A DNA stretch of 64,000 nucleotides from a virus (Duplodnaviria > Caudoviricetes): IMG/VR virus record IMGVR_UViG_2775506835_000007, positions 13,301-77,300 of that record; one strand, 5' to 3'. Positions 1 to 64,000 of this stretch are shown piece by piece. The position numbers were made by a program, and so were the translations under genes. The notes below the pieces were generated by a model that searched no databases, was not told where the DNA came from, and saw nothing but the letters and a program-made list of their open reading frames with translations. The stretch's first letter is position 1. The number at the start of each line of letters is the position of its first letter.

Positions 1-312
1 TCCAACAATTTTTGCTACTGAAAAGGCGGCAATTGCCTTCTTTATCACACCTTCAACCCGTGACCAGGCATCTTCAACGGCATTGGCTCCGTCTCCAGCT
101 TCTCGTTGTTTGCTGATGAAGGACTGTAACTTCTTCTGGGCACGATCGATCAGGCCGGAACCTCTTTCAAAATTCTGGCCTGGATCCACGCTCCGCGTCG
201 ACGCGTCAGCAGCCTGGGCCGCACGATCCATTTTCTTAAAGGCGGACGCGATTTTGTTCAGTTTGCTTGTCATTCTGTCCTGGATGGACATACTGGTCGA
301 TACGCCGGCCAT
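1..312 (-). CDS. Tape measure protein, N-terminal part (runs out of window)
   Basis: ATG at 312 (MAGVSTSMSIQDRMTSKLNKI...) with SD, directly after the tail chaperones. Confidence 0.75.
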   Translation of the reverse strand, partial: MAGVSTSMSIQDRMTSKLNKIASAFKKMDRAAQAADASTRSVDPGQNFERGSGLIDRAQKKLQSFISKQREAGDGANAVEDAWSRVEGVIKKAIAAFSVAKIVG

Positions 313-318
313 TGGTCG

Positions 319-534
319 TCACCGTCCTTTCTTTCCCTTCCGCTTCGCCTTCGCTGCTTCCTTCTTTTCCTTTTCGATTTGAAGGTCAATGGAAGCATAA
401 ATAAAGGCCCGTTCCCGAAGAGGAAGGGCCATAAGTTGTCCGGGAAGGATTTTCAGCCGGTGGAGGGCGTAATGAGCATAGACCGATTCGCCGTCGGCTT
501 CCGCATCATTTCCGCCCCCCGTGATCAGTTTTTT
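319..534 (-). CDS. Tail assembly chaperone -1 frameshift extension (GT-type product)
   Basis: Slippery A AAA AAC (528-534) at the chaperone stop; -1 frame stays open (LITGGG...YAHYALHRLKILPG...) to TGA at 319-321. Confidence 0.75.
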   Translation of the reverse strand, partial: KKLITGGGNDAEADGESVYAHYALHRLKILPGQLMALPLRERAFIYASIDLQIEKEKKEAAKAKRKGKKGR

Positions 535-932
535 GCTTCATCCCTCGTTTCGTTGATGTCCTCCGTAAATCCGTTCACTTCCTGAACAGCCAGAAGAAGA
601 TCAATGAACTGGCCTGGTTTCAGGAGAACGTCGATCAGGGCTTCCGCGCCACGGACACCGTACTTCGCCTGAAGATCAGCATCTTTCAGGTTCGGGTCCA
701 CGCAACACGCCACAACAAGGCGGTTGTTGTAGAGGTCCTGATCTGTTTCGGTCTGCTTCTGGTGAGTCTTCTTCTCAAAAGTGGCCTTTTGACAGCTCTT
801 TCGAATTGCCTTGTTCTCGCCCTCGGTGATCGACTTGATTGTAAAAGGGACGGGAAACTGGCTGATCTGAACTTCGGTCGTGACCTCACCGGCTTCCTCC
901 TGGCTCATAAGAAATTCTTGTAATTTACCCAT
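525..932 (-). CDS. Tail assembly chaperone, XkdN-like
   Basis: PNLKDADLQAKYGV...LLKPG motif; lies after tail tube. Confidence 0.85.
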   Translation of the reverse strand: MGKLQEFLMSQEEAGEVTTEVQISQFPVPFTIKSITEGENKAIRKSCQKATFEKKTHQKQTETDQDLYNNRLVVACCVDPNLKDADLQAKYGVRGAEALIDVLLKPGQFIDLLLAVQEVNGFTEDINETRDEAKN

Positions 933-953
933 TATCGTTTACCTCTCTTTCTA

Positions 954-1412
954 TTAGAACTTGGTGAAGGGCGTCAAAATATCGAAGTCTTCAAAGGTAA
1001 AATCGACATCTTCGTCCAACGGATCATCGCTGTCGCCGTCCAACTTTGCCAGAACAACAGAATCCAGGTTACAACCGATCAGAAGTGTTGATTGCTTCCC
1101 AGCCTGGGATTCCTGGTCGTCGTTCTCGATGACCAGATCAAAATAAATGTCGGCGCCGGTGTCTTTCCAGGACTTCACCATATTTCGGAAAAGAGGCGTC
1201 AGGTAATAGAGGGTCATAGATCCCGTTCCGTTGCCGCCGGTAGTCTTGTGGCCGGTCATACGCTTTCCGATCGCCTTTACCTCTGACTTCGATTTCTCAA
1301 CAGACGCTTCAATGGTCTTTACAAAGAACAGTTCTTCATTGTTGCCGTTTATCTTTGCGTAAGCGCGTCCCTCCTTGCCGGAGATGGTGTCAGGCGCATT
1401 CAGAGTTTTCAT
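954..1412 (-). CDS. Tail tube protein, XkdM-like
   Basis: DTISGKEGRAY...EDVDFTFEDFD; follows sheath. Confidence 0.9.
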   Translation of the reverse strand: MKTLNAPDTISGKEGRAYAKINGNNEELFFVKTIEASVEKSKSEVKAIGKRMTGHKTTGGNGTGSMTLYYLTPLFRNMVKSWKDTGADIYFDLVIENDDQESQAGKQSTLLIGCNLDSVVLAKLDGDSDDPLDEDVDFTFEDFDILTPFTKF

Positions 1413-1431
1413 TTCTGTTCACCTCTTTCTG

Positions 1432-2766
1432 TCAGTTGACTGTCACGGTCATATACAACTTTTCCATGCTGTCATTCGGTTTCAGGGCGCAATCTACCGC
1501 GACGTCGCGTTTTCCGTTGCCCTGCTGGATGGTAATGTCCTCGGATTTAAAGTCGCTAATCGCATCAATGTCTTGATACTGTAATGCCAAACTGACCAAA
1601 TCGGCTTTGAAAAGCTGACGACCGGTGTCGCTGTTCGTGATAAGTCCGATATACGATTCACCAAAGATGCGGGCAACGTCGTTCGCCCAATTGTCCAAGA
1701 CACGGATCACGCGATTTGACGTCCAATCCTTGGATGCATTTTGGCTGAAAGTGGTCAGACTGTTAACGTCTGTCAGGACACGCGCTTTCCCGTAGTCTGC
1801 ATAAAAAACGAACTCGCCAGCCTGGATCGCCGCTTCGAACTGGGACTTCGTATATTTAATGTCCACATCCACGGCATCGTCATAGGCGGTATTCGTCAAG
1901 CTTTCATTGATTTCCGCACCGGCGGACGCGCCAGTCACCCAGGCTACGGCCTTATCTCCGGTAATGGTGGTTCCGTCAGTCAGGATTACGCCATTTTTGA
2001 TATTGATCAATCCCATGTGGTCGCCCTTATAGTCATACAGGACGCCAACGATCTTCTTTCCTTCATCGTCCCGAAGACGCTTAACAAATGCCGCATACAG
2101 GGACTTGATCGCTTCGTCTGTTCCAGGATAACCAATTACATTAAAGGTTTCGACTTCAAAACCGTTCAGAGCGGCCGTGTGGGCAGCTCCGTTGATGGTT
2201 CCGTTCGTTCCACCGGTCAGGGGCGTCGCGACGGCCGCATTCAGGGTGTCCACGCTCCCGAATGTGATGAAATCGTTTGCTTTTAAGCTGGCTGATCCGG
2301 ACGCCTTGTCAACGGTTTGGGAATCCACAGCCATTCCGTCAAGATATGTTACGACGTCGACCTTCGTCGCATCATCGGCATTCGTCAAAATCGCGATACT
2401 GATCGCGTTCCCGCGTGTTCCGCCCCAAACGGCCGTCACGGTCATTCCGCCGACTTCGGCGCTGGCCTTCGTGCCGCCGGAATTGACGCGATAGATCAGA
2501 AGAGTCCTTGTGCGTTTCATGGCTTCACGGACCAGAAGAAGGTCCGGCGCCGTGGGATCATAGCCAAAGACATTCATAGAAGTCTTGTTGAAATCCTCGG
2601 CATATATAGAAAAGACCTTGTTCTCAGGCCCCCAGTTCAATTCCAGGGGAAGAGCAGCGACGCCACGCGCGCCCATTTTAGCCACACTCCCAAGAGCAAC
2701 AAAATTGACATAGGCACCGGGTAGAATCTTGTTTTGTACGGTAAATGTTCCGCCGCCAATAGGCAT
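1432..2766 (-). CDS. Contractile tail sheath protein
   Basis: GGGTFTVQNKILPGAYVNF N-terminus, NRVIRVLD, MEKLYMTV C-terminus (XkdK-like). Confidence 0.93.
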   Translation of the reverse strand: MPIGGGTFTVQNKILPGAYVNFVALGSVAKMGARGVAALPLELNWGPENKVFSIYAEDFNKTSMNVFGYDPTAPDLLLVREAMKRTRTLLIYRVNSGGTKASAEVGGMTVTAVWGGTRGNAISIAILTNADDATKVDVVTYLDGMAVDSQTVDKASGSASLKANDFITFGSVDTLNAAVATPLTGGTNGTINGAAHTAALNGFEVETFNVIGYPGTDEAIKSLYAAFVKRLRDDEGKKIVGVLYDYKGDHMGLINIKNGVILTDGTTITGDKAVAWVTGASAGAEINESLTNTAYDDAVDVDIKYTKSQFEAAIQAGEFVFYADYGKARVLTDVNSLTTFSQNASKDWTSNRVIRVLDNWANDVARIFGESYIGLITNSDTGRQLFKADLVSLALQYQDIDAISDFKSEDITIQQGNGKRDVAVDCALKPNDSMEKLYMTVTVN

Positions 2767-2769
2767 GAT

Positions 2770-2976
2770 TTACACCTTCCTTTCCAGAAAATCAATGACC
2801 AGGCTTTCAGCCTGGTCCTTTGTATAGAGCTTCCCGTCTTCCAGTACAACCATAATGGCATCCTTGGGAAGGCCCAACGTTTTACTTTTGACCAGTTGGC
2901 TTTTCGTAAATGTCGGTTCCGGCGATTGGCACGCCCCGGCCGGCTTCTTCGCCGGCTGTTTCATTTCCTGTGTCAT
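2770..2976 (-). CDS. Small pre-sheath protein
   Basis: FTKSQLVKS...LEDGKLYT; usual position before sheath. Confidence 0.7.
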   Translation of the reverse strand: MTQEMKQPAKKPAGACQSPEPTFTKSQLVKSKTLGLPKDAIMVVLEDGKLYTKDQAESLVIDFLERKV

Positions 2977-3413
2977 TACTTCAAAACCTCCGATTGATTT
3001 AAAACTTCCATGAAGGGAACTTCCAACGGTGTCACAACAAAGAAAAAGTCCGCATCAAACATAAATTGAAAGACACGCGTGTTCGTATTCGGCCGGGCCT
3101 TTTGGTTTGTCAGACGGATTGTTCGCCTCTTGTCGCCAGTCTCCTTGACATCCAGGGTTTCAAAATGGTCATACATTTCTTCCGCCCAGTCGTTGAAGTC
3201 CATAGTGTCCTTCGATTTCAGGAAGTACAAAACTTCGATCTGGACGCTCCGTTTCCAGCGTCGGTCCAGGTGCTTTTCTTGTCCCGACTCAATGATCCCG
3301 ACGAAGAACTGGCCATTGGAGTCCTTTGGGATTTCTCCGACGTAGACCTTCCGGCCGGGCCAGATTCCGGACAGCTTCTTCGCGACGGATTCCAGGATAT
3401 TATTTAGCGTCAC
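2976..3413 (-). CDS. Tail terminator / completion protein
   Basis: Position in neck operon, translationally coupled. Confidence 0.7.
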   Translation of the reverse strand: MTLNNILESVAKKLSGIWPGRKVYVGEIPKDSNGQFFVGIIESGQEKHLDRRWKRSVQIEVLYFLKSKDTMDFNDWAEEMYDHFETLDVKETGDKRRTIRLTNQKARPNTNTRVFQFMFDADFFFVVTPLEVPFMEVLNQSEVLK

Positions 3414-3913
3414 GTCGTCGCCTTCTTTCCTTCCAGGCGTTCACGAATCAATCGGTTCATTTTCCGATTCAGACGGGCAACCTGGGTATCTTTGGTTCGC
3501 TTTACCGCACGTCGAAGGGTAAAATGGCCCCTCACATATCCGTTCTTCGGCCCAACAAACATTCCGCCTTCCGGATCGTTTGGAATATGGACAAAGACAT
3601 TCCCTTCCCAGTGTCCAGGAACAAAGTGACTTCGGAATCCATATTCAAGGGGTTTTGCATAGTCCAGGTTGTTGTAAACGCTGATTCTGTATGTCTGTCC
3701 TGTGCAAATAGCTCTTGTATCAGCATCAAAGTTTCGGCGATAGTCGCCAGTGTTGACAATATCAGGTGCGTCATTTTTGCAAATCAGTCGCGCCTGTTTC
3801 ACGGCGTATACCCCTTCACCCACGATCAGTTCATCCATAATTTCGGGAATGTCCTTTTTCAAGGTTTCCAGCTGTATCCCAAAGGCATCCATGCTACGTC
3901 TGTCAATGCTCAC
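3410..3913 (-). CDS. HK97 gp10-like neck protein
   Basis: VNTGDYRR...NNLDYAKPLEYG motif. Confidence 0.8.
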   Translation of the reverse strand: MSIDRRSMDAFGIQLETLKKDIPEIMDELIVGEGVYAVKQARLICKNDAPDIVNTGDYRRNFDADTRAICTGQTYRISVYNNLDYAKPLEYGFRSHFVPGHWEGNVFVHIPNDPEGGMFVGPKNGYVRGHFTLRRAVKRTKDTQVARLNRKMNRLIRERLEGKKATT

Positions 3914-4296
3914 GCCAGATCACCGTCCTTTACTCTGATTTCCTGGTGTGTGGCATACATGGCCGGCCGGCCGACGACCTCGAACATCAGAAGAAGCTGA
4001 CTGGAAGGGTCATCGCGGCCAAACCGTTTCAGAATTACACTGTCGCCAGGAAGGACCAGAAGATCAGGCGCGGCGAAGATCACGGCGTCATATTCGACTT
4101 CGTTCTGTGCCTTCGTCTGATTGCTCTTGTCGCTTCCTGTGTACGACAGCGCGCAAATGATTTCACTGTATTTCACGACCAGGGCAGTCTTCGTGATGTT
4201 ATTCGCCCCGGTCACAGGTTCAGTTCTGGACACGCTGGCGGTGTCTTCGTAAGTCATTTCGATCGCCGCGCGCTCGGCGGTGGGGTTTCCAACCAT
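3910..4296 (-). CDS. Head closure / stopper protein
   Basis: YEDTASVSR...ICALS...P..YATHQEI; position. Confidence 0.7.
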   Translation of the reverse strand: MVGNPTAERAAIEMTYEDTASVSRTEPVTGANNITKTALVVKYSEIICALSYTGSDKSNQTKAQNEVEYDAVIFAAPDLLVLPGDSVILKRFGRDDPSSQLLLMFEVVGRPAMYATHQEIRVKDGDLA

Positions 4297-4300
4297 ACGA

Positions 4301-4750
4301 TCACCACCTTAATTTTCGGAAGTTGTTCAGGACGGTTCGCCATCCGAAGAAGTCCTGGCCGTCTGCGCCTAAGTTGAAGGTTGACGCCGATCCGGAAGCA
4401 CCGGAAGCATTGGCAAAGGATGTCTGGACATCCCCGCGCTTTATAGACGAGACTGGGCCGACGGCCGCCTGGGTGGTCCCCAGGCCGGCGGCCTTGTAAT
4501 AGCTGACGCACATGACGACCAGGACCTTTTCAAGCGGCGCCGGAAGCGTGTCCTGGTTGATATAGGCCAGGACCATTTCTTCGGTCGTCTGGACCACGAA
4601 CAGAAGAAGGTCATCTTGGTCCGTCCCAGTGATCCCTAGAAGAGCCTTGACCTTCGACAAGCGGTCGTTCTGCGCCATAAGCACACAAAGGACTTCCGCG
4701 CGTTCAAGGTCTGTCAGGCCGTCCAGAGCAGAAAGAATCTGATCAAGCAC
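4301..4750 (-). CDS. Head-tail connector (SPP1 gp15-like)
   Basis: KVKALLGI...DDLL...YINQDTLP...VSSIKRGDVQTSF...LNNFRKLRW. Confidence 0.8.
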   Translation of the reverse strand: MLDQILSALDGLTDLERAEVLCVLMAQNDRLSKVKALLGITGTDQDDLLLFVVQTTEEMVLAYINQDTLPAPLEKVLVVMCVSYYKAAGLGTTQAAVGPVSSIKRGDVQTSFANASGASGSASTFNLGADGQDFFGWRTVLNNFRKLRW

Positions 4751-4779
4751 GTTTCCACCACCTTTCAGTGACCTTCAAA

Positions 4780-5031
4780 TTACTCGGTGGCTTTGTCCTG
4801 GATCAGCTTGACAATATCGGCCTTTGTGGCGCCGTCAGGAACCGCGATAGCGGCTTCCTGGGCAACTTTCAGAAGGTCGTCCTTGTTCAGCTTCGCAAGG
4901 GACTTTTCACCGCCTTGGGCGCCGTCAGGACCGTCACAGGGGGCGAAGTCGTCGCTTTTACAAAGCTGCTCTAGGACTATTTCGCTTCGGGGTTCCAGGA
5001 TCACACCGGTTTGTTTATTCTTGAACTTCAT
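4780..5031 (-). CDS. Small head-associated protein with HeH/Rho-N-like C-terminus
   Basis: LNKDDLLKVAQEAAIAVPDGATKADIVKLI; follows capsid gene. Confidence 0.65.
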   Translation of the reverse strand: MKFKNKQTGVILEPRSEIVLEQLCKSDDFAPCDGPDGAQGGEKSLAKLNKDDLLKVAQEAAIAVPDGATKADIVKLIQDKATE

Positions 5032-5044
5032 GCCGGCCCCTCCT

Positions 5045-5893
5045 TTACGCACTGGGGTTGGAGTAAGTAAACACCAGGTCGGGGGTCAGGACCTTCGTCC
5101 CGTAGTCGTAGAACATAGAAATTCCATAGTCGTTCGACAGGGGAATCTTCTCCGGGTCCTTGTAGGGATAAATGACTGCAGGTTGTGCGATCGCGCCTTC
5201 AATCATAATGATCGCTTTCGCGTCCGTGGGAAGAAAGACGCTGGAATAGACGCGGACGCCGTGGAAGGTGGTGAAATCCTCGGCGGCGGTGTCCACGTTC
5301 GCGTTATGGACGGTCTTGTCCAGGTAGTCCCGCATATTCCCATAGAAGTTCGGGGACAGGATCAGGCGCATAATATTACGGGGAACGCCGCGAACATAGT
5401 CGTTCTTCACGGTTTCAAGGCTCTGGATCAGGGCTTCGGTGATCTTTCCGGCATCGGTTTCGGACGTGGTGAAGGCAGTCCCTTCGGTGAAGCCGGCCTG
5501 GAAGAAGGCAGTATCGAACTCAGCGGCCACGGTATCGACGTGATTGTCGGCGCGCCGGGCCATGATGTTTCCGACGCCGAAGGTATCCAGGTCAAACTTC
5601 GCAGCTTCCTCCACGATCTCGCGGTGGGTGTTCAGATTCACGGTAGTCGGAGGAACGGTCAGGGCGGTTCCCTTGCCGGCGGCTCTGGCGGTCCCGTACT
5701 CCTGGGACGCGCTATTCTTGAAGCGCCGATATTCGACGGAACCGCTGGCGGGGTTTCCGGTGTAGGATTGAGACTTCAGACCAGAAGACAGGGTTTCCTT
5801 TTGAATGTTTTGAATTACCAATCCGGACAGTTCGGACAGCTCGACCTTCGTCGAACCGGACTGGATCAGGCTAATAGCTTTCGTTCTTGCCAT
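5045..5893 (-). CDS. Major capsid protein
   Basis: 282 aa after scaffold; SGSVEY, FHGVRVYSS, YDYGTKVLTPDL. Confidence 0.85.
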   Translation of the reverse strand: MARTKAISLIQSGSTKVELSELSGLVIQNIQKETLSSGLKSQSYTGNPASGSVEYRRFKNSASQEYGTARAAGKGTALTVPPTTVNLNTHREIVEEAAKFDLDTFGVGNIMARRADNHVDTVAAEFDTAFFQAGFTEGTAFTTSETDAGKITEALIQSLETVKNDYVRGVPRNIMRLILSPNFYGNMRDYLDKTVHNANVDTAAEDFTTFHGVRVYSSVFLPTDAKAIIMIEGAIAQPAVIYPYKDPEKIPLSNDYGISMFYDYGTKVLTPDLVFTYSNPSA

Positions 5894-5929
5894 TGAATAT
5901 CATTCCTTTCAGTGTATTGTGTGTAAGTG

Positions 5930-6523
5930 TTAGATCACGACAGGGCCGTCGACCTGTGCGACCGGTTCCTGTTTTGTGCCAGGGTCAGCGGGTTTCGCTC
6001 CCTTAATGTCGGGGGTCTTTCCCGGCTCCTGAGATTTGAACAGGTATGGCTTCGATTCCCGATAAGGTTTTAGAAGACCATCCAAGTTGGTTTTCAGGAT
6101 GCCAGCTTCGTCAACTTCAATCTTGTCAATGTCCAGAAGAGAAATAATGTCAGCCGGATCGTGAGTCTTGTCAGCCAAGGCCATTCGAAGGGCTGTGTTC
6201 TTCTGGATTTTCGCGATCTCTTTCTGGTGGGTAGTCCGAAGGGTATCGATCGTTTCCTGGGCCGTCTTGACGTCGTCCGCGATCTTTGTGGGATCGCCAG
6301 ATCCCCCGATTGCCTTTAATGCTTCAGCGGCCGCTTTCAGCGCATTTTCAGCGCTTGTTTTGCCGCTGTTGACACCGTTAAACTTATCGGCCGGGACAAA
6401 AGTTCCGTCGTTCCCGACGACCAAATCCACATCTTTCCCGTCTTTGCCCTTGCCTTTCAAGGCTGTTTCGACTTGGCTTGCCAGGTCTTCCCCCAGAATG
6501 GTTTTAATGCTCTCTGTGATCAT
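5930..6523 (-). CDS. Capsid scaffolding protein
   Basis: Coiled-coil, FVPADKFN, KPYLF motif, upstream of capsid. Confidence 0.85.
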   Translation of the reverse strand: MITESIKTILGEDLASQVETALKGKGKDGKDVDLVVGNDGTFVPADKFNGVNSGKTSAENALKAAAEALKAIGGSGDPTKIADDVKTAQETIDTLRTTHQKEIAKIQKNTALRMALADKTHDPADIISLLDIDKIEVDEAGILKTNLDGLLKPYRESKPYLFKSQEPGKTPDIKGAKPADPGTKQEPVAQVDGPVVI

Positions 6524-6674
6524 GGTGACTCCTTTCTTCCGCTGTCTTTATCGTGACTTCCACACGCTTTGCGGTCCCACCTGTGCGCCGGGCAGGTGCG
6601 GCTAATTTAACAAGATAAAGATATAAAAAAGCAGCCTCCCTTACGGTAAGCTGCTTTCGTTTATAACATTTAAT

Positions 6675-7205
6675 TTAGAGTGTGATACTTCCGTCCTGGT
6701 TTGTTGCAACATAGTGATTTAAATAGGTATTGACCATAGATGATTTTGTAGCTGCGGCGGATATCTTTCCAGCTTCTTTCGCAAATTTAATATTTGTTAA
6801 ATCCCGACTATTCCACCCTGTTTCAAGAACAAAGCTCCTCAATTCATCTGGGGAGTTCTCAGATAAATAAGTAATGACAAATAGCCCTACTGTTGTTTTT
6901 TTCTTTTTATTGCCAATACCACTCATTCCACCCAGCACCATACCAGCTGGCCCAAATAGCAACCCTCCCGCGAGGCCACGACCGATAACATTTTTATCCT
7001 TTTCTATAAATTCTTGTTCACTTACAAATCCACACTCCACAATATTCATCAGAGGAATTCTATAACTTTGAATAACTTTATTTTTTCCGATAGCTTTCAG
7101 TTCAATCTGGCTGAGAATAAGATCGCACGAGTCTATTTCTAACTCGAACAACTCTTTACTTGGCCGCGTGGGAAGACCACTACGGTAAATCATGATTGCC
7201 TTCAT
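6675..7205 (-). CDS. Low-GC moron protein, PH-like fold with glycine-zipper segment
   Basis: VIGRGLAGGLLFGPAGMVLGG; AT-rich; own SD. Confidence 0.6.
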   Translation of the reverse strand: MKAIMIYRSGLPTRPSKELFELEIDSCDLILSQIELKAIGKNKVIQSYRIPLMNIVECGFVSEQEFIEKDKNVIGRGLAGGLLFGPAGMVLGGMSGIGNKKKKTTVGLFVITYLSENSPDELRSFVLETGWNSRDLTNIKFAKEAGKISAAATKSSMVNTYLNHYVATNQDGSITL

Positions 7206-7306
7206 AAAAGCTCCTCCTATTTTCCAGATTATAACCTATAAAAATAGTTTAGCGACGTTGATTTCATTACAATAAAGCTATAAATTATACATTTGTACCA
7301 TATTTT

Positions 7307-7747
7307 TTACAGTTCTAACAACTGTCTTTTTTTAGTTTCAAATTCCTCTTGTGTAATAGCTCCCATATCCAAAAGATTTTTTAATTTCAGTATCTCATCT
7401 GCAGCGGAAGCTGTAGACTGTGGTGCATGACTTACTGCATTATTTCTTTGAGCATGCTCAACATATGTTTTAATCTCCAGTGCCGCCTGATACTTATCTT
7501 TTCCGCTAAAAACAATCGAATTATCATCTGTTGAAATATCCTGTATCGTTGCCTTCGTTCCAGTTGCACCCACAGTCTGAAAATAGATATATCCGTTCAT
7601 CAATCCAGGCTTTTTAACCTGAACCGACACTACTTGTGAAAATGGAATTGTCTTTTCCCCTTTCATCATTGCTTTCGCATACTGAATATGTATCCCGTCT
7701 TCGTTTACCACCAAGTTTTTTAATCGACCTTTTAAAACAAGCTCCAT
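7307..7747 (-). CDS. DUF4429-like domain plus C-terminal SHOCT domain
   Basis: KGEKTIPFSQVVSVQVKKPG..NGYIYF; ADEILKLKNLLDMGAITQEEFETKKRQLL. Confidence 0.8.
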   Translation of the reverse strand: MELVLKGRLKNLVVNEDGIHIQYAKAMMKGEKTIPFSQVVSVQVKKPGLMNGYIYFQTVGATGTKATIQDISTDDNSIVFSGKDKYQAALEIKTYVEHAQRNNAVSHAPQSTASAADEILKLKNLLDMGAITQEEFETKKRQLLEL

Positions 7748-7775
7748 ACCGTCCTTCTCCTCTTAATAATTACTG

Positions 7776-8063
7776 TTAATGCGCATCAAAATTAATTCTA
7801 ATGCTTTCTCCTTGAATGGACCATTCTGCAAAGGTGAAATATTCACCCCAGCGATCAAGTATTTGATCGTCACTCGTCATCCAATCCTTATGGAAAGACT
7901 CTGCATATTCGAGAGGCACTAACCAGCCTGAAAAGTCTTCACCTTCAAATTGATCTGTTTGTATTTCATGCCCTTCTCCACACGATACAAAAAACTTGGC
8001 TCCATGCTTTAATGCCTCCTTCTGTATTAGATCAAAAAACTGATCCTCTGGTGTCAATTTCAA
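7776..8063 (-). CDS. Putative immunity protein for the MuF toxin
   Basis: Small acidic ORF starting 2 nt after the MuF stop, same low GC as the toxin tip. Confidence 0.6.
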   Translation of the reverse strand: MKLTPEDQFFDLIQKEALKHGAKFFVSCGEGHEIQTDQFEGEDFSGWLVPLEYAESFHKDWMTSDDQILDRWGEYFTFAEWSIQGESIRINFDAH

Positions 8064-8065
8064 CC

Positions 8066-9490
8066 TTACAATCCCCCTTTCTCCTTTGCATTTTTGATCC
8101 TCAAATTGCTTGTTAATCCGTTTTTAATTATAGTAACAAATTTACCATTCTGCGCAACAACAACATCCTGCCCTTTTATAATAAAATCAGCTGGTCCAGC
8201 AGCTCTTTGACCATTAGGAAGTATTTCACCTAATCCTCGCCATGTTCCATGCACAATCTCATCTCTATTTAAGACTATATCTTGAATAATGGCTCTCATT
8301 TTCTCACGACTATTCGGGTCTGATGGATCCATTCCAAAATCCACAGTATGTTTTCCAATTTTTTTGCCAAACTGTTTTTCACTAATTTCTATTCCATTAT
8401 TATAAACTTTGTCTTGAGATGATTCAAGCATTTTGTTGCTTTTTGTAACTGATTTTGACTCCGGTTTTGGCTCTCTTGTATCTTGAGTCTTTAACCATTC
8501 CTCGTATGTCATATTCTCCGGCATGGGATTTCCGGAATTGTACCAGTCCAAAGCATCGTCCGGATCATATTCAACCGTGGTCGATCGACAATTTGGGTGC
8601 AAGGGCGGATAGTTGACGCCCTCCTGGGCGTCTTCAAGTTTGAAATGCTCCCCGTCCAGAGACGCACAAACGTCGCTTGTTCGGCTGTCCAGCGTGGCGA
8701 CGAACTCATATTCCTGAACGCCGGCGGCTCTGTATGCAGCTTTGTCCGCTTCGCTGTGGAAGTGGGCGGTTTCCGTCCGAATCAGACGTTCAGTCGTCTT
8801 GTAGGACTGTCCCATTTTGGCCGACATTTCTTTCGACATGGCTGCGACACTCTTTCCCTGCATGACACCTTGCGTAATCGTCTCTCGGAGGTGAAACATA
8901 AGAGCCTGTTTGTTTTGCCATAGGCGGTCCGAAAACATGGCCCCGGACCAGGGATACGACAAGACGTTTTCAATCATGCCTTCGTTCAGCTTCGCAAACT
9001 CGTTCAGGAAGCCGGCGCGGGACTGAATATCAAAAATCTTCTTGTAGTAGCCTTCCTGGAAGGCATCGCCGAACTCGGCCTTCATCTGGGCCACGCCCTT
9101 TTCAAACAAGTCATTCAGGATCAGGTCGATCTGTCCTTGCAAAGCTTCAAGACGGGAAATGGAACTGTTAGTGGATAGGGCGTCCAGTTGTACCGTCAGA
9201 AGGGCTTTAACGCGCGGGTCCGGCTCTCTGGCAATCTTCTCAACATAGTCGCCCAAGCTTGCCTTCCATTCGCGGAACTCCGAACGGGATAGAAGGCGGA
9301 CGGCCTGTTCGTAGGTCAAGCCATGTTTTCCGGCGTACTTTGAATAGAAATCATTTATCTGGCGCCGAATTTCCTTCGCAGCAGTGTCGTATTCTTGAAA
9401 CATTTTTGCTGACAGGCCAGCACCGCGAAGATAGGCTTCGTTCTCGCGTTGTATGGCACGCGCGATCCAGTATTCTTTATCCCTTCTCAT
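8066..9490 (-). CDS. MuF / SPP1 gp7-like minor head protein with C-terminal colicin D-like toxin domain
   Basis: ATLDSRTSDVC...PPLHPNCRST, MTYEEW, then KQFGKKIGKHTVDFG...GTWRG...VVVAQNGKFVT. Confidence 0.85.
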   Translation of the reverse strand: MRRDKEYWIARAIQRENEAYLRGAGLSAKMFQEYDTAAKEIRRQINDFYSKYAGKHGLTYEQAVRLLSRSEFREWKASLGDYVEKIAREPDPRVKALLTVQLDALSTNSSISRLEALQGQIDLILNDLFEKGVAQMKAEFGDAFQEGYYKKIFDIQSRAGFLNEFAKLNEGMIENVLSYPWSGAMFSDRLWQNKQALMFHLRETITQGVMQGKSVAAMSKEMSAKMGQSYKTTERLIRTETAHFHSEADKAAYRAAGVQEYEFVATLDSRTSDVCASLDGEHFKLEDAQEGVNYPPLHPNCRSTTVEYDPDDALDWYNSGNPMPENMTYEEWLKTQDTREPKPESKSVTKSNKMLESSQDKVYNNGIEISEKQFGKKIGKHTVDFGMDPSDPNSREKMRAIIQDIVLNRDEIVHGTWRGLGEILPNGQRAAGPADFIIKGQDVVVAQNGKFVTIIKNGLTSNLRIKNAKEKGGL

Positions 9491-10985
9491 TCAGGCCACC
9501 AGCCTTTCCAGGGACGCCTTTCTGGCCTTCCTGGGTCGTCTGCTGATCATTACCTGCTCCCAAGGAATCGTCAAACAAGCCGACACCAAAGTCCTCCATA
9601 GCTTTCTTTTTCTCGGCGTCCAATTGATCCAGTTCTTCATCGACATCCTTGACCCACGGATGATTTTGGAGGATTGTCCGTTTGGATAGAAGACCGTCAC
9701 TGGTTCGGGCGTTGTTAATCACGTCGGTTTCGTTGACAGGAAGGTCCATATTAAAGATCACGTCAAAGTTGTCCTTCGTGAAATCGCCCTTTCCAGTAAT
9801 CTGGAAGTAGACGTCAATGAACAGTTTCAGCCGATGGAAAGTATCTTTCAGTTCGGTTCCCAGGGAATCACAGTCGGCGTCAAGATCCATATACCGGAAT
9901 CCGATCGCAGTTCCGCTGGCGTTCCCCAGGTTCGGGTCCTTTGTATCCACGGCCGACGCAAAGTCATACAGATCTCGGCGCTCATTATCCAGAAAGGCCA
10001 TGACGGCGTCTATATTCAGATCGGCCTGTAACTTGTCAACGCCACCGTCGGCGTCAACCTTGATCGCCAGATACTCTTTCAATTCTTTCAAAAACTCGCC
10101 TAAATCTTGACCGCCATAGTTTTTTAGGACATAGATGAACTTCGCCACGTCCCGAAGGACATCAGCCGTTACGCTGTTCTGCCAGTTGATGTCGTCGATC
10201 AGGTCCTTCACAAAGTAGCACAGGGGAAGTTCTTCTTCGTTGTATTTTAGCCATGCGATCGGAACTTCTTCCCAGTTGTACGCCTTGTTTCCGACGGTAA
10301 AGTGTGGTTCCGTCCAGTCGTTTGATTCGTCGCCGTGGTCCTTGTCGACCTGGAAGTCTCCGGCGCCGGACCCGGCGAAGGTGTCGGTCTTAAAATACTT
10401 CACTCCGCCGGTCCACCAAAATTCGGCGTGTGTGATCGTGTGCTTCCTGGTCCCAATATAGATGATCTGGTCGTAGAAGCGAATGAAGGCGTCCAGCTTC
10501 GTTCGCTCTGAATCCCGCCACAGCGGGACGACCTCTGTCGACGGGACGCGCATGAAGGCCAGGGTCCCGTCGTCGTCGAAGTATGGTTGAATCCAGGCGA
10601 TCCCGGACATGACCGCGCCTTTTCCCAGGCTCTTGATCTTCCGACGGAAGGTCTGGTCGAAGACCTCGTTCAGCGCGGCGCCGTAGGTTTCGCTTTCGGT
10701 GTCCACGGTCCAGGGCTTTGACAAAAGATAGTTCGCCTTCTGGTCGATCAGCTTTTTCAGTATTGGTCGTTCGATCTTAGCGTTCGAACGGTTGGCAACG
10801 TCGTTAGTTTTAGCTTGAACAGAAGAACGATTTCTGTAATACTGTTCGCCTTCCAGCATGATTTTATATTGCTCTGACCGTTTGAACTCCCGAATTTCTT
10901 CGCTGACGATCTGGGCCAAAGTCATAGGTACTTTTTCAGGATCGGACAGGAGCAGGTTGATCCGGTCCATGACGGACAGTTCCAT
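9477..10985 (-). CDS. Portal protein, SPP1 type
   Basis: LIDQKANYLLSKP, VPIAWLKYN, GNASGTAI, ILQNHPWVKD. Confidence 0.93.
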   Translation of the reverse strand: MELSVMDRINLLLSDPEKVPMTLAQIVSEEIREFKRSEQYKIMLEGEQYYRNRSSVQAKTNDVANRSNAKIERPILKKLIDQKANYLLSKPWTVDTESETYGAALNEVFDQTFRRKIKSLGKGAVMSGIAWIQPYFDDDGTLAFMRVPSTEVVPLWRDSERTKLDAFIRFYDQIIYIGTRKHTITHAEFWWTGGVKYFKTDTFAGSGAGDFQVDKDHGDESNDWTEPHFTVGNKAYNWEEVPIAWLKYNEEELPLCYFVKDLIDDINWQNSVTADVLRDVAKFIYVLKNYGGQDLGEFLKELKEYLAIKVDADGGVDKLQADLNIDAVMAFLDNERRDLYDFASAVDTKDPNLGNASGTAIGFRYMDLDADCDSLGTELKDTFHRLKLFIDVYFQITGKGDFTKDNFDVIFNMDLPVNETDVINNARTSDGLLSKRTILQNHPWVKDVDEELDQLDAEKKKAMEDFGVGLFDDSLGAGNDQQTTQEGQKGVPGKAGGLNEKG

Positions 10986-10995
10986 TCGTGCTACC

Positions 10996-12267
10996 TCATT
11001 TCAAAACTGTGATAGAAGAACCGCGTCGTGGACGCTCTACTCCATAGCGAAGGGCCGCCATAGCGTCGTCCATGAACTCGACTGGTTCGTCGATATAAAG
11101 GCCCGTGGTCGGGTCTTTTTTCCATTTCCATTGTTGGACTTCCTTCAAGGTGTTCACACATGAAGGGTGAATATGAATTTTCCGGCCTTTCAAAAAATCA
11201 ATCTGGGCCTTCACACTTCCAGGTTCTTTCTTCACGGGCCGGGCGCGAAAGCCAGCCTTCTGCCAAGTCTTGATCCGGTCCGGCTCGGCGCTGTCACAGA
11301 ACATTTCCACGCACGGGTCAACCTGGGCCTTCCGGGCAAGTCCGATTATTTCTTCGGTGTCCTTCTCGAAGACGTACACTTCGGAAGTGACGTATATTTC
11401 TCCGTCCTTCCAGCCGATCCCCAGAATCGCGTCGGCATGATTATAGCCGAAGTCCTGGCCATAGTAGAAACCGTCAAAGAAGTCGCGGCCGGTCGGGAAA
11501 TCATGTACTTCGAATTTCGTCAGGATCAAACCGCCAAGCTCACCCCATTCGCCCAAGCCATAGACGCGATACCCTTCCGGGTCTTCAACCTTCCGGCGCT
11601 CCATACGGCGGGAATAGGCCGGGTCTATGAACCGATTCGACTGATAGGTGGAATGGTGGGTCAGGACGTCCGGATCAGCCTTGTCGAAGTAACGGACCTT
11701 GATCCAGTGTGTCGCGCTGACCGGATTGAAGGTCATTGTGATCTGGTAATACAGATTCGGGTTCAGTTTGGACAGATCGCCACGAAGGCGGTCGTCCAGA
11801 ATGTCAACGTCTTCGGGAAGAAGTTCTGTCGCTTCTTCACACCATATCCAGACCAGTTTTCCGTTCTTGAAGGTGATCGACTTCACCTTCTCCCGCTGGC
11901 GCTGATCCTTCACGCCTCGGAAGATGACTCTATTCCCGGTGATCTTACATTCCAAGGTCAAGGGGCTCAGGTTGACTTTCCAGAAGCGTTCGGCATAAGG
12001 GCCGAACATTCGGTAGATCGCGGCCTGTAACTCTGCAAAGGTGCTATCGCGATTGGTTTCCTCGATCTTCCTGACGACAAGAAGGTTCGCGCCGGTATAG
12101 CGGGGATCGGACAGCTTAGCGACATAATCCTGGGCGATATTCACAGACTTGCCAGAACCGGCAGACCCCTTCAAAATGCGATAGCGGCCGCGCCATTCGT
12201 TCACGGGGCGGAAGATCGGGTTAAACTGGGCGGCGGCTCTGAACTCAATCGTTGTCGCCATAGTCAT
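10996..12267 (-). CDS. Terminase large subunit, PBSX family
   Basis: KGSAGSGKS Walker A, WCEEATE, TFNP, DFGY, CDSAEP, DDAMAALRY. Confidence 0.95.
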   Translation of the reverse strand: MTMATTIEFRAAAQFNPIFRPVNEWRGRYRILKGSAGSGKSVNIAQDYVAKLSDPRYTGANLLVVRKIEETNRDSTFAELQAAIYRMFGPYAERFWKVNLSPLTLECKITGNRVIFRGVKDQRQREKVKSITFKNGKLVWIWCEEATELLPEDVDILDDRLRGDLSKLNPNLYYQITMTFNPVSATHWIKVRYFDKADPDVLTHHSTYQSNRFIDPAYSRRMERRKVEDPEGYRVYGLGEWGELGGLILTKFEVHDFPTGRDFFDGFYYGQDFGYNHADAILGIGWKDGEIYVTSEVYVFEKDTEEIIGLARKAQVDPCVEMFCDSAEPDRIKTWQKAGFRARPVKKEPGSVKAQIDFLKGRKIHIHPSCVNTLKEVQQWKWKKDPTTGLYIDEPVEFMDDAMAALRYGVERPRRGSSITVLK

Positions 12268-12769
12268 AGTTGATCACCACCGTCACAGGCGCCACGCTTT
12301 CCTGATTGTCCTTTAACATCCCCAAGTGCTTTCCGCACAGTTCCAAGGCCTTCAACTTGTCAACCAAACGGATTTCGCGTTCTATGGCCTGTTCAATGAT
12401 CGGTTCCCCGTCTTCGTCGAAGTCCTTGTGTGGGACATATTTGACCTTTATTCCGGCGATTGTGGCCAGGTCATCCTTGCTTGCGTCCGGCTTCACTTCC
12501 GCCGTGTTCAGATCTATCACCTGGGAAGGGTCGACGAAGGCGATCCGCCCCAGTTCCCGAAGGACGCGGTCGGCGTTGATCCCGGTCCGCTTCGACCTCT
12601 CGGCCATAGCACGGTCTATGCGCGCGCGGATTTCAGGTTTTTTCAGGTTTTCACTTCCGATTGATCCGGCGGATTCCGGAGAATATCCAGCTCGGATTGC
12701 CGCCTGCGTTGCATTTAAATCAACAAGGTATTCTTCAATAAATCGCTTTTGTTTTGCTTTTAATGCCAT
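12245..12769 (-). CDS. Terminase small subunit
   Basis: KQKRFIEEYLVDLNATQAAIRAGYS; KLKALELCGKHLG. Confidence 0.93.
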   Translation of the reverse strand: MALKAKQKRFIEEYLVDLNATQAAIRAGYSPESAGSIGSENLKKPEIRARIDRAMAERSKRTGINADRVLRELGRIAFVDPSQVIDLNTAEVKPDASKDDLATIAGIKVKYVPHKDFDEDGEPIIEQAIEREIRLVDKLKALELCGKHLGMLKDNQESVAPVTVVINYDYGDND

Positions 12770-12780
12770 TGCTGGTCACC

Positions 12781-12972
12781 TCAATCCGGAGGCCGTCCTC
12801 TGCTTGCAGCAGCTCTCGCTTCATGGAGTTGCTGGCACAAATCTCCTCGCATACAAATGAGCTGCATGATGTAAGCGTTCACATCTTGGCGGCCGGTCTT
12901 CAGTTTCGATAATTTATCATCCATCAGTGCTATTTCAGCTTCATATTCTGCTATCACATTCCTGTAATCCAC
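12781..12972 (-). CDS. Hypothetical protein
   Basis: GTG start with SD, coiled-coil-like, first gene of late operon. Confidence 0.5.
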   Translation of the reverse strand: MDYRNVIAEYEAEIALMDDKLSKLKTGRQDVNAYIMQLICMRGDLCQQLHEARAAASRGRPPD

Positions 12973-13121
12973 CGCAATGGCCCCTTTCAGGTAAACAAAT
13001 AGCGCCCTGTAAAAACAGGGCGCCAGAGGAGAGGAAGAGCATGAAGAAGTTAAATATGTCTTTTTGACGTATCTTGACAATACTATTTTATAACAGTTTT
13101 TGACGCAAATGGGGCCAACCT

Positions 13122-13529
13122 TTATATTTCAAATAAATTTGCAGCTAAATTGATGAGAAACTTCTGGCGGCAGCGTTTCATGGTACGCAATGACATCGGC
13201 AGTTTTATGTGATTCATCGGAACATGGCTGAACAGATTTAATCTGATAAATTCCTTTTCTGTATCGTCCCTGGCAAAGCTCCATGCCAATTCAACAGCCT
13301 TGATAAGATCATCCAAATGGCGCTTTCGGGCAATCAACCGTTCCGCTTTGCGCGCTGTTTCGTCATCGCTGGTTCCGCCATGCGGCATTCCATCAGAGGG
13401 ATTTTTGCCCGCCAGGATCACTTCTTCCTCTATCTCTTTTCTTCGCCTTAAAAGGTTATAATAGTCCTCCGCCGTCGCTTTACAACGTTTATAGATTCCC
13501 CGTTCCAGCTTTACACTTTTTTGCAACAT
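13122..13529 (-). CDS. Late transcription activator (RinA/ArpU-like)
   Basis: DGMPHGG.SDDET linker and C-terminal HTH (SLRTMKRCRQKF); last early gene before terS. Confidence 0.7.
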   Translation of the reverse strand: MLQKSVKLERGIYKRCKATAEDYYNLLRRRKEIEEEVILAGKNPSDGMPHGGTSDDETARKAERLIARKRHLDDLIKAVELAWSFARDDTEKEFIRLNLFSHVPMNHIKLPMSLRTMKRCRQKFLINLAANLFEI

Positions 13530-13545
13530 GCCCCCTCCCGTTCCT

Positions 13546-14061
13546 TTATCGTAAGTAATCCAAAAAGAGCACGGCACCATTAAACTTGACGCGATAATGC
13601 TGTAGGTCTTCCGCTGTAACGTACTTTCTCCCAAAAAACTCCTTCATATCGCGCCACACCACCCACGGCACGAAAAAGAAGCGGTCACGGATTCCAACGC
13701 ATACCGCTGCGATTGCGCCCATTCCCGCATGGTCTTCCAGCGCGTTCAGCTGCTCCTGCGTCAGAACGTTCCGATGCATGCGCTCTGTGGTTGTGTACTT
13801 GGCTTCAAACACAATGGACCGGCCGCCTGCCAGCGTCCCCTGATAGTCCGGTTCTGCGGCCGCAGTAAACCGGCCGGTGAAGAGTCCGCTTCCGTGCTTC
13901 TTCGTCACTCGGAACGGCTCCGGTATCTTGTCGATCTTTGCGCGCCGCTGTGCTTTGTATTGCTTACAGGCTGTTTTGATCTCGTCTTCAAAGAGATGCC
14001 CTTGCGCATTGTTAACCGTACCTTGCCATTGCTGTTGCATCTTTCGCGGATCGTTTTGCAT
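13546..14061 (-). CDS. recU: Holliday junction resolvase RecU-like
   Basis: GHLFE, KIPEPF, PDYQG, IVFEAK, QEQ motifs. Confidence 0.8.
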   Translation of the reverse strand: MQNDPRKMQQQWQGTVNNAQGHLFEDEIKTACKQYKAQRRAKIDKIPEPFRVTKKHGSGLFTGRFTAAAEPDYQGTLAGGRSIVFEAKYTTTERMHRNVLTQEQLNALEDHAGMGAIAAVCVGIRDRFFFVPWVVWRDMKEFFGRKYVTAEDLQHYRVKFNGAVLFLDYLR

Positions 14062-14797
14062 TCTTTGACCTTCCTTTCTCAAATGGGCGCAGTTGAATCA
14101 TCCTGTAGAACTGATATGGAATCCCCGTAACCGGCGAAATCCCGTTCTCTACAGAATTCGGATCTATGTAATAGCCCTTTATGGGCTTAGGTTCCTCACG
14201 CCATTCCCGGGCGTCCACTTCCTGTATCTTCTCTACCGGCTTGATAAGATTCCGGCTTCCGGACCACCGGTTCCCTGGGATGCTCTCTTCTCCGTTTGGC
14301 GACAGGTGAGACTGTCCCATGAGATACCAGGCAAGGGCAGAGTATTCTCCATTCGGATACAAGCCTGTAAACCGCATGGCTCCGTGCGGCCAACATGCTG
14401 CAACGATCCGGTAATCAAATGCAGGGATAATCACGTGATGATGGGGCGCGCCCTTTTTTCCATAGGCTGTTACCTGAATGTATTTAAACTCTACCCCTGC
14501 TCTTTTGAAGCGCCTGCGTACACGGTCCAGGAAATTCTCCACGTTCCGCTTCGCCCGCTGTGGATCCGGGCGCTCCTCCTTCCGGTAGGTACAGGTCAGA
14601 AAAAGATCCCCGGGGAAAAAGTTTGCATTGATCTGCCGGGTGAGCTTTCTCCACGCCATCTTCTCGTTGTATTTCTTCATCGCCTCCGGTGTGCGGCTTT
14701 CCCGGTTTCCCCGTGGGATGTTTCGGCCATACCGGGCGGAATAGCTCTTGTGTACTTCTATGGTGATTCCAGCTTTGCAGGTCTTCTTCAGGTACAC
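14012..14797 (-). CDS. HUH-type rolling-circle replication initiator-like protein
   Basis: FLTCTY (motif I), PHHHVII (HUH), LAWYLM (catalytic Tyr), RWSGSRNL. Confidence 0.75.
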   Translation of the reverse strand: MYLKKTCKAGITIEVHKSYSARYGRNIPRGNRESRTPEAMKKYNEKMAWRKLTRQINANFFPGDLFLTCTYRKEERPDPQRAKRNVENFLDRVRRRFKRAGVEFKYIQVTAYGKKGAPHHHVIIPAFDYRIVAACWPHGAMRFTGLYPNGEYSALAWYLMGQSHLSPNGEESIPGNRWSGSRNLIKPVEKIQEVDAREWREEPKPIKGYYIDPNSVENGISPVTGIPYQFYRMIQLRPFEKGRSKNAKRSAKDATAMARYG

Positions 14798-14942
14798 CGC
14801 TCTTCCTCCCTCTCCCGGACATGCCCGTAATGTTAATACTTCAACCAAGGCAGAAAAGGCCCGGACTTTTGCCTGTTGGGATAATACCCAGGGAACAAAT
14901 GGTGTACAATATATTTGCTCTGGATACTATCCGGGTAATGCT

Positions 14943-14990
14943 TCACCCATCGACGGCTGCCGGGCCTCATGTCGATGGGTGATTTTTATT
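14943..14990 (+). terminator. Antisense-oriented hairpin plus T tract upstream of rep (P1)
   Basis: TCACCCATCGAC-loop-GTCGATGGGTGA then TTTTTATT; covaries with the P2 copy. Confidence 0.65.
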
Positions 14991-14995
14991 TTTAT

Positions 14996-15190
14996 TCATC
15001 TGTTGTCCGTCTTCATCGGTATAACATCATACCTGCAATGTGCGGACCACTTGTCCAAAAATGGACAGTCTTTATAGCAATGGTCCATACAAACCATGGC
15101 GCAAAGCATGGGACAATGGGACCAGACACGTACTTCGTTCACGGTCTTATCGCAGATGGGACAGACGGTATTGTCATACGGCGGCTTCAT
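14996..15190 (-). CDS. Small Cys-rich (Zn-binding) protein
   Basis: CPIC...CP...VCMDHCY..C...HC; homolog at 55396-55578. Confidence 0.7.
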   Translation of the reverse strand: MKPPYDNTVCPICDKTVNEVRVWSHCPMLCAMVCMDHCYKDCPFLDKWSAHCRYDVIPMKTDNR

Positions 15191-15456
15191 CACGAATCCC
15201 ATTTGTTATATTTGTGCGCAGATGGCGTTATGTACATCTGGCAGATTGCCACCGCTGTCCTGGGTACAAAGGGCCGATAAGCTCCGTCCTGACCGCAGCT
15301 CTGGCAGGGATACGGCAGCGTGTCTCTACCCATCCCCGGCAAAATTGGATGATGTAGCCGGCAGGTCTCCTGCTTTGTGCAGCTATGGCATTGACAGTTC
15401 TCGCACGCTTCTTTCTGGCTGGTATATATTCGGTCTCTGTTCTCTTTCCTGGGCAT
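15190..15456 (-). CDS. Small Cys-rich protein
   Basis: CQCHSCT...TCRLH...PYPCQSC; homolog at 55575-55835. Confidence 0.7.
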   Translation of the reverse strand: MPRKENRDRIYTSQKEACENCQCHSCTKQETCRLHHPILPGMGRDTLPYPCQSCGQDGAYRPFVPRTAVAICQMYITPSAHKYNKWDS

Positions 15457-15487
15457 GTTCCATCCTTCCTGCCTTAAAAAGGTTGTC

Positions 15488-15793
15488 CTATACAATTTCC
15501 CCTGGCTCCGCCCTCCGGGGTGCATATGGAAGCGGTTCTCCTGTTGTTTGGTTGCATCCGTGTTCTTTCAGCCATTCTCGGATCCTTCTTTCCGCGTCGG
15601 CATCCGCCATGCCGCGGTATGTATCCCAGATTGGCAAAGGATTTAACGACTCTATCGCATTTGTAAATTCCCATTTTCCGTCCGGTGTTCGTTGCAGGTC
15701 CCGGATAAATAGAAACCAGTCTCCACGCTGAGCTACTGCAAACTGACGCTGTCGGTATAAAAGGCGTATTTCTGTCTTCTCGTTTTGTTCCAT
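15488..15793 (-). CDS. Conserved hypothetical early protein
   Basis: FAVAQRGDWFLFIRD...GCNQTTGEPLPYAP; homolog at 56180-56506. Confidence 0.75.
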   Translation of the reverse strand: MEQNEKTEIRLLYRQRQFAVAQRGDWFLFIRDLQRTPDGKWEFTNAIESLNPLPIWDTYRGMADADAERRIREWLKEHGCNQTTGEPLPYAPRRAEPGEIV

Positions 15794-15796
15794 CTC

Positions 15797-16090
15797 TCAG
15801 ACCTCATGATGCAAAGTCAGGGTGTACAGTTCTCCCGCACATGTAAAGGAAACACTGGCCTGAGCGCCGTTATCATCGTCATAGGTATACGCATAGCAAG
15901 AATCCACCTTGCCGGCGGTATACCGCTTTTCCACGTTTTCTTTTAACCAAACCAATTCCTTTACCATTTCCAACGCCTTGACATCCTCGCTGTTTTGCTC
16001 TACACTTTGATTAGAAATGTTGTCGCATTTCATTTTGCCGCTCTGGGTGCTTCCAACGCCCGGAGCGGCTTCTTTTTTGCTCTTCTGCAT
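15797..16090 (-). CDS. Hypothetical early protein
   Basis: SD and operon packing. Confidence 0.6.
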   Translation of the reverse strand: MQKSKKEAAPGVGSTQSGKMKCDNISNQSVEQNSEDVKALEMVKELVWLKENVEKRYTAGKVDSCYAYTYDDDNGAQASVSFTCAGELYTLTLHHEV

Positions 16091-16093
16091 CTT

Positions 16094-16357
16094 CTATTTC
16101 CCCTTTATGTAATCGTTTCTTCCCAGAAGCCAATCCACTTTTACATCCAAAATATCAGCCAGCGCCGCAAGTTCAAAATCCATAACATACCGGTGCTGCC
16201 CTTCCAATTTGGATAAACCGGATGTGTTCAGTTCTATGCCTTTGACCTGCATTTTTGCAAGTAAGACTCTTTGAGGCATGTTCACACGGCGGCGTGCTTC
16301 CGTAACACGGGCACCTACAATATTGCGGTTCCCCAATGGATATTCTCGCAATCTCAA
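16094..16357 (-). CDS. XRE-family HTH regulator
   Basis: GNRNIVGARV...SGLSKLEGQHRYVMDFEL...VDWLLG; homolog at 58135-58389. Confidence 0.85.
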   Translation of the reverse strand: MRLREYPLGNRNIVGARVTEARRRVNMPQRVLLAKMQVKGIELNTSGLSKLEGQHRYVMDFELAALADILDVKVDWLLGRNDYIKGK

Positions 16358-16364
16358 GTCTTCG

Positions 16365-17480
16365 TCATCCTTTCTTTCTGCTGGCAGTTTTCCCTGCTTG
16401 CAAGTCCAGATCTGTTTGTAATGATCCCTGTGTCCAATGTACCCCTATGTAGTCCAGCACCCTACCCCACCCATATACTTCATTTGTAACTGGATCTTTC
16501 ACACATCGGTGCATCCAAAAATTCCATTCTTTCGGGTTGTCTTCGTAGAGCCGGTCAAATCGATGCGGTCTCTTTTCGAGCTGGATTCCAAACCCGCACA
16601 TGGAGCAGCCTGTCCTCTGTGCTCTTGTTGTGTAAAGCGTGCCATCTGCTTGGCATTCTATGGTGCCGTATACCTCTGGAACAGGTACATCCAGGTCAAG
16701 GGCAAGCTGCAACAGATCTTGGCGGTCAAATATCGCAAATGGCGCTGACCGTATCGCTGTCTTTCCAAAGTAGTTGCATCCATTCATCATGAGCGACTTT
16801 TGGCGGCGACCTCCTTCGGACGCCATGAGACCCAGATACGGTACACTGTTGTGTTCTTTCGCCCAGTCATCACATGGCTTCTCTTTGAGGTAATAGCAAC
16901 ACTTGGCGGATACTTTAAACGGCGCACATTGATATTGCACATCCTCCCGTTCATTTTCACCTCCTGCAAACAGTTCCAGCCATTTCTGAGCCATCTTCAT
17001 CCGGGTGCCTGTCCGGTTTCCTCCGTATGCTCCGGTTTCTCCTGTGATGATTGCATGCCGGACTGTGGCATTCTTTGGAGATGGATTTTGTAGCAGCTCG
17101 ATCTTCGACGCCGTTTCTTTAGACAGTACCGGGAACCCGCATTCCTGCAGAACTTGTGTTTTGCTCTTTAAAGGTTTCAGCGAGATGATTCCCAATGTTT
17201 TATGTATGGCCTGAATGCTCTTGTCCTCCAGGGTCGATACCGAAACCGCTGGAACATCTATCCCAATGGACCGCAAAAACAACAGCAAAGTAATGCTGTC
17301 CAGACCACCTACGGATACATGACAGTTCAGTCCTCGCTTGCCACACTCGTTGTAGAACTCCCATGCGCGTGTGTATGCATAGTTTATTTTTGCTTCATAC
17401 GGTAGTTTCTGTTTTACCCGAAACGAAGCGATTTTCTCGTCTGTGTGATTCTCCTTCATTCTCTCCATACAACTTTTCAT
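16365..17480 (-). CDS. PAPS reductase-like (PP-loop, Fe-S) protein
   Basis: SVGGLDS PP-loop, KCCYYLKEKP, RTGCSMCGFG. Confidence 0.85.
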   Translation of the reverse strand: MKSCMERMKENHTDEKIASFRVKQKLPYEAKINYAYTRAWEFYNECGKRGLNCHVSVGGLDSITLLLFLRSIGIDVPAVSVSTLEDKSIQAIHKTLGIISLKPLKSKTQVLQECGFPVLSKETASKIELLQNPSPKNATVRHAIITGETGAYGGNRTGTRMKMAQKWLELFAGGENEREDVQYQCAPFKVSAKCCYYLKEKPCDDWAKEHNSVPYLGLMASEGGRRQKSLMMNGCNYFGKTAIRSAPFAIFDRQDLLQLALDLDVPVPEVYGTIECQADGTLYTTRAQRTGCSMCGFGIQLEKRPHRFDRLYEDNPKEWNFWMHRCVKDPVTNEVYGWGRVLDYIGVHWTQGSLQTDLDLQAGKTASRKKG

Positions 17481-17698
17481 TTTTGTTTTTCTCGACCTCC
17501 ATTCTGTGAATCTTTATCACGCAGCAACCCGCCAATCCCCATGGCCAGACTCTCTGCCGTCGCTAGGATCAGCACTTGCCAGATGGTCAACATACCGCTG
17601 TCCGACGCCATGGCTGTGAGAAATGCTCCGGTCAGGCCGGCAACAAACAGGATCACACCCAGCCTGCTGTGCTTTATGTATGGGCTGTCTTTGTTCAT
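17477..17698 (-). CDS. Small two-TM membrane protein
   Basis: PYIKHSRLGVILFV...MASDSGMLTIWQV; homolog at 57960-58142. Confidence 0.7.
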   Translation of the reverse strand: MNKDSPYIKHSRLGVILFVAGLTGAFLTAMASDSGMLTIWQVLILATAESLAMGIGGLLRDKDSQNGGREKQK

Positions 17699-17712
17699 GG
17701 CTTGTCCTCCTT

Positions 17713-17877
17713 TCACTCGTCGCTGTACAGACAATCGTACTTTCCACCTCTATTTTCACGGATTTCTCTGGCCAACCGGTCAAGCGGCATGCCAAACAGC
17801 GCACGTACCAGCGTGTCCGGCGTAAGAGGTACAGCATCTTCATCAATCACTAATTTTCCCTTGATCTGATCCGGCAT
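17713..17877 (-). CDS. Small hypothetical protein (54 aa)
   Basis: ATG with AGGAGG SD; MPDQIKGKLVIDEDAVPLT... Confidence 0.55.
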   Translation of the reverse strand: MPDQIKGKLVIDEDAVPLTPDTLVRALFGMPLDRLAREIRENRGGKYDCLYSDE

Positions 17878-17987
17878 GGGATCGCCTCCTTTTTTATTTT
17901 GTAGGATGCTGTGACAGCCAAAACTAATCTGACAATTTCAAATTCAGATATTTTTACTACCTCCCCGCTGCCTTCGGGCGGCTTTTT

Positions 17988-18140
17988 CTATGCGGTTTTC
18001 TGTTTGTTTGCCCACTCCCACAATATTTGCAGAATGAGAGCATTTGTAGATACTCCCATGCATCTAGCTTCTTCCTTCAATTGGTGAAATGTTTTTTCAG
18101 GAATTCGGAATGTAAACCTCACTCTATCATCTTTTGTCAT
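17988..18140 (-). CDS. Arc/ribbon-helix-helix protein (50 aa)
   Basis: MTKDDRVRFTFRIPEKTFHQLKEEARCMGVSTNALILQILWEW; AGGAGG SD. Confidence 0.75.
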   Translation of the reverse strand: MTKDDRVRFTFRIPEKTFHQLKEEARCMGVSTNALILQILWEWANKQKTA

Positions 18141-18267
18141 TTGTTTGACGTCACCTCCTTATTAATTGTATCATGTCATCTATTTGACGTCAATAGTCAT
18201 ATTTGCTTTTGTCTGCAATATTTGCTATTATTAAAACGTCAATTAGACGTCAAAAGGAGGTTCGTAT

Positions 18268-18438
18268 ATGTCTGCAAATGATGGTTTTACAAAGGAAACA
18301 GATAAAAGATTTACTCTGAGAATGGAAATTGATCTGTTTGAGCGCATTTCAACATCAGCAAAAGCGCATCGACGTTCCGTCGCCAAAGAGATTGAGCAAG
18401 CAGTCGAATTCTACTTGAATGCCAATGGAGAGTTTTGA
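18268..18438 (+). CDS. Arc-family repressor (56 aa)
   Basis: KRFTLRMEIDLFERISTSAKAHRRSVAKEIEQAV; AAGGAGG SD. Confidence 0.8.
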   Translation: MSANDGFTKETDKRFTLRMEIDLFERISTSAKAHRRSVAKEIEQAVEFYLNANGEF

Positions 18439-18566
18439 GAATTCAGCCAGTCGTTTAAAATAAACATGATTAAATCTTTGGTTGGGTACCCTCGCCTATC
18501 TGCTTCCTGTCTGAGTGTCTTCAACAACTCAGCCGACAGGCGAATCGTTATCTGTTCTCTCTCCAA
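18411..18566 (-). CDS. Ribbon-helix-helix protein (51 aa)
   Basis: TTG start with GGAGGTGA SD; REQITIRLSAELLKTLRQEADRRGY. Confidence 0.7.
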   Translation of the reverse strand: MEREQITIRLSAELLKTLRQEADRRGYPTKDLIMFILNDWLNSQNSPLAFK

Positions 18567-18614
18567 TCCCTCACCTCCTCGCCGCTATCGAGAGCTAAAA
18601 CGTGCACCTTTTCT

Positions 18615-18671
18615 ACACATATAAAAATATTTGCTAAACCCATTGACAAATACTTTTATATGTGTTATTAT
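18615..18671 (+). promoter_or_regulatory. hicAB promoter with inverted-repeat operator
   Basis: TTGACA(18643)-17-TATTAT; IR ACACATATAAAAATATTTG / CAAATACTTTTATATGTGT. Confidence 0.7.
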
Positions 18672-18695
18672 AAGATTGTCAGGAGGGAACAACAC

Positions 18696-18893
18696 ATGAA
18701 AAGTTATTCTTCACGGGAGGTCATTAAAATGCTGAAAGCAGATGGTTGGTATGAAGTAAACGTGGTTGGAAGCCACCATCAATTTAAACATCCAACCAAA
18801 AAGGGACGGACAACAGTTAAACATCCTGACAAAGATATTCCCCGCCCAACGCTTGATCGCATTGAAGACCAGTCGGGGCTAAAGTTCAGATAG
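18696..18893 (+). CDS. hicA: HicA toxin
   Basis: SREVIKMLKADGW...GSHHQFKHPTKKGRTTVKHP. Confidence 0.93.
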   Translation: MKSYSSREVIKMLKADGWYEVNVVGSHHQFKHPTKKGRTTVKHPDKDIPRPTLDRIEDQSGLKFR

Positions 18894-18939
18894 CCCCGAC
18901 CCCCTCCCTGACAACTTTAATAAAGGAGGTTACTTCTGA

Positions 18940-19344
18940 ATGAAAAAGCCTGAACGTTACTTTTATCCCGCAGTTTTCACTTATGAAGCTGGACAGGAGA
19001 TCGCAGTTGTTTTCCCGGATTTGAACGCCGCCACCAGCGGGATCAATGACGACGACGCTTTAATCTCTGCTCGGGAACTGTTGGGCTGCGTCATGTATGG
19101 TCTGGAGGAAGACGGTGAAGAAATTCCTACTCCCACACCACTTACACAGGTACAGGCAAGAGAAAATGAACGCACGGCATTGATTGACGTTTATATGCCG
19201 TCAATCCGTTTAGCACAGGTAAACCGTTCCGTAAACCGTACTGTAACGCTCCCCGCATGGCTCAATGCCGCCGCTTTGGAAAAAGGCATGAACTTTTCCC
19301 AAGTATTACAGGACGCATTGCGGGAAAAGCTTAATGTCGGTTGA
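18940..19344 (+). CDS. hicB: HicB antitoxin
   Basis: YPAVF...VVFPDL...VNRTVTLPAWLN...NFSQVLQDAL. Confidence 0.93.
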   Translation: MKKPERYFYPAVFTYEAGQEIAVVFPDLNAATSGINDDDALISARELLGCVMYGLEEDGEEIPTPTPLTQVQARENERTALIDVYMPSIRLAQVNRSVNRTVTLPAWLNAAALEKGMNFSQVLQDALREKLNVG

Positions 19345-19380
19345 TGTATTTCTTGTCTCAAATGTTATTGATTAACTATT

Positions 19381-19407
19381 CCGCCGCCCTTAACTGGGCG
19401 GCTTTTC
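19381..19407 (+). terminator. Intrinsic terminator between hicB and cro
   Basis: GCCGCCC-CTAACT-GGGCGGC-TTTT. Confidence 0.7.
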
Positions 19408-19659
19408 TTATGTAGGCCTCTGATTGTCTTTTACTTCCGAACAAGCTTCTTCAAAAATATATTCAACTTCTTTTTCTGGAAAACATTTTTGTACAATTAA
19501 AAAGGCTTCGTTGAGTTTTAACGGAGATTCACGTGATAGCTTACGCCCCAAAGTTTCTCTCTTCATACCAATAGAATTTGCTATACTACCAATAGTTAAT
19601 TGCTTTCTTCCCATTTCAGCCCTAAGATTTTCAAACGCTATTTTATTTGTAGCTGGCAT
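19408..19659 (-). CDS. Cro-like HTH regulator (P1)
   Basis: FENLRAEMGRK...ETLGRKL...VEYIF; divergent from CI. Confidence 0.85.
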   Translation of the reverse strand: MPATNKIAFENLRAEMGRKQLTIGSIANSIGMKRETLGRKLSRESPLKLNEAFLIVQKCFPEKEVEYIFEEACSEVKDNQRPT

Positions 19660-19674
19660 TTTCAACCCTCCTTT

Positions 19675-19776
19675 CACTCATCGAGCGATTTATTGGTTTT
19701 ATTATAACTCAACGAGCGAAAAAGTCAATATAAAATTTGAACTTTTTCTTGCATTGAGTGATTTCTGTGATATAAT
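19675..19776. promoter_or_regulatory. Divergent cro/CI promoters and operators (P1)
   Basis: Minus TTGACT-16-TATAAT (19728-19701); plus TTGCAT-16-TATAAT (19749-19776); repeats ACTCATCGAGCG and ACTCAACGAGCG. Confidence 0.7.
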
Positions 19777-19799
19777 GCAAGAAAAGGAGGCTTTAATAC

Positions 19800-20228
19800 A
19801 TGAACAAACCAGTTCACGAAACTCTACGTGAAATAATGAATGAAAAGAATTTATCAATTGCCGAAACAGCCAGGATATGCAATTTGCCAGACTCAACAGT
19901 TAGAGGAATAATTACCAGGTTCCAAAAAAGTGTAGCCCTTGAAGTCGCATTTAAATTATCAAAAGGGTTAGGAGTCAGCTTAGAAAGATTAAACGGTGGA
20001 GAAGAACTAAAAAAATCCCCCGACCCGGAAGAACCGGAGACGGAGGATTTCGATGAAGAAGAATTTCAATTATTTTGCAAAGCGATGGTCACTCTTGGAT
20101 ACCTTCGTGAAGGTGAGGATTTTACCGACACTCAAGTTCAGGTCCTCGCTGGAATCATTCAGATTTTGGACGCTACTTTTCCGCGCTTCGCGGATGGACA
20201 ATTGGATGAGGCTCGGACCGCTGGATGA
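19800..20228 (+). CDS. CI-like repressor (P1), no S24 peptidase domain
   Basis: N-terminal XRE HTH (LSIAETARICNLPDSTVRG...LGVSLERL). Confidence 0.85.
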   Translation: MNKPVHETLREIMNEKNLSIAETARICNLPDSTVRGIITRFQKSVALEVAFKLSKGLGVSLERLNGGEELKKSPDPEEPETEDFDEEEFQLFCKAMVTLGYLREGEDFTDTQVQVLAGIIQILDATFPRFADGQLDEARTAG

Positions 20229-20267
20229 TGTATGCAGAAGCATATAAATTCTGCGTAAATTTTTCAT
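20070..20267 (-). CDS. Putative small antisense ORF overlapping CI 3' end (P1)
   Basis: GGGAGG SD plus ATG at 20267; same arrangement in P2. Confidence 0.35.
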   Translation of the reverse strand: MKNLRRIYMLLHTSSSGPSLIQLSIREARKSSVQNLNDSSEDLNLSVGKILTFTKVSKSDHRFAK

Positions 20268-20698
20268 ATGTAACCCTCCCATTATCCAAATATTAATGCT
20301 TTAGTTACCAGCCATTTAAATAAACCATTGCCTCTTCCTCCTTATTTTGTATTGGAAGAGTACCGACCGGCCGCATCAATACAATCTTCCACCCAATATA
20401 ACCTCTTTTAAGTAGCGTTTTGTGACAAGAAGCTTTAGAAATTTTATAAAAATTTCACATGTGAAACAAATCGACCATCTATTTTATTGTACAGAATAAA
20501 TAAATACTTTTTATTCCGATAACAAAAAACCGCTTCACCCTGCGCCAACAGGATGAAGCGGCAAAGGAAATGCCTGACCTGGCGGTAACCAGATCAGGCA
20601 TGAGAGACTGTTGGCGGGTAAGACCAACAGGCAGTAATAACGAAACATGCTTATTATACCTGCTTGGCTTTTCGTCGTCAATGATTGGAGGACAAAAA

Positions 20699-22207
20699 AT
20701 GAGCTTTTACGGTCCAGCATCCAAACCGCTTCGGGCTGCGGCATATGCCCGTTACAGCACAAACCGACAGACGGAAAACAGCATAGAGTACCAATTTAAT
20801 AAAATAAAAGAATATTGCCATCAAAACCGGATACAGGTGGTCTCTTACTACAGCGATGAAGGACAGAGCGGAACCAACATGGACCGTGCTGGCTTCATAG
20901 ATATGGTCGCGGCGGCGGCTCGGGGTGAATTCGACGCCGTTGTCATCTACGACATCAGCCGCGGCTCCCGTGACGTCGGTGACTGGTTCGCCTTCCGAAA
21001 GCAGATGGCCCGGCTTGGCGTGCAGGTGATCTCTGCTACACAAGAACTGGGAGACGTGACAAATCCAAATGATTTCCTCGTGGAGCTGATCACGGTCGGA
21101 TTAGGTGAGCACCAGGTACTTGACACGCGGGTCAAATCCATTGCCGGAACCACCGTGCGCGCAAAAAAAGGCCTATTCTGCGGCGGCGTCCCACCGCTTG
21201 GATACGATATTGTGGATGGTAAATACATCATCAACAACGCAGAGGCTGCCGCTGTCCGAAAAATATTTGAACTGTACGCCGCTGGAAAAGGCTACAGCGC
21301 GATCTTAGAGGCTGTAAAAGGCATAAATGGTAAACGGGGTAGTGCTTTAGGCAAAAACAGCTTATCAAGCATCCTGCGCAACGAGAGATACATAGGCGTA
21401 TACACATGGCTCAAGCGCCGCTGTAAGCTGATGAGAAAATGGGCCGGTGGAACTCCGAACCCCGATGCAGTACGAATAGAAGGGGTTATCCCACCAATCA
21501 TCGATGAAAAAACTTGGAACGAGGTGCAAAAAAGAATGAGCGATAACAAGAGACGCGCCAGCAACAAAGCAAAACAGGAATACTTGCTTTCTGGTCTAAT
21601 TGAGTGTGAAGCCTGCGGCAGTACCTACGTTGGCCACTGCTCCACCAACTCAAAAGGATACCAAACCAGAAGCTATATTTGCGGCAACAAATACCGTACA
21701 CACACCTGTACAGTAAAAAATATCAGTGCCAACGAAATTGAAGCTTTTGTGATTCAGCAATTGCAGGCGTTCTTGCTTGAGACTGACTTTGCGGAGACTT
21801 CCAGGAAAATTGCCGATCAAGTGAATTCTGCCAGCCCTGATCTGACCGCGGAGCGGCGTGAACTGAACGGTGTCATCGCCAAAATCAGCAACGGCACAAA
21901 AGCGATTTTATCCGGCATCAACTACCCGGAATTGCAAGATGAAATGGACAAGCTTCGCCTGCGTAAGTCTGAGCTGGAGGATATTATTTGGCGCACGCAA
22001 TCCAATCGCCAACCCGTCAGCGGCGATAAAATAGAAAAGCTGCTCAATGAGGCGCTGGAAACCTTACCGGCAGATCCACGCGCCGCCATCAAGCAGCTTG
22101 TAACAAAAATATACGCCCACGTCGACGGTTCATTCACCGTAAACGTAGGCGTACATATAGCTGGTTGCGGAGGTCTGCAACCAGTGGCGACCACTACTGA
22201 TTTATAG
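20699..22207 (+). CDS. Large serine integrase (P1)
   Basis: YARYST catalytic motif, recombinase domain, LLSGLIECEACG Zn ribbon, coiled coil; spans att core. Confidence 0.95.
   Translation: MSFYGPASKPLRAAAYARYSTNRQTENSIEYQFNKIKEYCHQNRIQVVSYYSDEGQSGTNMDRAGFIDMVAAAARGEFDAVVIYDISRGSRDVGDWFAFRKQMARLGVQVISATQELGDVTNPNDFLVELITVGLGEHQVLDTRVKSIAGTTVRAKKGLFCGGVPPLGYDIVDGKYIINNAEAAAVRKIFELYAAGKGYSAILEAVKGINGKRGSALGKNSLSSILRNERYIGVYTWLKRRCKLMRKWAGGTPNPDAVRIEGVIPPIIDEKTWNEVQKRMSDNKRRASNKAKQEYLLSGLIECEACGSTYVGHCSTNSKGYQTRSYICGNKYRTHTCTVKNISANEIEAFVIQQLQAFLLETDFAETSRKIADQVNSASPDLTAERRELNGVIAKISNGTKAILSGINYPELQDEMDKLRLRKSELEDIIWRTQSNRQPVSGDKIEKLLNEALETLPADPRAAIKQLVTKIYAHVDGSFTVNVGVHIAGCGGLQPVATTTDL
22161..22189. 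repeat. att junction between P1 and P2
   Basis: CTGGTTGCGGA-GG-TCTGCAACCAGTGGCG; core repeated at 63956-63968; right arm is the inverse of 63951-63966 with one mismatch. Confidence 0.92.
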
Positions 22208-22350
22208 AGACTCGCTAAAAGATTACGTACAATATCTTTCCGCGTGCGCTTAGATTTCTATATAATTAATTTAAAGAATATATTCCCAGCCTACAATCCC
22301 CTTTTTGTGTGATAAGATTTTAAAATCTTGTCATATAAAGGGGATTTTTT

Positions 22351-22917
22351 ATGTGGATATTATTGGTAGGTCCATCAGATGATAATAAAAAACACACCCA
22401 GAAAATTATCGAAGTACACAATAAATACAAGCAGTCACTTATCAGGGCGGCTTATAAGATGCTTGGGAATCGGCAGGATGCCGAAGATGCTGCAATGGCC
22501 GGTATGCAAAAATTTATAGAGAGGGCGGACGAGATATATGCAGACCCAGCAAACGCCGACGAGTCCTTTATCCGTCATAAAATATTTGATTACACCCACG
22601 ATGCGGCCCGGCTTATTTATAAAAAAAGAAAACGCCATCCGGAAATAATCTCTCTCGACGACTGCGATGATATACAAGAGATCAGGCCCGAGGGTTTTAA
22701 CGAGTGGATCATCGATATAAGCATATTGTTTAACAATTTGCCGGAACGCTACCGGGATGCTTTGGAGCTTACATATATCAAGCAAAAAGACGATGACGAG
22801 ATCGCAGAACGCCTGCATACTACCCCTGCCAATGTAAGACATTTGCGGTCACGAGGGATTGAGAAATTAAAAAATTATGTACGTATACATAATTTGAATC
22901 CTGATGATATTGTTTAG
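22351..22917 (+). CDS. ECF-type RNA polymerase sigma factor
   Basis: AYKMLGNRQDAEDA (region 2); LPERYRDAL...EIAERL...NVRHLRSRG (region 4). Confidence 0.88.
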   Translation: MWILLVGPSDDNKKHTQKIIEVHNKYKQSLIRAAYKMLGNRQDAEDAAMAGMQKFIERADEIYADPANADESFIRHKIFDYTHDAARLIYKKRKRHPEIISLDDCDDIQEIRPEGFNEWIIDISILFNNLPERYRDALELTYIKQKDDDEIAERLHTTPANVRHLRSRGIEKLKNYVRIHNLNPDDIV

Positions 22918-22928
22918 GAGGCGAACAA

Positions 22929-23636
22929 ATGGATTTCACAGAAGAGCAATGGGGAAATATTATTAACCGGATAGTTGAGGTCAATTCCGCTGCGCTTATG
23001 ATGGGCGCGGAGGATATAAAATATCCGCACCTAAAAAAAGAGCAGCAAGCCTTTGATATGGCCTTACATAGATATGATCAATCATATAAACCGCATATAA
23101 TTGCGGCTCGGGTTGGCAAGCGCGTCGCAATTGCTCTTATCGCCGCCCTCCTTGCAGCCGCAATGACAATTATGACAGTATCCGCTGCACGTGAGTGGTT
23201 TATTGACTTAATTGGAGGCATTTGGCCGGGCGAACATGTTACCGCTGGCATGCTACCGGAGGACGAGCTACCAAAATTTGCGGTATACTCTCCCGCGTAC
23301 ATGCCAGACGGATATGAATTAGCGGAACGAGATGTAAATGATCTGCACCGTTTGGCGCACCAAACATATTACCGTGGCGGGGATGAAAAACTAGAGATAA
23401 AAATAAGTCATTACCAAAGAGGCAACCTAAAGTATGATCATTCCGGCGATGAGGTCGGATATGTCTACATTAACGGGGACAAATCCACTTATAGCCGTAA
23501 AGGTGAGCGCCAAATGCTGGGCTGGTCTGACGGATTAAATTTTTACCGAGTAACGTGCTATGATCCGGATGTGAGCAAGGACGATCTGATCAAAATTGCG
23601 GAGAGTCTCGCCCCGGAGCCAGTGGGTGAACAATAA
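22929..23636 (+). CDS. Anti-sigma factor, DUF4367-like, single TM
   Basis: KRVAIALIAALL...VSAAREWF TM; PAYMPDGYEL...INGD...W...DDLIKIAES. Confidence 0.82.
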   Translation: MDFTEEQWGNIINRIVEVNSAALMMGAEDIKYPHLKKEQQAFDMALHRYDQSYKPHIIAARVGKRVAIALIAALLAAAMTIMTVSAAREWFIDLIGGIWPGEHVTAGMLPEDELPKFAVYSPAYMPDGYELAERDVNDLHRLAHQTYYRGGDEKLEIKISHYQRGNLKYDHSGDEVGYVYINGDKSTYSRKGERQMLGWSDGLNFYRVTCYDPDVSKDDLIKIAESLAPEPVGEQ

Positions 23637-23697
23637 TCTTTTGGTTATCCTCTTTGCCCGCCGGGCATAATACCCGTAGATTGGCGGTGATACTATC

Positions 23698-23892
23698 ATG
23701 GCCCTGTCAGAGCAAGAATTAAAAGAACTTTTGCAAAAACACAAGGATGAGATAATAGACGACAGCCTCAAAAATTTGCCCCCGGACAAAGACCTAAAAA
23801 AGATGTACCCGGTACCTGATGATTTTGATACTAAAATATTAAAGCTGCTCTCAGATGCTGCGGATATGCGCAAAAATAAAAAATCCCCCTGA
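23698..23892 (+). CDS. 64-aa protein resembling an anti-sigma cytoplasmic domain
   Basis: LKNLPPDKDLKKMYPVPDDFDTKILKLL. Confidence 0.5.
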   Translation: MALSEQELKELLQKHKDEIIDDSLKNLPPDKDLKKMYPVPDDFDTKILKLLSDAADMRKNKKSP

Positions 23893-23899
23893 CAGGCCG

Positions 23900-24124
23900 T
23901 TATGGCTTATCGGGGGGATTTTCTTCATCTACATATTCCATTAGATCGCCAGGCTGACACTGCAAAACCCGACATAATTTATTTATTGTCTTCGCGTCCA
24001 GACCGCCGGTGTGCCTTCGCAATGCGGTTAATGTACCCTGCCCAATCAGTTTTTCATCTCTTATGCGGGTTGCACTGTATCCTTTATCCTTTAAGAGCAT
24101 AAATAGTTTATCGTATTTAATCAC
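23900..24124 (-). CDS. Small Cro/C1-type HTH regulator
   Basis: IKYDKLFMLL...TINKLCRVLQCQPGDLMEY. Confidence 0.88.
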   Translation of the reverse strand: MIKYDKLFMLLKDKGYSATRIRDEKLIGQGTLTALRRHTGGLDAKTINKLCRVLQCQPGDLMEYVDEENPPDKP

Positions 24125-24158
24125 TTGATCACCTCTATATTATCTTATCAAATGTTCA

Positions 24159-24246
24159 GCACAAAATCAAGTGCATTTTGTACACTTTAAAGCACTTAAC
24201 TTTGTGCCATACGTCAATTGCTTCGCACAAAGTTAAGTGCTATAAT
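24159..24246 (+). promoter_or_regulatory. Strong promoter with three GCAC-N8-GTGC operators
   Basis: Sites 24159-24174, 24192-24207, 24225-24240; TTGCTT(24218)-17-TATAAT(24241). Confidence 0.8.
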
Positions 24247-24281
24247 ATAGATAGACCAAAAGAGAAACGGAGGAATCAAAA

Positions 24282-24551
24282 ATGAAAGGAAATATAATCA
24301 GTCTCAGCACAGATCGCATTCCGTCCTCATACCGCTTTGTCAAAGTAATTGGAGAAGATGGCGCGTTTTACGATTTATCCCCTCTTCGCGAGGTAAAAAA
24401 GCACATTGCGAGGTTGACGAATAAAGGATATTCGGCCTCCGTAGTTAAACGGAACAGCGTCCCGCCGTGTATCTTCCGCGACTTTAGCTGTAGCTTAGGC
24501 ACGTATTCAGAGTGCCGATTAAACAATGGCACCAATTTTTATTTTAATTAA
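24282..24551 (+). CDS. Small hypothetical protein (anti-defence candidate)
   Basis: GGAGG SD, first gene after the operator-controlled promoter. Confidence 0.65.
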   Translation: MKGNIISLSTDRIPSSYRFVKVIGEDGAFYDLSPLREVKKHIARLTNKGYSASVVKRNSVPPCIFRDFSCSLGTYSECRLNNGTNFYFN

Positions 24552-24566
24552 CAGGAGGGAACCAAA

Positions 24567-24893
24567 ATGAAAGAAATCAAAACAGTCACCATCTACCGCT
24601 GTACATCTGAGTCACGGTGTCAGTTCGGAAGGCAGGATGCTTTTACCCTGGATGAGCCGCAGAATATCAGCCGCATCTGGTACGACCCGGAAGAATATAT
24701 CCTCCCCGATGGCTTTGAGGTCGCGGAGTGTGTTGACGGCAGTAGTGCCATCTACAACACCGCCGGAGAGCACTGCATTTTAACCGCTGGCTACAACAAC
24801 CAGCCGGTTTTGATCGACACAACTGGCATCCACGCAATTAAAAATGCCGCTGCCCTGCGGGAACAGGACAACGGCGAAGCGGCCGGCAAGTAA
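24567..24893 (+). CDS. Small acidic hypothetical protein (anti-defence candidate)
   Basis: AGGAGG SD, 108 aa. Confidence 0.7.
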   Translation: MKEIKTVTIYRCTSESRCQFGRQDAFTLDEPQNISRIWYDPEEYILPDGFEVAECVDGSSAIYNTAGEHCILTAGYNNQPVLIDTTGIHAIKNAAALREQDNGEAAGK

Positions 24894-24950
24894 ACACACA
24901 AAACCGGGCCGTGTTTATTATAGCACGGCCCGGCCTATGGAGGCAAGAAT

Positions 24951-25787
24951 ATGCGCAAAAAAGCAGCTATCTACATAAGGGTATCGACGCTTGATCAAGC
25001 GCGGGAGGGGTATTCTCTGTCGGCACAAGAAAGGGCTCTGCGAAAATGGTGCGAGGATCACGGGTATGGTGTCTATTTTGTTTATGCCGATGAAGGAATT
25101 AGCGGAAAGGATATAGAGCATCGTCCTGGTATGAAGCGGCTCTTAAAAGACATTGAAAATAAATGTTTTAATCTTGTCGTAGTTTGGTCTTTGAGCCGGT
25201 TTACCCGTTCCGTAGCTGATCTCTATGATACACTGGGCGTGCTGCAAAAATGTAGTATAACTTTCGTCAGCTTGACCGAGTCGTTTGATACGGGCACCGC
25301 AATGGGCCGAGCGATGGTGGGGGTCTGCGGTGTGTTCGCCCAACTAGAACGGGAATTGACAGCAGAGCGCGTAAGCGCCGCAATGGGAGAACGCGCCGCA
25401 CAGGGTAAACGAACATGCCACGATGTTTTAGGCTACGATCTTGACGGAAAAGACAGCCTCAGAATTAATGAACGCGAGGCCGAACGAGTGCGGTACGTAT
25501 TCAAAAAATATCTTGAATACAAAAACCTATCCGCCGTGGCCGAACTTTGCAGGCTCAAAGGGTATACGGGCAAACGCGGTAAAGTTCAAACCGCTGAGAG
25601 TGTTCGCAAAATATTGACCCGTCCGATATATGCGGGGTATAACAGTTACCGTGGAAAAATATACAAAGGAAATCACCCCGCGATTATTAGCGTTGAATCG
25701 TATAATAAAGTACAACACATACTAGGGAAATCAGTCGCCGGAAGGCGCTTACAACGTCCGTATGAAAAACTAAACACCAAAATATAA
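24951..25787 (+). CDS. Second serine recombinase (catalytic plus recombinase domain, no Zn ribbon)
   Basis: AAIYIRVSTLDQ, DEGISG...RPG, LSRFTRS, FAQLERE, GNHPAII. Confidence 0.9.
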   Translation: MRKKAAIYIRVSTLDQAREGYSLSAQERALRKWCEDHGYGVYFVYADEGISGKDIEHRPGMKRLLKDIENKCFNLVVVWSLSRFTRSVADLYDTLGVLQKCSITFVSLTESFDTGTAMGRAMVGVCGVFAQLERELTAERVSAAMGERAAQGKRTCHDVLGYDLDGKDSLRINEREAERVRYVFKKYLEYKNLSAVAELCRLKGYTGKRGKVQTAESVRKILTRPIYAGYNSYRGKIYKGNHPAIISVESYNKVQHILGKSVAGRRLQRPYEKLNTKI

Positions 25788-25793
25788 AAAACA

Positions 25794-25843
25794 AAAGCCC
25801 CCTAACCTGCATTTTGGAAAAAACAGGTTGGGGGGCTCTTTTT
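25794..25843. terminator. Bidirectional intrinsic terminator
   Basis: AAAAGCCCCCTAACCTG...CAGGTTGGGGGGCTCTTTTT between convergent operons. Confidence 0.65.
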
Positions 25844-25887
25844 GTCTCCGGGATAGATGGAGACAGTTATATTATACTCCCGTCGAG

Positions 25888-26076
25888 TCACAGATCGCTA
25901 CAGGTAATTTGTGGCATTTGCTTATGTACACTGTGTTTCACGCGGTCGCACACTTCCGCACGTTTTGCGTCATTGAACCGCTCGACCGTACCTACCAAGT
26001 ATCCGGTAATCCTGCGTATTCGGTCAAACGGCACACCTTTTCCGACCATCCCGTGATCGTCTACGCGTGGGTTCAT
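25888..26076 (-). CDS. Stand-alone class III ribonucleotide reductase (NrdD) C-terminal glycyl-radical peptide
   Basis: FDRIRRITGYLVGTVERFNDAKRAEVCDRVKH. Confidence 0.8.
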   Translation of the reverse strand: MNPRVDDHGMVGKGVPFDRIRRITGYLVGTVERFNDAKRAEVCDRVKHSVHKQMPQITCSDL

Positions 26077-26306
26077 GGCGCTACCTCTTGTCCGGTCGTA
26101 ACGATGTTGTAGGCTGTGCGATAAGCTGTTAGCTCATTGCTTTCATTTTCAATCGGAATATCGGTCTCCTTGTACATTCGTCCGCTGCTCAGAGGATCGA
26201 TAGCCTCCGAATACCGTGCGCCGTCGCGCTCAATATAGCAGCTGATGGTTGAGTACGTGCGATCGTACTGCTTTCCATCAATGGCGATAGTCTCTGTCTT
26301 GATCAT
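26073..26306 (-). CDS. Small phage protein (fibre-chaperone-like)
   Basis: RTYS...YSEAIDP...YKETDIPIE; coupled to the LRR gene. Confidence 0.65.
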   Translation of the reverse strand: MIKTETIAIDGKQYDRTYSTISCYIERDGARYSEAIDPLSSGRMYKETDIPIENESNELTAYRTAYNIVTTGQEVAP

Positions 26307-26965
26307 GTTGTACCTCCACAGATCTCTGGATAATCTTCAATGGCGCGGAATTTAGAACTAAACGTGCCCCAATTTGTAGCTGATTTATACCTATCCAATA
26401 AGTCGCTAGGAACATAAATGTATCCACCACTTGACCGTATAGGAGTATTTGTAAATGCGTTAGAATTAACAAGTTTGCATAAGCTTTTTGATCTAAAAAT
26501 AAAAATATTGCAAACCTTACACCCGTAAAATGCATACTCGCTTATTTCCTGTGCTTCATGAAAATCTATTTCTGCAAGGGCAACACACTGACGAAATGCA
26601 GATTTTCCAACGTTCAGCGCTACAGAAAAACGAGCCGTAGCAAGTTTTTCACAACCATAAAAAGCACTTTCGCCAACGTTTTCCGCTATGCTGTTAATAT
26701 TTTCAACACTCCTATTAATTATCGCATCTGCAATTCCACTATCTCCGCCGCTGGCCTGCATGGTTCCCGTCACCAGTCCCGCAGTAGTGATCGCCTTTTT
26801 ACCGGCTGCAATGTCAGCGGCGGTTGCGTCAGCTTGACTTTTCGCCGTCTGCCAGCCGGATATGGCCGTGTCGATCTCCGCGCCGGTGTACGCAAGTGGA
26901 TAAGCGTCCCCGTCGACGCCCCCAACGCCGCCTGGCCCAGCGGCACGTGTTGTGTTGTTACTCAT
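26303..26965 (-). CDS. BspA/LRR_5-type leucine-rich repeat virion protein
   Basis: ATAADIAAGK fibre motif; VGESAFYGCEKL, VGKSAFRQC, ISEYAFYGC; IYVPSDLLDRYKSATNW. Confidence 0.8.
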   Translation of the reverse strand: MSNNTTRAAGPGGVGGVDGDAYPLAYTGAEIDTAISGWQTAKSQADATAADIAAGKKAITTAGLVTGTMQASGGDSGIADAIINRSVENINSIAENVGESAFYGCEKLATARFSVALNVGKSAFRQCVALAEIDFHEAQEISEYAFYGCKVCNIFIFRSKSLCKLVNSNAFTNTPIRSSGGYIYVPSDLLDRYKSATNWGTFSSKFRAIEDYPEICGGTT

Positions 26966-27207
26966 TCCAGTTGCCTCCCTAAGTCCAGCAGCCATCCCAG
27001 CGCCGCATCAATCTCCGTATCTGTGTAATTCAGCAGATAATCCTTTTTGTCGGCGGTGTGCAGCTCCATGCCGTCGCTGTCCGCGAGGATGTACCCCATG
27101 TACTCCATCAGCACGCCGTATTCTTCCGCGCCGATGGTAATTTGATACTGTGTCCCGGCATTTACTATCTGCGGTTCGATTTTTGCGGATATGATTTTAA
27201 CGGACAT
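26962..27207 (-). CDS. Small structural protein
   Basis: IISAKIEPQIVNAG (like the C-terminus of the Ig protein); YTDTEIDA motif. Confidence 0.65.
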   Translation of the reverse strand: MSVKIISAKIEPQIVNAGTQYQITIGAEEYGVLMEYMGYILADSDGMELHTADKKDYLLNYTDTEIDAALGWLLDLGRQLE

Positions 27208-27478
27208 CCAGCATCACCCGTACCTTCCGCGTTTCTGGCGGTATCTCGTAAGTAATTTCCAGCGTGTATGCGCCCACCTGCTGCGGCTCTACAAGCACGC
27301 CGATGCGCCCGCCGTCCACTTCACACGTTCCGGTTTGCTCGATTGTGCCCTCGATGTTCCGCTTCAGATTCCAAACCGCGCGAGGAACAACTACCGGGCC
27401 GGCCGGCCGGCTGCGCACCTCCAGGTCCACATATTTGTCCTCTCCGAGTATCCAGTCCATCTTATACGTTGGCGACAC
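27197..27478 (-). CDS. Small Ig/BppU-like protein
   Basis: GTCEVDG...LVEP..VGAYTLEITYEI; operon packing. Confidence 0.65.
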   Translation of the reverse strand: MSPTYKMDWILGEDKYVDLEVRSRPAGPVVVPRAVWNLKRNIEGTIEQTGTCEVDGGRIGVLVEPQQVGAYTLEITYEIPPETRKVRVMLDVR

Positions 27479-27788
27479 ACGCGCACCCCCTTTTCAAGAC
27501 CGCGACGTACCGGTCGTCTATCAAGGCGATTCCTGTGCGATCCGGCAGTAGCACCACTTGATATGGATCGTTCGCCAGATGGATGCAGACCAGACGGCTG
27601 TCCACCATATAGAGCATCCCCGTCCAGTAGGTTTGTTCACCAATAGCGTTTTCGGCCCATATCTCACATGCATATTGACCATCTTCAAGGTCTGCGGGGA
27701 CTGACGCCTGCCATTCCCCGCTTTTTCCCAAATCAAACGTGAGGTCGAACGCATCTGCCCGCCCCCACATCCTCACCGCTGCGCTCAT
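27462..27788 (-). CDS. Ig-like (Big_3_4/PF13754-type) protein
   Basis: WQASVPADLEDGQYACEIWAEN..G. Confidence 0.7.
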   Translation of the reverse strand: MSAAVRMWGRADAFDLTFDLGKSGEWQASVPADLEDGQYACEIWAENAIGEQTYWTGMLYMVDSRLVCIHLANDPYQVVLLPDRTGIALIDDRYVAVLKRGCACVANV

Positions 27789-28702
27789 TTCACCGTCACG
27801 CTTATTATAAATGTTTTGCCCGCGTCGACCGGGTTCGGCGTGATTGTCACTGCGGAAATCACTGGTGCCGTGGTGTTGAGCGTTACCGTGCGTGTGATGG
27901 TCGTTGTTTTTTCTGCCCGGTCGGTCGCCGTCACCACGATGGTGTTAACGCCTTCGCGCAGCGTTACTGCTTTGGTCCATGCGCCGGAGCTGTTGACCGT
28001 TACCGCGCCCTGGTCCGTGCCGTTGAGTGTAACGCGGATCGTCACCGGCCCGCTGGTCGCATCGTTGGTCGTACCAGATACCGTCAGGGCCGTGCGGTTG
28101 GTTGCATAGTTGTCCTGCGGGCTGGTCACATCCAGTGTGGGGGGCGTAGTATCGATGGTGATGCTACGCGTGGCCGCTGTTGCCGCGTTCCCATCGTGAT
28201 CGGACACATTGATCGTGATGGTATGCGCACCGTCTGCAAGGGTCGTCTGTGGCGTGTAGATAATGTCGTATCCACCCGTTACCTGCGTGACGGTCATGCC
28301 GGTTGCTGTGCTTCCTGCCGTGGCACCGCTGTCGATCTTGAGCGCCAGCGTGCTGATGTCGATTCCGCTGTCGTCATCTCGGAGCTGCGCGGTGATCGTC
28401 GGCGTGCTGTCGGTGAGCAGCGCACCTGCGCCGGGAGACGTGATGCTGATTGTGGGCTTGACTTTCTCGCGGACAACCAGACGCAGGGCTTCACCGACTG
28501 CGCCGCTTGTGGAAGCGCTGGCCGTGCCGGTATTGCCCGCGTTATCTGTAGCTGTGACTGCGACACCGTAATAGTGCCCACTTTGGTTGTAAGACGATTT
28601 TCCCGGCGCGGTAAGCGTCGCCTCCCACTTTCCGCTGCTACTGTTATACGTAAGATTGTGTTCCTGGCCGTTTATGACCGCCTTCACGGTTTGGATTGCC
28701 AT
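27785..28702 (-). CDS. Multi-Ig-domain protein
   Basis: Repeated Thr-rich Ig folds: KPTISITSP, DTTPPTLDVTSP, EGVNTIVVTATD. Confidence 0.85.
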   Translation of the reverse strand: MAIQTVKAVINGQEHNLTYNSSSGKWEATLTAPGKSSYNQSGHYYGVAVTATDNAGNTGTASASTSGAVGEALRLVVREKVKPTISITSPGAGALLTDSTPTITAQLRDDDSGIDISTLALKIDSGATAGSTATGMTVTQVTGGYDIIYTPQTTLADGAHTITINVSDHDGNAATAATRSITIDTTPPTLDVTSPQDNYATNRTALTVSGTTNDATSGPVTIRVTLNGTDQGAVTVNSSGAWTKAVTLREGVNTIVVTATDRAEKTTTITRTVTLNTTAPVISAVTITPNPVDAGKTFIISVTVK

Positions 28703-28725
28703 TCTTTATGCCTCCAATGTAAATT

Positions 28726-30717
28726 TTAGTAGGAGCTTAAAAGTTCACATGTAATTTTTTCGCCCAACAATGTTCTCCCGGTTTCATTTGGATGCGTGCC
28801 GTCGTTTGGCGGGAAATAATGCGTTCGGTTAAATCGGTTGATTCCTAATGTTCGATACATGTCCACGGCGGGAATTTTGTACCCTCTCGCCAATTGGATC
28901 AATGCATCTCCAAATTCATAAAAATGTCTACCGTCGGAAAAAGTTTTTTCGTCGCTATCAATATATTCATTGTCCCAGTAGCGGAAGATTGGCGTGAGTA
29001 GCAGAATCTTGAGATTGGGATACGCGCCCCAGAGCTTTTCCAGCGCGTACCGTGCTGCGCCAAGATAGGTCGTTGTGTCCTTGGGATTGTTGGCATTATC
29101 CAACGGCACCCCGCCTTGGATGTCATTTGTGCCATAAAAAATGGTCACATGGTCGACATCCCTCCAATTGATATCCTTGAGATTAGACACCCGCTCCGCC
29201 GCATAGCTGCCGGTGTGGCCTATCGCGGCCTCCTGTAACGAGTAATCACCAGATGCTACTGCATCTGCCAGCCGGTACATGCAAAATGCATCATAGTATT
29301 GATCCGGATGCCGCGACATGCGGCACCCCTCCATTCCAACGTTGTATACTTGCATTCCTGTCAATTTGGCTATGATCGACGGATAATCCGTGGGTGGCCG
29401 GAACATGCCTGTAATGCTGTCCCCAAAACAGACCAACGTTCTGCCGTCCATTCGAGACAAAGGAGGATTCGGCAATATCACATTTCCGCCACTGTCCGGA
29501 GATATTCCGTTTATGGTAAAAACATTTGATTCGGCCCGCGAATACCAAATTGTACAAATTGGATCCGACTCAAAATGAATCGGTGTAGGTACATTTATCA
29601 AAACAACTTCGCTTTCAAACGCGCCTTTCCGATCATATACCGGCGTGTGGGCCGTGCCCGCCCCATCCCGGTTTATGTATATGTCGCGGAACCTGAATTG
29701 GTATCCGGCGACCAACTCTGCCACTACGTTACCGGGATAGTATTCCATCATCACGTCAGCGGATGAGGCTGTGAACTCATAGCCATGTAATCCCGCTGAC
29801 GATATACGCATTGGGGGCATGATCTGGTCGCCCTTGCTTCCGTTGGTTGACTCGTTAAGCATAAATTGGCCATACAACATGGTAGCTGTATTTGAGCCAG
29901 GCTTTAAGTCGGTCGTATCAACGTAAATTTTGTACCGTTTTCCGATCTCTAAATCTTTATAAATCATCCGTACAAACACATTAAACCACTGGGTTGCCGT
30001 GCTGGATAATGTATACTCGTAGTATCCTTTAGAGACATCTTCCGTAATCCCACCGGAGTAGGTGCGAGACTGTGTATCCATGTCCTTGACCGTGTCGCTA
30101 TAAGCGCGATACGTGCAGCTCGCCGCATCGGACTTGAGCTTCACCTCGCCAAACTGGGAGACGCTAAACGTACACGGAGTGGTGCCAAACTCGCGCCATG
30201 TGCCGCTTGTCTTTACGTCCTCTAAGATTTTTTCACACTGTTCCACAGCGTCTGCCGCGGCTTGCTCTGATTCCTCGGCCCGGCCTGCGGCGGCCTTTGC
30301 GTCATTTCGCGCGGTCAAAATACTGTTTTCATATTCAATAAATTCCGACGGTAGCGGGGACGGGACTACATCCGGCGCATTGATGCTTTGATCTACATAC
30401 AACACAAGTTGCGCAGATTTTTTTACGCGTCCGTCTGTATGTGTGGCTCTCAACTGGGCCGCGATTTTCCCAGCCCTCATTGTATATTCCTTTTTAATCG
30501 GTATGGATAAAATCGTATTTCCGGCTTCTTCCGATTTCTCTACGGCCCAAATATTCTTTTCTCCATTTTGAGATACGTCCAGTACAATATTCCAATTCAT
30601 GTATTCCGTTCCGGATTTTTGAATTTTTAAAGTAAACACTTTATTTTCTTCTGCATATCCAATTTCTAAGTCGGTTCTATCCGCAGTAAAACTCCAATTT
30701 TTGTTTAAAGTAATCAT
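28726..30717 (-). CDS. BppU-like N-terminus plus C-terminal SGNH/GDSL hydrolase
   Basis: CFGDSIT, GTND, DGTHPN motifs; N-terminal baseplate-upper-like region. Confidence 0.85.
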   Translation of the reverse strand: MITLNKNWSFTADRTDLEIGYAEENKVFTLKIQKSGTEYMNWNIVLDVSQNGEKNIWAVEKSEEAGNTILSIPIKKEYTMRAGKIAAQLRATHTDGRVKKSAQLVLYVDQSINAPDVVPSPLPSEFIEYENSILTARNDAKAAAGRAEESEQAAADAVEQCEKILEDVKTSGTWREFGTTPCTFSVSQFGEVKLKSDAASCTYRAYSDTVKDMDTQSRTYSGGITEDVSKGYYEYTLSSTATQWFNVFVRMIYKDLEIGKRYKIYVDTTDLKPGSNTATMLYGQFMLNESTNGSKGDQIMPPMRISSAGLHGYEFTASSADVMMEYYPGNVVAELVAGYQFRFRDIYINRDGAGTAHTPVYDRKGAFESEVVLINVPTPIHFESDPICTIWYSRAESNVFTINGISPDSGGNVILPNPPLSRMDGRTLVCFGDSITGMFRPPTDYPSIIAKLTGMQVYNVGMEGCRMSRHPDQYYDAFCMYRLADAVASGDYSLQEAAIGHTGSYAAERVSNLKDINWRDVDHVTIFYGTNDIQGGVPLDNANNPKDTTTYLGAARYALEKLWGAYPNLKILLLTPIFRYWDNEYIDSDEKTFSDGRHFYEFGDALIQLARGYKIPAVDMYRTLGINRFNRTHYFPPNDGTHPNETGRTLLGEKITCELLSSY

Positions 30718-30773
30718 TTGGCCCCCTATAATCAAATACACCCCGCCCCGTCAAAGAGGCGGGGTTATGTATT

Positions 30774-31073
30774 TTAGGCTGCGTATTTGCCGCCACCTGC
30801 CCCTTTCAGACGGCCCAAAATATCGGAAGCATAGTTCGCGCCGCGCGACGCAAAAACGCCCGTCAGGACGCACCCAACGTAAGGCACGGTAAAGGATGCA
30901 CCAATAGCTGCGTAAATGTCTGCGCCGGACAGGATGCACAGGGCGACAGCTACCGCCAGTGCGCCGATCTGGATAACGGCGGCTTTCCGCTCGCCGTCGA
31001 TGATGGTCTTGATGTATTCGACGATTCCTTCTACTGTGACTGCCAAGGTCAGAAATAATGCGATTGCTTCCAT
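30774..31073 (-). CDS. Holin
   Basis: Three hydrophobic segments; VLTGVFASRGANYASD. Confidence 0.8.
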   Translation of the reverse strand: MEAIALFLTLAVTVEGIVEYIKTIIDGERKAAVIQIGALAVAVALCILSGADIYAAIGASFTVPYVGCVLTGVFASRGANYASDILGRLKGAGGGKYAA

Positions 31074-31089
31074 GTTTTATCTCTCCTTA

Positions 31090-31377
31090 TCATTTAAAAA
31101 TCAGGGCCAGTACGGCCCCCACAATGCCCGTTGCCACCGCGCCGATTGCCGCCGCAATCAGCTTGTCCCACCATGCAGCGGGGCGTTTGGTTAGTTCGGT
31201 GACGTTCTTTTTGATTTCCCTGATGTCCTCCTGCACCCCGGTAATCTCCTGCCGGGTGGCCGCCATAGCCGCCGCAAGGTCATGTATGTCCTTAACCTCA
31301 ACTTCCAGCCGATCAAGCCGGTGATGTGCAGACTTGGCGCTTTCAAGAGCCTGCACCGCCATGCTTTCTGGTTCCAT
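31090..31377 (-). CDS. XhlA-like membrane lysis protein
   Basis: SAHHRLDRLE coiled coil plus C-terminal TM. Confidence 0.75.
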   Translation of the reverse strand: MEPESMAVQALESAKSAHHRLDRLEVEVKDIHDLAAAMAATRQEITGVQEDIREIKKNVTELTKRPAAWWDKLIAAAIGAVATGIVGAVLALIFK

Positions 31378-31392
31378 TGGTGTTGTCCTCCT

Positions 31393-32106
31393 TTATGTAA
31401 TAGTCACAGCAAACAGCCGCTCGCCGTTCGCGTACACGCCGCAGCCCGCGCCGGGCGGGCCGATCGCCTTGATCTGGAAATACCAGTCCCATCCCTGCTG
31501 CTTCCCAAACCTCGTTTTCAGCACCGCACCGTTTCCGGCGGTGAAAGCCGGCTTTTTGTAGCTGGTCAGCTTTACCGTATAGACCTGCCCCTCTGGTAGG
31601 TGCATGTCCATCGTCGTGTCGGACTTGATTGCATACAGTGCCTGCTTCACCATGTCCAGGAACCGCGGCCAGCCAAGTGCCAGCGTGCGGTGCGGGCAGT
31701 TTTTGCCAGAATAGTCCTGATGCTTTGTCACCTGCTCCAATCCCCAACCGTACCGCGCCAGAATCGACGCGGTCAGCTCGGCGGCATTTTTTTCAGCCTG
31801 TTCAAACCGCGGCCCTCCACTTCTGGAATAGCAGATCTCAATCGCGACGCCCTGCCGGTTTCCTCGTCCATTCCCGTCGCCCGCGTGCCAGGCGTTCCGG
31901 GTCTCCAGAATCGCCTGGATGGCCTCAATATCGTCGACGGCATAATGAAAAGAGACTTGAGCATCGTTGTTGGTCATATATGCGACTTCATTTTCCGCGC
32001 TTGCATCGTTGGCGGTATTGTGGATAACTACACGGGTTGGTGACATGGAGTAGGGGCATTTGATGCTGTATTTGCTGTCTGGAACCAGATTTTGTGTAAG
32101 GGTCAT
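31393..32106 (-). CDS. Endolysin, N-acetylmuramoyl-L-alanine amidase (XlyA-like)
   Basis: IHNTANDASA, SFHYAVDD, AWHAGDG, IEIC, HQDYSGKNCP. Confidence 0.93.
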   Translation of the reverse strand: MTLTQNLVPDSKYSIKCPYSMSPTRVVIHNTANDASAENEVAYMTNNDAQVSFHYAVDDIEAIQAILETRNAWHAGDGNGRGNRQGVAIEICYSRSGGPRFEQAEKNAAELTASILARYGWGLEQVTKHQDYSGKNCPHRTLALGWPRFLDMVKQALYAIKSDTTMDMHLPEGQVYTVKLTSYKKPAFTAGNGAVLKTRFGKQQGWDWYFQIKAIGPPGAGCGVYANGERLFAVTIT

Positions 32107-32555
32107 TCGGCTACCTCCGCAAAATACTGACCAATCAGCTCATGCGGTAGGTATTGCAGATTGATCTTTCCTCCTTTTGACTCCCCGGTTCGTTGGCAAA
32201 TGTACAGATTGCCGTCCTCTGGGTCAGAGTAATACAGTCCGTATGTGTATTCCATGCCCCGCGCTGCTGGAATCGGGTCGTCTTGTGTGCCCCTGTGAGA
32301 TACGTCAATAATTTCCCATGAGTCCGCCATAACATCTGGCGTCCAATTGGCTTGCGTGGTATGGCCTTTGCCGTCGCGGACTTTGTAGAGTTTGTCTGTC
32401 GGCGGAAAATACCGACGATCTCCCGAACAGACTCGTTCGTTTGCCTTCCACGGCTTAAACATCGTTCTTCTTTCGGCTGCTTCGCTGTCAGTTAGCTTGT
32501 TTGCGGCATATTCTACATTCCGCCTAAAACTGATGGCGTGAGATAATATATCCAT
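32103..32555 (-). CDS. Tail-fibre-associated protein with CBM5/12-like motif
   Basis: KLYKV...HTTQANWTPD...W; GTQDDPIP. Confidence 0.65.
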   Translation of the reverse strand: MDILSHAISFRRNVEYAANKLTDSEAAERRTMFKPWKANERVCSGDRRYFPPTDKLYKVRDGKGHTTQANWTPDVMADSWEIIDVSHRGTQDDPIPAARGMEYTYGLYYSDPEDGNLYICQRTGESKGGKINLQYLPHELIGQYFAEVAE

Positions 32556-32574
32556 TTTTTCTTTACCTCGTTTT

Positions 32575-33933
32575 TTAGAAAGCAACATTTGATCCGTTGA
32601 TGCCTCTATATATTTTGTGGTCGGCTGTACAAAAGACAATGCAACCCTCTCCGATAAAATCAGTCGGGATTGTCTCTGATACAGTAACATTGTGTTCCCC
32701 GTATAATTTGTATGTATCGCTTTTTATCCCTTCCGATACATATACAGTGATTAAATCTGGTTTCTCCCACGTTTTATCTGTTTCCGCGCTAAGATTCCCG
32801 ATCGTGAGATTTATAGTTCCACTGGTCACTGCCGCACCCTGATCATCTCTTTTTGTTATTATATTTTCAATTGCAAATCTGCCACGCGAATTTCTGGCTA
32901 TTTGACAGTACCCTTCTTTGCTTCCTCTTTCTTTAAAATATATATTTTGAGAGCTTTCCCCATTTATTGTAATTTTGGTGTCAAAAGTTCCGGAAATCTC
33001 GTTTATCGATGTCCAGTAATACGGTCCTTCGGTATCTCGGCATAATACGCAGGCGTCCTTCGTTGGGGCTTCTATTTTTTCCGTGGCCTCTACGTCGCCT
33101 GCGGTTAGCACGATATTTGACGTCAATGGTTTTCCGTTTATTGTCCGGCTTGTTGGTACGGCGCCAATCGTCCCGCACATGCTCTCTTTTCCGCTCCAAT
33201 ATGGAGCGCCGCTCGTTCCCTGCGTTAAATACCCTGTTCCAGATGTAGGTGGGGACAGTTGCGACAGTGTGCTACTCGACGTGGGATAGATCAGCCGGTT
33301 GGCGGTCCACCCGCTTTTTCCCGTCCCTCCGCTTGATATTGGTATGATCCCGGATATATCTTGGCTATCCGTCTTTGTTACTCCAACCGCAACCCAACAC
33401 GTCCCATCATATTGTAAGATTTGAGGCTTTCCAGCCAAAATCCAGTTGCTGTTTTTGCTTGTCCCTGTGGTTTGACTATTATTTATTCTGATTTTAATGC
33501 TTTTTGATCCAAGTCCATTCAGGTTTAACGATGGGATGCTGACGGTACTGACGGTGTGCGGGATGATTGTAATCGTTAGCCCCTTTGATAGCTCTGCGAT
33601 TCCGTCAATTGTTGCGGTATATAGACTTCCTGTTCCTGCTGTCGTGACCACCGGGGGCAAAATTGGTATTTGTCCAATTTTAATTTTTCCGTCAATCAAG
33701 TCTGGTGCCCCAACTTCTTTTGCCGACGGCATCCAGTTAACTGGTCGGCACGCCGCAACTGCCGCAGCTTTGGCCTGATCCGCTTTATCCTGGGCGGCGG
33801 CTGGCGTTTCTTTTCCTGTCTCCAATCCTCGCAGCGCAGAGTCAATCGCATCCATATTCTCGTTTTGTTTGGTTATATCATAAGTGTCGTTTTCGGCAGG
33901 CTTGTGCAATTTGTAATAGGTTGTATCGATCAT
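32575..33933 (-). CDS. Tail fibre protein
   Basis: TTYYKLHKP...NENMDAID N-terminus; LNLNGLGSK, GGTG, VPTSRTINGKPL repeats. Confidence 0.85.
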   Translation of the reverse strand: MIDTTYYKLHKPAENDTYDITKQNENMDAIDSALRGLETGKETPAAAQDKADQAKAAAVAACRPVNWMPSAKEVGAPDLIDGKIKIGQIPILPPVVTTAGTGSLYTATIDGIAELSKGLTITIIPHTVSTVSIPSLNLNGLGSKSIKIRINNSQTTGTSKNSNWILAGKPQILQYDGTCWVAVGVTKTDSQDISGIIPISSGGTGKSGWTANRLIYPTSSSTLSQLSPPTSGTGYLTQGTSGAPYWSGKESMCGTIGAVPTSRTINGKPLTSNIVLTAGDVEATEKIEAPTKDACVLCRDTEGPYYWTSINEISGTFDTKITINGESSQNIYFKERGSKEGYCQIARNSRGRFAIENIITKRDDQGAAVTSGTINLTIGNLSAETDKTWEKPDLITVYVSEGIKSDTYKLYGEHNVTVSETIPTDFIGEGCIVFCTADHKIYRGINGSNVAF

Positions 33934-34469
33934 TCCCGCATTTCTCCATTCCGTATTTGATCGTGGGTATACGCATGTAGCTGTCCGTGTGTATAGGCCG
34001 ACACACCAGCATGAGTCAAAAAGTTATATATATAACTAAAAGCAAGGTGCGCGGGCTTGATGTCTTCAATAGTCGCGGTCAGGTCTTCTAAATTTGGGGG
34101 TATTCCAAGGCTGCTGAATTTCACTTCAAACGAGTAATTTTCCGGATGTTCGATGATTTCTACATCTCCGTTTACAAAGCTTTCCGCGGCATTTTTTATC
34201 ATCGCAATCGTCGCGGTCCCTTTGCTGCGGATTTTACTGATAACGCGCGAGCGGCGGAAATCGTACGGTTTACTTATGTCAGTCTCGATTCCATAAAGTT
34301 TTTCCCAAAAATCCAGCCCCCAAGTGGCTGTACTCACAAAAAGCTGATCCAAGAGAGATTCATGAGCTTCCCATAGGGCGACTGCTTCCGGATTCATCGC
34401 GTCCAGCGTCGCACAGGTTTCTGGGCTTTTCAGATAATCTGGTGGCACTTGGTTCTTTAGGGCTTTCAT
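33930..34469 (-). CDS. Baseplate wedge protein, XkdU-like
   Basis: FVSTATWGLDFWE, IEDIKPAHL. Confidence 0.88.
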   Translation of the reverse strand: MKALKNQVPPDYLKSPETCATLDAMNPEAVALWEAHESLLDQLFVSTATWGLDFWEKLYGIETDISKPYDFRRSRVISKIRSKGTATIAMIKNAAESFVNGDVEIIEHPENYSFEVKFSSLGIPPNLEDLTATIEDIKPAHLAFSYIYNFLTHAGVSAYTHGQLHAYTHDQIRNGEMRE

Positions 34470-35527
34470 ACAACTGTCACCCCCACGTTTCCTAAGACCG
34501 GCACTTGATCGGTATCCAGCGATATATTTGCCTTACCAGAATTAACTGTCAGCGTGACATAATCTGTTACACCTTGCATTCCCAGCAGGATATACGATAC
34601 TCGGTTATAGACAATTTCGTTTTTCACAAACGCCAGCTCATCGAGGTATTTTCCAACCGCCGCGGTAAATTCTGCTTTTATGGCGGCAGCGCCGACGCTT
34701 CCGTCTGTTTTTACCTGCGCCAATACGTTTATTGTCAGCGCCCTTGCGGACACAACCGTGACCGCTGCGCCAACCGGCCGGCGGTCTTCGATGTGCGCTT
34801 TGCAGTCAGCGGTAATTTCCGTTCCGACCGGCCTCATATTTTGGTCCACAATGATGATCCCGACAGTCCCCGGTCCGTTGTTCAGCGGCAGCACCTTCGC
34901 GCGGCCAACTCCGTTTACTTCTTCTGCCCAGCGCTTGTAATCGTATAGATTTCCGCCTGCGCTTGGATTTTGCAGGACGTCGCACAACCTTCCGTATAGC
35001 GCCTTGTCCGTTTCCCGGTCGGTTCCGCCCTCCGCCTTTCCACTGCTTACGCCGGTGATGCCGCTTATGCTGGAGGCCAACCGGTCGATGTTCCCGGCAT
35101 CCGCGTTGTATTCTGATCCGATCTCCGCCGCTTCCGCTTCTACCTGGGCGGTTCCGTTTGCAATGGTTGCCGCCGCTATCGTAAGATATTCCAACCCTGG
35201 CATCGACAGCAGCACGGTCCCTTTAGCTACGGTCGTCCCGTTGCTTCCGGTAAGCGTGACGGTTGCTTTCGCTTTTGTTCCCGGCTTTCGTTCAATTCCG
35301 TATTCCGCACATCGCCTTTCAAGGTACTCTCCAGAGACTTCATCCACGAATGCGATAGGGATCACCGCGTTGATCGATTCGTACACCTTGCTGATTTCCA
35401 ACGACACGGGGGAGATAATATCGTTTGTGTAACTGCCCTCCCGCTTGTCAAGCTCATTTGACATACTGGATAAAATATCCGCTTTTATGGCTTCGTACGT
35501 TTTTTCCTCATACACGGATCGTGTCAC
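34466..35527 (-). CDS. Baseplate J-like protein (XkdT)
   Basis: DKREGS, GGTDRETD, GGNLYDYKRWA, PLNNGPGTV. Confidence 0.92.
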   Translation of the reverse strand: MTRSVYEEKTYEAIKADILSSMSNELDKREGSYTNDIISPVSLEISKVYESINAVIPIAFVDEVSGEYLERRCAEYGIERKPGTKAKATVTLTGSNGTTVAKGTVLLSMPGLEYLTIAAATIANGTAQVEAEAAEIGSEYNADAGNIDRLASSISGITGVSSGKAEGGTDRETDKALYGRLCDVLQNPSAGGNLYDYKRWAEEVNGVGRAKVLPLNNGPGTVGIIIVDQNMRPVGTEITADCKAHIEDRRPVGAAVTVVSARALTINVLAQVKTDGSVGAAAIKAEFTAAVGKYLDELAFVKNEIVYNRVSYILLGMQGVTDYVTLTVNSGKANISLDTDQVPVLGNVGVTVV

Positions 35528-35930
35528 CCCCGTAAATGGTTTGTATTGTGCAGCTTCCGTTCAGCTTGTCGTCTTGCAGCGTCATTGCTATATCGGTCAC
35601 GCCGGTAATATACGGGTTTACCGACAGGCATTCCCTTACAAAACGTGGGATTTCCGACCGCTTTAAGTCTTCTGTGTATGCCTGTCCAATGAGGGATTCC
35701 ATTTCATTTCCAAAATCCCACGAGTACATCTCATACATGTACCGCGGCGTCGATAGAGCTTTGTATGCCCACACCTTCACCGCCTCAACTCCGGTTACAA
35801 TTACCGGTGATCCTCCCTTAAATATCGGTGTATTTTCGCTATAGTCCCAGGCTGTTTCCCGGTATAGCGGCAGGTCTTGCGTCACTGTCACAGCTTGCGG
35901 CTGCAACGACGGAAAAAGCGTCATATTCAC
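35508..35930 (-). CDS. Baseplate protein, XkdS-like
   Basis: EAVKVWAYKAL.T.RY...YSWDFG.E...TIYG. Confidence 0.88.
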   Translation of the reverse strand: MNMTLFPSLQPQAVTVTQDLPLYRETAWDYSENTPIFKGGSPVIVTGVEAVKVWAYKALSTPRYMYEMYSWDFGNEMESLIGQAYTEDLKRSEIPRFVRECLSVNPYITGVTDIAMTLQDDKLNGSCTIQTIYGGDTIRV

Positions 35931-36169
35931 ACCACCTTACAGACCACCACAAATTGTTGGTTGCAGTTCACTGAGATCATCAGCACTTGATCCCCGTTTT
36001 CTAGGTCCCGAATGTCTGGGTTCCTCAGCAGGTCCGTTCCTTGCTGAATTGTTCCGGCAAGATCGATGCAGAAAGGGGAGAGGGACAACACTTTTCCCAG
36101 ATACACGATACTTGCCTCGTCTTTTGGTTTTATCGCTGCCGCCAATTCCACAAAAGCATTTCCTTCCAT
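35927..36169 (-). CDS. Baseplate spike, XkdR-like
   Basis: GKVLSLSP...LENGDQV...QQFVVVCKV. Confidence 0.78.
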   Translation of the reverse strand: MEGNAFVELAAAIKPKDEASIVYLGKVLSLSPFCIDLAGTIQQGTDLLRNPDIRDLENGDQVLMISVNCNQQFVVVCKVV

Positions 36170-36170
36170 G

Positions 36171-37226
36171 TCATTCCTTCTTTCCGAGATTCAGATGGAC
36201 AATTTGTCTATTCTTCTTTTTGCCCGCGGTTTTGCTTCCCGTTTTATTCGGCAGGCTTCCGGCCTCTCGCTCATCCATGATGTTTTTAAAGTTTAGCACG
36301 AGCTTATTCAGGTACAGCCCTTTTTTCCATTCGTGCGTGTCTTCATCGATATAAAATAGCCCATATACACCGGTGTGCGGCTCGTGGACCACAACAGTTC
36401 CGCCGGTTACGTTTGCGATATTACCCAAGTTGTTGACCGTGATTTTTTGTTGCAGCCCATTGTCATCGAGCAGTTTTTGCGCCTCTGCCGTGGCGTCCTC
36501 CCCATCCTTTTGTTTCACCTGACTCTGCATCAGGCCATACAGACGGATTGTATCGTCGTTTTTAATGGTCCGGATCAGCTTGTCATTTTTGTCATATATG
36601 GCAACCTGGTTTACCATGCTGTCGATGCTGTTCGTTGTGCTTATATCGATCAGGTTTGATCCGCCCTCCAGCACCAGGGTTTTGTCGTTCACCTTTTTTT
36701 CCAGCACGCAGAGCTTTTCTGCGTCAAAAACCAGGTGATATTTTTTCTTTGTCTTGGCCGCCGCGAGCGTATAGGCCGTCTGAATGATGTCATAGAGAGA
36801 CACGCCAATGAAATTGCGCGTGATCGGTACTCCTGTTGTAGCGATGTCCCCGGCAGTGATCCCGTGCTCGCTGCATATACTTCTCACAATAGATTCCGGC
36901 GCTTGGCCGGTATATTTTTTTACCACTTTGTTGCTTTTTAGATATATTCCCCGGTCATACGCCGTCACCTTGATCGTATTTCCCTCGCTGGATTTCTGGA
37001 GGCTAAACACGATTCCCGTAAACAACGTGGTGCTGTCTTGCAGGAGTGTGACGTAATTCCCGTTTTCGATTGATACGGACGGCACTGATTTGTCTATGGG
37101 GGATGATAGCAGTTCAAATGACAGCGTCCGCGTACACTGCTTATAATTTCCCGACCAGGTTACGGTCGGGACGAGCGTCGTTATGTCATAGACGCCGCTG
37201 CTGTTTTGCAGCGTGATCGTAATCAT
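36171..37226 (-). CDS. Baseplate hub protein, XkdQ-like
   Basis: VTWSG...RTLSF, AYDRGIYL, YGLMQ, FYIDEDTHEW. Confidence 0.88.
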   Translation of the reverse strand: MITITLQNSSGVYDITTLVPTVTWSGNYKQCTRTLSFELLSSPIDKSVPSVSIENGNYVTLLQDSTTLFTGIVFSLQKSSEGNTIKVTAYDRGIYLKSNKVVKKYTGQAPESIVRSICSEHGITAGDIATTGVPITRNFIGVSLYDIIQTAYTLAAAKTKKKYHLVFDAEKLCVLEKKVNDKTLVLEGGSNLIDISTTNSIDSMVNQVAIYDKNDKLIRTIKNDDTIRLYGLMQSQVKQKDGEDATAEAQKLLDDNGLQQKITVNNLGNIANVTGGTVVVHEPHTGVYGLFYIDEDTHEWKKGLYLNKLVLNFKNIMDEREAGSLPNKTGSKTAGKKKNRQIVHLNLGKKE

Positions 37227-37230
37227 GGCA

Positions 37231-37875
37231 TCACCCCAATTTTGATTTATCCGGCAGCCGCAGGACCGATCCCGCACGGATCAGGTTTGGATTTTTGATC
37301 CCGTTGAATGTCGCCAGTTTCGCGGCAAGTCCGGCGCTCCCGTAAAACCTGCGGCAGATCGCCCCCAGCGTATCTCCGGACGCAATTTTGTACGTTTGAG
37401 GTGTGGCGGGCGGGGCTTCCACGGCGCGCGCGGAACTGGCCGCTGCGGCCGCCTCGATTTTTACGGCTGCAAGCTCTTTGTATTCGCACAGTTCCAGCGA
37501 CATGTACAAGTCATTCGACCCGTCTTGCTCCTTGTACGTGATGCTCTGGACTCTGACAGGGATGTTCACCGTCGTGTCTGTGATGATCAGCCGCAGAACG
37601 GTCCCTTCATTTTTGAATCGCTCAAACGTCGAGATATAGGCGTATGGTTCCACGATTTCGTTCACTGTCACAAACTGATATTTTTGCGCCGGGATCAAAA
37701 AATCCAATTTGATGGTTTTATATGTATCGGTCCCCAGCAGCGCAACATCGCCCATGGCATGGATGTTGACCGTTTCCATATTGCGATCCGTTGTGATCTC
37801 AAATGACGGGGGAGTGACCGGCATGTTCATTTCCGCGCCATTTTCCGCGTTTTTAAATATAATCTTTCTTAGCAT
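37231..37875 (-). CDS. LysM-domain tail protein, XkdP-like
   Basis: PVTP N-terminus; YKIASGDTLGAICRRFYG...IKNPNLI. Confidence 0.9.
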   Translation of the reverse strand: MLRKIIFKNAENGAEMNMPVTPPSFEITTDRNMETVNIHAMGDVALLGTDTYKTIKLDFLIPAQKYQFVTVNEIVEPYAYISTFERFKNEGTVLRLIITDTTVNIPVRVQSITYKEQDGSNDLYMSLELCEYKELAAVKIEAAAAASSARAVEAPPATPQTYKIASGDTLGAICRRFYGSAGLAAKLATFNGIKNPNLIRAGSVLRLPDKSKLG

Positions 37876-37885
37876 GTCGATCTCC

Positions 37886-40087
37886 TTATACCGTTCTCAT
37901 TGCCTGGCACACTTCTTGTGCCACTAATTCGGCAACGTGACGGGCTTCGTCTTCTGCACCTTCCCTGATCTGCATCCCGTCCATATTTACAACGATAACC
38001 GGCCCGGCCCCAGACGCGTACTGCCTCGCCTGCGCCGCGGTCAACACCTGTTCTCCCTCGTGCAAGAGGGCAGGGAAATTGTCGTAAGGGACACGTGCCA
38101 TGCCAAATGCTTTCGCGGGTCCATATTGCTGTGCACCGGATCGATCTGCTGGCGCGGTTTCCTTTTCTTGATTTTCTCTCTGGTTTGAGTAGGTTCCGAT
38201 CCCCTCTTGCGGGGCCTCGCCTGTTTCTGTTGGTCCCCCATAATAAAATCCGTCGGTATAATCTCCGTTGAGATAGTTTTTTACCGGATCATTTTTTGCA
38301 AGAGCAACCGCCATGCCCTTACTAAATTCTTCTCCCATTTCATAGCCAAAAGTCTTATACACTTCATCCTGTACCATGGCGTCGCGTATTCCGCCAACCA
38401 GTGCTTTTTGACTTTCCACCTCAAGCTTCGCGCCCTCTGTTTTGTTGTACTCAGCAGCGGCGATTACCTGTGCTTCCTGCAACACACGCCCCATTTCGGC
38501 GCCGTCATCCTTGGCGGAAGCCTCCGCATATTCTTTGTACAGCTCGGATAGACGTTTTTGCGTTTCTTCTGAAAATGTATTATATATATTTCCTTGGGTT
38601 ACGGATTTGTAGGCGTCTCGTTGCATTTCTTCTTGGAGATTTTCCAAAGAAGCTTTATATTCTCCGATTCTGCGATTGGCCTCTTTCATTTCTTCGCCAG
38701 AGTCGCCCTCGTAAAACCGGATTTCATCCTGGATTCCCTTTTTCCGGGCTTCGTTGTACCCTTTTCCCATGGCAGACTGCATTTCTTGATTCCATCCGGT
38801 CAGCGTGCTTTGCATGCCCGCATAGGTTTTAGATTGTTCCTCCATGGCCCCAGCGTACAATTCATCAAATTTTTGGATGATGAGTTCGGAGACTTCTACA
38901 CCACTCAATTTTCCTTCTGATATCAGGTCATAGACATCACCTTTAGATTTCCCCAGATTCTCGGCGATGTATCCGACAGCATCAACGCCACGGTCGTTCA
39001 AAATATTCAGGTATTCCAGCGTCGCCTTGTCGCTGGATTTCATGCGGCCGATAGCTGTTGCAACCATGTTCATATCGGGCGTTGTCATGCCCAATGCCGC
39101 ACCAGCGTTACCGACGCTGGTCAGAGTCGGTAACGTGTTTTGTTCGTCATAGCCAAACGTTTTCAGCGTCTTAGACATGGCGGTCAGGTCTCCGTACAAA
39201 AATGGCGTTGAATTGGCCATATCCTTCAAGTCGCTCAAAAACGTTTCCGCTTTTCCTTTATCGTTTCCAAACAGCGTCGTAAACGACACGAGGTCCGTTT
39301 CTCTCTGCGCCGCGATCCCACTTCCGGCGGTCAAATTCTCTTGCTGTTCCTGTGTGACCACTTGATATTGCTCTTGTACCGCTGTTCGGTATGCCTGATC
39401 CTGGTTCTCAAATATCTGTGTTGCGCCGGTTATAGCCCCGACACCCGCGCCGATCGCTCCGCCGATGGCCGTCCCGATTCCCGGCGCAATCATCGACCCC
39501 ATGGCAGCCCCCGCGGCAGCGCTCCCCAGAATCGATCCAAACATTGTTCCCGTTTCGCTACCAAACGCACTTGATACCGCTGTGTTCGCCGTGGAGGCAA
39601 GCGCGTTTCCGATCATCTGGGTAAACCCGGCGGATGCAAACGATTTCAGGAGTCCTGATTCTCCGCCGTCCGGCCTGCCGCCTCCGCTTCCAGCCCGGTT
39701 TCCCTCTCGGCGTTCTGTGCGTCCCAGGTTTTCCATTTCACGCTGTGCGGATCGCGCCTCCCTGGTCACAAGCTTCAAATTTTCTTGGATTCGGTCGTAT
39801 TCTTCTTGTAGCTCGACAAGCTTATTTGTTTTTCCGGCTTCGTCTTCTAAGTTTCTTATTTCATCACGAGCTTGTTGCATCGCCTTTTTTGCTTCTTGCA
39901 ATTGCTTTTTCGCTCGATCTGATTCTATTTTCAAGGTTGCCTTTGTTCGATTTAACGCATCAATTTTATGCTGTAATCCGTCGGTTTCTCTTGAAAACGC
40001 CGAATTTGCATTACGCATTGACGTTATTGCGTTTGAATAATTGTCTCTTGCGCTTATAACGATGGATACATTCGGCACTGCGTTCAC
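37886..40087 (-). CDS. Tape measure protein
   Basis: Coiled coil, Gly/Ala-rich segment, ANSTPF tape-measure motif, LHEGEQVLT. Confidence 0.92.
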   Translation of the reverse strand: MNAVPNVSIVISARDNYSNAITSMRNANSAFSRETDGLQHKIDALNRTKATLKIESDRAKKQLQEAKKAMQQARDEIRNLEDEAGKTNKLVELQEEYDRIQENLKLVTREARSAQREMENLGRTERREGNRAGSGGGRPDGGESGLLKSFASAGFTQMIGNALASTANTAVSSAFGSETGTMFGSILGSAAAGAAMGSMIAPGIGTAIGGAIGAGVGAITGATQIFENQDQAYRTAVQEQYQVVTQEQQENLTAGSGIAAQRETDLVSFTTLFGNDKGKAETFLSDLKDMANSTPFLYGDLTAMSKTLKTFGYDEQNTLPTLTSVGNAGAALGMTTPDMNMVATAIGRMKSSDKATLEYLNILNDRGVDAVGYIAENLGKSKGDVYDLISEGKLSGVEVSELIIQKFDELYAGAMEEQSKTYAGMQSTLTGWNQEMQSAMGKGYNEARKKGIQDEIRFYEGDSGEEMKEANRRIGEYKASLENLQEEMQRDAYKSVTQGNIYNTFSEETQKRLSELYKEYAEASAKDDGAEMGRVLQEAQVIAAAEYNKTEGAKLEVESQKALVGGIRDAMVQDEVYKTFGYEMGEEFSKGMAVALAKNDPVKNYLNGDYTDGFYYGGPTETGEAPQEGIGTYSNQRENQEKETAPADRSGAQQYGPAKAFGMARVPYDNFPALLHEGEQVLTAAQARQYASGAGPVIVVNMDGMQIREGAEDEARHVAELVAQEVCQAMRTV

Positions 40088-40238
40088 CTTCTTCTGGATT
40101 CCATGTCTTTTTCAAAAAAAGCTCTTATCACAGCCTTTTCCCCGGCGGGCAGGTTGTAATAAGAGCCGGGCAGTATATTTTTTTCAGCGAACAGGTAGTA
40201 CATCAGCTGTACTTCCGGGTCTTCCTCTATTTTTTTTT
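40084..40238 (-). CDS. Tail chaperone -1 frameshift extension
   Basis: A9 run before TAG; -1 frame IEEDPEVQLMYYLFAEKNILPG...GEKAVIRAF to TGA. Confidence 0.75.
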
Positions 40239-40610
40239 AACTTCCTCCACTGTGCTTTTGCGGTATCCGCTCAACTTTTCAATTTCTTGCGCCAAGTCTT
40301 CGATTTCTCCCGCAAGCAGCATCTTTTTGAGCAATTCAGCAGGAGTCGGCACGCTGAATTTTTCCATCAGCTCTTTCGATTTCAGGTCCGGCGCGGTAAC
40401 TCCGGCCAGCACGATGTGGATGCTCATATCCTGGTCCTTTGTGGCGGCGGAAGCTTTGATGTCCGCTACGCGGCTGTAGGACAGCGCCTTGAGGGAAAAG
40501 ATCACATCTTCCCCGCAAATTTCACTTAGACGTTTTACCTTGAAATCTTTTTCCGGCGCCGCCATGATCAGCTTTTCGTCTGCCGCAAGCAGGCTTTTTA
40601 ATACGTCCAT
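40227..40610 (-). CDS. Tail assembly chaperone, XkdN-like
   Basis: PDLKSKELMEKF...LLAGEI...EEVKKK. Confidence 0.85.
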   Translation of the reverse strand: MDVLKSLLAADEKLIMAAPEKDFKVKRLSEICGEDVIFSLKALSYSRVADIKASAATKDQDMSIHIVLAGVTAPDLKSKELMEKFSVPTPAELLKKMLLAGEIEDLAQEIEKLSGYRKSTVEEVKKK

Positions 40611-40612
40611 CT

Positions 40613-41044
40613 TTATACCTCCGGGATCATGTCAAGATAATCGTAATCGGTGAAGGTAAACGGGGATTCGATTTTCCCGGCGGTGTTCGCCTCCCAGTCT
40701 GCCAAAGTCAGATCATCGAAGGACACGCCGTTTGCCACCACGCGCTCCGCGCCGTAGGCATCCGGATCGTCCAGCTTTGAAATGATCGTAAACCGGGCGT
40801 CCTCGCCGTTCTTGATTTTTTCTCCGATCTTCCGCGCCATGCGGCTGGATACCTTATACATCTTCACGGAGCCGGTGCAATCTATTCCGGTGATCTTTTT
40901 GTCAACCGCCATCATCCCGCACCGGGCAATATCTTCTTTTTTAAACGACACCTTGAGCTGCATCCCGTAGCACTCGGTCACGTACTCACCATCCAGCCAG
41001 ACTTCGCCCCAAGTACCGGATATGACTCTTTTTGCACTTTCCAC
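40613..41044 (-). CDS. Tail tube protein, XkdM-like
   Basis: VISGTWGEVWLDG, SKLDDPD, PFTFTD. Confidence 0.92.
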   Translation of the reverse strand: MESAKRVISGTWGEVWLDGEYVTECYGMQLKVSFKKEDIARCGMMAVDKKITGIDCTGSVKMYKVSSRMARKIGEKIKNGEDARFTIISKLDDPDAYGAERVVANGVSFDDLTLADWEANTAGKIESPFTFTDYDYLDMIPEV

Positions 41045-41057
41045 GGTTTATGCCTCC

Positions 41058-42122
41058 TTAAATTACGATTTGCAAGTCGATGTCTTCAATCGCATCCAAA
41101 ATTTTGATGTTTGCCAGCAAAAACACTTTATCCGCGGTATTTGCGCTGCGGATTTCCTGCTCGCTCATCGCGGACACATCTACGCCTGTACTCTGCAAAT
41201 AGGCTTTTTGCGCCTCTACATCGATGTCGATTGTGTTTTTTCCGGGGTCAAGCACACCGTCGATCTCAAGCTGCGTAAAATATCCTTTGATCGCCGTGAT
41301 GAAAAGGCATTTGTTGTCATAGCTGTTGGCGTACTTCCCGATGTAGCTGTCCTGCGCGGTGATCTGTATATCCCTTTTGATCGCGGCCACGGCATCCACG
41401 ATTTTGATCTTTTTAAACTGTTCTCCCTTGTCTTTGGTTGTGGTGGTCAGAGAGTTGATTCCACGGCCTACTTTCACTTTGCGTCCGTCGTGCATCAGAA
41501 TGAACTTTCCGGCGTCAATCGCGGTATCCATTTCCTCTTTGGTCATGCGCTTAATGTCGGTGATTTCCGGAAGCGGGGCATAGGTGCAGGATATATTCAT
41601 CGGCGTTCCGGCCAGCAATCCCGCGATGCGGCTGCAATACTGCGCCGCGGTGTATATCTGATCTCCTGTCTGGATTTCCTCTGCCACAAAATTAATCACG
41701 GCTTCGTTATCTGCTGTATGCCCCGGCAAAACCGCGCGCGGCGTCGCTCCCTGCTCCCATTGCGTTTTCACCCAGGATGCAATGGCGGTCGATTCCGCGC
41801 TTGAGGTATCCGGCGGACCGGCGAGGTAATCAAACGTCTGTGTCGCAAAATAGTCGAGCGCTTCTGTCAGGTTTGCTGCGTCCAACGGCAGGACGTACAA
41901 AATCACCTTGCTCGGCGCACTGACATAGCCCAAAAACGTGCGGCTTACATATTCCTGGTTGTCCGCCGCAAGTTCTGCCGGAACCTCTGTTGCGCCGGTA
42001 ATCACGTGCGCGCCGTTTTGCTTACTGTCCTTTATGATCAGTCCGACCGTACCTTTTTTTGATAACTGCACGGCTGCGGCCGCAGCTGTTTTAAATGCGA
42101 TATTGATATTTGGCAGTCCCAT
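41058..42122 (-). CDS. Contractile tail sheath protein
   Basis: MGLPNINIAF, RIAGLLAG, GINSL, YIGKYANSYDNK. Confidence 0.92.
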   Translation of the reverse strand: MGLPNINIAFKTAAAAAVQLSKKGTVGLIIKDSKQNGAHVITGATEVPAELAADNQEYVSRTFLGYVSAPSKVILYVLPLDAANLTEALDYFATQTFDYLAGPPDTSSAESTAIASWVKTQWEQGATPRAVLPGHTADNEAVINFVAEEIQTGDQIYTAAQYCSRIAGLLAGTPMNISCTYAPLPEITDIKRMTKEEMDTAIDAGKFILMHDGRKVKVGRGINSLTTTTKDKGEQFKKIKIVDAVAAIKRDIQITAQDSYIGKYANSYDNKCLFITAIKGYFTQLEIDGVLDPGKNTIDIDVEAQKAYLQSTGVDVSAMSEQEIRSANTADKVFLLANIKILDAIEDIDLQIVI

Positions 42123-42126
42123 AGCG

Positions 42127-42576
42127 TTATGCCTCCTTTATGGTCGTTTCTACTGTTTTGATGGTCTGATATTGCTCGGCTTGTTCGTCCGTGTCGTCAA
42201 AATACGATACCGTGATGGTCATAGCAAGCAAATTTGGCCCGGCTTCGTCCACCTTGGTCGAGATATTCAGCTTTCGATTTCCAACGGCGAGCTTACCGGG
42301 GGAAAACGCCGATATGATCTTTTGCTGCGCGTCTACCAACTGCGACATGATCGGATTTTTATGGGCATCCAGTTCTCCCATATACATCAGCGTAAATTCC
42401 GCCTTGCATTTCACGGCACACCGGGTGGCTGGAATCGATTCCCATTTTTTCAATTCAATGTAGTAGCTTGGCCTTTCAAATTCCTGCGGGCAATTCTCCG
42501 TATACGCGGTCGCGCCCGGAAACATCTTGCACAACACGGCGCAAATTGCATCTATCAGGTTTGTGTATGTGAGCAA
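42127..42576 (-). CDS. Tail terminator protein
   Basis: PQEFERPSYYI; position. Confidence 0.72.
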   Translation of the reverse strand: MLTYTNLIDAICAVLCKMFPGATAYTENCPQEFERPSYYIELKKWESIPATRCAVKCKAEFTLMYMGELDAHKNPIMSQLVDAQQKIISAFSPGKLAVGNRKLNISTKVDEAGPNLLAMTITVSYFDDTDEQAEQYQTIKTVETTIKEA

Positions 42577-43062
42577 CTATCCGCCCTCCATTCTCTGCAA
42601 AATTTCGTCCGCAAACCGTTCGGCTTCTTCAACGGCCTTTTTCCCCAACTCATCGTTTGCCGCCTTGTAAAAAAACCTTCCGCTTACGGCGATCATTTTA
42701 GCCCGGCCTGGCCGCTTTCGCTTTGTATCCGGGGAGGGTGGACGGACGCGGTGCCCGTTTTCGATCGCGTTTGTGATTTGTCCATATCTGTACGCATTCC
42801 CTTTTCCGTTCGGCGGCAGCTCGCCTTTTCGCGGTCTTACGGCTGCATATCCGCCTTTTGTTCCAACGGCTTTTTCCTGCCACCCTTTTATTTTCGTAGT
42901 GTCTCCGTTCAACCTTTCGTCCGTTTTCTGGTCCAAGGTTTCGTTTGCAATAGACGCCAGCCGTTCATGGAGTTTGCGCCGGGCTTCTTTATTTCCCTTC
43001 AAAATATTTTCCACCCGGCGCGAAAACCCATCAAACTGCGACGTGTCAATGCTCTGGGACAT
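42577..43062 (-). CDS. HK97 gp10-like neck protein
   Basis: ITNAIENGHR...VSGRFFY. Confidence 0.72.
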   Translation of the reverse strand: MSQSIDTSQFDGFSRRVENILKGNKEARRKLHERLASIANETLDQKTDERLNGDTTKIKGWQEKAVGTKGGYAAVRPRKGELPPNGKGNAYRYGQITNAIENGHRVRPPSPDTKRKRPGRAKMIAVSGRFFYKAANDELGKKAVEEAERFADEILQRMEGG

Positions 43063-43064
43063 TT

Positions 43065-43658
43065 TTACACATCCTTTGTATTGACAATTTCATACTCATT
43101 TTTGTACTGATCCAGGCAATGAGCGATTTGTACAACATAGGTTTCGGAGCCGATGTTTACCAGGTCCCCTGATAGCAGCTCGATTTTCTTTGGCGTTACT
43201 ATCACCAAGGTGGTCGTGGTCTGAGATTCCGGCGTATCTTTTTGATAACCCATATACTTTTCGGTTAAACAGGCCGGAAATTCAGCGATACGGATCGGCT
43301 CTTCTTGCCATTGCGGGCGGTTGTACTGGTCCTTCGTTTTTGGCCTCCTGGACGCAATACATTTTACAGGTTCGATCATCGCAGCCTGTATTTCACAGTA
43401 CATCCGGTTTATTTCTTTGATCGACGTTAGAAAGCAGTGTTTCCCATTCCAGTCTATGGCGTTGTTCAGGGATATAGGGCGGCGGCGAACCGTAAATTTT
43501 ACGCCCGCCACCCCAATTCCAACCTTTGAAAATAAATTGCTCCCTTGCTGTATTTCCGCCTTTGCCCAAGTGTCTTCTGTACTGTCCCACCAAAAATACG
43601 CGCCGCTGTTTTGCAGGTGTTTTAATCCGATTCTTTCATTCAATTCGCCTGCATTCAT
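43065..43658 (-). CDS. Head closure protein
   Basis: MNAGELNERI...TWAK. Confidence 0.78.
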   Translation of the reverse strand: MNAGELNERIGLKHLQNSGAYFWWDSTEDTWAKAEIQQGSNLFSKVGIGVAGVKFTVRRRPISLNNAIDWNGKHCFLTSIKEINRMYCEIQAAMIEPVKCIASRRPKTKDQYNRPQWQEEPIRIAEFPACLTEKYMGYQKDTPESQTTTTLVIVTPKKIELLSGDLVNIGSETYVVQIAHCLDQYKNEYEIVNTKDV

Positions 43659-43948
43659 CAGCTATCCTCCTGCAAGGCTCCGGCTTGCAGCTGAGAAATC
43701 AAATTCCGCAGACCGAAACCAAGGTCTTTATCGTTTCCGACCGCCTCCCGGTTGTCGTACCAATGCGAAAACAGCATGCATACCGCCAGTCGATATGCCG
43801 GATTCGCTTCGTTGAGTTCCCTGCTTTTTTGATCGATCGCCTCTGTTATGTACGCTTCAGCTGCATCAAAGATGATTTTTGCGCCATATTCAATCTCCCT
43901 CTGGTCCACCCTTGCATATTTCAAGGCATCTTCCAAAAGCGTTCCCAT
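43658..43948 (-). CDS. Head-tail connector (gp6-like)
   Basis: AAEAYI...LAVCMLFSHWYDNRE. Confidence 0.88.
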   Translation of the reverse strand: MGTLLEDALKYARVDQREIEYGAKIIFDAAEAYITEAIDQKSRELNEANPAYRLAVCMLFSHWYDNREAVGNDKDLGFGLRNLISQLQAGALQEDS

Positions 43949-45168
43949 CAGATTTTACCGGTTACATCCATTGCGCCGCGTACAACGGCGGCGGCATCCA
44001 CCGTCACGACGTCTTCGCGCTCAATCACGCGCATTTCGGTCCGGTTCTTCCGGAATGCCGTGCCGCCAATGTTTGTAGATGCAATCTGATGCCCTTTCCG
44101 CTCAAACATCTTGATGTACTCCGGGATGTTTCCGATAAAAATGGGGGCAAGCTGCTTCTGCGCGTCTCCGGTGCCGCTGGTCTCTGTCGGCAGCGTCGAG
44201 TTGGATACGACTCTAACAGATTTTCCGGCAAAAACTTTTCCGCTGGGATTGGTAATGTCCACCTGCATCAAGGGCCTGCCGTTTTTGTCCTCCAACGTGT
44301 CAAGATACTGGTACCCATCTTGGTTGGTCAGGATAATGGAGCTTGCCGCAAAGATCGGATCCAGTGTTACGTTGATCGCTTTTTTGATCGCTTTGTAATC
44401 GGCAAATGGAGTGGCATCCAGCGCGTTGAGCTTCGCGCAGATCAGTTGATTCCTGGTAACAACCGATTTCTTCCCGATCCAATTGACCAAAAACGCGATG
44501 ATATTTTGATCAGTATCTTCCAGCAGATCGTTCGGGATCGGCGTCCATCCGCCGTAATCTTTGATGTCGTATTTGATGGCCTCAAATTTTGGCGGGATCA
44601 TTTCGGGCAAATCCATGTCGTCCGATGTGAGGTTTTCAAACGGCGTCAGTTCCGCAAGAGTTTCGTAAACGCGGCTTCCGGACTTCATGTTTGTCGCAAT
44701 TACGTCAACCAGGCTCTCCAAACGGTCAAGTGTGCGCTTGTACTCGTTGATCTTGGTCTGGATGTCCTGCGGCAGCAGCAGTCCGCCGTTTTCGTCCGGC
44801 GTCTCGTGCAATCCCTCGGCAGCGTAAACATCCAGCGCGGCGTCGTAAGCGCTTCTTTCGTTCGGCCTCAGCCACGCGACACACATGTCGCGCCTTCGGA
44901 GTGCGGAGAAAAACGCCCTTCTGTAATCCGCTTTTGCTTCTTCTTTGTCTTTTACTTCACCTTTCGGCGGATCAGCGGGCGGCGGATCCGTATCCAGCTC
45001 TGCCATCAGGTCGGCTTTTTCGATCAGGTCTTTTGCTTCCGCCACCTTTGCCTTCGCCTTTTCCATCTCGTTTTTTGCCACCAGATCGCGTGCTTCCTGT
45101 TTCAGCTTATTTGCCTGTACCCGGAGTTCTCTTTCTTCTTTTGTCACAGTTTTAATCCCCTTTCTCAA
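43948..45168 (-). CDS. Major capsid protein, HK97 family
   Basis: GGLLLPQDIQTKI, NDLLEDT, TNQDGYQYLDTLEDKNGRPL. Confidence 0.95.
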   Translation of the reverse strand: MRKGIKTVTKEERELRVQANKLKQEARDLVAKNEMEKAKAKVAEAKDLIEKADLMAELDTDPPPADPPKGEVKDKEEAKADYRRAFFSALRRRDMCVAWLRPNERSAYDAALDVYAAEGLHETPDENGGLLLPQDIQTKINEYKRTLDRLESLVDVIATNMKSGSRVYETLAELTPFENLTSDDMDLPEMIPPKFEAIKYDIKDYGGWTPIPNDLLEDTDQNIIAFLVNWIGKKSVVTRNQLICAKLNALDATPFADYKAIKKAINVTLDPIFAASSIILTNQDGYQYLDTLEDKNGRPLMQVDITNPSGKVFAGKSVRVVSNSTLPTETSGTGDAQKQLAPIFIGNIPEYIKMFERKGHQIASTNIGGTAFRKNRTEMRVIEREDVVTVDAAAVVRGAMDVTGKI

Positions 45169-45887
45169 ATCGCATCAATCATTAAGAGCAGCTTTTCTTT
45201 TTCGTCCCGCTGCTCATCTTCTTTTGCCTTTTTCAACGCGGATTCTGGTAAATTTTTATACTTTACAAACATCGCGCTGGAGCAAGCAGCAACCCTTGTT
45301 TCTTCTGTTTTTACATTTTCAAAAAAATCAGCCAGTTCAGCGCCGTTCACCCACCACTCATCATGCATTTTTTGACGGATGTCAACCTCCGTATCGCTTT
45401 TCAGATGAGCGCGATATATTTCCGCATAGGATTCTTCGAGTTTTTCCAGCGTTTCCACTGTTTTTCTCAGGTCAACAGAATTTCCTATTGCAAATGTCCA
45501 CGGATCGTGCATCATCACTAAAGCTCCCGCCGGAGCGATAATTTCATCCGCCGCAAAGAGAGGCATTGTGGCGGCGCTGGCAGCCATACCGTCGATATGC
45601 GCAACCTTACGCGCCTTAGACCGCATCAATATCTCATACATCGCTTTACCGGCAAAAGCATCACCCCCGCCGGAATTGATATACATGTGGATTTCTTCTT
45701 TGTCCTCTACCTCTTTCAAAAAATCAACAATTTCCATTGGGCATTTATCTTCCGGCGCCCACTTTTCCCATTCCGTTCCAACTATGTCACCAAATATGTA
45801 TAGCTCCGCAATGGTCGGTGTTTTATTTTTGATTTCAATGGTTCCCTTGGCCCCGGTTTTTTCGCAGGATAGTTTAAGTATCGCCAA
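45165..45887 (-). CDS. Prohead protease, ClpP-like
   Basis: INSGGGD, IDGMAASAAT, MMHDPW. Confidence 0.93.
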   Translation of the reverse strand: MAILKLSCEKTGAKGTIEIKNKTPTIAELYIFGDIVGTEWEKWAPEDKCPMEIVDFLKEVEDKEEIHMYINSGGGDAFAGKAMYEILMRSKARKVAHIDGMAASAATMPLFAADEIIAPAGALVMMHDPWTFAIGNSVDLRKTVETLEKLEESYAEIYRAHLKSDTEVDIRQKMHDEWWVNGAELADFFENVKTEETRVAACSSAMFVKYKNLPESALKKAKEDEQRDEKEKLLLMIDAI

Positions 45888-47127
45888 TCGCGTTCCCTCC
45901 TTTCATCGCCATGCCCTGCGCCAGCAGTTTTACCGGTGCCAGGGCAGAGTTTCCGAATAGTTCGTCTCCGCCTTCCCGCGGGGGAAGGTCTTCTTTTTGA
46001 CGGCACTCGTTTGGCGTCATAACCCCATTTTGAATCGCGTCCTTGTACATGGTCATCCGCTTTTCAATTTCCGCGCGCGTGATCGCGTCAGCGTTAAATT
46101 TGGCATAATATCCGGCCTTGATTTCGCTTGGCAGGAAGCACTTGTAATTGATTTCCTGTTCGTATTCCGCGAGAATTGCCATCATGGTATCTGTGTAAAA
46201 TTCCCGGTTGCTCTCCGACACGGATGCATACGACGCCTTTGTCAGATCGTTCACTTGATGCGGCTTGACCCCGAATGCCGCTGTAAGCTGTTGGACCGTA
46301 AACCGCGAATTTTCCAAAAACTGCGCATCTGTCAGTTTCATCTGGAACGGTTCAAACCGCATTCCCATTGGCATAACAGCAATCCGGTTTGCGTTGACAA
46401 TTCCCATTGTCATCTTTTCAAATTGATTCCGTATTTTGTTTGACTTTTCTGTATCTAGGTCGCCGGTATATTGCAGCACGCCGGAGGCCATCATGCCCTT
46501 TTTGTAGCTGGTGTTTAAAAACGTCCCGCTGGCCTTTGCATTTTCTACCGACGCGCGCAGGGCCTCTATGACGCTCAGTCCTACAATCCCGTCGGTCGAG
46601 AGGCCCTTGAAATGCAAAATTTCATCCTGCCTAAACCAGTATGGCGTTCCGTCGTTGTCGGTATAGTAGTACCAGATCATTCTGTTTCCACTCAACAATC
46701 CGACGTCGTCCATATAAATCGACACCCTGCGGCTGTCCAACGGGTATATGCCTTCTATCGCTCCGTTTTTTTTTGATGCAGAAATCCACGCATAGGCGTT
46801 TCCATATAACGTTCGCTGCGCCTCCAGGCATTTCCAACCGGTAATCGCGCTCATATATCGATTCATCCGCAGTTTCAAAATCGGCGCGATTGAGTGGTTT
46901 ACCTGCTGCTGTCCGCCTTCGGTGTACCGGTATACCTTCAAGGGCAGTTTTCCCAGCGTTTCAGACAGTATTTTCACGCAGGTGTATACCGTGGCTTCCT
47001 TTAGGGCCTTTTCCCCTCTGATGCTGTCGGATTCATCCATTCCAAGAGCTTCCCGCAGGCTATCCCATCCGTCATTCATTTGAGCTTTCGCCTGCGTGGC
47101 TGCAAGATATGATTTTCTAAAAATCAT
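45874..47127 (-). CDS. Portal protein, HK97 family
   Basis: ETLGKLPL, YGNAY, EILHFK, DAQFLE, MTPNECR. Confidence 0.95.
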   Translation of the reverse strand: MIFRKSYLAATQAKAQMNDGWDSLREALGMDESDSIRGEKALKEATVYTCVKILSETLGKLPLKVYRYTEGGQQQVNHSIAPILKLRMNRYMSAITGWKCLEAQRTLYGNAYAWISASKKNGAIEGIYPLDSRRVSIYMDDVGLLSGNRMIWYYYTDNDGTPYWFRQDEILHFKGLSTDGIVGLSVIEALRASVENAKASGTFLNTSYKKGMMASGVLQYTGDLDTEKSNKIRNQFEKMTMGIVNANRIAVMPMGMRFEPFQMKLTDAQFLENSRFTVQQLTAAFGVKPHQVNDLTKASYASVSESNREFYTDTMMAILAEYEQEINYKCFLPSEIKAGYYAKFNADAITRAEIEKRMTMYKDAIQNGVMTPNECRQKEDLPPREGGDELFGNSALAPVKLLAQGMAMKGGNAIGDT

Positions 47128-47309
47128 TTATCTCCGCCTCCGATCGGATGGATCGTAAACCAAGCCCCAATCCCTACAAGTTCAATCCCTGCGGCGAGCA
47201 GCCCCAACGGAATGCAAACGCAGAGCGCCGCCGCCGCGATGCAGCACAGCCCTGAGAGGATACATACATCTTCCGTGCTGTCCCGTATTTTATTCCACCA
47301 TTTTTTCAT
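47124..47309 (-). CDS. Small membrane protein between terminase and portal
   Basis: Two hydrophobic segments, usual position. Confidence 0.65.
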   Translation of the reverse strand: MKKWWNKIRDSTEDVCILSGLCCIAAAALCVCIPLGLLAAGIELVGIGAWFTIHPIGGGDK

Positions 47310-49033
47310 TCCAGACCCCACCATTTTTCTAAATCGTATTTCGATATGTCCAGTTTTGGCTTTGTTCCCATTGCCAGCTTGTGTGCGTCGATCGTCGCGT
47401 CGCATGGGTCTATGCGTTTGGAGGCATAATCTTTGCTGAGTTTGATTTCTCCAAAACTGTTTGATACCGTGACCGCGTTTCTAAAACTCCATGCCAGCAG
47501 CGTGTTTTTTCTATCATAGATGATTTTTTTTGCATCTACACAGTTCTTAAAGTGATCCGTTGAATCATTCAGACTGCGCGCCGACTGGTTTATTTCTATC
47601 AAATCACAATGAAATGTATCTTCTAAATCCGGGAGAAACGCCGATGCTCCATGCGGGTCATAGGCAATCCCAAGGATTTCAAGGTTCAAGCGATCTGCCA
47701 ATTCTTTGTAATATCGCAAAATGTATTTGTAATCGGTGATGTACCCGCCGCCGGTTTGTGTCAATGTCAGCAGACCGTCTCTCGCCCATATACGATACGG
47801 CTCCTTGTCGGTTTGTTCGTGTTCCAATAGCCGATTTTCCGGCATGAAAGAATGGGAATCGATAAAAAATTTTCCATTGTCAAGCGGGAAATCCAACGAT
47901 CCGCTGGTCAAGTCCCCGCCGGCAGAGAGGTCCAGTCCCAAATAACAGGCGCGCCCGGCCATGTCGTCGATTGTGGTGTCGCTTGCGCATTCGGTCCACT
48001 TTCTTTCGTTTAAATACCCGTGTTCCGTCGCCTGTACCCATATGTTGAGGTCCTTTGTCATAAAGTTCAGCAGATCGTCTCCGCCTTTTTCTCTGGCTTT
48101 GATCGCGTCCGCGCGCATGCTGATGCATGTTTCCGGCGTCCAAAGTGGGTGCGCCGTCTGCCAAACTTCCTCGTTCCAGATTCGCTCGCCTATGGCGTCT
48201 TCCTGATTTGGTTCCGCGATGAAAACAAAGTGTGTTTCATCTGGAAATCCACTCAGTATGTTCTTTCCGTAGTCATATTCGCTTTTGCATGGGCTGTTCA
48301 AATCAAATCCCGCAGTGGTGATGATGGATACCAAACAGGATTTCAGTTTTTTACACCCATCCGTCAAGAGCTTGTACATCTGGTTGGTTTTGTGCTTATG
48401 GTATTCATCGACGCTTCCAAAGTACGGACGAAAGCCGTCTATGCTGTCCGTATCCCTGCCCAGCGCCTTGATCGTTCCATTTGTCAGGAGACATTCGATT
48501 TCCCCGCGGTATTCTTTGATTTTAAAGAGTTCCCGTTCCAGTTCCTGGTCCGCTTTAATAAACTTTATACACTCTTTCAGGACAATGCGCGCTTGCAGTT
48601 CTTTTGTGGCCGTTGCATAGACCTGCGGGTACTGATAACCGTCAAAATTTCCATAATAAAGGGATGGTATGGCGTTCATCACGCTTTTTCCGTTCTGGCG
48701 GGCAACCTGGATGTACGATGTGCGGAACCGCCTGTTGTTGGTGTCTTTTATCACCCATCCGTTCCAGTTCGCCATAATAAATGCCTGGAAATCCGCTGGC
48801 CGGAACGGCTGCGGATCGTCTCCTTCCGCCAGGATGAGTTGTTCGGAAAATCCGAACATGTGGGCGGCACGTTTTTCAGAATATACGAACGGAAAATCCG
48901 GCGTCCCCTGGCGTTCCAGGTCCTTCAAAAACCGTTGTGCTCCCATGATTTCGCTGCTTCCAACATTTCGATCCAGCGCGTTTTTAACCGCTGCTTCCGC
49001 GTATTTGATTGCTTTATCCACCGGTCGTACCAC
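47306..49033 (-). CDS. Terminase large subunit (cos type)
   Basis: VARQNGKS, VDEYH, ITTAG, GLDLS, YDP, RIDP. Confidence 0.95.
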   Translation of the reverse strand: MVRPVDKAIKYAEAAVKNALDRNVGSSEIMGAQRFLKDLERQGTPDFPFVYSEKRAAHMFGFSEQLILAEGDDPQPFRPADFQAFIMANWNGWVIKDTNNRRFRTSYIQVARQNGKSVMNAIPSLYYGNFDGYQYPQVYATATKELQARIVLKECIKFIKADQELERELFKIKEYRGEIECLLTNGTIKALGRDTDSIDGFRPYFGSVDEYHKHKTNQMYKLLTDGCKKLKSCLVSIITTAGFDLNSPCKSEYDYGKNILSGFPDETHFVFIAEPNQEDAIGERIWNEEVWQTAHPLWTPETCISMRADAIKAREKGGDDLLNFMTKDLNIWVQATEHGYLNERKWTECASDTTIDDMAGRACYLGLDLSAGGDLTSGSLDFPLDNGKFFIDSHSFMPENRLLEHEQTDKEPYRIWARDGLLTLTQTGGGYITDYKYILRYYKELADRLNLEILGIAYDPHGASAFLPDLEDTFHCDLIEINQSARSLNDSTDHFKNCVDAKKIIYDRKNTLLAWSFRNAVTVSNSFGEIKLSKDYASKRIDPCDATIDAHKLAMGTKPKLDISKYDLEKWWGLE

Positions 49034-49490
49034 TCCGATACTGATCCCACTTGCTCTTTGGTTTTTCCGGCTCTTTTGGGATTACCAATTTGCACCGGCT
49101 TGAAATCGTCAGCCCCAAATCGCTTGCCGCAGCCCGGCACTGCTTAAACGCGCGATCCTGCACCGCCGTTACCTTGTCAATCAGCCCGATCATTTCCGGT
49201 TCGCACGGCAATTTGCGCATCATCTTAACGGTCTTGCGATAGTTTTCTTCTGCGATGATGTACCGGGCAAGTGATTCACAGTCCAAGTTCGACATGATCC
49301 CCAGATCGATTAGCTGGGAGGCGATCCGGTTAAATTCATCCTTTTGCCTTTTGATAAGGTACTTCGGCGGCTCCACTGCATCTGCTGGCGCGTGGATTTC
49401 GGCTCTTTCCCGTTCTTCTATTTCGGCTTTTGTAAGGTGCGCTTTTTTCTTTGCCTTCAACAGATCAATCGGTTGTCTTGGGCCTGCCAT
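49014..49490 (-). CDS. Terminase small subunit, P27 family
   Basis: HLTKAEIEER, PPKYL, DLGLTISSRCKL. Confidence 0.92.
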   Translation of the reverse strand: MAGPRQPIDLLKAKKKAHLTKAEIEERERAEIHAPADAVEPPKYLIKRQKDEFNRIASQLIDLGIMSNLDCESLARYIIAEENYRKTVKMMRKLPCEPEMIGLIDKVTAVQDRAFKQCRAAASDLGLTISSRCKLVIPKEPEKPKSKWDQYRSGTTGG

Positions 49491-50096
49491 TTACCCCACC
49501 CCCAGCAATTCGTCAAAAATTCTTTTATAAAAATCATATAGTTCCTCGCTTTTCTCAAAGCTAAATTGTTCGATCTTGGGATTTTCATTAAAATTGCTGG
49601 ACGTTTCAATCACAAATTTTCCTTTGTCGGTGTCCAGCAAAATTACCTTGCTGTGATTTTTGACATACCGGTATTTGATACCGGCGCGCTCGCAAACCTG
49701 TTCAAAATTTTGACTGTACCCGTAGTCCTTGCCTCGTACCTTATTTTCCTTGGCAAGGCCGCTGAGTAAAAATTCCACGTTTTCAATCGCGCCTTTTTTC
49801 TTTAGCGCTACAATCGCATCTAGTTCTTTTTGGCCTACGCGTAAAGTTGTAACCAGCAGGCCGTGGATTACACACTGCGTTGCAATCCACATGACAAGGC
49901 TGCAACTGCTCCATCCACCGGCGGGAGAAATCATTTTGAAAATCTCATTTTCTCGCGGTAAATGATCCAAAAATTTACCCAATTCATATCGTGATAAATA
50001 GAGATCAAAGCAAACATATTGTGCGCCCGCGGACTGCATCAGCAGGTATTTATCGTATTTTCCGGGACCTTTCTTCTTCATCAGCCACCAATCCAA
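49491..50096 (-). CDS. Phospholipase D-superfamily (HKD) protein, probable nuclease
   Basis: HSKVILLD = HxKxxxxD, then TSSNFNENPKIEQ. Confidence 0.75.
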   Translation of the reverse strand: MDWWLMKKKGPGKYDKYLLMQSAGAQYVCFDLYLSRYELGKFLDHLPRENEIFKMISPAGGWSSCSLVMWIATQCVIHGLLVTTLRVGQKELDAIVALKKKGAIENVEFLLSGLAKENKVRGKDYGYSQNFEQVCERAGIKYRYVKNHSKVILLDTDKGKFVIETSSNFNENPKIEQFSFEKSEELYDFYKRIFDELLGVG

Positions 50097-50173
50097 ATTT
50101 CAAATTTTCCGTGGGGAGTTTTTGCGCGGAAAAAGAGGCCTTGCGGTATTGCACCATGCAAGCCGGAACTTTT

Positions 50174-50641
50174 TTACAGCCCCCTACCCCCTCGGAAGTC
50201 GACATTCCAACGCCGTTTTAGCTCTTGTAGCTCGCTTTTTACCCGCATATCTCCGCTGTGCATCCTTTTTTCAATGCGCATGTGCTCCCGGTGAGACAGA
50301 GGCACGAGGTTATCCGGGTCCAGTCTCAAGTCCCAGCGTTCTTTGATCGGCTCGATATGATGTACTTCATCGGCACTTTCTATTGATTCGTTCTTGTAAT
50401 AACTCCACAAGCACAAACCGCTGTAGATCGACATGATTCTTTTCTGCATCGTTTTCCATCCAGCGGATATATAAAACGCATGTTCTCTCGCGTCTCTTTC
50501 AAGCCGCACGGATTGATCATATTGCCTCTGCCTCTCGGACTTCCTTGTTGCCTCTTTGGACTTGTGCTGCTTGCAATATGATTCTCCGTGCTCCACCAAT
50601 TGTAGACAACCAGCATGCCTGCATATTTTTTTAAATGGCAT
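50174..50641 (-). CDS. HNH endonuclease (packaging-associated)
   Basis: FY.SAGW...VHHIEPI...LDPDNLVPL...H. Confidence 0.9.
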   Translation of the reverse strand: MPFKKICRHAGCLQLVEHGESYCKQHKSKEATRKSERQRQYDQSVRLERDAREHAFYISAGWKTMQKRIMSIYSGLCLWSYYKNESIESADEVHHIEPIKERWDLRLDPDNLVPLSHREHMRIEKRMHSGDMRVKSELQELKRRWNVDFRGGRGL

Positions 50642-50689
50642 GTCTTTTGCCTCCAAAAACTTTAAACTTTAGAAATTACGAAAAACCCC

Positions 50690-50718
50690 TTGACTTAATC
50701 ACGATACCGTGATATAAT
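50690..50718 (+). promoter_or_regulatory. TA-operon promoter with palindromic operator
   Basis: TTGACT-17-TATAAT; spacer contains ATCACG-ATAC-CGTGAT. Confidence 0.8.
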
Positions 50719-50745
50719 ATAGTTACAGAAAGGGGGTGAAACAAA

Positions 50746-51000
50746 ATGCCTGTACTCTCAAGGTTTTATGGTTTGGTGGTCAAAATGCTCTTCCTCGGAA
50801 AGGAACACAATCCGCCTCACATCCACGTAATCTATGGCGAATATATCGGAGCGATCGACATACGAACCGGAGAAATGATGGAAGGCGATCTCCCAAACAA
50901 GGCGCTTGCAATGATGCGGGAATGGGTCGGGATGCACCGGGAAGAACTACTGAACATCTGGAACACACAAGAATTTAAGGCACTGCCACCGCTTGAATAA
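50746..51000 (+). CDS. DUF4160-family putative toxin
   Basis: MPVLSRFYG...EHNPPHIH..YG...HREELL..W. Confidence 0.88.
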   Translation: MPVLSRFYGLVVKMLFLGKEHNPPHIHVIYGEYIGAIDIRTGEMMEGDLPNKALAMMREWVGMHREELLNIWNTQEFKALPPLE

Positions 51001-51012
51001 GGAGGAAGCTAT

Positions 51013-51453
51013 ATGTTCCATAAAGTAAAAACTGTGTCCGCATTGCCGGATTATAAAATGCTGGTAGGCTTTGTTTGCGGCACGACCAAGCGGTATGATT
51101 TCAAGCCGCTGTTTGATCGTCACCCTGTGTTCCGGTCCCTATGTGACGTTCCCGGCCTTTTTGCTCTGGCAAAGGTTGACGCCGGAGGGTATGGAGTGTG
51201 CTGGAACGACGACATCGACATAGCCTGCGATGAGCTTTGGGCGAATGGGGAAACGGTCTCGACTCCGTTCGACGGGCTGCTTGCGTTTTCAGACGCCACA
51301 AATATGTGGGGCCTGAACGAAAGCACACTGCGCAAAGCTCTGTCTTATGGAAAGCTAAAGGCGGGTATTGATGCACAGAAATACGGAAAGCAGTGGGTAA
51401 TAACGGAAGCCGCCATGCGGCGCGAATACGGTGATCCTAAGGCGGAGGCGTAA
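51013..51453 (+). CDS. DUF2442-family antitoxin fused to HTH
   Basis: VDAGGYGVCWNDDID; WGLNESTLRKA...KYGKQWVIT. Confidence 0.85.
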   Translation: MFHKVKTVSALPDYKMLVGFVCGTTKRYDFKPLFDRHPVFRSLCDVPGLFALAKVDAGGYGVCWNDDIDIACDELWANGETVSTPFDGLLAFSDATNMWGLNESTLRKALSYGKLKAGIDAQKYGKQWVITEAAMRREYGDPKAEA

Positions 51454-51509
51454 GCTTCCGCCTTTCTTTTTCCGCTGTGCCTCAAAAACACCTTGGCACG
51501 TACTCCCCC

Positions 51510-52271
51510 TCATTTGCTTATGCACTCTTTTAAAATGCGATTTTCTGATATTTTAAAGTACGCTTCATCAAATTCAAAACCGGTATAATTTCGTCCCGAA
51601 TGCATGCAGGCTATAGCTGTAGTTCCGCTCCCCATGCAATTATCAAGGACTAAATCACCCGGATTGGTGTATGTACGGATCAGGTATTCAAATAGGGCGA
51701 CTGGTTTTTGTGTTGGATGTAAACCGCGTTCGCATTTAATGTTTAAAACTTGACGTGGGTAATTGGTTATATATGTGTCTGCTCCATTTTTAAACCCATT
51801 AATACTATAGGCCCAATCGTTATGTCGCGGATTAGAAATACCCTTACGATGTATCTGAGTATCTAGCGTTACAATCCCTTGTGGGTTGTATACAGGCGGG
51901 CGCTTATAAAACACGCAAATCTCTTCGACGCATCGAAGGGGCTGCTTTTTTGCGTTGGCAAAACCAGTTGCCATATTTTTGTTCCAGTACCAACAGTATT
52001 TAAATAGCTTGGACTGGCTGCTAATAAGGCGAGTTGTAAACGGCTGGCAGGCAGTTAAGCATATAGCACCGTTGTCTTTTATAATCCTTTTGTATTGTTT
52101 CCAAAGAGCTTCGAGCGGAAACAACCCATCCCAGCGGCAGTGCGTTATTCCGTATGGCATATCGCACATTATCATGTCGATACTTTTATCTGGATAACGG
52201 CTCATTCCGCTTATGCAGTCTTCGTTAAATATCTTATTTATGTAATCCATCTCTTCTCCTTTCAGCTCCAT
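51510..52271 (-). CDS. DNA amino-methyltransferase (N4-C/N6-A, beta class)
   Basis: DMPYG, HPTQKP, VLDNCMGSGTT. Confidence 0.92.
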   Translation of the reverse strand: MELKGEEMDYINKIFNEDCISGMSRYPDKSIDMIMCDMPYGITHCRWDGLFPLEALWKQYKRIIKDNGAICLTACQPFTTRLISSQSKLFKYCWYWNKNMATGFANAKKQPLRCVEEICVFYKRPPVYNPQGIVTLDTQIHRKGISNPRHNDWAYSINGFKNGADTYITNYPRQVLNIKCERGLHPTQKPVALFEYLIRTYTNPGDLVLDNCMGSGTTAIACMHSGRNYTGFEFDEAYFKISENRILKECISK

Positions 52272-52379
52272 CTATCCCGGATTTTATTTATAGGAGCCTT
52301 TACGGAGATTATCTATAAAAATAGTCATGGCACGTACTCTATGCATCTATCAAACCACAAAAGTACGTGCCAAAAACGG

Positions 52380-52721
52380 CTATTCTATAATTTTTTTCTT
52401 TTGGGCCAGCGCGTGATAAAATCTGCGCCGCTCCTCTCGAAATCCTCTCTCGTATGTCATCAGTCCATGTACAAGCCTAAGATTGTGCCATGGGATGTCC
52501 TGTGTTACATGCAGGATGATGCATTGATAGTCTCGGTCCGATACCTCTACCGCTGTCTGCTCTATCAGCTCACAGTCATGTATCAGCTTTTCTTTCCACT
52601 CTCCGCTGGCCCGTGGTATGTCTCTTTTCTTCTCTTGATACTGCAAACAAAAATTGTGCAGCTCCCGATATGCGTATTTCCCAATTCCATACCGGTCAAG
52701 TTTCACGTCTCGCTTACTCAT
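52380..52721 (-). CDS. Late transcription activator-like protein
   Basis: YRELHNFCLQY...RRRFYHALA; last early gene. Confidence 0.65.
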   Translation of the reverse strand: MSKRDVKLDRYGIGKYAYRELHNFCLQYQEKKRDIPRASGEWKEKLIHDCELIEQTAVEVSDRDYQCIILHVTQDIPWHNLRLVHGLMTYERGFREERRRFYHALAQKKKIIE

Positions 52722-53136
52722 CGCAGACATCCTCTTGCGGCTGATCAAGATAGCGGCGCCAACACTTGACGCATTCGCGCCCTACGGATATGCAGTCCCA
52801 GTCTTTTTTGAGGGGACATGTTTCTGTTTTAGCAAGTTCTTTTGCTATCATGTCCAAATCGTTTTTTACTTTATCACCAATTGTTTGACCGACGATCTGG
52901 ATGTTACGGCTGATCGAGATAGCATAATAAGCGGGAGGTTCTCCGAATACCTCTACCAGATACCTTTCGCGGTCGCTGACTTCTCTCTTTGTGTGGCACT
53001 GCCGCGGCTCAGTGTTTTGCGGCATGTACTGAGACATTGGCCGGTTTTTCGGGATTTTGTTTATGACCGTTCCAACCATTGGTCCGGATCCGGTACTTTT
53101 CCATCTGATCCGCTGGCCGATTTTGATTTCGTTCAT
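52714..53136 (-). CDS. Hypothetical protein (SH3-like N-terminus, Cys cluster)
   Basis: IKIGQRIRW; CP...C..C..CW. Confidence 0.6.
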   Translation of the reverse strand: MNEIKIGQRIRWKSTGSGPMVGTVINKIPKNRPMSQYMPQNTEPRQCHTKREVSDRERYLVEVFGEPPAYYAISISRNIQIVGQTIGDKVKNDLDMIAKELAKTETCPLKKDWDCISVGRECVKCWRRYLDQPQEDVCDE

Positions 53137-53150
53137 GGTTATTTTCCTCC

Positions 53151-53741
53151 TTATTTCATTCTCCGCTGTATATTTTCTTTTTCCGCTGCGATTGCCCGGC
53201 TTGGATTATCTCCCAAGCCTACAAAATCCAAAAACAGCACAGCGTTATTTTTCGTGTCGAATTGCACCTCGTACTGGCGCAGGTCTTGGGCTGTCACGTA
53301 CCGCCGCCCAAATATTCGTTCCATGTCGTTCCAAATGGCCCACGGCACAAAAAAGGTTTGCAGCTTGATCCCGACACAGACACCGGTAGCGGCCCCCATC
53401 TTGTAGTGGCCGGCAAGGGCCTTTGCCTGATGGTCTTTCACTTCCGACTTGTTCATTTTGCTGGTATCGGTGTGCTTGGCCTCAAACCGGATTGCACGGC
53501 CCCCGATCAGGGTCCCGGCAAAGTCCGGCTGCGCGCGGCCTACGAAGTTGCCCACAAACTGCAAGCCCGACAACCGTTTGATGACGTGAAACGGCTCTGG
53601 GACCTTATCGACATCCGCGCGGCCTTGGTCCCGATATTTTTGGCATCCGTTTTTGATACGGTCTTCAAAATACCCGCCTTGGGCGCGGTTGACCCTGCCC
53701 TGCCAGCTTTTGGCGGCGGATTTTCCGCTGTACTGCTTCAT
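53151..53741 (-). CDS. recU: Holliday junction resolvase RecU-like
   Basis: GGYFE, KVPEPF, PDFAG, FEAKHT, HQ. Confidence 0.8.
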   Translation of the reverse strand: MKQYSGKSAAKSWQGRVNRAQGGYFEDRIKNGCQKYRDQGRADVDKVPEPFHVIKRLSGLQFVGNFVGRAQPDFAGTLIGGRAIRFEAKHTDTSKMNKSEVKDHQAKALAGHYKMGAATGVCVGIKLQTFFVPWAIWNDMERIFGRRYVTAQDLRQYEVQFDTKNNAVLFLDFVGLGDNPSRAIAAEKENIQRRMK

Positions 53742-53998
53742 TTTTTTGCCCCGCTTTCCCGGCGGAAGCCGATGAGGTCAGCAATCCCAAAGCTTCCGTT
53801 TTTGCATTCGTGGCCGGTGTAGCTACCATCAAAACCCATGTATTCGTTGTCTTGACCTCGTATAGCGTTCCACATGCAAACTTTAGCTTCGTGTTTCGCA
53901 CAAACCGGTGTTCCATCAAATTCTTTTCCACAGATGCGGCATTTGTAGCGCGGGGTGTATGCCTCCGATGACGAATAGATGAAATTGGTTTTTCCCAT
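53738..53998 (-). CDS. Small Zn-finger protein
   Basis: YKCRICGKEF...HEC...GIADLIGF. Confidence 0.65.
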   Translation of the reverse strand: MGKTNFIYSSSEAYTPRYKCRICGKEFDGTPVCAKHEAKVCMWNAIRGQDNEYMGFDGSYTGHECKNGSFGIADLIGFRRESGAKK

Positions 53999-54002
53999 TA
54001 AA

Positions 54003-54466
54003 TCATCCCTTTGTCCTTTTATTTGTTTTCCTGTTATAGACTACGATCATCGATGGGAAGGGCGCACTATCTTTTTCTTTTCCGTTTTCGTCCGTGAATT
54101 TTAATCTTCCGCGGACAAACCTAATTTCCGCTTTTCCATAAATGTATTTGTGGAAATATGAAGTATCCGTGCGTGCTGGAATTAAAAGAACAATTGTCGT
54201 CCCGCTCTGCGCCTCGTTGTATGATTTTTGAACCCATTTTTCTATTTCTCTTCCGTAGGGTGGGTTGCAAAATACCGCTCCGTCACCCTCCACTTTCCAC
54301 GACGATTTTAACCCATCGGTTTCCGGCGTAAAATATCGCGAACATTTTGCAGTTTTATCTGTGGCCGCTGCATCCAATTTGAAATTAAATTCTTCATTTA
54401 ATTTTTCAAAAAACTTTGAGGCGTACACCAATCCATTTTTTTCGAGCTATGCAAAGCACTGTTCAC
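54003..54466 (-). pseudogene. Phage Dam-like N6-adenine methyltransferase split by a 1-nt frameshift
   Basis: GTG start MNSALHSSKKMDWCTPQ in one frame; FFEKL...LDAAA...NPPY...PARTDT in the -1 frame; T6 run at 54408-54413. Confidence 0.75.
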
Positions 54467-55187
54467 TTTTATTTCTCCTTCTAATTCTTATCATTCGATA
54501 AAACTGATAGGGGATTCCCGTTATGGGATTCACTCCGTTCTCAACCGACTCTAATATAATCCGGTATCCCTTGAGCGGCTGCGGTTCCTTTTTCCACTCT
54601 TTTGCGGAGACTTCCTCTATTTTGGGTTCGACTTTTTTGATGTTCCGCGAGTGAGACCAGCGGCGGCCCGGTATAATCTCGGTCTTATCTGGTGCCGTTT
54701 TGTTTTGATCGATGATGTAATCGGCCAGGGCTGCGAATGCACCATCCATGTACGTCAGGACCGGTCGCACTTGTCCGTAAGGCCATAGCTTTTTGATCTC
54801 TCTCAGGTCGATGTAATTTACGACCGCATGATGGTGGATTCCTCCGCGGGAACCGATCGCTGTTGTGGATATGTAAAATAGCTCTTGCCCGTTTTCAGCA
54901 TACAGTTTCCGCATATCCCGCCAAAATTTTTTCATCTGCTTTTTGGCGGTTTCTGGGTCCGGACGCTCTTCCTTGCGATAGGTAAGAGCGAGAAACCAAT
55001 CATTCGCGGTAAAGTACGTCGTTAGCTGCCGCGTAAGCTCCCGGCGGGCAAGCTTATCGTTGTTCTTCTTGACCGCTTCCGCCGTGGCCGCTGCTTTCGA
55101 CGCGCGTTCTTGGCTCCGGGGGACATAATAGGTTTTTTCGATCTCTATTACCGGTCCTGTCCGGTATGTCTTTTTCCGGTATCCCAT
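54447..55187 (-). CDS. HUH-type rolling-circle replication initiator-like protein (P2)
   Basis: FLALTY, IHHHAVV, LADYII, RRWSHSRNI; homolog of 14012-14797. Confidence 0.75.
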   Translation of the reverse strand: MGYRKKTYRTGPVIEIEKTYYVPRSQERASKAAATAEAVKKNNDKLARRELTRQLTTYFTANDWFLALTYRKEERPDPETAKKQMKKFWRDMRKLYAENGQELFYISTTAIGSRGGIHHHAVVNYIDLREIKKLWPYGQVRPVLTYMDGAFAALADYIIDQNKTAPDKTEIIPGRRWSHSRNIKKVEPKIEEVSAKEWKKEPQPLKGYRIILESVENGVNPITGIPYQFYRMIRIRRRNKSEQCFA

Positions 55188-55279
55188 GGCAGATTTCCCG
55201 TCCTTCTTTTTTGCTTTCCCGGCCTATTATTAATACCTTTACCAAGGGGTCAAAGCCCGGTCTTATGCCGTTTTTTGGC

Positions 55280-55384
55280 TTGCGTATCTGCGGCGCTTAT
55301 GATATAATAAAAGCGCTCAGATATGAGTAAGGTTTCACCCTCTGACGGCTGCCAGGCCTGATAGTCAGAGGGTGATTTTTTGTT
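55280..55384 (+). ncRNA. Putative antisense RNA (about 70 nt) with its promoter, upstream of rep
   Basis: TTGCGT(55280)-17-TATAAT(55303), then hairpin 55335-55375 and T tract. Confidence 0.55.
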
Positions 55385-55395
55385 TTATGGATGGA

Positions 55396-55578
55396 TCATT
55401 TTTGATCATTGTACATGCAGTGCCCGATTCGGTTGTCGTGGATCGAGCAATCGTTATAGCAGTGATCCATGCACACGCGGGCATGATGCACAGGGCAGAT
55501 ACACACTGCGCGCGGCGTGGATTTTCCACAAATCGGGCAAATTGTGTTGACAATTTTGTCCGGTGTGAAGCGGTTCAT
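55396..55578 (-). CDS. Small Cys-rich protein
   Basis: CPICG...VCMDHCYNDC; homolog of 14996-15190. Confidence 0.7.
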   Translation of the reverse strand: MNRFTPDKIVNTICPICGKSTPRAVCICPVHHARVCMDHCYNDCSIHDNRIGHCMYNDQK

Positions 55579-55835
55579 TGCGCTACACCTTTTCTTGGGA
55601 CCTTTTTCTGCGGCCACGCGAGAGTCTGGCACATGGCGCAGTCAACCTTCATCCGCTTTACTAACGGATCATTTGCGCCTTTGCACCCCCGGCAGGGATA
55701 CGGCGTGTGTATGTATGGATTCTTTACGGCTACACCCCGGTGCAGCCTACAGGTTTGCAGCTGCGTGCAGGACGCACACTGGCATGTGTTTTTGCATTCC
55801 GGGTCCGGCCCGCGGCGGGCGTCTTTAGGGTTCAT
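55575..55835 (-). CDS. Small Cys-rich protein
   Basis: CQCASCT...TCRLH...PYPCRGC. Confidence 0.7.
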   Translation of the reverse strand: MNPKDARRGPDPECKNTCQCASCTQLQTCRLHRGVAVKNPYIHTPYPCRGCKGANDPLVKRMKVDCAMCQTLAWPQKKVPRKGVAQ

Positions 55836-55847
55836 GCAGACGGCCTC

Positions 55848-56183
55848 CTATTCCATGTTTTCAATGATCTCGCGTAAGATGTGCGGCGGGATCGTATATG
55901 CCTCTTCGATCAGCTCGTCCCGGTTGATGCGCTCTGTCTCGTGAGCGTTATACGCAAGCGTTTCCCGGTTGAAAATTTTGCGAATAGAACAATCGCTGTC
56001 CAAGTCATAAATGACCATGATTATGAACGTGGCGTTTTCCGGATGGTTAATGATTTCTGCTCGAAATCTTCCCATTGCGAAAATATAGTATCTTTTTTCA
56101 TCTTGTCCGATCGCCTTCATGCTTGAGGCGCTTCCGATTTCCTGCCGCGCAAGGGCTGCAGCGGTCTTTTTTGTGAGTTTCAT
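55848..56183 (-). CDS. Hypothetical protein (P2-specific)
   Basis: Coupled ORF in early operon. Confidence 0.65.
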   Translation of the reverse strand: MKLTKKTAAALARQEIGSASSMKAIGQDEKRYYIFAMGRFRAEIINHPENATFIIMVIYDLDSDCSIRKIFNRETLAYNAHETERINRDELIEEAYTIPPHILREIIENME

Positions 56184-56506
56184 TTTACACTTCTTTCCGG
56201 GCGTGCATATCCTTCCGGGGCATATGGGATAGGCTCTCCCGTGTCTGGATTACACCCTTGTTCGATCAACATCTTTCCAATTTTTTCGCGGACAGCTTGA
56301 TTTACTGATCCCCAATATGTTGTCCATATCATAATGGGATTTTTGGCTATGATCGCATGCGTAAATTCCCAGCCTCCGCCGGAGAGGCGGGAGAAGTCCT
56401 TAATAAACAGGTAATAATCGCCTTTTTGCGCTATTGCAAAATTATTACAATAATGCAATATGCGTGTTGGGACGTTTCCGGGATAGTTAGTATGGGATGT
56501 ACCCAT
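56180..56506 (-). CDS. Conserved hypothetical early protein
   Basis: Homolog of 15488-15793. Confidence 0.75.
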   Translation of the reverse strand: MGTSHTNYPGNVPTRILHYCNNFAIAQKGDYYLFIKDFSRLSGGGWEFTHAIIAKNPIMIWTTYWGSVNQAVREKIGKMLIEQGCNPDTGEPIPYAPEGYARPERSVK

Positions 56507-56798
56507 TTTTCCCCGGCCTCCCTTCGTGCCGTTTTCTGCTGCTGCGGATTTTGTTTGCGATTTCTGCGCCGTGCCCGTTTATCCTTCTTTCTTCCGCACG
56601 GGCATTATACGCTTTTACTCGCTTGCAGCTTTTACGCCATGCACCGTTGCAAGAGGTGTGGGCACGGCAGGTGATGCAGATGTCCGGCGGCGGATCGTGA
56701 TTGACTTTCTTTTCGCTGTGCGCTATATTTGGTTTGGCAATATTTCCTTCGCCGCTGTCAGAGGTCGCAACTCTGGCGGCGGCTTTTTTGCTATGCAT
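56487..56798 (-). CDS. Hypothetical early protein
   Basis: SD and operon packing; Cys cluster. Confidence 0.55.
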   Translation of the reverse strand: MHSKKAAARVATSDSGEGNIAKPNIAHSEKKVNHDPPPDICITCRAHTSCNGAWRKSCKRVKAYNARAEERRINGHGAEIANKIRSSRKRHEGRPGKNGYIPY

Positions 56799-57926
56799 CT
56801 ATATCTCCCCCTTTTTTCTCTTCCTATTGGCAGCCTTTCGTTCTCGCAAAGTCAAATCCGTTTCTAACGATTCTGGTGTCCAACGTACCCCTATGTAATC
56901 CAGCACCTTGCCCCATCCATATACTTCATCAGTAACTGGATCCTTCACACATCGGTACATCCAAAAATCCCATTCTTTCGGATTGTCTTCGTAGAGTCGG
57001 TCGAACCTATGGGGTCTCTTTTCGAGCTGGATCCCAAAACCGCACATGGAACAGCCTGTCCTCTGTGCTCTTGTTGTGTAAAGAGTGCCATCCGCTTGGC
57101 GTTCTATGGTGCCGTATATCTCCGGAACAGGTACTTCCAGGTCAAGGGCAAGCTGCAACAAGTCTTGACGGTCAAATATTGCAAATGGCGCCGACCGTAT
57201 CGCTGTCTTTCCAAAGTAGTTGCATCCATTCATCATAAGCGACTTTTGGCGACGGCCTCCTTCGGACGCCATGAGACCCAGATACGGTACACTGTTGTGT
57301 TCTTTCGCCCAGTCGTCACACGGCTTCTCTTTGAGGTAATAACAACACTTGGCGGATACTTTAAACGGAGCACATTGATATTGCACATCTTCCCGTTCAT
57401 TTTCACCACCTGCAAACAGCTCCAGCCATTTCTGAGCCATCTTCATCCGTGTACCTGTCCGATTCCCACCATACTCTCCGGTTTCTCCTGTGATGATCGC
57501 ATGCCGAACTGTGGCATTCTTCGGAGATGGATTCTGTAGCAGCTCGATCTTCGATGCCGTTTCTTTGGACAGTACAGGGAACCCGCATTCCTGCAAAACT
57601 TGTGTTTTGCTCTTTAATGGTTTCAGCGAGATGACTCCCAATGCTTTATGTATGGCCTGAATACTCTTATCTTCCAGGGTCGATACCGAAACCGCTGGAA
57701 CATCTATTCCAATGGATCGCAAAAACAACAGTAGCGTAATGCTGTCCAGACCGCCTACGGATACATGACAGTTCAGTCCTCGCTTACCACACTCGTTATA
57801 GAACTCCCATGCGCGAGTGTATGCATAGTTTATCTTTGCTTCATACGGTAGTTTCTGTTTTACCCGAAACGACGCAATTTTCTCATCCGTGTGATTCTCC
57901 TTCATTCTCTCCATACAGCTTTTCAT
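56799..57926 (-). CDS. PAPS reductase-like (PP-loop, Fe-S) protein
   Basis: Near-identical to 16365-17480. Confidence 0.85.
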   Translation of the reverse strand: MKSCMERMKENHTDEKIASFRVKQKLPYEAKINYAYTRAWEFYNECGKRGLNCHVSVGGLDSITLLLFLRSIGIDVPAVSVSTLEDKSIQAIHKALGVISLKPLKSKTQVLQECGFPVLSKETASKIELLQNPSPKNATVRHAIITGETGEYGGNRTGTRMKMAQKWLELFAGGENEREDVQYQCAPFKVSAKCCYYLKEKPCDDWAKEHNSVPYLGLMASEGGRRQKSLMMNGCNYFGKTAIRSAPFAIFDRQDLLQLALDLEVPVPEIYGTIERQADGTLYTTRAQRTGCSMCGFGIQLEKRPHRFDRLYEDNPKEWDFWMYRCVKDPVTDEVYGWGKVLDYIGVRWTPESLETDLTLRERKAANRKRKKGEI

Positions 57927-57959
57927 TTTTGTTTCTTCTCAACCTCCGTTTTGTGATTT

Positions 57960-58142
57960 TTACTCACGCATCAACCCGCCGATCCCCATGGCCAGGCTCT
58001 CGATCGTGCCGAGCGCCCACACCTGCCAGATGGTCAGCATGCCGCTGTCCGACGCCATCGCTGTGAGGAATCCACCAACCAGGCCGACGACAAACAGGAT
58101 CACACCCAGTCGGCTGTGCTTTATGTAAGGTTGATCATTCAT
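57960..58142 (-). CDS. Small two-TM membrane protein
   Basis: Homolog of 17477-17698. Confidence 0.7.
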   Translation of the reverse strand: MNDQPYIKHSRLGVILFVVGLVGGFLTAMASDSGMLTIWQVWALGTIESLAMGIGGLMRE

Positions 58143-58389
58143 TTTGTTCGCCTCCCAGCAGCCAATCAACCGATACACCAAGGACTTCCGCAAAGGCTTT
58201 CAGCTCAAAGTCCATAACGTACCGGTTCTGGCCTTCGATTTTGGACAGGCCGGAGGCGTTCATTTCAATTCCCTTTACTTGGATCTGGGCCAAAAGGTCT
58301 TTTTGCTTCATGTCCAGTCTTTCGCGGGCCAGCGTGATGCGTGCTCCGGTGCAATTCCGGTTTCCCATCGGTTTTTCTCTCCGTCTCAT
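58135..58389 (-). CDS. XRE-family HTH regulator
   Basis: GNRNCTGARI...SGLSKIEGQNRYVMDFEL. Confidence 0.85.
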   Translation of the reverse strand: MRRREKPMGNRNCTGARITLARERLDMKQKDLLAQIQVKGIEMNASGLSKIEGQNRYVMDFELKAFAEVLGVSVDWLLGGEQNE

Positions 58390-58438
58390 TTGTTTACCTT
58401 CTTTCGTTTTTTTAATGTCAGTTTTATATAGATGTGTT

Positions 58439-58723
58439 TTACCTACGACATGCGTCCTCGTACACCTTTGCGTGCAGGTCGAGCATCCCGGTGATAAAGG
58501 CACCGGTCACACGACTCATTTCGGTCTGCCCCTGCCATGCGGCGACCTCCGCAGGTGTCAACTTGTGCGCCGTCAAGGACGAGACGCCGCACCATGCATC
58601 GCTCGGGCGGATGCCATACTCCCGGCAGTAGAGGCGCTTCGCCTGCCCGCCGGATGTGGCCCAGACGTGGAGCTTCCGATCGCTATAGCTCGTCACGAGA
58701 TACAGATTTTCCGTTCTTTCCAT
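58439..58723 (-). CDS. Hypothetical early protein
   Basis: SD plus ATG, 94 aa. Confidence 0.65.
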   Translation of the reverse strand: MERTENLYLVTSYSDRKLHVWATSGGQAKRLYCREYGIRPSDAWCGVSSLTAHKLTPAEVAAWQGQTEMSRVTGAFITGMLDLHAKVYEDACRR

Positions 58724-58748
58724 TTCCTCACCTTCTTTTGGCGTTTCC

Positions 58749-59288
58749 TTAATCGATTGACACGGCGACCGGATCGTAGATGCGCATGCGCCGTCTCAAC
58801 TCTCCGCCGTCAAGGTCTCCGTCTTTGGTGTGGTCAAAGCTGTCGATGGTGACCGCGATATATGCGCGGCACTCTGCGACCAGGTGCGGAGGGAGAGTTC
58901 CAACAACCACACGCCCGCGAATATCTTCCGGGGACACATTTCCGGTTAACACGGATGCCGAGGGATAGCAATCCCTTAACACCTTGATCGTGCCAGGATG
59001 CCGGGATACAATCAAGTTTACGGTCGCATCAGGCACACGGGATGCAGACACATGATTGACAGCCAGATCAGCATTAGCAATGTCGGCGGCGGTTGTGTAC
59101 TGTGCTCCGCGCGGAAAGACCGGAGCGTAGTAGTCGCTTACGCCCATATTGATCATCGCTGATGGAGACAACGTAGATACCACGATTTCCGGTCCACCCG
59201 GATTAGACAGAGCGGCGAACGATACGATTGCGCCGAATCCGTAAGCAACGATATGGTTTGTTTTCGCAATTTCATTAAGTTTTTTCAT
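58749..59288 (-). CDS. Csx16-like (CARF-related ring nuclease) domain protein
   Basis: LIVSRHPGT...VSPEDIRG.VVVGTLPPHLVAEC...GDL matches the remembered Csx16/Cas_VVA1548 pattern. Confidence 0.75.
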   Translation of the reverse strand: MKKLNEIAKTNHIVAYGFGAIVSFAALSNPGGPEIVVSTLSPSAMINMGVSDYYAPVFPRGAQYTTAADIANADLAVNHVSASRVPDATVNLIVSRHPGTIKVLRDCYPSASVLTGNVSPEDIRGRVVVGTLPPHLVAECRAYIAVTIDSFDHTKDGDLDGGELRRRMRIYDPVAVSID

Positions 59289-59524
59289 TTTTTGTTCCCT
59301 CTTTTCAATTTTTTCAATTTTTTTACGGTCATTCCGCTGACCATTTCAATGGTATCTTTGTACCCCTGCTGATACCATTTACAATTGGGCATGTAATCCG
59401 CCCCTCCCGTATATCCGGAGTGAAGTCCGAAAAGGGCATTGTTGACGCCCATCAGATAATTGTAATTGTCTTCGTCCGTGTTGGGCCTCACCAGGTTTTC
59501 CATGACTCTTTTCCAAGTGTCCAT
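59285..59524 (-). CDS. Hypothetical early protein
   Basis: Coupled to the Csx16-like gene; WYQQGYKD. Confidence 0.6.
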   Translation of the reverse strand: MDTWKRVMENLVRPNTDEDNYNYLMGVNNALFGLHSGYTGGADYMPNCKWYQQGYKDTIEMVSGMTVKKLKKLKRGNKK

Positions 59525-59538
59525 TTTTTCACTTCCTC

Positions 59539-59718
59539 TCAATTTTTAGAATTATCTGTCTGCCCTGCCGCCCTTCTTTTTTTGATGCTGTCTATGTATC
59601 CGGCAGGGTCGCCGTTGGTCAAAAAGCTTATTGCAGTACGGACGATCCCGTCTATGTCTACCGGCTGGTTGTCCCTGATGATCTTTACCGCGCGCCCGTT
59701 GCATTCCATGATTTTCAC
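59539..59718 (-). CDS. Small hypothetical protein
   Basis: GAGAGG SD; (VKI)MECNGRAVKIIRDNQPVDIDGIVR... Confidence 0.5.
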   Translation of the reverse strand: MKIMECNGRAVKIIRDNQPVDIDGIVRTAISFLTNGDPAGYIDSIKKRRAAGQTDNSKN

Positions 59719-59820
59719 TTCCTCTCTTTGCTATGATGCGTATTTTTCTATTTTGTTGAATTTTGTCATTGTAAGAAAATTTATATGATGGTAAAATATA
59801 AACGAATTGGAGGGAAAATA

Positions 59821-60735
59821 ATGTCTACCACAAACAGAGAATTTAAAGGTAAAAGTTTGCTACAGTGTGTCGATAGCTATGTTGTTGTTGATATAGAAAC
59901 TACGGGCCTAGACCCAAAATATGACGAAATCATCGAAATTGGCGCAATAAGAATAAAGAACCAAACTCCAATTTCAAGTTTTAATTCGTTAGTGCGTCCG
60001 TATTTCCCGATTAGTGACTTCATAACGACCTTGACAGGCATTACGAATGAAATGCTATCTTCTGCTCCTTCTTTCGAGGACGTTGCACCTTCGTTTTTAA
60101 GTTTTGTTGAAGATTCTATTATCGTTGGGCACAATGTCAATTTTGATATTAATTTTCTTTATGATTGTTGTATGCGTGATATAGGTGTTCTATTGGATAA
60201 TAATTTCATTGATACGTTGAGGCTGTCTCGCAGGATTATTCCGGGACTTCCAAACTACAAATTAGATACTCTTGCAAACGCCTTTGATTTGACTGTTTCG
60301 ACCAAGCATCGCGCGTTGGCAGATTGTGATACAACTCACCGGTGCTACGAACATTTAAAACAATATGTACATAAAAACCACATTGATTTAGAGGTGCTGT
60401 GTTTAGGCTTTTCCCGGACAAAAGCGAGAGAGATTAATACCTGTAAAATATATTTTGACGAGTCTCATATTCTGTATCAAAAGGTCTGTGTTTTTACAGG
60501 AGCGCTTGATCGGTTTACACGAAAAGAAGCAATGCAGGCAGTTGTGGATGCAGGCGGGATTTGCGGCGACTCTATAAATAGGCATACCAATTTTCTGGTT
60601 GTAGGAAATTTAAGTTATTGCAAAAGTATTCACGACGGCAAAAGTGGCAAGATGAAAAAAGCAGAAGAATACATATTGAAGGGGTATGATTTGCAAATCA
60701 TATCAGAATCCGTATTTTATGACATGTTGGGGTGA
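59821..60735 (+). CDS. DEDDh 3'-5' exonuclease (DnaQ-like) with C-terminal BRCT domain
   Basis: VVDIETTGL, GHNVNFD, HRALAD; VCVFTGAL...TNFLVVG...ISESVF. Confidence 0.9.
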   Translation: MSTTNREFKGKSLLQCVDSYVVVDIETTGLDPKYDEIIEIGAIRIKNQTPISSFNSLVRPYFPISDFITTLTGITNEMLSSAPSFEDVAPSFLSFVEDSIIVGHNVNFDINFLYDCCMRDIGVLLDNNFIDTLRLSRRIIPGLPNYKLDTLANAFDLTVSTKHRALADCDTTHRCYEHLKQYVHKNHIDLEVLCLGFSRTKAREINTCKIYFDESHILYQKVCVFTGALDRFTRKEAMQAVVDAGGICGDSINRHTNFLVVGNLSYCKSIHDGKSGKMKKAEEYILKGYDLQIISESVFYDMLG

Positions 60736-61256
60736 TTGAAATGTATGACTATGATTTTGTTCAAAGGCTAAACGATATAATGTCAGATGATTTAAACCAA
60801 ACATGCAGATTTGAATTATGCGAAAACGTTGGCGCTGAAAATAGTATTTTAATCCACGTCGAACCATCGGCTTTTCGTTCTTCGACGACTAAAAACATTC
60901 TTTACGCGAGAATAAAATCTAATGGTAATTTTAAATATGTGAGTTTCCCTTCCAAATTCAAAAATCTGTTTGAAAACGAGGGTGTAAAAGTCACACAAAT
61001 TAAATCGCAATTGGATTTTTGTCGTATAAATCTTGATGAACTATCCGAAAAACTAACGATGCTTTATCCAATTTTGAAAAAAATATTTACTGCTTCTTTT
61101 TGCTTTTCGGATTTTGGATGCTGTAGCAAATGTGTGGATTGTAGTGATCAAATGAAATGTATCCATCCGGATTTAATCTACGCCACGGCATGTCAATATC
61201 GTAAAAACCTAGAAAATGGACGTGTTTTTTATGGACACAATAGAAATATCGATTGA
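60732..61256 (+). CDS. Hypothetical partner with Cys-rich C-terminus
   Basis: FGCCSKCVDCSD..KCIHP...ACQYRKNLE.GRVFYG; overlapping start/stop. Confidence 0.75.
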   Translation: MIEMYDYDFVQRLNDIMSDDLNQTCRFELCENVGAENSILIHVEPSAFRSSTTKNILYARIKSNGNFKYVSFPSKFKNLFENEGVKVTQIKSQLDFCRINLDELSEKLTMLYPILKKIFTASFCFSDFGCCSKCVDCSDQMKCIHPDLIYATACQYRKNLENGRVFYGHNRNID

Positions 61257-61260
61257 TCTC

Positions 61261-61287
61261 GCCGCCCCCTTACAGGGGCGGCTTTTT
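61261..61287 (+). terminator. Intrinsic terminator between moron and cro
   Basis: GCCGCCCCC-TTAC-AGGGGCGGC-TTTTT. Confidence 0.75.
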
Positions 61288-61502
61288 CATGCGGGTTTTT
61301 GGAATGTATCCTGATTAAATAAATACGTCCAAGAATATTCTGGGAGCAGATCGAAGCAGGTTGCCCAAACTTCCGGTAACGTAAACGGAGTTTGACCACT
61401 TAACTTGTTTTGTACGGTTTTCTCTGTAACCCCCAGAACCGCTGCATATGCTTTCATGGAGATTTTTTTGTTTTCAAGTGCGTTTCTTAAATTATCAAAC
61501 AC
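61287..61502 (-). CDS. Cro-like HTH regulator (P2)
   Basis: FDNLRNAL...LGVTEKTVQNKLSG.TPFT...YLF. Confidence 0.85.
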   Translation of the reverse strand: MFDNLRNALENKKISMKAYAAVLGVTEKTVQNKLSGQTPFTLPEVWATCFDLLPEYSWTYLFNQDTFQKPA

Positions 61503-61523
61503 TTTGTGTCCCTCTCTTTCGAA

Positions 61524-61641
61524 TTACGATGCATCGTATCTGTTGTTAATATTATATACGATGCATTGTAATAAGTCAATACTATTTTTACAATGCATCG
61601 TAATTATTTTCTTGACTTGTAGCCGATATAACGTTACAATG
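61524..61641. promoter_or_regulatory. cro/CI switch with three palindromic operators
   Basis: TACRATGCATYGTA at about 61525, 61557 and 61589; divergent TTGACT promoters. Confidence 0.82.
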
Positions 61642-61670
61642 TAATAGAGCTTATGAAAGGATTTGATAAA

Positions 61671-62201
61671 ATGAATTTTTTAGAAAAACTAGATAATCTA
61701 ATTGCAGAAAAAGGAATAAACAAAAGCGTACTGTCAAAAGAAAGCGGTATTCCATATACAACAATTGACGCATTTTATAAAAAGGGATACCAAAATGCAA
61801 AATTACCTACGATTCAAAAGTTGTGCGAATATTTTGATGTTACTTTAGATTATCTAGTGCGTGATGACGTTAATGATTATCATTATGGTAAACAGGAAAA
61901 ATACGATCCGAATTATATTAAACAAAATAGAGCCTATTCAATTGACATAAATGATGAAATAGGTAAAAAAAAATCCCCCGCCCCTGAAGAGCCAGAGGCG
62001 GAGGACGAAGGCCGGGATGAACTCGGTATCCCGCGGCAGGCGTATGACCTATTTTATCGATTTTTGGTTGAGCGCGGATATGTACTCAAAGGCGATGATG
62101 TTACCGCTGTCCAGGCTGACTTTTTCGCCGGGCTTGTCCAGATGGTCAACGCGGCTTTCCCTGCCCGACCGGTACAGGTCCAAAAAGACAAGGCTGTCTG
62201 A
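61671..62201 (+). CDS. CI-like repressor (P2), no S24 peptidase domain
   Basis: LSKESGIPYTTI...KLCEYFDVTLDYL; C-terminus homologous to P1 CI. Confidence 0.87.
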   Translation: MNFLEKLDNLIAEKGINKSVLSKESGIPYTTIDAFYKKGYQNAKLPTIQKLCEYFDVTLDYLVRDDVNDYHYGKQEKYDPNYIKQNRAYSIDINDEIGKKKSPAPEEPEAEDEGRDELGIPRQAYDLFYRFLVERGYVLKGDDVTAVQADFFAGLVQMVNAAFPARPVQVQKDKAV

Positions 62202-62279
62202 CTCTTTGTGCTGCTTTCTGCGCACGGCGTTTTGGATAATCCTTATAGAGCTTTCCGGGCAAATACAATTTTTATCCAT
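62049..62279 (-). CDS. Putative small antisense ORF overlapping CI 3' end (P2)
   Basis: GGGGAG SD plus ATG at 62279; mirrors P1. Confidence 0.35.
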   Translation of the reverse strand: MDKNCICPESSIRIIQNAVRRKQHKESDSLVFLDLYRSGRESRVDHLDKPGEKVSLDSGNIIAFEYISALNQKSIK

Positions 62280-62437
62280 TTTATACACTCCCCATTATTA
62301 TATAGTTGAGGGCTTATCCCCTCCCCCCCTCTATATAACACTGGGCCGTCGCATTTGACTTTTGTTCCATAATTTTGATTGGTATTTTTTAGAAATATAG
62401 TTTGATTGTACAAATAATAGAAAGTGAGGCGTTTTAA

Positions 62438-64000
<1,563 letters not shown>

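Follow-up and report, generated by a model that had tools for sequence, protein, structure and literature searches.

The locus described here raises the question of what a Csx16-like gene is doing in a prophage: whether it encodes a viral ring nuclease directed at type III CRISPR immunity, and what its two-part architecture contributes. The gene lies in a stretch of DNA of 64,000 nt assigned to a tailed virus, which was analysed as a whole and is referred to as the window throughout. A sequence-only reading of the window had put the gene forward as a prophage-encoded Csx16-like ring nuclease, possibly a single-chain pseudo-dimer, and hence as a candidate type III anti-CRISPR. Whether a type III CRISPR response ends in recovery or death of the cell is decided by ring nucleases, and the use of such enzymes by phages is a proven anti-CRISPR route, two recent articles attributing this function to viral ring nucleases (PMC13148439; PMC12751052).

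Part of the proposal is already known. According to Hoikkala et al. (2025), Csx16 and Csx20 are cA4 ring nucleases, with Csx16 modelled as a dimer; the Csx16 tested degrades cA4 in vitro and leaves cA3 uncut even at 10 uM, and 2 of 28,114 phage genomes carried a Csx16 (PMC12409355). Because this activity and the two phage genomes have been published, the idea of a phage Csx16 is less new than the earlier reading assumed. What the present analysis adds is a distinct, well-conserved two-domain form of Csx16, spread across phages and prophages of Bacillota, whose architecture can with good probability be traced to a duplication within the gene and the later loss of the catalytic loop from one copy. 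In the main texts of papers on Csx16 and VVA1548, neither a two-domain nor a tandem Csx16 was found described.

The gene, its immediate surroundings and the parts of its product are as follows.

58749..59288, minus strand: coding sequence, with its stop codon, of the two-domain Csx16-like protein (179 aa; ORF list and sequence)
59296..59301, minus strand: Shine-Dalgarno-like GAGGGA, 7 nt 5' of the ATG (read from the sequence)
59285..59542, minus strand: 85-aa ORF upstream of the Csx16-like gene, without family match
58439..58723, minus strand: 94-aa ORF downstream, in the same operon, without family match
59025..59288, minus strand: N-terminal domain, residues 1-88, probable degenerate Csx16 copy without SRH (hhalign, shuffles, conservation)
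58749..59024, minus strand: C-terminal domain, residues 89-179, intact Csx16 (PF09652; Pfam, PADLOC, hhalign, ESM Atlas)
58998..59006, minus strand: codons of S95-R96-H97, which follow strand 1 of the C-terminal domain and presumably form the catalytic loop (aligned with SRH/TRH of canonical Csx16)
58881..58901, minus strand: codons of G130-T-L-P-P-H-L136, the second Csx16 signature (conservation in 78 family members)

The reading frame runs from ATG to stop and encodes 179 residues, identical to those quoted earlier. The TGA of the upstream 85-aa ORF overlaps the ATG of the Csx16-like gene (ATGA), an arrangement suggesting that the two are translationally coupled; given this overlap, the gene is a member of a tightly packed operon.

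The sequence-only reading had identified the protein by its resemblance to Csx16 and had proposed a search with the PF09652 model. Residues 93-148 match this model (Cas_VVA1548, Csx16) with an E-value of 7.6e-6 and 26.5 bits, above the curated cut-off of 25, and the Csx16 model of PADLOC matches the 179-aa protein as well (E 1.7e-6). The Pfam scan, taken down to E<=10, otherwise returned two chance-level families, and searches of NCBIfam and PHROGs with the protein gave no match. When the profile of the C-terminal half is compared with 31-33 single-domain Csx16 proteins, hhalign reports a probability of 99.9% over 90 columns, with SRH and GxLPxHL in register, and in the ESM Atlas the model of residues 89-179 resembles a 95-aa Csx16 cluster with a TM score of 0.82. 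The presence of a Csx16 domain is thereby confirmed. The signature names used here, S/T-R-H and G-x-L-P-x-H-L, are taken from the alignments of this analysis and not from a published figure.

A search of a 90%-cluster database found 22 homologues at E<=1e-3 among 168 candidates, aligned over their full length with 40-67% identity. The profile of these homologues, run against a library of 1.84 billion proteins (50% representatives), retrieved 405 proteins at E<=1e-3, with 62 at E<=1e-30. Separate HMMs for residues 1-88 and 89-179 were then run over 171 retrieved proteins, 78 of which carry both halves and make up the family referred to below. Proteins of about 93-141 aa are matched by the C-half HMM only, from residue 2-30 on, and are ordinary single-domain Csx16; 13 of the 171, about 190-360 aa long, contain two C-half matches each and constitute tandem Csx16-Csx16 proteins, and a few proteins or fragments carry the N half only. 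Of the 78 family members, 77 have S or T at position 95, 76 retain H97 and all retain G130; L132 and P133 are each found in 77, R167 in 75. By analogy with the Csx16 family, S95-R96-H97 would form the catalytic loop. R96 is found in 61 members and H135 in only 46, two counts that speak against the explanation preferred below.

The N-terminal half has a conserved surface of its own, comprising K3 (67 of 78), L4, N5 (62), G17 (73), F18 (75), A20 (75), S38-T39-L40 (S38 in 66, T39 in 64), Y53 (71), P56 (67), R60 (73), A73 (74) and D74. It has no match in Pfam. Compared with the C half of its own family by hhalign, it yields a probability of 6% over 24 columns, in the STLSP/GTLPPH stretch, and neither half-specific HMM matches the other half at i-E<0.01 in the 171 retrieved proteins. 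Its relationship to Csx16 becomes visible in sequence only through broader Csx16 profiles: the probability rises to 62.5% (E 7e-5) against 31 clean single-domain Csx16 proteins and to 88.2% (E 3e-6, score 35.5) against 57 Csx16 domains, made up of the 31 single-domain proteins and 26 halves of tandem proteins. In the latter alignment, residues 33-89 fall on Csx16 columns 42-100. Reversed-profile controls score 9.9 and 11.3, as against the 35.5 observed, and none of 200 shuffles in five-column blocks, 100 per profile, reaches that score, whether the Csx16 profile (mean 13.2, maximum 22.6) or the N profile (mean 12.3, maximum 22.3) is shuffled. The profile of the full two-domain protein also aligns with that of the 13 tandem Csx16-Csx16 proteins in one collinear alignment of 169 columns (probability 99.2%), most of whose score is supplied by the C half. 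In the ESM Atlas, the structure that comes nearest to residues 12-87 belongs to a viral PF09652 cluster, with a TM score of 0.45 over 68 residues, a value below the bar of the service that serves as a lead only.

On this evidence we consider it likely that the N half is an old internal duplicate of the Csx16 domain, and the earlier description of this half as a degenerate duplicate is borne out. That description had relied on two internal echoes, which fared differently. The correspondence between IVVSTLSPS and VVVGTLPPH is recovered by profile-profile comparison, while that between HIVAYGFGAI and LIVSRHPGTI is off by one strand-helix unit and was rejected: HIVAY falls on the second strand of this half, both in the profile alignments and in the secondary-structure prediction. 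The first residues of the N copy (M-K-K-L-N) lie at about the position of the SRH loop of Csx16, and this copy is therefore without any SRH.

The AF2 model of the 179-aa protein (pLDDT 94.3, pTM 0.83) places strands and helices in the same order in both halves, offset by 90-100 residues. The N half is modelled as strand 2-3, helix 4-10, strand 12-16, helix 19-27, strand 34-38, helix 42-47, strand 52-56, helix 67-73 and strand 76-84, and the C half as strand 92-94, helix 98-107, strand 112-114, helix 120-123, strand 127-130, helix 134-137, strand 142-148, helix 161-167 and strands 168-178. Foldseek searches of PDB and BFVD with the whole model returned nothing at E<=1e-3, the hits being weak Rossmann-like methyltransferases, so that at this threshold the solved structures in PDB do not confirm a CARF or ring-nuclease fold; such an empty result is expected if no Csx16 structure has been deposited. 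A pseudo-dimer geometry within a single chain is proposed from three observations taken together: the duplication, the high confidence of the two-domain model and the matching positions of the conserved loops.

Fusion of Csx16 domains is a wider phenomenon. In several of the tandem Csx16-Csx16 proteins, one copy is without SRH or without the histidine of LPxH, so that decay of one half is a recurring outcome among fused Csx16 pairs, reached independently. The two-domain form itself is represented by about 80 clusters at 50% identity that have both halves, from phages and prophages of Bacillota. Homologues include the first 180 aa of a 342-aa CDS in Clostridium phage phiCs5676-1 (49% identity) and gp42 of the lytic Bacillus phage Shbh1 (44% identity), annotated as "CRISPR related domain". 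In Shbh1, an Ocr-like gene lies 4 kb from gp42. Loci with a homologue number 11 in IMG/VR and at least three in genome contigs; the gene was found in none of 400 other sampled genomes of the host's family. Among 122 neighbouring ORFs in 12 such loci, the commonest families are Cro/C1 HTH proteins, holins, lysins, integrases or recombinases, ArdA, an HU inhibitor and Ltp, and no cas family appears among the 25 listed of 46 families. In about 30 family members the C terminus is extended by 60-260 aa; these extensions are hypervariable and mutually dissimilar and had no Pfam match in the eight two-domain proteins scanned. A derivation of the extensions of long homologues from the neighbouring small ORFs was considered and rejected (BLAST E>0.1).

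The element that carries the gene was typed through the following features.

27785..64000, no strand assigned: prophage carrying the Csx16-like gene (PHROGs scans; left end unmapped)
62438-64000, plus strand: large serine recombinase, the integrase (PHROGs)
61653-62201: CI-like repressor gene (PHROGs)
61287-61502, minus strand: Cro-like gene, divergent from the CI-like gene, with an 11/12 promoter-like site (PHROGs)
61551-61640: promoter-like pair

A plus-strand cassette in the prophage has a low GC content of 36%. The minus-strand run begins with small ORFs, the Csx16-like gene among them, and continues with a PAPS-reductase-like gene, a replication initiator, a resolvase and a methyltransferase; the later minus-strand genes encode TerS, TerL, portal, capsid, tape measure and tail fibre. 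The gene is thus prophage-borne, as claimed, with integrase, CI/Cro-like, terminase and structural genes around it in the PHROGs scans. Its earlier placement among "P2-specific early genes" does not hold: with its serine recombinase, its CI/Cro-like regulators and a TerL at most 50% identical to those of Clostridium phages, the carrier is a Clostridia-type tailed prophage, and the Csx16-like gene belongs to its early operon. The gene does not stand beside type III cas genes; the window contains no Cas1, Cas10, RAMP or repeat array, in agreement with the sequence-only reading. The nearest such find is a complete type I-C locus, which begins some 25 kb past the end of the window.

A check of the host for type III CRISPR, suggested at the outset, found such a system. 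The host genome (3.51 Mb, 99.9% complete) contains one type III-A locus, on contig 11 and not on the contig of the gene, with Csm2-5, Cas6, Cas10/Csm1, NucC and two arrays of 12 and 5 spacers. It follows immediately on a second prophage's structural and lysis genes. Cas10/Csm1 scores 490 bits and has its GGDD, with no HD motif visible in its N terminus, and the system is cyclase-competent. The host's only Cas1 is at the type I-C locus. NucC (245 aa, PADLOC E 2.2e-72) is the only recognised cOA effector in the host; SMODS, SAVED, Cas_APE2256 and Csx1 were not found in its genome, the SAVED and APE2256 searches having matched no control genome either, so that these two blanks carry little weight. 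None of 42 spacers from six arrays matches the prophage, and there is therefore no self-targeting signal of an active Acr.

NucC responds to cA3. A cA3 response of NucC is also implied by Hoikkala et al. (PMC12409355). With NucC as the only recognised effector and the tested Csx16 sparing cA3, the canonical specificity would be useless against the system of this host; it follows that either other hosts shaped the gene or the specificity of this lineage differs.

The explanation we prefer is that the double Csx16 is a ring-nuclease anti-CRISPR of the phage. A Csx16 domain of about 90 aa was probably duplicated in tandem long ago; the C copy keeps S-R-H and G-x-L-P-x-H-L, and the N copy has lost the SRH loop while keeping its own strongly conserved surface. 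Together, the two halves of one chain would make up the binding pocket for which ordinary Csx16 needs two subunits. The protein would bind the cyclic oligoadenylate made by the Cas10 of type III CRISPR, and its single catalytic C copy would cut it, so that cOA-activated effectors stay off during phage replication. Binding and cleavage of cOA, like the inhibition of CRISPR that would result, are proposed by analogy with characterized relatives, and cA4 would be the substrate by family default. As a whole chain, this account is in our judgement slightly more probable than improbable.

The alternative that survives best keeps the family assignment and alters the substrate: the asymmetric two-domain pocket would read cA3, and perhaps CBASS trinucleotides, besides or instead of cA4, and would neutralise effectors of the NucC type. 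NucC is the effector of the host's own type III-A system. In the family to which the host belongs it is rare, with 2 carriers among 400 other genomes; it recurs in one of three other genomes that carry a two-domain homologue (G402), where a full NucC gene (E 1.4e-78) overlaps the start of a Cas10-palm gene, a finding that is suggestive only. Lowey et al. are said to have described SAVED in 2020 as fused CARF-like pairs whose asymmetry permits recognition of cA3. Hoikkala et al. note, moreover, that enzymes which cleave signals other than cA4 may yet be discovered among the ring nucleases, but the Csx16 tested is, in the same paper, strictly cA4-specific (PMC12409355). The co-occurrence, too, is confined to one of the three independent carrier genomes, the other two (G401 and G403) having neither NucC nor a Cas10 palm, and the defence that shaped the gene may have been that of a host other than the one in which the prophage now resides. 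We regard a re-tuned substrate as unlikely. A more elaborate scenario, in which the decayed N copy enables the reading of an asymmetric signal, a cA3-directed or broad ring nuclease disarms NucC, and the genome hosts a conflict of prophage against prophage, with the type III-A/NucC system adjoining the second prophage and the counter-measure carried by the prophage of the window, would be a somewhat fainter prospect.

The protein might instead act on something other than CRISPR signals, such as other cyclic or 2',3'-cyclic-phosphate nucleotides or RNA ends, or it might serve the lysogen as a damper of the host's type III autoimmunity rather than act as an anti-CRISPR of the lytic cycle. The two carrier genomes without Cas10 and NucC speak for this group of readings, as does the lack of any spacer that targets the prophage, and the hypervariable C-terminal extensions hint at varied partners. 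Against this stand the biochemistry of the family, whose only known activity is cA4 cleavage (PMC12409355), and the position of the gene in the early operon on the lytic strand, apart from CI and the integrase; we judge these functions quite improbable. Least credible is a sponge, a protein that binds cOA but cuts it very slowly or not at all instead of acting as a turnover enzyme, for although SRH is gone from one half, H135 is variable, and Csx15 offers a precedent as what was at first seen as a good cA4 binder and poor nuclease, S/T95 and H97 are as constant in the family as catalysis would require, and the large cOA output of type III systems is argued, in the same source, to make sponging ineffective (PMC13148439).

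The double Csx16 would be a compact natural example of how a CARF-like dimer turns into a single-chain sensor, the transition from which SAVED is taken to have arisen. It is also a candidate for asking whether that step alters ring-size specificity, a question that the NucC effector of the host makes concrete where cA3 is concerned.

Comparison with known systems places the protein closest to canonical Csx16, whose SRH and GxLPxHL signatures recur in its C half and whose metal-independent phosphodiesterase chemistry it is presumed to share. Canonical Csx16, however, is a single domain of about 93-141 aa encoded beside cas genes and acts as a symmetric homodimer, whereas the protein described here is prophage-encoded, has 179 aa with an extra degenerate N copy, and would combine a pocket formed by one chain with a single active site. 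The tandem Csx16-Csx16 proteins likewise have two domains per chain, one of them often decayed, and are collinear with this family; they differ in that the Csx16 HMM finds both of their copies, while the N copy of this family emerges in profile-profile comparison alone and forms a conserved subfamily of its own.

Among viral ring nucleases, AcrIII-1 (Crn2, DUF1874) belongs to a different Pfam family, with no DUF1874 match here at E<=10, and is a symmetric homodimer, unlike this two-domain protein. AcrIII-2 is a SAVED-type viral ring nuclease that degrades cA4, likewise with a sensor made of a single-chain pair of CARF-like domains; it sandwiches cA4 between two molecules, however, and the present protein derives from Csx16 and not from CalpL (PMC12751052). 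SAVED itself (PF18145) has neither a Pfam match in this protein nor a PDB fold match (Foldseek, E<=1e-3), and the likeness to it is architectural only. Crn4 orthologues occur on phages and plasmids, the copies on mobile elements having been proposed as anti-CRISPRs (PMC12830947), and Csx15 is presented as a broad-specificity ring nuclease in a preprint (bioRxiv 10.64898/2026.10.26.761840). Both have been proposed or shown, in those sources, to act on several ring sizes including cA3, with folds or families unrelated to that of the two-domain Csx16.

Natural tandem Csx16-Csx16 fusions account for 13 of the 171 proteins retrieved with the profile of the target family from the 50%-representative library:

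P0101, P0103, P0106, P0114, P0115, P0118, P0119, P0128, P0129, P0131, P0137, P0162 and P0165: natural tandem Csx16-Csx16 fusions

In several of these fusions one copy lacks the SRH motif or the LPxH histidine, and no description of such tandem proteins was found in the literature searched. Elsewhere in the retrieved set, P0121, P0135 and others join a Csx16 domain to different N-terminal modules, two of which were read by eye: the module of P0121 is an excisionase-like HTH, that of P0135 a Cys-rich segment. The N domains of P0091-P0096 and P0111 are more divergent, yet retain a Y-x-P-x-x-P-R-like motif.

Outside the window, the host genome (G000) carries a CRISPR locus on contig 11 (C11), and one of the three other genomes with a two-domain homologue (G402, homologue at locus L024) holds a NucC gene of its own:

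L028 4086-12123 and L009 1506-19828 (G000:C11:488085-522827): host type III-A/NucC locus and phage module
L026 1465-3323: NucC and Cas10-palm gene pair of G402

A plus-strand phage module encoding TerL, portal, major capsid, BppU baseplate and Amidase_2 endolysin immediately precedes the host locus, arrays sharing one 33-nt repeat flank it on each side, and a GH25 lysozyme follows it; the type III-A/NucC system therefore looks prophage-borne or prophage-flanked. The locus lacks its own Cas1. At G000:C11:519235-519339 the type III array contains a duplicated repeat-spacer unit, its second and third spacers being identical, and spacer 5 of the type III array at C11:488085 matches C11:22380-22413 at 30 of 34 bases. 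This matching site lies about 2 kb from a 9-copy array (G000:C11:24667-25203) whose 30-nt repeat is distinct and whose spacers measure 36-38 nt, and for which no cas gene was identified. In G402 the NucC gene is full-length and shares 4 nt with the beginning of the Cas10-palm gene, in which AGDD replaces GGDD.

Two further features lie within the window:

16365-17480: another PAPS-reductase-like gene (PHROG 424), paralogous in kind to the one at 56799-57926
59785-61282, plus strand: low-GC (about 36%) cassette separating the Cro-like gene from the early operon

The former adjoins long minus-strand ORFs (ORFs 1432-12267), suggesting that the window has another phage-like region in its left third. 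The cassette, which is closed by an 8-bp GC hairpin terminator, holds a Cys-rich 174-aa ORF without family, together with a gene for a 316-aa protein that joins a DEDDh exonuclease to BRCT. This DEDDh-BRCT protein matches the PADLOC cas-associated DEDDh and the candidate system PDC-S48.
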